Positions 1-47,806 of a stretch of 47,806 nt of DNA are shown piece after piece. The notes under the pieces are model-generated. The model had not been told where the DNA came from. It saw nothing but the letters and a program-made list of their open reading frames with translations, and searched no databases. Location of the stretch: positions 1 through 47,806 of the forward strand of contig CDRNVI010000186.1 in the NCBI GenBank assembly GCA_977017575.1. Direction: 5' to 3'. Source of the stretch: Paramoeba atlantica. Taxonomy: Eukaryota > Protista > Discosea. Position numbers and translations under genes: made by a program. Numbering within the stretch: position 1 is the first letter of the stretch; every line of letters begins with the position of its first letter.

Positions 1-886
1 CCTAAACCCTAAACCCTAAACCCTAAACCCTAAACCCTAAACCCTAAACCCTAAACCCTAAACCCTAACCCTAAACCCTAAACCCTAAACCCTAAACCCT
101 AAACCCTAAACCCTAAACCCTAAACCCTAAACCCTAAACCCTAAACCCTAAACCCTAAACCCTAAACCCTAAACCCTAAACCCTAAACCCTAAACCCTAA
201 ACCCTAAACCCTAAACCCTAAACCCTAAACCCTAAACCCTAAACCCTAAACCCTAAACCCTAAACCCTAAACCCTAAACCCTAAACCCTAAACCCTAAAC
301 CCTAAACCCTAAACCCTAAACCCTAAACCCTAAACCCTAAACCCTAAACCCTAAACCCTAAACCCTAAACCCTAAACCCTAAACCCTAAACCCTAAACCC
401 TAAACCCTAAACCCTAAACCCTAAACCCTAAACCCTAAACCCTAAACCCTAAACCCTAAACCCTAAACCCTAAACCCTAAACCCTAAACCCTAAACCCTA
501 AACCCTAAACCCTAAACCCTAAACCCTAAACCCTAAACCCTAAACCCTAAACCCTAAACCCTAAACCCTAAACCCTAAACCCTAAACCCTAAACCCTAAA
601 CCCTAAACCCTAAACCCTAAACCCTAAACCCTAAACCCTAAACCCTAAACCCTAAACCCTAAACCCTAAACCCTAAACCCTAAACCCTAAACCCTAAACC
701 CTAAACCCTAAACCCTAAACCCTAAACCCTAAACCCTAAACCCTAAACCCTAAACCCTAAACCCTAAACCCTAAACCCTAAACCCTAAACCCTAAACCCT
801 AAACCCTAAACCCTAAACCCTAAACCCTAAACCCTAAACCCTAAACCCTAAACCCTAAACCCTAAACCCTAAACCCTAAACCCTAA
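1..886 (+). repeat. Telomere, (CCCTAAA)n / TTTAGGG-type, ~126 units
   Basis: Uninterrupted CCCTAAA heptamers from base 1 to 886, C-rich strand on + as expected for a left chromosome end; one CCCTAA hexamer variant at 63-68. Confidence 0.99.
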
Positions 887-2045
887 TTAATCTTTCACAA
901 TAAAAAGAATTCTTTGAAACAAAAAAAGAAAAGAAAAACCTTTTTTCGAGCTTAAACCCTCCTCAATATTATTCAAACATCAGAAGAAGAGAGAGAAAAA
1001 ACACAACTTTTGAACCCCTCTCTCTCTCTTTCCACCCCCCTCCCTTCTTCTCTTGATTTTCATTTGTTTTGAAACTCAAAATGAGAGAAAAGAAAAAATA
1101 AATTGAGTATTCAACTTAATCTTTTCTTTTTTTTTCTCTTCATTATATTCAACTCCTGCTGTTATATTATCGTTGTCGTCTCTTCCTTTAAAAAAAGAAA
1201 AAAAGAAAAAAGAATATTGAATTAGTGTTTTGAAGGATAAAATAAAAAAAATATTATCTTGTTGTTTTAAATTAAAAAAAAAAAAAAAAAGAAAATAAAA
1301 AACCTTCTTGAAACCTCTTTCTCTTTCTTTCTCTTCTCTCGAGTCTCTTTCGCTCTCTCTCTCCCCCCCCCTTCAAAACCCTAAATCTCTTTGGATGCCG
1401 TCGATCGATTCTCTTCAATAAATCACTAATTACATAAGTCAGTAAAGATATATCTCTCTTCTTTCATAATAATTAAATTAGAACAAACCAGCAAAAAGAA
1501 ACGATTTATCACTGCTGAAAAGCTTGATGTTCGCTCTCTCAACAAACAACAACAAACAACAACAACCACATGCATCAATTATTGTGTGAGATGATCTTTC
1601 CTCATCTTAACATCACTTCTTTCCCCCCCCCCCCTTCTTTCGTGGTTTGCCATCATCATAACACATCTTCTCCCTCTCCTTTCCCTCTTAATACTCACAA
1701 GACTGCCAAACATTGGACAACACAACAAAAGGATCACCGGAACAACCCAAAACCCAAACTCCCTTTTTCATTCCAAAAATAAAAAAAACAAAAAAAAAAA
1801 AACAAAAAAAAAAATCAGTGTTCCAAATAAAAAGACATCTTTTCATTGTTGTTTTTTTGTGTCACTTCTTTTTTTTTTCAAAGAATTAATATTTGAATCA
1901 AAATCAAAAGAAGAGAAAATTGGTGGATTGGTGTTTGATGTTTGTTGATTTTCTTCTTTTTTTGATTCTTTTTCTTCCAAAACCTTAAACCCTGAAACCA
2001 CCCACCATAAAAATAACAATTAAAAATCTTTGAATTTTTTTGAAT

Positions 2046-3159
2046 TTAAAAAAAAAGAATATTTTTATTATAAGAAATATGATAAGAGTGAGGAGGCCAC
2101 ATAATATTATCCGGGGAAGAGAATTGCTGGTCATAATTTTTAAAAAAAATAACAGTGTATTGTTCCCCACGAAAACTTTCCATTGCAATTTTTCGATGTC
2201 GCAAATGTCCGTCAAAAACAATTATTGTTCCTGGAATAATTGGAATTCGAATTGTATATGCTCCTGTTGGGTCTTCAAATTCAAAAAAACTCTCACCGAC
2301 AAACGTTCCTAAAAAAATAACAATTTGAAATGTAATATCGCGTTCATTAAAGTGCCATTTGACTGATTGGTCATTTGATGTCATTAAAGAAACATAGATT
2401 ACAAATTCCCCAGAAGCGAAGCGATCATCGAGAAGAGAACATAGGTATTTCCCTTGAAGCCATAATTGTTTTTTCCATTGGGGAATTTTTCGTTCGAGTG
2501 GATTATTAGCAACTCCAAAATGGCGGACAAAATTGTAGGGTTTTTCAAAACCTAATCCAAAATTAGGGGAAAACAATTAAAGGGGGTGGGTGGGTTAGGG
2601 TGTAAGACGAACAGACGAAAAAGAAACAAAAATAAGGTTAGAGAAAAAAGATAAATGAAAAAAACAAAGAAAAAAGAGATAAAAAATTAAAGAAAAAAAA
2701 ATTAAAGAAAAAACCTGTTGCCCCAATTGCATTAACAGTATACCCAATCATAATTGTTCCTTTAAGATCAAAATTTTTTGAAGTTTGTTTTTGTGAAAAA
2801 TGACAAGAATTCTTCAAAAAAAAAAAGAAGATGCTCAAATATTGGGAAAGAACTGGTGGAAATGTTAGAAGTGGTTGAGGAAGGTTTGTGTTCGTAAAGA
2901 TATGATATTCGTGAAGTGAAAAAAAGGGAAGAATTTTGTGTTCTTTTCCAGGTTTGTTGAGAGGGTTTAAAAGGCTACTTCTGCTGCTGCTGCTGAGAAC
3001 GGAGGAGGAAAGATAATAATTTTTGAAAGGCTCTGGAATAGAAACTGAAAAAGGTGGTAATATCGTAAACTTCTCCTCCTCCTTTCTCAAAGGTAGTAAA
3101 GAAGAAGAGGAAGGGGGGTTGCATTGAAATGCTGTTAAGTAAAAATTGTCCTTATTCAT
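2046..3159 (-). CDS. 2OG-Fe(II) dioxygenase-fold (TET/JBP-like) protein with non-canonical active-site residues; at least 2 exons
   Basis: GT-AG intron 2714-2552 joins IMIGYTVNAIGAT to GFEKPY in frame (phase 1). The C-terminal exon carries VKWHFNERD, IFLGTFVG, IIVFDGHLRH and GEQYTVIFFKNYD, the spacing of HxD / LGxFxGG / FDG..H / GxRxxxxF motifs. Start codon and N-terminal exon structure are uncertain. Confidence 0.65.
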
Positions 3160-3659
3160 CGCTTGCACTTTTCACTTTTTTGCTTCTCTTTCTTCTCTTT
3201 TTTGTAAACACCAGTATGTTCGGCGGTCTTTTTGACGAAGAGAGGGAAAAAGGACTTTATGGGACATGGAAAGAAACTAACACAAAAAATGTGTTCAATA
3301 TTTCTCTTGTGTGGAGAATTCAAAAAAAAAAAAAAAAATAAAAAAAAAATAAAAAAAAAAACAAAAAAAATTCTCAAAAAATTCTCAAAAAATTCTCAAA
3401 AAAAAGTGTCTGCAAAAAAGGAATTTTTGTGCCTGAAAAATGGGAGGGGGTAGGAACTCTGCTTTTTTTTATTTTTTTTTTTTGTGAGAATTTTTTTTGT
3501 TTTTTTTTGAGAATTTTTTGAGAATTTTTTTGAGAATTTTTGAGAATTTTTTTGTTTTTTTTTTGTTAGAATATTTGTGGGTTTAGAGAAGAAAGAAAAC
3601 AAAAGAAAACTCTACTGCTATGTTGGCAGAGTTCTTAAAACAAAAAAAAAAGATTTAAG

Positions 3660-4410
3660 AAGCAACTTACTGGCACACTGAAAATTGAAGTCTAAACTCT
3701 AACCTTATTAAAGAGACATCTCCTCCTCTTCCAAGAAAAAATAAAAGTGTTTGCTGATTCACCAAGCATAAAGAGGCAACAACACAACCAACAACAACCA
3801 TAAATAACAACCCTAAACCCTAATGTTTCAATATCCAGATTTTTCATCTTCTTGCCATCTTTACACAGATGGAGGGGCACCACACCCACCACTGCTGAAG
3901 GGAGGAGGCCAACTCTCCATAAGTCCGAAGACTTGTGCAATAGTTGGTGTTGATAAAAGGAGGGGTTAATGGTTTTTTTCTTTGTTGTTAAGGTGATATT
4001 AGTTTGTTTTTCATTTGCGATCATTGTTGTATGTTTGTGTTTTTCATTTTTTTTCAAAAAAACCAAAAAATAAAACAAATCAAAAATTGATTTTTTTATT
4101 AATATTTTTTTAATTTTTCAAAAAAACAAAACAAACCTTTAACCTTTCTTTTTTATTATTTTGAACTCCAAAAAACAAAAGAGAAAGTAAAAGAAAAAAC
4201 TATAAATCAGAAAAGAGAAGAGTAGATTTTGGCCGCACACAGACAGGACGTGTCAAAGATGAAACAAAAGAAAGGAAAGCAAATTGAACATAGAGAGAGG
4301 GAGGAAGGGAAGGAAAAAAGGAGGAGCAATGTATAGGGAAAGGGAGAGAAGCTTGTAAACCTAATTGGTGTGGTCCACAATATCACCCCTAAACCCCCAA
4401 CAATACTTTG
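3660..4410 (-). pseudogene. Possible decayed coding exons (hydrophobic, membrane-protein-like fragments)
   Basis: Higher-complexity segments between poly-A/T tracts translate to hydrophobic stretches (GLGLLFMVVVGCVVASLCLV; IVGGLGVILWTTPIR) interrupted by stops in two frames; no family recognised. Confidence 0.2.
3809..3823 (+). repeat. Short interstitial telomeric repeat (AACCCTAAACCCTAA)
   Basis: Two tandem telomere units in the same orientation as the terminal array. Confidence 0.6.
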
Positions 4411-4458
4411 GTAAGAGAGAAAAAGGCAAAAAAGGAAAATCAGCAAAAAGAAAAAAGA

Positions 4459-4490
<32 letters not shown>

Positions 4491-4616
4491 AGAAAAAAGA
4501 AAAAAAAAAAAGAGAAGAAAAAAGAAGGAAAAGAGAAAAAAAAAAAGGATTGGAGGAGCAAGAGACAAAAAAGAATAAAAGAGAGAAAAAAAAAGAAAAA
4601 GAAGAGAAAAAAGAAA

Positions 4617-4648
<32 letters not shown>

Positions 4649-4715
4649 GAAAACCAAAGTACAAAGAAATCTCAGTCCATTAAAAAATAAAAATGCTCTT
4701 ATTTCTTGGTGGTTT

Positions 4716-6575
4716 CAAAGCAAGAGTAAATCACAAAAGAAATAAGACGATACAATTTTTCAATGGATAAAGAACATTCTCTGAAAGAAAAAACATTAAA
4801 ACAAAAAGTTATTTAAATATTATTTTAAAAAATATCAGAAAAAAGAAACTAAATCCCTAACCCATCACAACATCATTGTGCTTTATCTGAGAGAAAAATA
4901 GGATTCTTTGAATACAGTAAATCACAAGGAATAAGACGATGTAATTTTCAATGATAAAAAACACTCTCTGAAGAAAAAAACAATAAAAAAAAAGTAATTA
5001 GTTACTCTTTAAAAAAATACCAGAAAAAAGAAACTGAACCTCTCACATCACATCAAGTGCTTTATCTGAGAAAAATAGACTTCTTTGGAGAGAGTAAATC
5101 ACAAGGAATAAGACAATGTAATTTTCAATGATAAAGAACATTCTCTGAAGGAAAAAACAATAAAAAAAAGTAATTAGTTATTGTTTAAAAAAATGTTGGA
5201 AAAAAAGAAATTGAACCCCTCACATCACATCAGGTGCTTATCTGAGAGAAAAATAAACTTCTTTGGATACAGTAAATCACAAGGAATAAGATAATGTTAT
5301 TTTCAATGATAAAGAACACTCTCTGAAAGAAAAAAACATTAAAACTTTAATTATTTAAATATTATTTAAAAAAATATCAGAAAAAAGAAACTGAACCCCT
5401 CACATCACATCACATTGTGTTTTATCTGAGAGAAAAATAGGATTCTTTGGATACAGTAAATCACAAGGAATAAGACGATGTAATTTTCAATGATAAAAAA
5501 CACTCTCTGAAGAAAAAAACAATAAAAAAAAGTAATTAGTTACTATTTAAAAAAATACCGAAAAAAAGAAACTGAACCCCTCACATCAGGTGCTTATCTG
5601 AGAAAAATAGGCTTCTTTGGAGAGAGTAAATCACAGGGAATAAGACGATAGTATTTTCAATGATAAAGAACAGTTTCTGAAGGAAAAAACAATAAAAAAA
5701 AGTAATTAGTTATTGTTTAAAAAAATATTAAAAAAAAGAAACTGAACCCCTCACATCACATCAAGTGCTTTATCTGAGAAAAATAGGCTTCTTTGGATAC
5801 AGTAAATCACAGGGAATAAGACGATATCATTTTCAATGATAAAGAACAGTTTCTGAAGGAAAAAATAATAAAAAAAAGTAATTAGTTACTATTTAAAAAA
5901 ATACTGAAAAAAAGAAACTGAACCCCTCACATCACATCAGGTGCTTATCTGAGAAAAATAGGCTTCTTTGGAGAGAGTAAATCACAGGGAATAAGACGAT
6001 AGTATTTTCAATGATAAAGAACAGTTTCTGAAGGAAAAAACAATAAAAAAAAGTAATTAGTTATTGTTTAAAAAAATATCGAAAAAAAGAAACTGAACCT
6101 CACATCACATCAAGTGTTTTATTTGAGAAAAATAGGCTTCTTTGGATACAGTAAATCACAAGAAATAAGACGATATCATTTTCAATAATAAAGAATAGTT
6201 TCTGAAGGAAAAAACAATAAAAAAAAGTAATTAGTTATTGTTTAAAAAAATACCGGAAAAAAGAAACTGAACCCCTCATATCACATCATTGTGCTTTATC
6301 TGAGAAAAATAGGCTTCTTTGGATACAGTAAATCACAAGGAATAAGACGATATTATTTTCAATGATAAAGAACAGTTTCTGAAGGAAAAAACATTAAAAC
6401 TTTAATTATTTAAATATTATTTAAAAAAATGTTGGAAAAAAGAAACTGAACCTCTAACCCATCACATCACATTGTGCTTTATCTGAGAGAAAAATAGGAT
6501 TCTTTGGATACAGTAAATCACAGGAAATAAGACGATGTCATTTTCAATGATAAAAAACACTCTCTGAAGAAAAAA
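4716..6575. repeat. Subtelomeric tandem array, ~178-bp monomer, 10 full units plus 1 partial
   Basis: Anchor AGTAAATCACA recurs at about 4725, 4916, 5093, 5271, 5455, 5625, 5801, 5976, 6150, 6327 and 6512 (spacing 170-191 bp), with the whole unit homologous between copies. Confidence 0.97.
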
Positions 6576-8172
6576 AACAATTAAAATAAAAAAAAATAAA
6601 ACAAAAAAAATTCCGAATATCAACAAAAAAATTAAAACTTAAAAGAAACAACAAAAAACAAACTTTCATATTTTTAAGCTTTCAAAACCCTGAAATAAAA
6701 AAAAAATAAAAAAAAACAAAAAGAAAAAAAAAAGAAGAAAATGAGAGAAAAAGAAAAAAAGAAATCAAAAAAGAAATCAAAAAACCATTGAAAAAAAAGA
6801 AATCCTGTTCCTACTCAACACAAAAGAAAATGAATCCCTTTTGATTTTTTTTATTGTTCATTTTGAGAATAAAAAGAATTAGTTTTTCATTTTTCTAAAT
6901 CTTTTCAAAAAAGAAAAAAAAAAAGAGAAAAAGAAAAAAGAGAAAAAGAAAAAAGAGAAAAAGAAAAAAGAGAAAAAGAAAAAAGGAAAAAGAAAAAAAA
7001 AAACAATTTTGTGTGAAAAAAAGTAAAAAAGAAAAAGAGATGAAGGAAAAAGAAGAAAAAAGAAACGAAAAAGAAAAAGAGAAAAAGAAAAAAAGAAACA
7101 AGAAAAAGAAGAGGAAAAAAGAAAAGAAAGAAAACCTCAAAGAATTGGATCACCGGATAAATTTTGTGAATTCTCTTATCTTTCTCACTTTGAGAAAAAT
7201 AGATTGGTTTTTCGTTTCTCTTTCTTAATATAAAAGTGATACATTGAAAAAACCAAAAATCTCTTGATTTCTAAAAGTCTATTTTTCTCATCTTTCAAAA
7301 AACAAAAACCAAACACAAAAATCAAACAAAAACAAAAAACAAAAAAGAAAAACTTTTTTGCCGAAAAACCGATTTTTATTTTGGGTGCGATTTTTTTTCT
7401 TGAAATTTGACAAAGTGAAAAAGAATTCAAATGTTCTTGTTTTTTCTTAGTTGTTCAAGCTTCCATCAAGATAGGACCAATACAAATTCAATTCTTTTTC
7501 TTTTTTTCTTCTTTAATCTTATTTTTGGTTTGCATTTGGATCTTTTCAATCAATTTTGGTCATACAATCCTTTTTCTTTGTTTTTTTTTGTTTTTTTCTC
7601 TTTTTTGTTGAATCTTTCTCTTTCTCTTTCTTTTTCTTTTTTTCTTTCTTTCTCACAAACAAAAAAGAAAAAAAAAACTGTTCGAAACAAAAAACCAAAA
7701 AAAAAACCAAAAAAAGAAAAAGAAAATGGCTGATGTGGCAACATTTGATTGGGAATTGGATTTTTTTTTTCTTTTTCGGAAAAGAAAGTGGCGGGTGAGA
7801 AAAAAAAAGAAAAACAGAAAGAGAAAAGAAAGAAATTGAAAGAAAAGAAGAGTTGAAAGGTTTGGAAAGATACATGATAGATTGTTTGATTTACCAATGA
7901 ACTTTTTTATTCCATATTTCAAGTGAATGTTTTAGTTTGTTATTCTTTTTTTTTTTCTTTATTCACAAACTATTAAAAACAACACCACCGGATCAATCAT
8001 TTCACTTTTCCACACACAATCAAAAGAAAAAATTGAAAAAATCAAAGAAAAACAAAAGGTTTCTTTTTTAGCACACCTTATGCTTCGACGTTTTTCGTCT
8101 CTTTCGGATAGAATCGTCACCTTAATCGATTCGATTCGTAAATCTTTCGAAAAAATTCGTTAGTTTTTTGCA

Positions 8173-9738
8173 ATGTATAGGACAATTGACTCAACTTACC
8201 TTCAACACAAGCTGGTTGGACAAAAAATGCTACAACTAAAAGAGATTTTTGAGCGAATTAATCAGTTTTGTTTTAGTAGTTACTTTCATTTTGACTTGAA
8301 AAGTATAAATATTTGCTTCAACGAGTTCAAATCCCAGTTTTTCGATATTCTGGAAAATTTTTCTGGTGCTGTAGAGTGATTTGATTGGAGTGAGGAGCTC
8401 TTGAAGAAGTGTGAAAATCGGAACAGGTTACATCTCAGCCCTGTCTGCTAAAAAGTTGAGGATAAATTCCCTTGGAAGGAGCTTTGGATTATTCTCCCTT
8501 CTGATGTGCATTCTCCAGCCTGAACTTGCAGAAGTTCTAAAGTTCAGCATAAAGACCGACTGAACTAAGCTGAAGTTTAAAACTTCACCTTTCGTTAGAG
8601 GTTAAAAAACAAACATAATTTAATGTAATTCAAATGGCTTAGATTAAGAACTACTAATTGAATAAAGTCTGCCTCAAAAAGAAAAAAAAAAAAATATTTG
8701 CTTCAATGCTGATGTCAACTCTTGAAACACTCTGTTTTCAGAATTCCAAATAGCAAATCCAAATTTGAAAAAAATGAACAATTGGATCACTTTTACAAAA
8801 GCTGTTCATCAGGTTTTTAAAGATTTTCATATTTGTTGCTTATAGCATATGAAAGATACTTGTGATACATATGTTAAGTACTGAACAGCAGAAAAAAGCT
8901 TCCTTTTTTGGCTTAATACTGTTTCACTAAAAATTTATAAGCAGTAAAAAAAGGAATAAAAGAAAATCTACAAGACACTCTTTCTTTAACAACAAGATCA
9001 TCTTGAGTTTGCTTACAATAAAAGAAATTATTATAAAGCAAATTATTTATTGATAATAAATTTTCTTTTCTGAAAAGAAAATAAGTCTGATTTTAATAAA
9101 ATTTTCTTTAAAAAGGCTTAAAAGCAGCAGAAACAAGTTGAACATGAAGTTGGTCAAGGAAAAATTTAATCTGATTCATAATTCTATCTTAGTGTGGATG
9201 TCATGCAAATCTGAAAACTTTTCTATGTTGGTGCTTTTACACCATGTGTTGTTAACCACACTAAATTTGTGTCAGATAGAATGTTTGGAACTATCTTCAG
9301 GTTTTTTTTTTAAAGTGTGACTTCTATTTGAAGGTGAAAAAAACAAAAAATCACCAAAAACTGTGATTGATTTTTTTCTTTCTTCTCTGGATCAGGGTTT
9401 TTCACTGAACAGACTTTTTTTCTGTTGAAAAAATGACAAATGCCATCAACACACAAGGATTTAATGCTTACAAAGCACAGGTGCTCTTTAAAATTATCAA
9501 CTTTTCTTCTCTAATTGTGAAGACTTTTCAGTGCAATGGGTTTCTCTCCCTTGAGAAAGAGAAAATAAAAGGGACAATCAAGATCAAACCACTTCAAGGA
9601 ATTGATGTTGTCACAAAGGGAAATGATATTGTTGTAGAAGGGATATTTCAACATATCCTAACTGAAAAGCAAAATCAATTATTGAAAGAGCTTAACAAAA
9701 AGAATTACATTTACATGACCTCTTCAAAGATTGTTTAA
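8173..9738 (+). mobile_element. Decayed DNA transposase relic, Sola-like (DUF7869-type); may extend to ~10364
   Basis: Reading through stops and frameshifts gives FKDFHICCL*HMKDTCDTY, QQDHLEFAYNKRNYY, FYLSVD and VNHTKFVSDRMFGTI. These resemble the F..PxKDxCxxC, H...A...R, first-Asp and GHTKFxPDxxFG motifs I recall for Sola-type transposases. Multiple in-frame stops; no TIRs identified. Confidence 0.55.
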
Positions 9739-11149
9739 AGGAAATCATTTGGTCAACACACATTGAGCAAATTTCAAAAAAGAACTATATGAACAGAGTT
9801 GAAATTTCTGTTCTCAAACCAAGCCTCAAAACCATCAAAACCTGTAACATCATTCCCCAAGAGGAATCTTTGATGCATAAAGTTGGTCTTTGCCCATCCC
9901 TTCTTGATAACCTTTTTTCTGCTCAAAAGCTTCTCTCTTTGAATTTGAAAAATGAATATGTTGTGAAATGGAACAAGTTGTTAAAAGAAGCTTAAGAATT
10001 CTTGTTGAAGCATGGTAAACTTTTGATTGATGTTGCTGGTGAGGATGATAAATTTGTTTGTCAGGTTTCAAACTTAATTGAGGAGGTGAAAACTAGAGAG
10101 AGTCGAAAACCTGAAAAGGAGAATAAAAATCCAGAAGAAAAGTTGAAAAGAGAAAGTCAAAAGAAAGAAAAGCACTCTAAGCCTGAGAAAGATTTTCCTG
10201 ACCCAAAAACTGTCCAGCCCATCAACAAAAAAAAAAAATATTTGAAATTTAACAAAAAAGCAAACCCTCATGTGTGTATTGTTAGAAAAGCTTTTTGGAA
10301 ATACAGAAAAGATCTCCATGAAAACACCAAAGCACCTTCTCATTTTGATGTTTTTGAAATGTAAAGAATTGAAACCAATAAATTCTTTTTCATTCAATCA
10401 GAGATTTCTTGTCCAAAATTTTTCAATGCTCAAAAAAGTTTTTCCATTTCTTTTTGAAGGTCAGAAAGGTTGTTTGTGGTGTCTTTTGAAGAGGAGACCC
10501 CATACAAAAAGAGTCAACATTCTAAAATTAAAAATTTAAAGCTTTTTCTTTTTTAGTTTGTGACAAAGAATTCATAGTTATTGTTTTTCACTTGTGAAAA
10601 ACCACCAAGTTTGAAATCCTTTTTTGTCCTTCTTTTTATCATCTTTTTCTTTCAAAAACTTTTCCAAATCATTTTTTTCCATGAAGAGGAGATTGCCAAA
10701 CAAGTGGTTCTCACTATTTAATTTGAAAATTTTTGGTGAAAAAGAAATTAAAAAAAATTTCAAAAAGAATCACTTTTTTTCTTTTTTTTTCAGTTCAAGC
10801 TCACAGAAAACCTTCTCTCAACAATCCTCTTCCTTAAAAAATCCCTTGATTTTTGACTGAAATTGAAGTCTAGATTTCATTGCATGAGTTTAAATTTAGC
10901 ACTATGTTAAGCAATAGATTTGTAAAAAAGGGTGTTTATTTTTTTTCAGTTCCATTTTGGTTTTTCTTGCTTCATTTTTCAACTTTTCCTTTCCTTTTTC
11001 TTTTTTTTGAGCTTGCTTCTTTTTTTTCTTTTTTTTGTTTTTATTCAAATCCTTTCTCAATCCTGAAGATCTTCTCTTTCTTCTTGCCAAAGAAGAAAGT
11101 TGAAATTTAAACTTTTTTTTCTTTTGTTTAAACACATTTACAACAAAAT

Positions 11150-11890
11150 AGATCACTCTGGTCAACAGATATTAAAAATGTCTTTAATTATCCTTCAAAA
11201 ATTAGATGGAGCAACTTATTTCAAAAAGAATCACTCAAAGCACCCACCCATTGGTTCAATTCACTTGAAGTCATTAAAGAAATCAGGTAATATACTTCAT
11301 TTTGAATGTGTTACAATGTGTAAGAACTAATTTTGATAAGAGTAGTGTTTGAATTGGCCAGTCTTTCAAGAAGTGAGTTTATTTGGATGTTGTAAGGGAT
11401 CTTTGCTGACATTTGCCAACCAAGGAATGGGAAAAAAAGAGGCCTTGTCTCAAAGGTTCTTTTTTATCTTTTTTTCTTTCTTTTTTTTTCTTTTTTCTTT
11501 CTTTTCTTTTCTTGTTTCTTTTTTTTTTTTTTTTTTCATTTTTTTTTCTTTTTTCTTTTTTTTTTCTTTCATTTTTCATTTTTCAACTTCTTTTTTCATT
11601 TTTCTTTTTTCTTTTTATTTTTTTCTTTCCTTTCTATTTTCATTTTTTTCATTTTTTTTTTCATTTCTCTCTTTTCTCTTTTCTTTTTATCTATTGGAAA
11701 GAATTCTCCAAGACCATTCTTTCAACCTCAGTGTAATTAGTTGCTGCTCTTCACTTTATTTGGCATCATCCTTCAAGAGTGGAGTTGGAACATTAAAACA
11801 ATGTTCACTGGAAAACACTTTGGCTTGATTGACAACATGTCCTGCCAATTATTGCACAATTTTCGATGAGAAAGGCTCCAATTACACTTC
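11150..11890 (-). pseudogene. Disabled exons including a PH-domain-like C-terminus; possibly the former 3' part of the ankyrin gene
   Basis: Frame EV*LEPFSSKIVQ*LAGHVVNQAKVFSSEHCFNVPTPLLKDDAK*SEEQQLITLRLKEWSW, and further downstream TL*HIQNEVYYLISLMTSSELNQWVGALSDSF (PH strand 7 plus Trp-containing helix). TAA stops at 11882-84, 11849-51, 11756-58 and 11311-13. Confidence 0.45.
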
Positions 11891-12035
11891 CTATGAAAAC
11901 AAAAGAACAAAACAAATTTCACAACTCTTCAAGTTGCAATCTTTTAGAATCTTGTGGCTGGTTTGATATTTACTATATTCTATAAAAACTGTTAATAACA
12001 TTTCATAAAAAAGAAAAGAATTTAAAAAATCAAAC

Positions 12036-14029
12036 TCTTTCTTCAAATTTGTTGATTAGTTCAATAATTCTGTGATTTTTTGCAATATCAAGCACTGTCT
12101 TCCCATCCTAACAAAAAATGAAAAGAGAGTTTAAAAAAAAAGAACTTCAACAATAACAAAAAAGAAAATATAAAAAGAAAATCAAAACTTTATCTTGAAG
12201 ATGAAGGTAGGATCCACATTCAAGAAGAATCAATACAAATTTTTCATTACTTTTGTGAACAGCTTTGTGAAGAGCAGTTTCTCCATTCTAATAAAAAGAA
12301 ATGAAAAAAAAAATAAATCATTAGAATATTCACAACAACAAATAAAAATGAGAGAGAAAATCAAAAAGAAAATAAAATCAAAACATTGTTTTGAATATTA
12401 ATGTTGCATTCATGCTCAACAAGAATTTTCATCACTTCTTCAGAATGTTGAGAAACAGCTCTGTGAAGAGGTGCCTGTCCATACTTTACAAAAAGATTAA
12501 AACAGAACAAAACAAATCCCACAACATCAAAGTAACACCATCACACCACAACATTAAAGAAAAAAATCAAAACTTGATCTTGAAGATCAATGTCAGACCC
12601 ATGTTCCACAAGAATTCGCATAATTTCTTTCAAACCTTTGTCAACAGCTTTGTGAAGAGGGGTTATTCCAGACTAATGAATAAGAAGTTTCAAAAAAAAA
12701 AAATCACTCAACACAAACCATCACTCTCTCAACAAATAAAAATGAGAAAAAATAAAAAATAATATAAATAAAACTTTGGTTCGAAGATCAGGATTGGCCC
12801 CATGTTCAAGGAGAGTTTTCACAACTTCTTTAAACTGATAATCAACAGCAAAGTGAAGAGGGGTCTCCCCATTCTAAGAAAAAGGAGTTCAAAAAAAAGG
12901 AATAAATCACATACACAACAATCACTCCCCACCACACACCAATTTTAAAACTGAACAACAAAAAAAAAAAATGAAAAAAAAATAGAAAAAGAAAATCAAA
13001 ACTTCATTTTGAAGATTGATATTAGATCCACGTTCAATCAGAATTCTCACAATTTCTTCAAAACCCTTGCAAGAAGCTATGTGAAGGGAGGTCCATCGAT
13101 GCTGAAACAAAAAGGAGTTTAAAAAAAAGAATATAAACCAAATCCCACAACCATCTCACCCTCTCATCATCATAACAACAAAAAAAAAATTGAAAAATAA
13201 AGAATCAAAGTAGAAAAAAAAATCAAAAAACATTGGTTTGAAGATCAATGTTAGCACCATGTTGTTGAAGAAGAATTTCCACAATGTCTTTAAAACCTTT
13301 GAAAACAGCTTTGTAAAGAGCAGGTCGTCCATACTGAACAAAAAAGAATTTTAAAAAAAAAGAACAATCAAAAAGAAAAAGAAAAAGAAAAAGAAAATCA
13401 AAACATTATCTTGAACATTGATGTTGGGTCCATGTTCAAGAAGAAGTTTCACAACTTCTTTAAAGCCATTGTTTGCAACTCTGTGAAGAGCAGTTTGTCC
13501 ATACTAAAGTTTTTTATTGTTTTTTTAAAAAAAATAAAACACACAACCACCTCTCTCACCCTCTCCATCCACTTCAAAACAAAAGTCCAAAAAATCAACA
13601 ACAAATCAAAATGAGAAAACAAGAGAAAAAGAAAAAGAAAAGTAAAACTTGATCTTGAATATCAATGCTGGCGCCATGTACAAGAAGAATTTTCACAATT
13701 TCTTCCAAACCATTCTCAGCAGCCAAGTGAAGAGCGGTCATTCCATCCTTAACAAAAAAAAAAGAAACAAATTCAAAATTTTGAATCACACACAATCAAG
13801 AGACACAAAGTAAAAGAGAAAGAGAGAAAAGAGAGAGAGAGAGAGAAGAGAGAGAGGGAATAAACATTTAATTGAAACATTTAACCTTGTTGAGGTTGAA
13901 GTCAATATCAAGTTCGAAATTTTGATTTTCTTTTTGAAGAAGAGCTTTGACAAGTTCTTTATCTCCTTTCGCAACAGCACCAAAAAGATTCTTGTTTTCT
14001 TCTGTTGAAGTTTCTCCTTCTTCTTCCAT
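12036..14029 (-). CDS. Ankyrin-repeat protein, ~10 exons with one ankyrin repeat per exon; 3' end unresolved
   Basis: ATG at 14029 (MEEEGET...). Eight ~99-102-nt phase-0 exons, e.g. DGMTALHLAAENGLEEIVKILLVHGASIDIQDQ, HRWTSLHIASCKGFEEIVRILIERGSNINLQNE, NGETPLHFAVDYQFKEVVKTLLEHGANPDLRTK, then a capping exon DGKTVLDIAK. Confidence 0.9.
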
Positions 14030-14488
14030 CTTCAGAGAGAGAAAAGAGGTTGAGATTTGATCTTTTTGATTGTTGATCGAGGAGCTCCAAGCAGAAGGAA
14101 AGCAACACACCTCAAGAAAGAAAAAAGAAAAAAAGAAAAAAGAGACAAAAACACGATTTTAAAAACACTGATTTTAAAAACCTGTTCTTTCAGATTTAGC
14201 TTCAATTTACACCAAAAAAAAAATTAAAAAATTGAGTTGAACCAAAAAGAGATGAAAGTTTTAGGGAGCTTGATTTTGAGCTTTATTTTCTTTGTTGTTT
14301 TGCTTGCGAGAAGGTTGCATTGTTCCGTTGTTCTTTCAGTGTTTCGAGGTGTCTCGAAGAAAATAAATGTTTCAAAAAAGGATGGAACTTTCTTCTTCAT
14401 TCAAACTCTTTTTTTACTTTTCTTATTTTTAGTTTTTTTTGCCCCATTTTCCTCGAAAAAACCGTCATTTTCTCTTTTTCTTTTCGAG

Positions 14489-15766
14489 ATGAAAAACGTT
14501 CTTTTGGTTTTGGTTTTGTTTTTTTTCTTCTCTTTTGTCTTTGGTGATACAGACGATACAGACGCAAATTGTGGCTCAAAATGCAGAAGTGATCAAGATT
14601 GCCTTGACAATCCTTTCAATTATTGTACCTTTTGCAATGGAAGTGGTGTTTGTTCTCCCATGTGCGGGGTTGGTTGTCGACACGAATCAGATTGTAATAC
14701 AGGTTTTCGTTTTTTCTTTTTTCTTTTTCTTTTCTTTCTTGATCTTTGAACTCAATTGGAAAAGGTGGCCCTCAACCTTGTACTCAATGTGTGAACACAC
14801 AATGCGTCAATCCAAACCCTTTTTGTGGTGAATTTTGTGGTTATGGTGTTGATGCTGCTTGTCGGTTGGTTTTCTTTTTTTTTTTCTCTCCTTTTTCTTT
14901 TTGTACAATCTATCCATTTTGTGTGAGATTTGAGATTCTTTTATAAAATTGTAAAACCCTCTCTTTTTGAATCAATATCTCCACATTCGATCTGCTCATC
15001 TTTTTTCCCCCACATCACATCCACAAAGATACAACGGGACTGGACCTTGTGCAGGGTTCCAAAACCAATGTTGTATGTGTCACCCAACCGACTTAACAAA
15101 GGTTTTCATTTTATTTTGTCTCCTCTTCAAATAAACTTTCTCTTTTTCACTCATAATTTTCGATTTCTCATAATCAAGGGATGTGGCAATTGGACAAATT
15201 GTGACCAAAAATGTTCCACTGACAGCGACTGCAAAGAGTTTGATGGAAATTGCACTTTTTGTATCAGCGGAAAATGTCAGGTAAACTATTCTCTTTTTTT
15301 TTTTCATTTCTTTTTCTTTTCTCTCTTCTCTCTTTTTCATTTCAATTAATCTCAAATCAAAAGGAAAATAATGGTCCACAATGTGGGACAATTTGTGTGA
15401 ATTCAGGACAATGTGCTGCAAATCCAACTTGCTCACAATGCATTGGCAGTGTTTGTTCACCAGCTCAAAAATGCGGACAGAGTTGCATTAGTTCAGGTTC
15501 AAAATTTTTTCTTTTTTAATTCGTAGGTTGAAATGATATTTGAAGAATATTGTTCTCATCTTGTCCTCTCTTTTCTCTCCCAATTCTCCCCAGGACAATG
15601 TGAAGGATACAATCCTGGGACTTCATGTGTTGCTTGCATCGGCGCAGTTTGCCAAAATACACTCTCTTGTGGATCTCTTTGTGGTTCAAGTAGTCAATGT
15701 GATTCATCATGTCCAACATGTAACTTTGGAAAATGCCAAAAATCAGAAGAAGGGAGTTACAACTAA
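14489..15766 (+). CDS. Secreted cysteine-rich repeat protein (~7 six-Cys modules), 6 exons
   Basis: Signal peptide MKNVLLVLVLFFFFSFVFG; repeated C-x3-C-x5-C-x5..8-C-x2-C-x4..5-C modules (CGSKCRSDQDCLDNPFNYCTFCNGSGVC; CGTICVNSGQCAANPTCSQCIGSVC); TAA at 15764-66. Confidence 0.85.
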
Positions 15767-15952
15767 GATTCATTTTTGGTTTTTTTCGAAATAAAGATTT
15801 TTCTCTTCTTTTTTCTTGATCAGAAATTGTGATTCAAAAATATTTATTAATTTTCCTTGGAATTTGTGATGTGAAAAATTGACATTTTCCTACAATCACA
15901 ACTTCTCATCTTTGAGAACAAATATCGCAGGTCTGTTTTCAGTTTTAAAATA

Positions 15953-18776
15953 TTACTTGGCAGCAGAATAACCAGATTCATTTGCTTTTTGTGTGTCATC
16001 CAAATTTTTAATTCCAAAGCCTGTAATTCTTTGTCCTTTCCCCTTTTGTGTTTATTTTCGATTTAGTAAAATATAATTCAACAATAGAAAGGAAAAATAA
16101 AAAAACACAAACAGATTTGGCATTGTCTCGAAGCCACTTCAACATCGCAGGAGTTCCCATGTTGCACGCAGAACGAGGAGGAATAATCAAATTATTATCT
16201 CTCACATCTAAAAATTCAATTTGAATCATATATCCCATACTCCATGGTAATCGTGAGAGCACATTCCCACTCAAATCCAATCTGTGAAAAGAATTTTTCA
16301 AATTAGATTTAAGAAAGAAAAAAAAAAAGGAAATTAAAGAAAAAAAATCAAACTTTTGGAGCGAGACAAGACCACCAATCTCTTCGGGCAATTCGGTTAT
16401 CTCATTACTCTTAGCTTTTAATACCAACAATTGATCCAAATTTTCAATCTCAGGTGGAAGAGTATTGAGTTTGTTCGATTCAATATTCAATTTTGTAAGT
16501 GTTTTGAGATCTCCAACCTCCCCAGAAATGGTAATCAATTGATTGCTTGCTAAAAGAAAAGAGTAAAATGAGAATCACGGGAAGAAGAGAGAAAAAAAAT
16601 CGAAAAAAGAAAACCCAAATTCAAATCCAAAAGACTCTTCATGAGAGACAATTCAGGAGGCATGCTCACAAAAGCATTATGTGAGAAATTTAATTTTGTC
16701 AGCGTTGTTAAATTTCCTATTTTTTTTGTGATTCTTAAATCAAAAAGTTGCTTTTTTGAGATTTGTTTCAAAAAAAAAAGAAAAAACCAATTTCTTGTGG
16801 AAGAAGTTCAAGAGAAATCTCATTATGAGAAAGATCTAAATTTTCTAATCCTGTTAAAAATCCAATTTCGTTTGGGAGAACCTTTAAAATATTTTGGATT
16901 TTAATCTCAAAAACAAATAATTAAATGACAAGAATACAAGAAAAAGAAACCTTAAGATCACAATCAGTCGCAGAGAAAGATGTCAATTTTTGTAGATATC
17001 CAATTTCTAAAATATTCAAAGATCAAAAAAAAAGAAAGAAAAAAAAGAAAGAAAAAAACCAAACAACCTCTTGGAAGCTCAAACATTTTATTTTTTGAGA
17101 CATCAAAGCTCTGAATAAAAGGAAAGAATGAAAATGAAATTACAAAAGAAATTGAACGAAAACACAGTCAAAAAAAAAAGATTTTCAAGAACAATTTTTT
17201 CCCCAGAACGAAAAAAAAAAGAAAGAAAAAAAGAAAAATACAGTCAATTCTTGGCAGTACCCAATTTCCTTTGGCAATTCGTGGATGTCGATTCCTCTGA
17301 GAGAGAGAGTCGTCATCTATTAAAAAAAGTTAAAAAACAATTTCTCACAAAAGAAAAGAAAAGAGAAAAAAAAGAAAAGAGAAAAGAAAAGAGAAAAGAA
17401 AAGAGAAAAGAGAAAAGAAAAGAAAAGAAAAGAGAAACCTTTCGGAGATATTGAAGAAGAGGAGCTTTTTTTAAAGATAAACATCCAGAGAGATCACAAA
17501 CTAAAATACTTTGCAAATAGGCAAAATGTTGTGGGAGATCTCTGTAATTCTTTTCGCATGAATATCTTTTCATCTCTTTTCTTTCTTTTCTTTCTTTTCT
17601 TTCTTTTCTTTCTTTCTTTCTTTCCTTTTTCTTTTCTTTAGTGTGTTTAATTTCCTTTCAATTAAAAAGAAAAGAAAAACTTACTCAAGAGGATTTATAT
17701 TTAAATAAAGTTGCTCCAAAGTCTTCCAAGCCACACACAACTCAGCAGGGAAATGTTTCAATTTGTTGTTTTTAATTGAAAAAACTTTGATACTTTTCCA
17801 TTCTTGAAGCTCAAGAGGGAGAGCTATTCATTATTTGTGAGAGAGAAAAAAATGAAATGACTTTTTTTAAAACAAAAAGAGAAGGAATGAAAGTGAGGAG
17901 AAAGAAAGAGAGAGAGAGAGAAACCAGCAATATTATTTCCATCAATCAGAAATTCTTCTAAATTTGCTAACTTGCCCCATTCTCGAGGAATCAAAGACAA
18001 TTGGTTTTGGGCAAGATCTAATGTTTGGAGATGAACACAATCTCCAATTTCTGGTTTGGAAAAAGAAAAAAGATTTGAGTTTTGTATTTTTTAATATTGT
18101 TGATCTGTTTTGTTTTGAAATTGAAAAGAGAAGAAATAAATATTAAAAGAAGAAGAATAATATACCTGCAGGCAAACGCATTAACTCATTCTCACGTAAG
18201 AGAAGTGTTTTAAGATTTTTGAGCATTCCAATTTCCAGAGGAAGTTCTAGAAAGAGAAAGAAAAAAAAATCAAAAAATTCGATTTCAAATTCAATTATTT
18301 TGAACCACAAAAAAAAAAGAAAAAGAAAAAAGAAAAACCTCCAACAAACAACTTATTTTTTCTGACATCAAGAAATTGGATCATTTCACATTCCTTGATA
18401 CTTTCAGGGAGAGTTGTGAGAATGTTGTTACTCAATCGAAGCTCTTCTAACAGCCATAATTTTCCAATTTCCGCTGAGAGAGTGATAATGTGGATCGTGA
18501 GAAGGAGAGAGAGAGAGAGAAGACAGAGGTAAAAAGAAAAGAAGAGAGAGAAGAAGAAAGAAAAAGAAAAAAAAAAGAAAAAGAAAAAAAAAGAAAAAAA
18601 CCAGGAAGACGATCAATTTGATTGTCAGACAAATCTAAAATCTTACATTTCTTCAACCCACCAATTGTTGTTGGTATTTTCAGAATCTTTGGTTTTTGAT
18701 TTGACAAATCAACAACCTCTTTCTTCTTCCACTTTGACTCAGTGAATTTTTGATCAATTGTCTTCTTACTAAACAT
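15953..18776 (-). CDS. Leucine-rich-repeat protein (SHOC2/RSU1-like cytoplasmic LRR), multi-exon
   Basis: ATG at 18776; many LxxLxLxxNxLxxLP repeats (LKKCKILDLSDNQIDRLP, LKTLTKLNIESNKLNTLPPEIENL, LDLSGNVLSRLPWSMG) and an LRR cap (IPPRSACNMGTPAMLKWL). Last exon read as GKGQRITGFG...YSAAK*. Confidence 0.85.
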
Positions 18777-19043
18777 CTTATTCTTCTTTCTTTTTCTTTT
18801 CCTTTTTTTTTCTTGTTTTTTTTCTTTCTTTTTTTCTTTCGAGTGTTTTTCTCCTTCCCACTCTCCTCAACCAATCGAGATTTGCACTTGAGTTTTCCAA
18901 AAAAAAAAAAAAAAGATAAAAAAAAGCAAAAAAACAACAAAAATGCGATTTTTTGGACCTTTGAAAAAACAATCTCCTCCCCGCTCTTTTTCCGCTCAAA
19001 AAATAAACTATTTTTCATTTCATTTTATTGATTTAGTCAATTT

Positions 19044-19635
19044 TTACAATTGACCAGACTTGGCAATGACACAAGCTTGCTTGGGCTTGTCATTGGCACC
19101 AGTGGGAGTACCTTCGACCTTCTTAATAACGTCCAATCCTTCGACAACTTTACCGAAAACGACGTGCTTGCCATCCAACCAGGAGGTCTTGACGGTGCAG
19201 ATGAAAAATTGAGAGCTAAAAAAATAAACATTTTAATTGAGATTCTTTTCAAAAAAGGAAAAAAAAAAAAAAAAAGAAAGATTGAAACCCGTTGGTGTTA
19301 GGTCCAGCGTTGGCCATGGAGAGGATACCGGGGCCAGTGTGGATTTCACGGAAGTTCTCGTCAGCGAATTTCTCTCCATAGATGGATTCACCACCAGTTC
19401 CGTTTCCACGGGTGAAATCTCCACCTTGGATCATGAATTGGGGGATAACGCGGTGGAAAGCAGATCCTTGGTAGTGGAGAGGCTTGCCAGATCGGCCATT
19501 TCCCTTCTCTCCAGTGCAAAGGGCACGGAAGTTCTCAGCGGTCCTGGGGACAATGTCGCTGAAGAGTTCCATAACAACTCGTCCTTGAGGTTTACCTCCA
19601 ATGGTGATATCAAAGAAAACACGGGGTCTGGCCAT
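19044..19635 (-). CDS. cyp: Cyclophilin-type peptidyl-prolyl isomerase, cytosolic, divergent-loop type; 172 aa, 2 exons
   Basis: [73 protein letters not shown]; intron 19288-19216. Confidence 0.97.
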
Positions 19636-20018
19636 TTTGATTGAAAGTCTCTTTTTCCCAACAGAAAGAAAATCAAGACAAACTCAAATGAACCCAATTA
19701 TGGGTGAATGCCACGTCATTTTATTTTTTTTATTTTTATATCACATTTTTCTGTGAATAATTATTTTGTAGCAGTTTTTTGCTCTTTTTTCTTTATTTGT
19801 GTTTTTCGTTTTTTGTGTGTTTTTTTGAAGCGAGAAAAAGGTCTCTTTTGAAAAAGTGGGAAAGAAAATTCTTCTTTGTGAAGGACAACAACCCCAAAAG
19901 AAAAAAAAAACACAAACACAAACACAAACAAAAAAAACATCAAAAAACAGAAACAACCCTCTCTTCTCTTTTACTTCTTTTCAAAAAAAAGAAAGTTCAA
20001 AATAAGAAGTCTCCAAAA

Positions 20019-21780
20019 ATGAAAAGAGGAAAGATGGAGATGACAGAAGAAGACTCGTACGGTCAAACCATCCTGGACCCAACACAGGATGATGAATCGT
20101 TTGGTGCCATTTATTATGACCGTTCCCATTACACTTCCACCGAATGTACAACTTCTCCTCCTCCTTCTCGTGTTCATAATTCATCCAGAAATAGTGGTGG
20201 TTCATCTACTCCTTCTTCTTCTTCCACACCTGAATCGCATTGGGATAGGTTGGAGCGACAAAAGACGGCTCTTCTCTCCGATATTTCTTCTTCAAAGGTT
20301 TAAAATTATTTTATTATTTATTTTTTTTTTCAAAAAAAAAAAAAAAGAGAAAAAAAATGAATTCAAATTCCAGAATATTCAGGACAAAGCGACAACTGTG
20401 ATGTTCTCTGATGAACATCAGATTGGAGTCATTGAATATGACAATTATGAGGAACCAACTGAGAAACTCACATGTTCGACAATTCTTTGGATGATTCTCT
20501 GTCCTGCTTGTATAGGTAAACTTTCTTTCTTTTTTCCTCTGTTCCACAAAACACTCTCTTCTTCATTTTTCTCACCTTTTCTGAATTTGTTTTGGAACTA
20601 AAAACATTCAAAAAAAGGAAAAATTTTCAACCGATCCCAGATGAAAGAAATTTTGGAATCTCTGATTACTTTTTCAAGTTTTATCATTGCAATTCAGCTC
20701 CTTTTATTGATCATCATGTTGTCTCAAGATGGGATTGACAGTAGCTTTCCAATTTGGGGTCCTTCGAAAGATACATTGTTGGAATGGGGAGCTCTGAATG
20801 GCGATAAAGTGATGCATTGTGCTGAGCTTTATCGAATTTTTTCTGCTATGTGGATTAATGCTGGTATCTTATCTCAATTCTTGCTCATTTTTTTTACCAT
20901 ATTTTGTGTCTTTTGTGAGAAGAGAATATCTCTCGCCCATCCAGAAGTGTTTTTTTGATTTTTCTCATATGTATACATATCCCCTCTTTTTTAGGAGTGA
21001 CACAATTTATTTTAAATACATTTGCCATTCTTCGAGTTGGTTTGTTTGTTGAATACCGTTGGCGTTGGATGCGCTATGCTCTCATCTATATGATGTGTGG
21101 TGTAAGTATGGATCTTCCCATTTTGATTCTTCAAGATTGTATCTTTTTTCCATTTTTTTTTGACTCTTTCCCAACCTAATAGGTGGGGGATTGTTGTCAT
21201 TAATTCTTCAACCAAATACCGTCAGTGTAACTTCATCTACTGCAATGTGTGGAATTGTTTCTGCTTATTTGTGTGAGGTTTATTGTTACATTATGTCAAG
21301 GATTTCATTTGAAATATTGAGATTTTTCTCTCCTTTTTTGCAGGTGATATTTACGTGGTATAAAACTGAATGGCTTCAAAGACTTATTTCTTCCATCATT
21401 TGTATCCTCTTTATCAGTCTGGTATTGTTTTTTTTTTCCACACACACTTTTTCTTCCTTTCTCTCAAAATTCTTTTTTTTTCAAGACACTTTTACTTGGA
21501 TTGGTGGATCCTTATGTTGATGACAGTGGAACAGTTGGTGGTGCAGTCATGGGTCTTTTATTGGGTTGTTACTATTCCTTGATTGAATCAGATTTCAACC
21601 CCCAAATCAAGGTAAAAAAAAACTGGACTTTGAATTCAACTTTTAAGGATTATAAAAATAATATTCGTTTGACAGGTTCATCTCCCAAATACGATTTTGG
21701 TTGTTGTGACGAGTTACTATGTCGCAGGAATCACTGTTTTTTATGTTTTGACTCCAGTTCAAAAAAAGACAACTTGTTAG
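20019..21780 (+). CDS. Rhomboid-family protein, predicted catalytically inactive
   Basis: WGPSKDTLLEWGAL, YRIFSAMWINAG, LRVGLFVEYRWRWMRYALIY, PNTVSVTSSTAMCG and PYVDDSGTVGG align to the rhomboid L1 loop, TM2, TM4 and TM6; multi-exon with GT-AG introns. Confidence 0.8.
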
Positions 21781-21910
21781 CAAGATCTTTGCTTTTTTTG
21801 GACTCTGTTTTTTGTTTTTCTCCTCAATCGTTCTTCTCTTTAACTTCGAGATGAAGTAAAGATGACTCCTTCTTTCAAACACTCCTTCTTTTGTAATATA
21901 ACAATAAAAT

Positions 21911-22231
21911 TTATCCGAATCGAGGTGAGATTGTTGCTAAGGGTGGTGACATCATTATCATGAATTTGGACCAATCCTCTTTCCGTTGTTTCAAACTAAA
22001 ATTAGTTGTTTTTGGGTTGTGTAAATAATCCTTTACAACTGTTCTAAAACACCTCGCTCTCCATCTCTCAACCGAACAAGAAGAAACTGAACAAATGCTG
22101 GCATTCTGGTGCGCTAGATTTAGCTCTCGAATTATTCTTTCAAAAACCGATTCTTCGAACGAGAGCGTCGTTCTCGAGAAAAAGAGTTGCTCTTTTTCTT
22201 CCAAAGCCCCTCTTCTCCTGGAAAGGATCAC
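21911..22231 (-). CDS. Hypothetical small protein (last exon; upstream exons possibly to ATG at 22492)
   Basis: 106-codon ORF of ordinary, non-low-complexity composition between the rhomboid and RasGEF genes; no family recognised. Confidence 0.35.
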   Translation of the reverse strand: MILSRRRGALEEKEQLFFSRTTLSFEESVFERIIRELNLAHQNASICSVSSCSVERWRARCFRTVVKDYLHNPKTTNFSLKQRKEDWSKFMIMMSPPLATISPRFG

Positions 22232-22669
22232 ATTTCCTGGAAAGTGTCACACTCAACAAGCTTTCAACCCTTTCCTTTTGCTTTTATCATTGAACTTTCG
22301 TTCTTGTTTGTTGATTTCAACCCCCTAGTAAATCCCTGATAAGGGCACACAATAATAATTGTGGAATTTTTTCAAACAAAAAAAAAGAAATAAATCAAAA
22401 AAAAGAAAACAAAAACAAGAAATCTAAATCTGGCGCCAATAGTACTTTCCCGCTCCGCTAAAATCTTTTTTGTGTGTTTGTGTTTTTTTCATCCCGTGTT
22501 TTTTTTTGGAAAAAAAAGAAAGAGAGAAAGAAAGAGAGAGAAAGAGAGAGAGAAAAGAGAGAGAGATCATCCATTCCCCCTCATTCCCCGTCTGATGATC
22601 ATCATCTTTTTTTGCTAAACTTGTTTTTTTTGGAGGCCAAAGTGACACTTTGTGAGGGAGAGAAGAGAT

Positions 22670-25600
22670 ATGTCTCGTTTGCAAAGACAGAATCGTCAGA
22701 GGGAATTGTGGTCTTTTGATTCTAGAGAGGAGAAGGAGGAGAAAGAGAGAGAGAAAGAGAGAGAGAAAGAGAAAGAGGAGGAAAAGAAAAGAGATTTGGA
22801 TGAGGATGGGAAAGAAATGGAAGTTGGGAAAGATCTAGAGAAAGAAAAGGAAAAGGAAAATAGGTTGAAGGAAAAGGAAAAAGATCTAGAAAAAGAAAAA
22901 GAAACAGAAAACAGATCAAAGGAAAAGGAAAAAGAAAGAAAAGAAAAAGAAAAAGAAAAAGAAAAACCAAAACAAGAAACGCACCAAAACAAAGGGGTTG
23001 TCTTCCTCTGGGGGAGAAAAGCAAAAGATGAAGAAAAAGAAAAAGAAAAAGAAAAAGAAAAAGAAAGCAAAAGAGTATTTCGAAAACTATTTGGAACTTT
23101 GGAAGTTTCTTTGATGGCAACAGGAGGAAATCATCTCGTTTTTTTGACTTCTTGTGGAAGAGTTTTCGTCTCTGGTAGTAATTCTTCTGGTCAACTTGGT
23201 GTTTCGATGTTTGTTTTTTGTTTTTTTATTTTATTTCTTTTTTCTTTTATCTTTTTTCTATTTTCTTTTTTCTTTTTTCTTTTTTCTGGGGGTTTCTCTT
23301 TTTTAAAATCTTTTTATTTCTCTCTCTTCCATAAAAGTGAATCAACGACATATTCATCAAAACCACTCTTCCTCAAAGATTCAGTTGGACTTGAAGTTGA
23401 TTCAATTGTTTGTGGCCCACAACAAACTGGTTTGATTGTTGCCCCAACATTAATAGCAAAGGTTCTTTTTTTTTTGAAAGAAAAAGAAAAAGAAAAAGAA
23501 AAAGAAAAAGAAGTTGTTGTAAGAATCATTGCTTTTTGACTCTTTCTTTCCCTCTTCTCTCTCTTCTCTTCTCCCTCTTCTCTTCTCTTCTCTCTCAATC
23601 AAAATTAACCATCAAATCCAGAAACGATTGTTAGGAAAACAAGCAACCATCAACAAAGATTTGCACATGTGTGGTTTTAATCCTTCAACTCAAAAAGCAG
23701 TTGATCGTCTCTTTCGATTTGAAGATTGGAAGAGTATTGCTTCGAAGGGAAATATTACACTCTCTCAGGTTTTTTTTTTTTTTTTTTTTTTTGAAAATCA
23801 TTTTTGTTTTTTTTTCTTTTTGTTTTGTTTTTGTTTTTTGTTTTTGTTTTATTTTCTTTTCACTTTTTTTTCTTTTTGGAATCTTTCTTTCTCTTTTGTT
23901 CACACTTTTAATCAAAAAGGTTGTTTTTGGAGAAACACATGTTAGTGTCTTAGTTATGAATCAACTTCAAGAATCAGAAGTCTGGTCATGGGGTTTCTCT
24001 TCTGATTGTCTTCTAGGTTCTATTTTAATTCTTTTAGTCGATCCTTTTCTTCTTTTTGTTTTATTTAAAATGAAAGAAATTAATTTTCAATGTTTTCTCT
24101 CTCTCTCTCTCTCTCTCTCTCTATTAAAAGGGTTTGAATCAACAAAAGTAATTAAAAAACCTCATCTTGTGTCTGGTCTTGTTGGAAAATGGGTTTCTAA
24201 ATTGTCGATTGGAAGTCACTGTGCTGCTGCTGTTACAAAGAATGGCAAGGTTATTTTTTCTTTTCTTTTTTTTTTGTGTGTTTCATTTTCGAAATTTTTC
24301 ACCACCTTTTTTTCTTTTAGATTTATTTATGGGGAGATAATGTTGATGATTGTTTAGGAATTGGAATTGAAACTTCTTCTGTTCCAAATCCAACTTTATT
24401 GTCTCTTCCTGGCATATTTTTTGTTAATGTGTCTTGTGGACATCGTCATACATTAGCAGTGGCATCAGATGGTACAGTCTATTCCTGGGGAAAGAATGAA
24501 AATGGTCAGTTGGGAATTGGAAGTAAGCAACCTGTTTTAGTTCCGACCTCTCTCCCTGATAAGACTTTTAATTGTCGTATTTCTTCTGTGACTGCAGGTT
24601 TTTTTTTTTTCCTAAAAAAATGTCTATTTATTCTTAGTTCGAAAAATAATTTTCTTGTTTGCTTTTACAGGATTCTCGAGGTCGATGGCAATTTCAAAAG
24701 ATGGAAGAGTTTTTTTGTGGGGTTCTGGCGCAGATGGGATGATTGACCCTACTTTGAGTCAAGATTTTTTAGTTCCCCAAGGTTTCGATTCCTTCCCCCC
24801 TTTTTTTATATCTCTTTTCACTCTTTTTGTTCTCTCTCTCTCTTTTATTAAATATTTTTCTTTTATCACAAGTTATCTCATCTCGGCCAGCATCTGTGGT
24901 AATTGGAAACGATTTTACATGCGCAGTCTTTCCTCCAGCATGTCCCTTCGCCAGTGGAAACCAATCTCCTCCACCTGGTCTCTCATTGTCTCTAATTCCT
25001 CCTGGTCTCTTATCCCCTCCCAGTTCCCCTTCGAAATCTGGACAGGCAGATCTCTCTCCAACTTTGAAAGAACCCAAACGACATGTGAGTCCCTTAAAAT
25101 CTCCGACAAAGTTTAAGTTGGCAAAATTAGGTCAAAGCGAAAAAATAGGAGGGAGGAAGATTCAAGGTGGAACCGTTTCAATGAAGGCCCCTCGAACTCG
25201 AAGCCCTATTATCCCAAAGTTGTCTTTGAATTTTGTGAAACCGGGAACAATAGGACCAGGAGCCTCAATTTCCACCTCAACCTCAAATTCTGAGGGTGAT
25301 TTTCTCCCTCCAAACCAGTTTTTTGGAGCAAGTGTTTCATCTCCCTTCTATTCCCCTCAATCATCTCCTAATTCGTCAGGTGAAGAAGGATCCCCACCTT
25401 CCTCTCCGAGAACACCGAGAACTCATTCAACACGGTTATTACGATCTCCTCGAGGAAAAAAACTTGCCCTCTTTCCTCAAAAGGGGAGTGATTACTTTCC
25501 AATGTTGGCTCATTATTTAGGGCTTTTCATTCCAGAATCGCTTCTGCTTCAGATCCAGACTTATTTGAGAGTAAGAGGATTGAAAGATATTTTTGATCTT

Positions 25601-28545
25601 CCTGGGAAAATTTTGCAATCTCATCGAGAATTGTCCGTCAAGCCAAGTCTCCTATTGGACGCTCCTGAAAGATCTACAAAAGGAGAAGTTTCTCAGGAAA
25701 ACAATCCAATCTTTTGTCCCTCGTTTCAAATGTCTTCTGTGATGTGTTGTGTTATTGAGTTGCAGAAATTAGAGGGATTTTCGAAAATGAGGAAGAAGAA
25801 ATGGAGTTCAGGCGAGCAATTTTATCTCTCTATTGTGTCTCAGTATGAATCAGATGCGGATCTTGTTCCTCCTGTCCATCAATCACAATATCGTTCGATT
25901 TCTTTTGAAAATGGATTAACTGATCTGACTTGTTCACTCCCTTTTCTATTTACTCCTTCTTGTCCCTCTATTCTCTTCTGCCTCTACAAAAAGGAAGAGG
26001 AGGGATTTGAGGAAGGTGATGAAATTATTGCCAGAGCTGTGTTTGATCCTCAAACAACATCAGTTGTCTCGAATAAGATGAATTCTGTCACAGTTGAATT
26101 GAGGAGAGGGTTGAAGTTAGTGTTTCAAATCTTTTATGGTGATTGGGGTCCTTCTTTTATTGTTGAAGATTTTCTAAATCCGGAGGAGGAAGACCCAATT
26201 CGGATGGAACAACTTACTCGTATGAGGCTGAATCGGTCAATTGTGAGGCACGGGAAAGAAAAAGAAGAAGAAGAGACGCTAAATGAAAAAAAGAAAGACA
26301 AAGCGAGAGGGAGTCGGATTATAAAGAAGAGAAAAGGTTTCTCAGATTCCGATCAGAGGAGAGACAGATCACTCACATGTGAGTCGTCCGGACCACTCCC
26401 TTCTCGGGGTGCTTCTGAAAAAGATCCTTCTTTCTCATCATCATCAACAAGTTCCCAAAATGGAAATAGGAAGAGTGACGGGGATCAACAACACCAACAG
26501 CTAGTTAATAGTGCAAGAAGAAGGAGGAGTGATCCTTTGATTGAACCAATCTTTGATCAAGCTCCAATGGATATGTTATCTTTAATGGGGGTGAATGGTC
26601 TTTGTATTGAAGATGGAAAAATTACGCATGGTTTTAACCAAGATCTGGTTTTTGCGCTACTTTTTCACCCGAATCCACTCCGTCGCTTCGGAGATATGAT
26701 TGTCTTTTTCGATTCTTTTTATTCTTTTTTGACTGTGGACGAAATTATTGAGAGACTTCAGGAAGTGTTGAAATTGTGGGAAGTTCATGGAGTGAAGAAG
26801 GAAAATGTTGTGAGAAAAGATGGTGAATATGTCATTGAGCTGGGGAAATATTTCTACTCCAACTTAGGAGAATTTTGTCAAATGTGGTTGGAAAGGTTTT
26901 CAGAGGATAACGATGCTGAAGGTGTAAATAAGCTTGTTTCTTTTGTTCAGGACCATCTTTTGGAAAGAAGTCGTTTCATCCCATCTGGAACAGTCAGTCA
27001 AATTAAAGTCCTTCTCAAATCGGTGAATATCCCACTCCAAAGAGCGAATTTAAAATCGTCGGTAGAGCCTGCTGAAGATCTCTCTCTCCTTGAATTTGAT
27101 CCAACTTCGTTTGCGGAGGAAGTGACGATATATCTCCATTCTCATATGCAGAAAGTTGAACCGAAGGAAGTTTTTGGGCTTGCATGGACAAAAACGGATG
27201 CTGATATTCGGGCCCCTCATTTAACTAAAATGATTAATTTTTTTAATAAGTGTTCTAGGTTTTTATTTTGGTTTTATATACTCATTTTATAACTCTCTCC
27301 CTCCCTCCTTTCTTTTTTCTTTTTCTTTTTCTTTCTTAATTTTTTCTTTCTCTTTTCACAGATGGGCTGTTCATGGAATTCTGAGTGGCGAATCTCCCGT
27401 TGAAAGAGCTGCGAGAATCGAGCATGTTATCACAATCCTCACAACATTTCTCAGTTTAAACAATTTACATGGAGCCTTAATGATTTATACAGCATTGATT
27501 CACTCTTCGATTGACCGGTTCCTCTTTTTTTCTTTTCACTTTTCTCTTTTTCTTTAATATCTCAAGATCACTTTTTCGTTTTCTTTTTTTTATCTTCAGA
27601 TTAAAATCTTCTTGGGCAATGGTTGCTCCCGCCAAAATGGAAGAACATAAAGTTGCTGCGAATTTATTTGATAGTTCAATGAATTGGAAAAATTATCGAG
27701 AAACATTGAGTGACCTTTTCCCACCTGCTGTGCCTTATGTAGGACTTTGCCTTCAAGATTTGACTTTTGTTGAAGAAGGAAATCAAGATTGGGTCGGGGA
27801 TGCAGAGGAAAAAATTGTGAATTTTTACAAGAAGCGTCTCTGGTCTGATGTGGTCCAAACATTGAAAAAATTTCAATCTATTTCTTATCGCCTCGAGGGA
27901 ACAACGTTATCTGCTCATTGTGTGTTGATGTCACGAAGTCTCTCTGATGCAGAATGTTACGAATTATCGTTAAAAGCTGAGCCAAGAGCAAGTTCTTCTT
28001 CAGCTTCTCAAAAATCAGAAAAATCAGGTACTGATACCCTCTCTCGATTGGCTCTCTCTCCAAGGCAAAGAATCAGATCTGGGACTAGTTCACTCCGAGG
28101 ACTCAGTTCTGCAAGGAAACGGCCAAAGACGCCTGTCTTTCCCACCACACAGAGCCAACAACCTGACCAAAAAGAGAAAGATAAGAGATCGATACTTTGT
28201 TCTTCATCTCCTCATGTTGCTGATTTTGATAACGCGAGTTTTAAGGATTTGAAGACACTTTGTGAGAAAGATCAGAATGAGAAGAAGGCTCAGATTATTG
28301 GTGGAAAATTTCCAATCTTTGAGCGAGCGGAAGTCAAGGAACTTTTCGTCGAACTTGAAGAGGATAAAGAAACTCGATTGCGAATATCTTCTGCTCGGGA
28401 TAACAGGCAACCCCAAGAAAAAAAGGAGAAAAACAAGTATGAGAGTCCCAGAGAGTCTTCAAGAGTGTATATGCGTTCTCCACCTGGCTTGTTTGCCCCA
28501 CAACCCTATCTTCAATTGGATGACGGAAGTTCAGGGGGGAAATGA
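22670..28545 (+). CDS. RCC1-repeat plus RasGEF (REM and CDC25) protein with KE-rich N-terminus and a possible C2-like domain
   Basis: RCC1 blades (VSCGHRHTLAVASDGTVYSWGKNENGQLG; ATGGNHLVFLTSCGRVFVSGSNSSGQLG). CDC25 motifs LLEFDPTSFAEEVT, LNNLHGALMIYTAL, PPAVPYVGLCLQDLTFVEEGN, IVNFYK. TGA at 28543-45. Confidence 0.93.
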
Positions 28546-28678
28546 ACCAAAACAAAAAAAAATGTACAAAAAAAAACAAAAGCAAAAATCAAAACACAAA
28601 ATTTGAAAAAGTTTTCCTCCCAATTTTTTGCCTCAATATTTATTTTCTTTTTTTTCATAAAATTTTGGAAAATTTTCC

Positions 28679-31600
28679 TCATCGAAAACCCCGATCATCA
28701 CTCTTCATTGACCTCCGACTCTCAAAACCAACAAGATTAAGGGGGTCATACATCCCAAGACTTGAGGTCATCCTCTTTCTTGAAATACAAAAATTATCGA
28801 GCCTGAAAAAAAACAAAAAAAAAGGTTGAGACTTTTTTTTTAAAAAAATAAAAAGTTCTTTCACAAAAGAAAAACCTTGTAATCCAAAGATCTCTGTCTT
28901 CCTCAGTGACAGCATTCAAATAAAAAGTCCTCTCAGGTGTCGAAACAGTGAAAGCAAGAGGATGTTTCTCTAAAATTCGAGGATTTTGGCAAATTTGAAC
29001 TGTTGAGCCAGGCAAAGAAATTTGTCCTTTGAGAACCAATGCTTCATTTGTGTCATAATACAGAAGGAATCTTTTGTAGAGCACGAACCATCGTTTTTGC
29101 CAGTTCCTCCTTCAAAATAAAACTTTAGTTTTGCAAAGGAAAAAAAAATGAAAAAATAAAAGGGGAAAAAAATGGGCGAAACCGGGAATCGAACCCGGGC
29201 CTCTCGCACCCTAAGCGAGAATTTTACCACTTAACTATTTCGCCATTTGACAAAAGTTTTGCGTTTTGGTTGGATGACATTCATTTTTATCATTATCAAT
29301 GAGAAGGAAACAAAAAGAAACCTATTTTCTCCTTTCTTGAATAAAAATCCAGATAAACTTGGTTCTTGTTGTCCTGTCAACTCATTTTGAAGTTTGAACC
29401 ATTTTGTGATTTTCCCATTTTCACCACTTGGGTTTGACATTTGCGAACAGAGATGGTTGATCTAAGGATGAAGAGTGAGATGGGATTTTTTTGAAATCTT
29501 GTTGACTGAAGAAGAGAAAAAACCTCTTGGTGTGTTGGGTTCTTTGTCCCTTCGTAATATTTTTTTAATGTTCGAAGATCGTCCAATGTTAATTTCTTAC
29601 TCTTCGAGGCGGATCCACAAGTTGACAAGACCTGGAAGTTTTTTTTAAAAAAAATTGAAATTTTTTCAAGGTAGAGAAAGGAAGGGTAAAAACCTTCAAC
29701 CAATCCGAAGCTTCCTTAGCAGTTGCAGCACTAAGATAATTTTCCGCTCTCTTTTCTGGAAACACACAAATACAATTTGTCTTTCCAAAAACTTTTTCGT
29801 CACTGGATGGAGAATTGAATGAGATTTCTTCTTCAATTTTCTCTTTTCTTTCTCTTACCTCAGATGAAATTCAGTGCCGTTGGTCCGGATTCGAGTTTTT
29901 AATACAATTTTGGTTTCATCCAAGAATCCAAAGAGATGCCCCCCTTTTGAAAAGAAGTAAGAAAAATACAGGGAAAAGAAGAGGTGAGTCTGGGGGTAAA
30001 GGAAAAGGAAAAAAGAATTAACCTTGAGCAACAAAATAAATTGTTTCCCATTTACTTTCACTTGCAGACCAAATCATCAGTGGACCTTCTTTCAAGACTG
30101 GACCTAAAAGAAGAAGAATTAGAATTTTTAAAAAATGAAAGAGAGGGGGGACAAAAAAATTACCAATCAGGGGAACTTCAGAGGTTTTTCTTTGGTATGG
30201 TTTTGGACTTTTCTTCTTCCTGTAGAAAAAAAATGAAAAATTATCACCAAAACAAAGAAAAAACAAAACAAACCTTCGTTCAACAGCTCCCTGATTACTT
30301 CTTTGCCTCTTAAAAGAAATAGGGGGCTCGGCCCCTGCGCCAGTACCAGCTGTAACAGCAGCAACAGTTGTTTTCATCTTACTAAAAACTCTCTCTGGAG
30401 GAGGGGGGACACTCCCACTCTGTGTATGGGTAACACTAAAATTTCTTGCAATACCAATCCCACTGTTCCCCAATTTCCCACCACCCGGACTTCTTTCTCG
30501 TGGACTATTACCTCCTCCAAATTCACGAATTCGGGAACAACTAATTTCACTACCGCCACTGCCGCCACTGCTACTGCTACTGCCACTGCCGCCACTGCCT
30601 CCACTGCCGCCACTGCCACCACTGCTGCCACTGCTATTGCTACTGCTACTGCTACTACTACTGTTGCTACTCACTCCACTACCACCACCATCTTGGCCTT
30701 CAATTAATGGACCTTTTCTAACCCCAGGGAAAGCTTCTCCTCTTCTGCCTAAGACAGGTTGATCTTCTCCAGGTTTCAGTCTGCGAGCTGGGCGAACTTT
30801 TTTGATCTCAGAGGAAGTCTTGAGATCAACAGATTCGACCCCACCACTTATCTTCTCACTTGAAGGAAGAAACTTCAAATACTCTCCCATTATCCCCTTA
30901 TTTTCCGTGACAATTTTCAAACATGTCATATTCTTTTTGTTCGCTAATTTCCAATCTACGCCATGTGAACAAAGATGTTCAATAATTTTCTCATTTTCGA
31001 ACTTGCCACGAGTGAGGTCCCGATAAAGAACTTCATGGAGAGGAGTATTGCCTTCATTATTTTGAATATTAGGGTTTGCTTTTCGTAACAAGAGCCAAAT
31101 CGCCAGTTTTGTTTGTCCCGCTTTAATACAATAATGGAGAGGAGTATTTTCTAATTTACATGTTGCATTAAAATTCGCTCCTGCCTCTTCCATTTCTTTT
31201 AACAAATCAAACAATGGCTGTTTTGTAACAATTGAACAGCTCGATCGATTTCGACACAACAAGTGAAGAGGAGTCAACAAATCCTCTTTTCCCTTCCTCT
31301 TCGCATCTTTCGGCGATTTTTTCAGCAAACTTCGGCAAATTTGATACATATCTTTCGAAGCGGTGTCACAGGCACAGTGGAGTGGTGTCCACCCATCAGA
31401 TGGTCGAGGTGCAGGAGAATATTTGAGAAGAAAAAGAGGGAGATATTTAAACTTTTGGGATTCTACGATAAGGTGGAGGGGTGTGGTTTTCAGAACTTCG
31501 ACACATGATTTTTGGATTGTTTCGGGGCTAATTGACTCCATGTATGCATTGATGACCTAAATAAAAAAAGAATGAAATAAATTAATTGGTTTTTTTGAAT

Positions 31601-34600
31601 TATTAGTAAAATTTCAAAAATTTAACCTGTTTTGAATAACCTTCACCAACAGCCTTTTGTAAAACAAGAGCAGGAGGGTCAGTCTCCGCCAACAATTTAT
31701 CCACAATTTTTTGGGCAGTTTCACTTGATTCTCCTACAGCCTCTCTCTCTTTCTCGTCTTGAGATAGAGTTGACCTTATTTTAATTCCAACAATTTGCCA
31801 TTTACTTGGTGATGAGGGTGGCAATTTCTATTTTGAGGTTTCATAAATGAGAAGGGAATTGAGAAAAAAAAAGAGAAAGAAAAGAAAAAGGAACCTCAGA
31901 TCGTTCAGGAAGGTCAGAGCGATCGATGCCAGGTAAATCAAAAATAAATGGACGAGGTTTTACTTCACTTTTAATTCGCATCATTACCACCCACTATTTA
32001 TCATAATGGTGAGAGAAAGTTCTTTCCCTATTCTCTCTCTTTTCTTTGCAAGAACAATTCTTTTTTTACTCAAAATCAATCAAATAATTACTACCTTTTC
32101 ACTTTCTTCATCGATTAATGAACTCAATTGTAACTCATCCCACAATTTCGCTCCACTCATCTTCGTAACATCTTCCTTCTTCAGTTGATTTTCCCCAATT
32201 TCTCTCTTTAAAAGACCGATCACATCAACTAAACTTTGTTGATAATTCATAGAAAAAGCTGTTCTTCTCAGGGCATAGTGGAAGGGAGTGGAATCTGAAG
32301 AGAAGAGGAAAGAATTCAGAAAGAATTCAAAATTCAAAAATGAAATAAAAAAACAAGAAAAATGAAAACAACAATAAAATAAACAAAACAAAAAACAGAA
32401 ACAAAAACAAAAACAAAAATAAAAACCTGTCAAAATAGTCACAACATCAGCATTCACCCCCCAAGCCAACAACTGTTCAATCGCAGTAACATTTCTATAT
32501 CTCGCCGCAAAATGTAAAGCTGTTTCTCCATATGCATTCATTCCATTAATATCGAGTCCTCTCTCTTTCATTTTTGCCATGATTGTTGTCAGTATTTCTT
32601 TTTCGTCTTTCTTGGTTGGGATGTGACAGACCAGAAACATGAGGGCTGTTGTTCCGTCAGAGAGGGAGAGCAATACATCGACCCTTTTTGGTGAGGTTAA
32701 TATTGTGAGAAAGGAAAGCTTCTTTTTTTGGTTGGAAAGGTTGAAATAAAAAAACAAAAACAAAGAATAAATATCACACAAAAAAACTGACACAAATCAT
32801 GATTCTCTCTCTCAAAAAAAAAATTAAAAACAAACTTGGAATTCATAACAAGATAATAAACAATATCAGTCCGCCCCAACATACAAGCAAAAAGTAATGG
32901 TGTCCAATTCCCATCTTGATGATTTAAGACCTCAGATTTCAATGCCTCTTGACACAAAGTAATTGCCTATTTTAGATTTTTTTAATATTTATTTGGATAT
33001 TTTGGTTCTTTTTTTTAGTTTTTTATCACAATTAAACAATTTTTATTTCGAATTTAAAAGAAAAGAAAATTTCTACCTGACTTGAACCAAACTCAATCAC
33101 CGTCAGAAAATCACTATCATGCATAGAACTCGTAGCCGCACTCAATTTTGCCATGTCATCATCAAGAAGGATTTCAATCAAATGATTTGGGTCTGTAGTT
33201 TTGTTAGGGCCAGAAGAAAAATAGAAAAGAAGTGAAAAAAAAAAGGTGAAAAAAAAAGAAAAAAATTACTCTTTGTTGCAACTGTCTCTGCAAATCTTGT
33301 CCTTTGTAATTTTCCTTCTTGGTCAACAAATCTGGTTTAAAATTTTCGAGGTGAAAAAAGAGAGAATTGAGGGGAAAGAAAAAAAGGAGATAAAAAAAAA
33401 GAAATATCCAATCAAAGAAGAAAAAAAACAACTAACATAATAAAAAAACAAAAACAAAAAACAAAAAAGAAAAAAACCTGGCAGTCTTCAACCTCAACCC
33501 CCTCAAACAACCCAAAAGCTTCCCCTCAAAATGAATCCCATTATAAACACAAAAATGAAACATAAAAGAGAAAATAAAAGAGATCCAATCTTCCAAAAAG
33601 AGTTCCATTGCGTGAGTGGTGTGACGAAAGTGGAGATGTCCAATCACTCTTAAAAGACGTTTGAATATCATTTCGATTGTTGGGTTTGGATCATCTGGAT
33701 TTAGAGAAAGAGAAGGAAGAAGTGATGTGAGAAAGTGTCTTTATGATTTCAGAGTAAAGTTGAGAGAAAAGAAAGAAAGAGAGAGAAAAAGAAAGAAATA
33801 GAAAAGAGGGAAGAGAAAAAGAACCAGAAGATTCTCGATTTGAAAGAGATTTTTCTAATTTTTCCATTAACTCTTGAACCCATCCTGATAAACAAGAAAC
33901 CCATGTTGCTGCATTTACTTGCACACTCCTGTTTTTAATTTTTTTTAAATTTTATTCTGGTTCTCTTTCTTCTTCAATCTCCCTCTCGAGAAATAGACAA
34001 AAGAAAAAATATTTTTTTAAAAAAACCTCACAATTTCGTTTGCTTCCCACGCAAATTTCATTGTCGGAGAAATATCCATTGCAGGGCAGTGACAAACAGG
34101 AGCAAAAAGAGAATATCTAGAGAAAAAAGAAAACATTAAACAAAAAAAAATAATAAAAAAACTAAAAATAAATTAAAAATAAATAAAAATGAAAACAAAA
34201 AAAAAACAAAAAAAAAAAACAAAAACAAACATCCTCATAGTAAGATTCCCAGCAATCAGAACACCAGCAATCTTCCACAACAAATCATCCTCCCCAACAG
34301 GAGCAATCGCAGCTTCTCTCATCATTTTCACACCAGTCGAAACCCCCTCCAACATTTGACAAATATAAGAAGAAGGTGGCGCTACCTTTGTTAATAGAGT
34401 TGAAGGACATTTGAATGACGCCACGTGGAATTCTGTTCCCTTTTTTTGGAAGAGTTAGAGGGAAAAATAGAAAAGAAAAGAGAGAATGAGAGAGGGGAGA
34501 GGGCACAATTTAAACCAGCAGATAAGGGGGAACAAAGAAAAATCAAAGAAAATGAAAGAGAAGAAAAACCTCTTCTAAGAGTTCTCGTAATTTTTGATAA

Positions 34601-37600
34601 CTCTGAGGTCGATACAAACTTTCTCTCATTTCTTGTATTTTTTCAGATCTTTTGATAACAATTGGTTCTTTTTTCTGAAAAAATGAAAACTTCAATAAAT
34701 AATTTGAAAAAAAAAAATTGTAAATTATAAAATTTAAAAAAAATCAGGTTTGGTGTTAACCTTTTGCGTTGAAGCACTCAAATTGATCGAAGCTCTTGAC
34801 GGATTACTTATTTTCAACAACTATTTGTTTTATTTTAGAAAAGAGAGAGGAAGAGAAAAGAAGAGAGGAGAGAGAAAAAGAAGGGAAGAGAACCGTTTTT
34901 AACAAATTAGAGCGAATATAAACCAAAATATGATTGGGAGTCAAAGTCTCTAAAACATGATAAGGATGTTCATCTGGATTAAGCGCTCTCCCTATTCAAA
35001 CAAAATTGAAAAGAAATAAAATAGAAAATAAGAACAAAAGAAAAATCAAACAATATTAAAGAAAAAAGAAATAATTCAGAATGAAGAAAAAAAAAAAAGG
35101 ACAAAAAAGCAACCCGTTGCAGAGAAAATCATAGTATCAGTCCATTTTGTTTTTTTAGCCAAACCTGTTTTGTCAACAACAAAGATACAAAACTCTTCTT
35201 TGTACACTTGTGGGGCTAACTGAAAGAAATAGATATGAAAAACTCTTTATTTCAATACAAAAAAAAAGAAAAAAAAAGAAAAACATTTATTAATTTAAAT
35301 TAAATAAATAAATAAATAAATAAATAAAAGCAAAAGAATGTAACCTCACTCCCACCCTTCTTCGCAGACTTAGTCAACTCACGAACAATAACATCAACCA
35401 ACTGATCAGTTCGGCTGGCTTTTGGAGCACCAATAGTTTTAAAAGTTGTATCAGCTGAATAGATTCTGAATACTCCATTTGATGTACTTTCTGTGTTCAG
35501 TGCCTGTTTTTTTTTTTGTTTTTTTTTGGTTATTTTTCTTCTTTGTGGGTTTGGAGAAAAGAATCAAAAAAGAAAAGAGGGGGATATTTCTCGGATCTCT
35601 TATTGTTTTCTTTCTTTTTTTGAAATGAATTTTTGATATTAAAATGAATGATTGGAAGAAAGAATTTTGAAGGTACCTGAGATGTAGCATACATCATTGA
35701 ATGCATTGATTGTTTCTTCAAATTTGTACCAAGCTGTCCTAAATCGACCAAACGAGCAATTAATTTCCTCCCTTGATCAGCTCTACCAAATTTTACCAAA
35801 AAGTTTCCATACTCCTACAAAGAGAAATGAGAAGAAGAAAAAGGAAAGAAAGAAAGGAAGGCTAGAGAGAGGAGATAAAAACGAAAATAAAGTACCCGCA
35901 GAGCAGGGCTATAATCAGGATCAAGTTCCAAACAACGAATAAAATATTCTTCAGCTCTTTCAAATCTTCCACATCTCACCAAAAAGAGCGCATATGAACA
36001 AAGAGCAAAGACATTTTCCTGGAAAACGAAGAGAGAAAAAGAGAAAGGAAGGGGAAAAAGAAGAAGATTATTTTTAGAGCAGAGATATTAAATTTCTCAT
36101 TTTCTTTTCTCATTTACTTTTTTGAATTGACGAAAAGTAATTTCTCTTTTTACCAAAAGAAAGAAAAGAAACAAAAAGAAAGAAAAGAAACAAATAAAAA
36201 AGAAAAGAAACAAATAAAAAAGAAAACCTGATCAATCATCAAAGCTCGACTAAACAACTCATCAGTCTTAACCACAAACAAATCTCTCCTCGAAAGATAA
36301 ACATCATCCATATTTGGTTCCTTATTCCCTTCTTCTTCCAATTTTGATCTCAAATCAGAGACAAGATAATGGTAATAAGTTAATGCGCAATTTAAGAGTC
36401 CTTGTACATCGTTTGGACTTGAACTTAACGCTTCTGTTTTTTGTTTTTTAAGTTGATGTTGTGAATGAAATAAAACAGTTTATGAGTTTTTTTTTAATAT
36501 AATTTGAGTAAACAAAAAATAAAATGAAAAAAATGAAAAAAAAAAAAAAAAACAACCAATAAATCAAAAACTCAAAAACTCAAAAACTCAAAAAAACCTT
36601 CAAATCGCTCAATCGCCTGAGCAAGCAGCGCAACCTTATACCCACTCTGCCGCATATGAACAGCCTGATATTGAAAAAAAAACCCCTCCGCATTCGCCAC
36701 AACATTTGTATGTTTCACTCTCTCTCCAATCTCAACAATATCCAATAATTCGACAGGGCTATCAGGATTCCATTCAGCGCTCCCCATAAATCGGCTCATA
36801 GCGTGGGGAGTGAAGCGGAGTCCCATCATTTTTGTTAGGCGATCTACAATCATTCCTCTGTTTTTTGTTGGGGAGAGAGAGAGAAGAAAGAGATAAGAGA
36901 GAGGGAGAGAGAAGAGAGGGGAGAAAAAGGGAGAATAAAAGAATAAAAGAGAAAGAGAGAGAAAACCTCCAACTAATAGAAGACTCAGAGTGGACACGTG
37001 ACATTTCTAATACTTCTGATGCGGAAAATGGACTTGTTGGGTATTTCGAAAATGAAAGTTCCGTGAAATTGAAGAAGAGAGATAATTTTTCTGAATGTTT
37101 TGATCAGGAAATTTTGTGTAGACAAAAGAAAAGAAAGAAAGAAAGAAGAAAAAAAACCATTAAATTTTGACCAATATTCTTTTGATTTTGGACCATTTCC
37201 AAAACAAACATTAAAATAATCAACAACAACACTTCGATATGGCACTTCAAGTGGGACCTAATAATTTAAAAAAGATGAATGAGATTATTAACTTTAAAAA
37301 AAATAATTGAAAAATAAATACAAAATAACAAAAACAAAAAAAAAACAAAAAAAAAACAAAAAAAAAGAAAAAGAAAAAACCTTCAACTCTTTCATCTTCT
37401 CTCTCAAAAGCTGCCTCAACTCCTTCTTCATCACCCTCGCCACAGCCTCCATCAACAAAAACTGAACAACAATAAAATATTTTGGATCTTTTTCAACAAA
37501 TTCGATAACTTTTCCCAAATATCTCATATTAACACTTTCTTTATGCATTAGTTCTGTCAATTGAAGATTTTGCAATTTTGCCTTTTGGAAGAGAGAAAGA

Positions 37601-39683
37601 GAAGAGAAAAAATGTGAGAATTTTTTGTTTGGTGTTAATTTGTTGAATTTGATTTGTTGAATTAAATTCTCTTTCAAATTGCCCCAATTTTCGTCACAAA
37701 ATAGACAAAAAAAACCTGTCCTTGAGCTTCCAATGTACTCTCTCCAATTCTCCGAGCAGCTTTTTTAATAACAACAGTTTCCAAATAATCTGTTGCTTCT
37801 CGAATATCTCGATTGTGTTCAGAATAAAATAAATCATGAATAATAAATCCTGTTGAAGAGATTATTTTTTGTTTGTTGAATAAAAAAGAAACAATTACAA
37901 ATTTTGGTTCAAAAAGGAATCATTTTTTTAAACCAATTGTTTTTAAATTAATTATTTGATAAAAGAGAAATGAATTAATCAAAAAAAAAAAAAGAACCAG
38001 AATAAGAATCACTACAAAGCGGAATTTTATATTGCTCCACAAATTCTTTTCGAAACATTCGATACAAATGACCATTATAATGTAATTTGTTGGGCTGTTT
38101 GCAAAAGAAAGAAAGAGAAAGAAGAGAAAGAAAAAAGAAAAAAAGAAAAGTAAAAAAAATGAGTTGAAAAATAGAAAAGAAAGAGAAAAAGAAAAAGGGA
38201 AAGAAAAACAAAACCTGAACAGGGGGTAAAGTTCGACTAAAATCCAATAAATAGAATTTATCATCCAATCCAAGATGTCCTTCTACATCACAAGCCGCCC
38301 ATAATGTCTGTTTATTATTATTATTTTTTGATTTAGAAGAGGTGATAAAATGAGAGGGAGAGAAGAGAGAAAGAAGAGAGAAGGGAGAGAAAAAGAAAGG
38401 GAGAGAGAAAAGAGAAAAGAGAGAAAAGAAAGAGAGAGACAAAAGAAAGAGAGAGAGACAAAAGAAAAAGAGACAAAAGAAAGAGAGAGAGACAAAAGAA
38501 AGAGAGAAAGAGAGAAAGAGAGAAAAAGAATAAAAACCTTCGTTTTATTTCTTCGAACACCACAGCGATGAGGTTTAAGATTTAATGTTTTTCCAGCAAT
38601 TTTCATTAAACGATTAAATTCTCTATTACTCTTTTTCACTGTGATTCCCGCATCTTTACTTCCGTACACCTTTTTTGAAGTATGTTATTTTATTGTTATT
38701 TCTTTTTTGTTGTTGTTGTTTGAGATTTAATTAAATTGATTCGGATTTAATTTTAAAAAGAAAAAAGACAAACACAGCATCAACCACAAAAAAATCCAAT
38801 CAAACAATTTAACAACAACAAAAAAATTAAAAAAAAAAAAAAACAAACCAAACTCTTTCCACTTACAGGAAGAACAGAAATGGCAATCAAACGAAACCCA
38901 CGATAATCAACCAAAGCCATAATCGGAACTCGAAGTTCCGTCATTTCTAAAAGAATAAAAAAATAATATATTAATATTAATATATTTAATAAGAGAATAA
39001 AGAATGAAATAAATAAGAAATAATAATGGATGAATTTGGTATTTTTGTCCCAAAAAAGAAATAAAAAAATAATAAATCTTTTTTGTTTTTCTTCTTTCCT
39101 CTCTCTCTCTCTCTTTCCTCTTTCTCTCTTCTCCCAAACCTAAAGAAAAATAAGCTTTCAGCCCCTTAAGCTCATGTCCAGCAACTTTAGAAGCAGCATA
39201 ATCACTCCCATGAAATAAACCATGTGAATCTACTGCAAATTTGAAAAGAATATTGTTTGCAATGTATTTATCTCCACCTGAGAGAAAGAGAGAGAGAGAG
39301 AAGAGGGGGGAGTTTGGAAAAAGAGAGAAGAGAAAGAGAAAGAAGAAAAAAGGGAATAAATTAGATAAATAAACAAATATCATTTTTAAAAAGAAAGAAA
39401 GAAAAGAATGAAAGAAAAGAAAGAAAGAAAAAAAAAAGAAAAGAAAAACAAACCAGCTTGTCCACCAAGACAAATAGGTTTCACAGTCTTTTTCGAAGCT
39501 TTCAAATAAACTTCAGAAATAATAATTTTTCCGTACGTTTTTGCACAATAAATAAAATCTTGAGACAAATGAAGAAGTTCCAAATTTGCATTCATTAAAG
39601 TTTCAAGAGGGACAGAGCTATTTGAAAAAAAAAGAATTAAAAAAGAAAGAAAACAACAAACCATTCAATAATAAGAATAAATA

Positions 39684-39716
<33 letters not shown>

Positions 39717-41499
39717 AAATAAATAAATAAATAATAATAAAAGTTAAAAAAAAAAAATAAAAAACCGATCTCCCGAAGCAGAATTCAATTTCTCAATCGA
39801 ATCCTGAAAACGAGTATTCCAATCTTCATCAACTTCATCTTCAATTAAATCATCTTCTTTTTCTTCTCCTTGTTCTGGCCGAGTACTAATTCTTGGAGAA
39901 GTAGCGGGAGGGAGAGAAAGAGGAGAGGGAGAAAGAGAAGAGGAGGTTTGTGAAGGAGATATCATTGGAGAGTAGGAAGTATAAGAAGGAGAAAGAGAAG
40001 GAACAGAAAGAGGAGAAGAAGAAGAAGAAGAAAGAGAATCCAATTCATTCTCATCATCATACAAAAGACCATAAGCTTCAACAACAGGTCTCTTTTTCGC
40101 CATTTTTGGAGGAGAAAAAGACCCAAAAAGTTCCTCTTCCTCTTCCTCCTTCTGGACCATCTCTTTCTCTCTTCTTCCTCCCCCTCCTCCTCCCCCTCCT
40201 TCCTCTTCTTTCCCAAACAAAGAAACATTATATCCAGGAGGAGGCAATTTGACATCACGAGTCTCTCCCCCTCTGTTCATAGTCAAAAATCGGGATTGCT
40301 GTGGCGAATTGTCACGTGGATTTTTCGGTGGAGACCAAGTAGGAGAGGGAGAAAGAGATCGATTACACCCAATTCTTGAACCACCTGTTTTTCTTGTTCG
40401 AGGAGATCGACCTGAAAATCGACTTGCTTTACCCTCTTCGAATTTGTGTTCTTCTTCTTCTTCTTCTTCTTCACTGTCTCCTCCAAAGATATTTCCATAT
40501 GCCTCTGTTGCTCCTCGAGAAGGGAGAGAACTTAAGTCAAGTTCACTGAATTTAGAACTGGGTGAATCTCCCGATTCCTGAAAAAGAAAAGAAAATTGAA
40601 GATTAACCTTCAAGAAAACCAACAACAAAACAAAACAACAAAACAAAACAACAAAACAAAACAACAAAGTGAACACGAGAGAACAAAAACAAAAAAACAC
40701 ACAAAACCTCATCATCATCACTCTCCTCCTCATCTTCTTCCTCCTCTTCCTCTTCCTCATCATCCTCATCCGAATCATCATCATCGTCATCATCGTCATC
40801 ATCATCATCTTCTTCTTCTTCTCCATCAGTCAAAACAGTCTTTCTTCTTAATCTCAATCTTCCAATGTCATGTAATTCTGGTTGTTCTCGAAATCGTGAA
40901 ACAATTGCCTCAATCCTCGGATTGTAGTGTTCGGCAAGTGCAGGAGTGATTGTGTAAGTCATTTTTTCTGGGACTTTGTTTCTTGGAGAAATAGAACTGG
41001 AACTCCTGTTTTTGGTTTTTTTTTTTGAGAAGAATAATACTTTCAGAAAAGAGAAAAAGGAAAAAAGAAAAAAGAAAAAAAGAAAAAAGAAAAAAGAAAA
41101 GAAAAACAAAACTCATCAAGGTTTGTTTCCTCGATCTTCTTCAATCTCTTAATCTCTTTTGATCTTTGAATCTTCGATTGAAAAGTGGTGCTCTTTTTGT
41201 TCAAAGATTCCAAATTGTCATGTAACTTTCGAATATTTTTGAGTTTGCCATAGTTTGATGTGATTTCTGCTTCGATTTGGTTTGCTCTTTGTAATACATT
41301 TTGTAATTCTGCCAGCTGTTTTTTTTGTTTTATTATTATTATTATTCTTATTTTTGATTTTTATACCCTTTTCCAAAAGAAAGAAAGAAAGAAAGACCTT
41401 CAGATTCAACTGTTCATTTAATTGCTCATCCAATTCGACATATTCTTTCGCTTTGGAGAGCTGGCGAGCGGACATTGCGAATCTCTTTGTATGATCCAT
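28679..41499 (-). CDS. Very large multidomain protein (~43 exons, roughly 2,600 aa): coiled coil - acidic - CLU - TPR - RA-like - MOB - ankyrin repeats - Ser/Gly-rich - PH - PH
   Basis: CLU motifs GGQAGGDKYI, ILFKFAVD, KVAGHELKGL, DVEGHLGLDDKFYLLDFSRTLPP; TPR (ALFLVRCGRFERAEEYFIRCLELDP); MOB (CHCPAMD...WVQE...IFKRLLRVIGHLHFRH); ANK (WTPLLFAC, GETALHFA, NTPLHYC); PH (KKGENRRNWQKRWFVL). Frame stayed open at the GT-AG junctions checked by hand (most of them, including all from the CLU-central region to the stop). The start codon may lie further upstream. Confidence 0.8.
29166..29172 (-). terminator. RNA polymerase III oligo-T terminator of tRNA-Pro
   Basis: T7 run one base after the discriminator on the minus strand. 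Confidence 0.7.
29174..29244 (-). tRNA. trnP: tRNA-Pro (AGG), located inside an intron
   Basis: GGCGAAA/TTTCGCC acceptor stem; anticodon arm CTCGC-TTAGGGT-GCGAG; T-arm CCGGG-TTCGATT-CCCGG; A box TAGTTAAGTGG; B box GGTTCGATTCC. Confidence 0.96.
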
Positions 41500-42166
41500 C
41501 TTGTTCTGTATTTGTAAAAAGAGAACTCTTCCCTCAAACAAAAAAAAATATCTTTCTTTTCTCTCTCTTCCTTTCTTCTTCGCGGACTAAACTCCCACCC
41601 AAAAAAAAGGTGCCAAATTATTTCTCTCCTTTCCTCTCCTCTTTCCCCCCTTTTCTCCTTTCTTTCTCAACTCTCCCTTTCTCTCTTTTCCTTACTCTCT
41701 CTCCCTTCTCTCTCTCTCTCTCTCCTTTCTCTTTCAAAAAACTTGAAAAAGAAAAAGAGAAAAGAAGAAGAAGAGGGTCGTTCAGGTGTGTGTGTGGAAA
41801 AACAAAACACAAAAAACAAAAAAGTCTTGATTTTCAACAATGATAAAAATCGATTTTTGTATTAAAGAACATCCAAAAAACATCATCAAAAGAGCGTGTT
41901 TTTCCTTCTTTTTCAACTTTTTTTTTTTCAATTTTCGATTCTTGCCCAAAAGAAAGGTGGCGTTGATTGCATCCACCTAGTCAGCCCTCTGAACTTTCTT
42001 TTAATTTTCTTCTACTTTTTGTGTGCGCGATCTTCGAAAATCTTTCGTTTTCTTTCGCTTTTGTTTCACCCGATTTTCCAAAACCGCTCTATTTTGAGTT
42101 TTGAGGAAATCAATTACACATTAGAATCCTGTGAAAAACGACAACAGTCCTCTTCAAGATCTCATC

Positions 42167-44710
42167 ATGGTGCGATTCACGCTCGAACAAGTCAAAGGAA
42201 AGATGGAAGAGAGGGAGAATATCCGAAACATCAGTGTTATTGCCCATGTTGATCATGGGAAATCAACTCTGACTGATACTCTGATTTCAAAAGCTGGGAT
42301 GATTGCTGAGGACAAATCGGGGAAGTGTTTTACTGATTTTGACAAGGAAGAACAAGCTCGAGGAATTACAATCAAGTCTACGGGTGTTTCCTTGTATTAT
42401 GAACTCCCACCAATCGATCCTGGCCCGGCTGCTGCTGCGGCTGTTGATCCGTTTGCTGGACAAGGTTATTTGGTGAACTTGATTGATTCTCCTGGCCATG
42501 TTGATTTCGCTTCAGAAGTCACCGCTGCTCTCCGTGTGACTGATGGTGCCCTTGTCGTGGTTGATTGTGTAGAGGGTGTTCGTGTCCAAACGGAAGCTGT
42601 GTTGCGTCAAGCTCTTGCTGAGCGAGTCAAACCCGTCTTGATGGTGAATAAGATGGATCGGATCTTTCTTGAATTGCACTCTGATCCCGAAGATTGTTAC
42701 CAAAAGTTCAACAGGGTGATCGAAAGTGTAAATGTAATTATCGCAACTTACTGTGATGAGAAGCTTGGTGATGTGAGGGTTGATCCATCGAAGGGAACCA
42801 TTGCTTTTGGTTCTGGTCTCCATGGTTGGGGGTTTACCCTGACCAAGTTTGCTTCCTTGTATGGCAAGAAATTTGGTGTGAAAAAGAAACTTTTGATGAA
42901 AACACTTTGGGGGGAAAATTATTTTGACCCAGAAGCCAAGAAGTGGGTAACTGATCCAATCAGTCAAAAGAGCGGAAAGAAGCTCAATCGCGCTTGGTGC
43001 CAGTATGTTTTTAAACCGCTCCGCCAACTCATCTCTTTCATTATGGCTGATAAAGTACCCAAATATCAAAAAATGATTGCCGAACTCAACATCAAGCTCA
43101 CCAAAGAAGAACAATTGCTTGTTCGGAAGGATCTGGTGAAAATTGTGATGAGGAAGTTCCTTCCTGCTGGTGATGCTCTTCTTGAGATGATCGTCTATCA
43201 CCTTCCTTCTCCTGTCACTGCTCAAAAATACCGTGTAGAGAACCTTTATACTGGCGATCTAGATGATGAAGCAGCTAAAGCGATCCGTGATTGTGATCCA
43301 AATGGGCCTTTGATGATGTATATCTCAAAGATGGTACCGACTGCTGACTTTAGCCGTTTCTATGCTTTTGGTCGTGTCTTTTCTGGGCGAATTAAAACAG
43401 GTCAAAAAGTTCGAATTATGGGTCCCAACTACGAAAAGGGAAGTAAGACAGACCTTTATGTCCAGCAGCCTGTTCAACAAGTTGTTTTGATGATGGGGCG
43501 CTCTGTTGAGACTATTTCTGACTGTCCTTGTGGGAATACAGTTGCGCTTGTAGGTGTCGACCAATGTCTTTTAAAAGGAGGAACGATTACAACAGACGAC
43601 AGCGCTTCTGTAATTCGGATCATGAAATTCTCTGTTTCTCCAGTTGTGAGAGTTGCTGTTGAGCCAAAAAAGCCTGGTGATTTGCCTGCTCTCGTTGAAG
43701 GTTTGAAACGTCTTACCAAATATGATCCTTGTCTTCAGTGTTATGTGTCCTCCTCTGGTGAACATATTATTGCTGGAGCTGGTGAGCTGCACTTGGAGAT
43801 TTGCTTGAAGGATTTGAAGGATAAGTTTGCCAAAGTTGAATTCCGGAAGAGCGATCCTGTCGTCTCTTACTGTGAGACTGTCTCGCAGCAGTCTAGGACT
43901 TGTCTGGCAAAATCAACCAATAAGCTCAACCGAGTTTTCTTCTCTGCTGAACCTCTTGGTGACGAACTAACCGCTGATATTGAAATTGGGAAAGTGTCTG
44001 ATGTTACTGACTCCAAAGAGAGAGCCCGTTATTTAGTTGATACCTACCAGTGGAATGTCCATGATTCGCGAAAGGTGTGGTGTTTTGGTCCTGTTTCCAA
44101 TGAACCAAGCAATGTTTTGGTTGATTGTACCAGAGCTGTCCAGTATTTGAATGAAGTAAAATCCTCTATCGTTGCTGGTTTTCATTGGGTCACTCGGGAG
44201 GGTGTTCTTTGTGAAGAAACCATGCGAGGAGTTCGTTTCAATGTGATGGATGCTCTCATTCACTCTGATTCGGCTCATCGAGGTGGCGGTCAAATTTCCC
44301 CTGCTGTTCGTCGCGCACTTTTTGCTTCTACTCTAACTGCACAACCTCGTCTTCAAGAACCTGTCTATCTTGTTGAGATTCAGTGCCCAACAGAAGCTCG
44401 TGGAGCGATCCACAGTGTTTTAAATCGGCGTCGTGGTCATGTCATTGCAGAAGATCCTAGGATAGGGACCCCACTGTACTCAGTCAAGGCATTCTTGCCT
44501 GTGAAGGAGTCCTTTGGTTTTGCTGCTGATCTACTTTCTCATACTTCAGGGAAAGCAATTCCTCAGTGTACTTTTGATCATTGGCAAGAGATGGGTGGTG
44601 ATCCTTTAGACTCGATGTCTTTCGCGGGTTCTGTTCTTAAATCTGTTCGAAAGAGGAAAGGACTTCCTCTTGCTGTTTCTCCTCTTGAAACTTATTTAGA
44701 CAAGTTGTAA
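42167..44710 (+). CDS. eEF2: Translation elongation factor 2, divergent and intronless; 847 aa
   Basis: [90 protein letters not shown]; continuous ORF from ATG 42167. Confidence 0.97.
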
Positions 44711-45038
44711 TCTTTGAAGATTCTTGATTTTTAACCCAAAAAAAGAGATTGATACAATTACTCTAGAATGTTTTTGTGATAAAATTTGTAGTTTCAAAAA
44801 TTCAGACAGGTGAAAGTCACAAACAAATTTCTCAATCAATCTCAAAGTGAATTTCAATTTTAACATTTCTCAATCTCAACCCAATACAAACATTTCTCGA
44901 TTTCCCAATAATTCAATGGTGTCCCCAAAAAATGGACACTTTCTTTTTTTTCTGTTTGTTTTTTGGGAGTTTGGTTTTGAAAAAATTGTTGTTGTTGTGT
45001 TGTTCTTGCTCTTTTTTTGTGTTGTGATTCTTTTTTGG

Positions 45039-45147
45039 ATGGCTGAAGAAGAAAAACCTTTGGATTGGGCCAAAAAGATTGTCAGATCTCATTATGATCA
45101 TTCTCTTCCAGTTGATTCTTTTTCCCCTGAAGAATGGGCAGGTTTTC

Positions 45148-45178
<31 letters not shown>

Positions 45179-47656
45179 TTTTGTTCATCTATTGTTTTTT
45201 TTTTGTTCTGTGTTGGTGAACCTTTCTCCAAGAGATTCTTTCTTTCTTTCTTTCTTTCTTTCTCTAGAGAGAATGGATTCACAAGAAAGGTTCTTTCCTT
45301 TTAAAAGTAGACATCAAGACTTTCACACAATCCAACAATTCCAAAAAGAACAAAAAGAGTTTTCGTTGTTGGGAAAAGAATCAATTTATTTTTGTTAAAA
45401 AAATGATTTTGTTTTTGTTGGTAAAAGAATGAATTTGTTTTATTGATAAAAGAATCAATTTGTTTTTGTTGGGAAAAAAATGATTTTGCTTTTTGTTGGT
45501 AAAAGAATGAATTTGTTTTTCATTTTAACAATTGCTTGGTAAAGAAAGACTTTGTCGATTTGGTTTTGAAAAAATGAAGTTGAATAATTTGATTTAATTA
45601 TTTTTTGTTTTAATTTTTTCCTTTTTTCTTTGAATATTCAATTCGCTTGTTTGCTCCTTTTTTGTCTCAACTCATCTCTCTCTTTCTCTCTCTCTCTTCT
45701 TCTCTCTCTTCTCTCTCTTCTCTCTTCTTCCCTTTCCAAAATAGATGGGATGATTTTAATGTACCTCGTCCATTCAGTACACCCAAACGCACACTCTCTC
45801 TCTCTTCCCTCTCTCTCTATAAAATCGTCTTTAGATCGTTTGAAAATTGTGTTTGATGAAATCGAAAATGTCCTCCAAATTGAGACTCCTTTGTCTTCTT
45901 CTTCTTTTTCTTCTCAGTCGATTGATGGTTTTTTTTATTTCTTTTTTTTTTTCTTTTTTCTTTTTATTTTTTTTTGTATTTTTTTTTTGTATTTTTTTTC
46001 TTTTCTTTTTTATTCTTTTCTTTTTTATTCTTTTCAAATTTTTCTTCTCAAATACCTCAAGTGTTGACCTTTCTCCTTTCTCTCTTTCTTTCTCTCTCTT
46101 TCTTTTCTAAAAAAAAACCAGATTCAAAAAAGCAACAAATGATTGGACAACTTGTTTGTGATCTTCAAGACCAATCTCTCCAAACAATTGGATCTCCCAG
46201 GGCAGATTTTTCAGAACAAGTTTCTTTTTTTTTTCTCTTTTTTCTCTCTTTTCTTTCTCTCTCTTTTTTCTCTTTTCTTTTCTCTTTTTCGCTCTTTTTT
46301 CTCTTTTTCTCTCTTTTCTTTCTCTCTCTTTTTTCTCTTTTCTTTTCTCTTTTTCGCTCTTTTTTCTCTCTTTTCTTTCTTTTTCTCTTTTCTCTTTTCT
46401 CTTTTCTCTTTTTTAACAGAATTCCCTCTTTTTCTTAAGGAATTGAGAGAACAACTTGAACATGAATACCAACAAAAAATCCAACGTTTGGAATTTGAAC
46501 GAACTTATGCGTATGGTTTGTCAAACAAAAAGAAAAGAGAAAGAGAAAGAAAAGGGAAGAGAAAAGAAAAAGAAAAAGAAAAAAAACAGATCATTAGGTC
46601 AATCTTCTTACTTTTCTCCTTTCTCTCTCTCTTTCTCTCCTCCCTTTCTCCTCTCTCCTCTCTCTCCTTTCTCTCTCTCTTCTCTCATTCCCTCTCTTTC
46701 TTCCTCGATCCCCTCTTCTCTCCCTCTCTCCCTTCCCCCTCTCTCCCCCTCTCTCTCCTCTCTCCCTCTCTCCTCTCTCCCTCTCTCCCTCCCCTCTCTC
46801 TCTCTCCCCTCTCTCTCCTCCTCTCTCTCTCCCCTCTCTCTCTCCCCTCTCTCTCCTCCCCTCTTCTCTCTCCTCCTCTCTCTCTCTCCCCCCCCTCTCT
46901 CTCTTTTACAGAAAGCCTAGAATCAGTACAAGAAGATCTAAACGAAGCAGAAAAGACACTAAGAATCGAAAGAAGTGTTCGAAGAGATATCGAACATGTT
47001 TGTCATCAACACGGTATCCCCACTCCTAATTCTTCTGATCTTCTTCTTCTCTCTTCTTCTTCTTCTTCTTCTTCTTCTTCTTCTTCTTCTTCTTCTTCTT
47101 CTGGGAGGGGGAAGGGGTTGTTGGATGGCGATGTTTTGGTTATTTTTTTTCTTTTTCTTTTTTTTTCTTTTTCTTTTTTTTTTCTTTTCTTTTTCTTTTT
47201 AATATTTATGTAAATGTAATTTTTTATTTGCGAAAAAAAGATCCCCAAAAAAATCCAAAAAAATCATCAAAAAATCGAATCTTATTTCTCTCTCTCTCCT
47301 TTCTCTCTCCTCTCTCTCTCTCCTCTCTCTCTCCTCTCTCTCCTTCTCTTCTCTCTTTTATAGAACGAGGCAGAGACTCGAAAATTACGACAATATGTTT
47401 TTCAAGTTCGAGATGAAAATTCACAACTTAAATTAAGAATTGCAAAAGAATATGTTCAAAATGCCTCTTTGGTTTCCAAGTTGACTGAAATGGGTTATTT
47501 TTTTTATTTTATTTTTTATTTTTATTTTATTAAAACTATTTTTATTTTATTTTTATTTCTTTCAAATATGTTTTGTTTTATTTTTTTTTGTGATTTTTGT
47601 GATTATTCTTTTATTATTTATTCTTTTATTATTCCCATCAATTATTTACTTATTTT

Positions 47657-47691
<35 letters not shown>

Positions 47692-47806
47692 TTATTCGAT
47701 ACAGAAAAATTAATTCTCGAATCTGGAGCTTCTGTCTCTCTCATCAAAGGAGAAGACGAAAAAAAAGAATTAATGAAAAAATTAATGAGTCATGGTGCAC
47801 TCACTC
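45039..47806 (+). CDS. Calponin-homology domain plus coiled-coil protein, 3' partial
   Basis: Splicing exon 1 (LDWAKKIVRSHYDHSLPVDSFSPEEWA) to the exon at ~45745 (DGMILMYLVHSVHP...LDRLKIVFDEIENVLQIETPL) gives a type-2 CH-like pattern (W...Y...F...W.DG...LVH..P). Later exons are heptad-rich; the gene runs off the window. Confidence 0.7.
45362..45545. repeat. Intronic minisatellite, ~20-25-bp unit
   Basis: About 7 degenerate copies of TTTTGTTGGTAAAAGAATGAATTTG. Confidence 0.7.
46610..46905 (+). repeat. Long CT-rich polypyrimidine microsatellite within an intron
   Basis: About 300 bp composed almost entirely of C and T. Confidence 0.85.

Follow-up and report, generated by a model that had tools for sequence, protein, structure and literature searches.

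Descriptions of the MOB family present its members as small, stand-alone kinase adaptors, and CLU proteins are described as a self-contained family. Does a locus of the protist Paramoeba atlantica nevertheless encode both in a single chain, or do several neighboring genes merely look like one there? We analyzed a window of 47,806 nucleotides (contig CDRNVI010000186.1, assembly GCA_977017575.1), in which the initial annotation had placed a single giant open reading frame fusing CLU, TPR, RA-like, MOB, ankyrin and tandem PH domains. Judged from the sequence, positions 41499-28679 are probably one protein-coding gene that joins CLU, MOB, ankyrin and PH domains, with the joins between them predicted.

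Gene model and a second copy of the locus

We predicted the exon structure with our own splice-aware dynamic-programming model and fixed the gene ends by comparison with a second copy of the locus (L001). The splice model is permissive and tends to bridge short gaps. The predicted gene (28679..41499, minus strand, as are all features described below) has 43 exons and a coding sequence of 7,857 nt for 2,618 amino acids. It spans ~12.8 kb, from an ATG at 41499-41497 to a stop codon at 28681-28679, and its introns are 54-230 nt long with GT-AG borders and the donor G|GTTT, in the AT-rich, intron-rich genome of a poorly sampled protist. The final translation of the spliced frame contains no internal stops. 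The start (41499) and stop (28679) given in the initial annotation coincide exactly with those of the splice model, and the junctions that it named (33078/33929 and 34440/35503) agree with the modeled exon ends 33077, 33928, 34439 and 35503. The continuity claimed for the giant frame holds once the gene is spliced, whereas the genomic frame is interrupted by 42 introns. Our first model had ended at 42256 and 27878; these extensions were dropped because the extra exons had no counterpart in L001 and overlapped neighboring genes.

The window is telomere-proximal and its genes alternate strands. A convergent RasGEF gene ends ~130 nt from the stop of the fusion gene. An exact look-up of the neighboring EF2 protein for existing annotation returned no record.

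The second copy (ENA ERZ24900291, ctg3971l) carries CLU, Mob1 and ankyrin matches in the same order and on the same strand as in the window, and our model of it is a single gene with 41 exons, encoding 2,664 amino acids. The two proteins are identical at 1,590 of 2,478 aligned residues (64%), and 24 introns share position and phase. Several lineage-specific introns fall within an uninterrupted exon of the other copy, including the intron 33478->33331 at the MOB C-terminus. Conservation between the copies separates exons (z = 11-22) from introns (z = 0-3), small linker exons excepted, and in nearly every exon differences are rarest at the second codon position, more frequent at the first and most frequent at the third. 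The assembly that contains L001 also contains a copy 99.1% identical to the window locus (L002). Because of this near-identical copy, L001 may be a paralogue rather than an independent species. A search of 1.8 billion representatives with the ankyrin exon found no full-length relative. The matches listed comprised the ORF of the locus itself, an ORF with 61% identity and generic ankyrin proteins, and none of the 150 listed shares the non-ankyrin parts with the model.

Domains along the predicted protein

Exons 1-2 (41113..41499, amino acids 1-102) contain the start codon and a probable coiled-coil N-terminus. Both copies begin with MD and have an ELDEQL motif in common, and exon-wise Pfam searches gave at most weak Sec20- and Spectrin-type matches. 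Translation of exons 3-4 (39766..41005, amino acids 102-472) gives an acidic, Ser/Pro-rich region of low complexity that closes with a DWNTRFQ motif, the opening of the CLU domain. In the window these two exons had no Pfam domain in the exon-wise search; their L001 equivalent matches CLU profile positions 1-56. The CLU domain itself (PF13236) lies in exons 5-10 (37998..39617, amino acids ~472-713), where five successive exons match the profile colinearly (positions 20-69, 60-108, 107-134, 148-198 and 184-221) with E-values of 7e-4 to 1e-9 and a top single-exon score of 39 bits. Across this domain, 219 of 238 residues are identical in L001. The CLU_N domain (PF15044) was not detected in the N-terminal exons of either copy at E <= 1 in the exon-wise search.

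Exons 11-15 (36598..37849) hold an eIF3_p135-type middle region (PF12807) and a conserved continuation. The match lies in exon 37581-37381 (43.5 bits, E 4.9e-11, cut-off 22) and covers only profile positions 9-72 of 171. The continuation includes exon 36857-36598, with 76 of 86 residues identical to L001; exon borders near 37158/37090 are uncertain, and the exon structure of L001 differs around 37158-36967. With five colinear CLU exons and the eIF3_p135 match, we retain the CLU call. In the TPR-like region that follows (exons 16-18, 35677..36433, amino acids 986-1141), exon 36018-35896 matches TPR_8, TPR_14, TPR_1 and TPR_2 just below their Pfam cut-offs (20-25 bits, E 1.5e-5 to 1e-4), and the adjoining exons gave no TPR match in Pfam. 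The segments compared with L001 are identical at 38 of 41 and 40 of 46 residues. The TPR assignment is thus that of a single exon.

Exons 19-21 (34894..35503, amino acids 1142-1262) encode a conserved module of ~120 amino acids, identical to L001 at 81 of 116 residues and with a coding-type substitution pattern. Its first exon contains no Met. This module had been called RA-like; its sequence is spread over three exons, none of which, searched singly, matched anything in Pfam (including RA, PF00788) or the PDB. A linker follows (exons 22-23, 34570..34820), of which exon 22 (34820-34761) is doubtful, with a nucleotide conservation of z = 1.7, and exon 23 (34674-34570) is conserved (z = 11.6).

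The next four exons (24-27, 33478..34439, amino acids ~1340-1524) encode a divergent Mob1/phocein domain (PF03637). Scored as single exons rather than as a joined domain, the profile matched exon 33694-33478 of the window with 25.2 bits (positions 107-156) and two exons of L001 with 27.0 bits (positions 41-103) and 28.0 bits (108-149), against a gathering cut-off of 27. Matches to PDB structures are colinear (MOB1A, E = 0.003; MOB1, E = 0.1-0.5). On these scores the domain is a MOB domain, as had been proposed, although a divergent one. The N-terminal exon of the domain gave no meaningful Pfam or PDB match, and a word-index search with it returned only the window's own genomic ORF. No relative emerged when metagenomes were scanned with the conserved MOB exon, and the ESM Atlas look-up of the MOB exon gave no usable match.

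We compared individual residues with MOB1A using the ranges of the PDB alignments. At K153, R154 and R157, which have roles in the phosphothreonine pocket (PMC4511216), the window reads K-R-x-x-R and L001 R-R-x-x-R, and the histidine pair at 161/166 (His-x4-His) is kept. Three ligands of the Cys2-His2 zinc site, the second Cys and the two His, align, the position of the first Cys is taken by Ser or Ala, and an additional Cys two residues ahead of the second gives C-x-C rather than C-x4-C. For the LATS/NDR-binding residues, E51 is kept in a GED motif and E55 is replaced by Leu (both from a by-eye alignment only), and the hydrophobic-site residues H164 and F167 are both replaced.

A second linker, from MOB to ankyrin, occupies exons 28-29 (33077..33331). 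The ankyrin repeats themselves (exons 30-35, first part; 30696..32966) cover ~500 amino acids. Here the ankyrin call is clear from Pfam: Ank_2, Ank, Ank_4 and related models match with E-values of 5e-23 to 1e-3, the lowest belonging to Ank_2 (81.8 bits; PF12796 and PF00023 were tested), and three more exons also match. The last part of exon 35, together with exon 36 (30164..30695), forms a Ser/Gly-rich linker of low complexity whose frame is open even unspliced, within a stop-free stretch at 31556-30021; the Ser/Gly tract is 3 amino acids shorter in P0001 and L002 than in the window. For the proposed tandem PH domains, the second is firm (PF00169, exons 41-42, 28876..29461; 54.9 bits, E 1.4e-14, 60 of 77 residues identical to L001). 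The first, in exons 37-39 (29694..30103, amino acids 2327-2417), is probable and recognizable by its pattern alone, with no HMM or PDB match at the exon level in either copy; it is identical to L001 at 56 of 89 residues, and L001 carries its first two exons fused. The terminal exon with the stop codon (28679..28802) has a matching segment in L001, which lacks an intron after the PH domain; the segment reads KTEDFVF in one copy and RLDNFCI in the other.

One gene or several

The closest competitor to a single gene would be two or three packed genes on the same strand (CLU, TPR and the ~120-aa module; MOB; ankyrin and PH), expressed separately or as a trans-spliced polycistron and merged both in the initial annotation and by our splice model. 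We regard this as quite unlikely. Separate genes need start codons, for which the window offers two candidates: exon 34674-34570 has a Met ahead of RESLY, and exon 33192-33077 has a single Met. In L001, an ATG right at the acceptor of exon 8446-8577, after the MOB tail, would permit a separate ankyrin-PH gene there. However, these candidates differ between the copies (the Met before RESLY is a Leu in L001), and the sequence upstream of them is conserved and of coding type; in the 12 codons preceding the Met of exon 33192-33077, differences from L001 at codon positions 1/2/3 are 0.83/0.08/0.83. Separate genes are disfavored because no conserved start codon belongs to either the MOB domain, which is embedded in the middle of the protein, or the ankyrin-PH part, and because the sequence 5' of the only candidate Mets evolves like coding sequence.

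The joins tell a similar story. Conservation is poor in the linker exons 34820-34761 and 33331-33270, as separate genes would allow, yet the acceptor and donor positions that flank the linkers are common to both copies, with phase 0 on either side. Moreover, the MOB exon of L001 runs uninterrupted past the MOB C-terminus into the RFVDQ segment; in the window, that segment can be joined only through the splice 33478->33331. This intronless join argues against MOB and ankyrin-PH being separate genes. The genome is compact enough to pack genes closely, given the convergent RasGEF end and, in L001, a nearest upstream ORF call that ends ~250 nt ahead of the ATG. Even so, the hypothetical genes would have spacers of 28-190 nt or would overlap, the tails obtained by reading through are T-rich, intron-like and devoid of conservation, and the alternation of gene strands is unlike that of polycistronic genomes. 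A fused architecture, as initially annotated, is therefore the reading favored by the 64%-identical copy with the same order, the shared introns and the lack of conserved internal starts.

We consider it highly improbable that the locus mostly yields shorter products (stand-alone MOB, ankyrin-PH) through internal promoters or alternative splicing, with the fusion as a minor isoform. Nothing bears on this directly in its favor; skipping of exon 34820-34761 would preserve the frame (phase 0/0 on either side) and internal Met codons could act as starts, but both copies show coding constraint on the linkers and on the sequence upstream of these Mets, which is unexpected if they are mostly untranslated. 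That the locus is a chimera of the assembly or a pseudogene in decay, as its telomere-proximal position might suggest, is hardly credible, as the same arrangement occurs in three independently assembled sequences (window, L002 and L001), the frame is intact through all 43 exons and the substitutions fit a pattern of purifying selection.

Relation to known families and possible function

Over its first ~1,140 amino acids the predicted single-gene product follows the order and spacing of the CLU/TIF31 family (Dictyostelium CluA, yeast Clu1, Drosophila Clueless, human CLUH and plant FRIENDLY), with PF13236, then PF12807 and then a TPR-like region. It differs in having a coiled-coil and acidic N-terminus instead of a detected CLU_N and in its single scoring TPR exon. 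Canonical members stop after the TPRs, at ~1,300 amino acids, whereas the fusion protein adds ~1,480 residues with MOB, ankyrin and PH domains. The MOB module matches positions 41-156 of the 170 of PF03637 colinearly over three or four exons, and its closest PDB matches are the MOB1-type co-activators (MOB1A/B and yeast Mob1). Human MOB1A and yeast Mob1 are of this type; MOB1 is a stand-alone adaptor of ~215 amino acids, while here the domain lies inside a predicted protein of 2,618 amino acids and its N-terminal helices are not recognizable by sequence. Ankyrin and PH domains are likewise combined in one membrane-directed protein in ArfGAPs of the ASAP, ACAP and centaurin types, but Pfam found no GAP or other catalytic domain in any exon of the fusion, its PH domains are C-terminal and its ankyrin block is much longer.

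Our literature search found no description of a CLU-MOB or multidomain MOB protein, and a keyword search in two MOB family surveys (PMC2684140, PMC7761452) gave no mention of fusions. A conserved gene in which CLU and MOB are joined to modules for binding membranes and proteins would represent a new domain architecture and would give a testable hint of a link between CLU function and MOB/NDR signaling. The weight of the fusion is limited because protists often show unusual combinations of domains, this organism lacks annotation and the joins are predicted.

One tentative mechanism, which we hold to be possible but doubtful, is that of a membrane-tethered MOB scaffold. From the N-terminus, the order is coiled-coil and acidic region, CLU core, ~120-aa module, MOB, ankyrins, Ser/Gly linker and two PH-type domains. 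The PH domains would tether the protein to phosphoinositide membranes and the ankyrin repeats would bind partner proteins. With its phosphothreonine-pocket basic residues and histidine pair kept, the MOB module might dock a phosphoprotein, such as a phosphorylated kinase of the Ste20/Hippo-like type, and perhaps also an NDR-type kinase, so that kinase signaling would be placed beside the CLU/TPR half. In other eukaryotes, CLU/TPR proteins act on mitochondrial distribution and mRNA. The initial annotation had proposed Ras input, Hippo/NDR coupling and RNA or mitochondrial control. Ras input is unsupported because it depends on the RA call, for which the searches gave no support; the other two are tentative, and the coupling depends on a divergent MOB domain.

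Because the predicted covalent link is kept in two diverged copies, the fusion might also be read as a "Rosetta stone", in which the mitochondrial and mRNA machinery of CLU and MOB-dependent NDR/Hippo-type signaling act in one pathway. We think this unlikely; if true, a non-covalent link between CLU and MOB may hold in other eukaryotes. Drosophila Clueless interacts with the PINK1/Parkin pathway. Links between NDR kinases and mitochondrial quality control by PINK1/Parkin have been described (PMC11129689).

A spliced gene model and its domains

The minus strand between 41.5 and 28.7 kb contains numerous short open stretches that translate into protein-like sequence, set apart by T-rich segments of 54-230 nt with G|GTTT-type donors and (C/T)AG ends. 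Because donors and acceptors bound these intron-type gaps, the frame is broken and there is no single literal ORF of the kind that the initial annotation had described; the finding is a spliced model. We built a small, splice-aware gene finder based on dynamic programming. Its codon log-odds were trained on the clear exons and the adjacent EF2 ORF, and its own predictions served to re-estimate the splice-site matrices. For the giant-gene region it predicted one continuous frame. Once extensions without support were trimmed off both ends, the model ran from an ATG at 41499 to a stop at 28679, exactly the limits first proposed, with 43 exons, 7,857 nt, 2,618 aa and zero internal stops.

The predicted exons (all minus strand) are 41499-41398, 41315-41113, 41005-40708, 40577-39766, 39617-39454 and 39277-39140 (exons 1-6); 38946-38849, 38669-38538, 38307-38215, 38094-37998, 37849-37716 and 37581-37381 (7-12); 37257-37158, 37090-36967, 36857-36598, 36433-36228, 36018-35896 and 35814-35677 (13-18); 35503-35345, 35219-35114, 34991-34894, 34820-34761, 34674-34570 and 34439-34231 (19-24); 34116-34027, 33928-33825, 33694-33478, 33331-33270, 33192-33077 and 32966-32836 (25-30); 32683-32427, 32294-32095, 31993-31895, 31827-31627, 31556-30274 and 30219-30164 (31-36); and 30103-30023, 29943-29859, 29802-29694, 29631-29524, 29461-29322, 29109-28876 and 28802-28679 (37-43). 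The model is least certain at the borders near 37158/37090 and in the small exons 34820-34761, 33331-33270 and 30219-30164. The stretch 36504-36544 is T-rich and intronic.

Domain searches were run exon by exon, with exons joined only for frame checks and for comparison with a second copy of the gene. Five consecutive exons matched CLU (PF13236) at profile positions 20-69, 60-108, 107-134, 148-198 and 184-221, and this colinearity validates the introns between them. Exon 37581-37381 matched eIF3_p135 (PF12807, 43.5 bits) and exon 33694-33478 matched Mob1_phocein (PF03637, 25.2 bits); ankyrin models scored up to 81.8 bits and the final PH domain 54.9 bits. No CLU_N was found in this search. The domain list of the initial annotation therefore holds for CLU, MOB, ankyrin and the last PH domain. 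Of its TPR region only exon 36018-35896 matched, to several models with scores slightly below the cut-offs, and the exons it called RA-like (35503-34894) and first PH (~30103-29694) had neither a Pfam nor a PDB match. One unbroken 512-codon stretch (31556-30021) contains both the ankyrin repeats and the beginning of the first PH-like domain, so their link requires no splicing.

A diverged second copy and the number of genes

Among 1.8 billion representative proteins, an ankyrin-exon query retrieved the locus's own ORF (P0001) and a second protein (P0002, 61% identical), and beyond these only generic ankyrin proteins. P0002 maps to contig ctg3971l of ENA ERZ24900291 (L001), where ORF calls matching CLU, Mob1 and Ank lie on a single strand in the same order as in the window. 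The gene finder, which split other genes within L001, predicted one gene there (1114-13018, 41 exons, 2,664 aa). The two models are identical at 1,590 of 2,478 aligned residues (64%). The contig carrying P0001 (ctg3824l, same assembly) is 99.1% identical to window 27035-34338, and the Ser/Gly tract of its ankyrin ORF P0001 is 3 residues shorter than that of the window, which makes it an allelic or strain variant. As this near-identical contig and L001 share one assembly, L001 is either a paralogue within one genome or an orthologue from another organism present in the sample. Its flanks (1-863 and 13036-20900) are not syntenic with the window: a GRIP-domain ORF lies upstream on the same strand, and EF2 and RasGEF are absent. 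Under either origin, L001 is a long-diverged gene copy and informative for comparison.

This comparison makes it quite probable that 41499-28679 is a single gene. The copies share 24 introns in position and phase; about 20 others occur in one copy only, a high turnover despite 64% protein identity. Opposite at least 11 of these single-copy introns, the other copy has an unbroken exon, well conserved on either side of the intron position, which proves the spliced frame at those places. For instance, L001 lacks the window intron 33478->33331 and runs straight from the MOB end (…LRLKTS) into RFVDQ…FAEA, a segment that the window reaches only through that splice. Nucleotide conservation is high in exons (z = 11-22) and low in introns (z = 0-3), and in nearly all exons differences are fewest at codon position 2 and most frequent at position 3.

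Several genes instead of one, with a stand-alone MOB or ankyrin-PH gene, is the less favoured reading. The genome is compact, exons 34820-34761 and 33331-33270 show no clear conservation, the former could be skipped in frame (phase 0 on both sides), and an L001 exon at 8446 has an ATG exactly at its acceptor. However, the two copies share no conserved start codon for either stand-alone gene. The first RA-like exon lacks a Met, and the one Met in exon 34674-34570 corresponds to Leu in L001; in the 15 codons ahead of it, differences are mostly at third positions (0.40/0.33/0.80 at positions 1/2/3). The 22 residues preceding the next Met (…CQMLEGV) are the same in both copies, and the 12 codons before the sole Met of exon 33192-33077 differ by 0.83/0.08/0.83, with position 2 nearly unchanged. 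If donors are disregarded, upstream proteins would finish in non-conserved tails rich in F, L and S, with only 28-190 nt, or a negative distance, to the next possible ATG. The shared introns, and the lineage-specific ones opposite unbroken exons, likewise support one spliced frame.

The MOB module, domain architecture and a possible role

Two L001 MOB exons reached the Pfam gathering score (27.0 bits, positions 41-103; 28.0 bits, 108-149), and the middle MOB exon matched MOB1A structures (E = 0.003). Residues were mapped within the PDB alignment range (query 7-47 on MOB1A 149-190). The window motif K-R-L-L-R, R-R-L-F-R in L001, maps to K153/R154/R157, the phosphothreonine pocket of MOB1A for phospho-MST (PMC4511216), and an H-x4-H maps to 161/166. 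The hydrophobic-site residues H164 and F167 are replaced; Ser or Ala occupies the first zinc Cys position, and an alternative Cys lies nearby. No tool aligned the N-terminal helices (LATS-binding E51, E55 region); by eye, E51 is kept in G-E-D and E55 is Leu. On this mapping, the module looks like a MOB1-type phospho-reader.

The novelty would lie in the domain architecture. Our literature search found no paper with the CLU, MOB, ankyrin and PH combination, and keyword searches of two MOB family surveys (PMC2684140, PMC7761452) returned no mention of fused MOB domains. Single-exon queries against a word index, metagenomes and the representative proteins found no full-length relative. With the domain identities as the established part, we infer a mechanism in which the PH domains would tether the protein to membrane, the ankyrin repeats would recruit partners, the MOB module would dock a phosphorylated kinase, and the CLU/TPR half would act as in CLU proteins. 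NDR kinases are tied to mitochondria and PINK1/Parkin quality control (PMC11129689), which makes a CLU-MOB link biologically conceivable.

Genomic setting

The window is eukaryotic and AT-rich in composition (G+C ~30-40%). It begins at a chromosome end, because positions 1-600 are a perfect (CCCTAAA)n array, that is, TTTAGGG-type telomere repeats; a strong C-over-G skew continues to ~2000. The EF2 gene (42167-44710, plus strand) is intronless, encodes 847 aa with every EF2 Pfam domain, and is divergent from the giant gene across an ATG-to-ATG gap of 667 nt. The gene-position collection has no record of this exact EF2 protein. At the other end, a plus-strand ORF (27511-28545) is convergent with the giant gene, and their stop codons are only ~130 nt apart; the final part of this ORF matches RasGEF (PF00617, 66.5 bits) over the C-terminal half of that domain.
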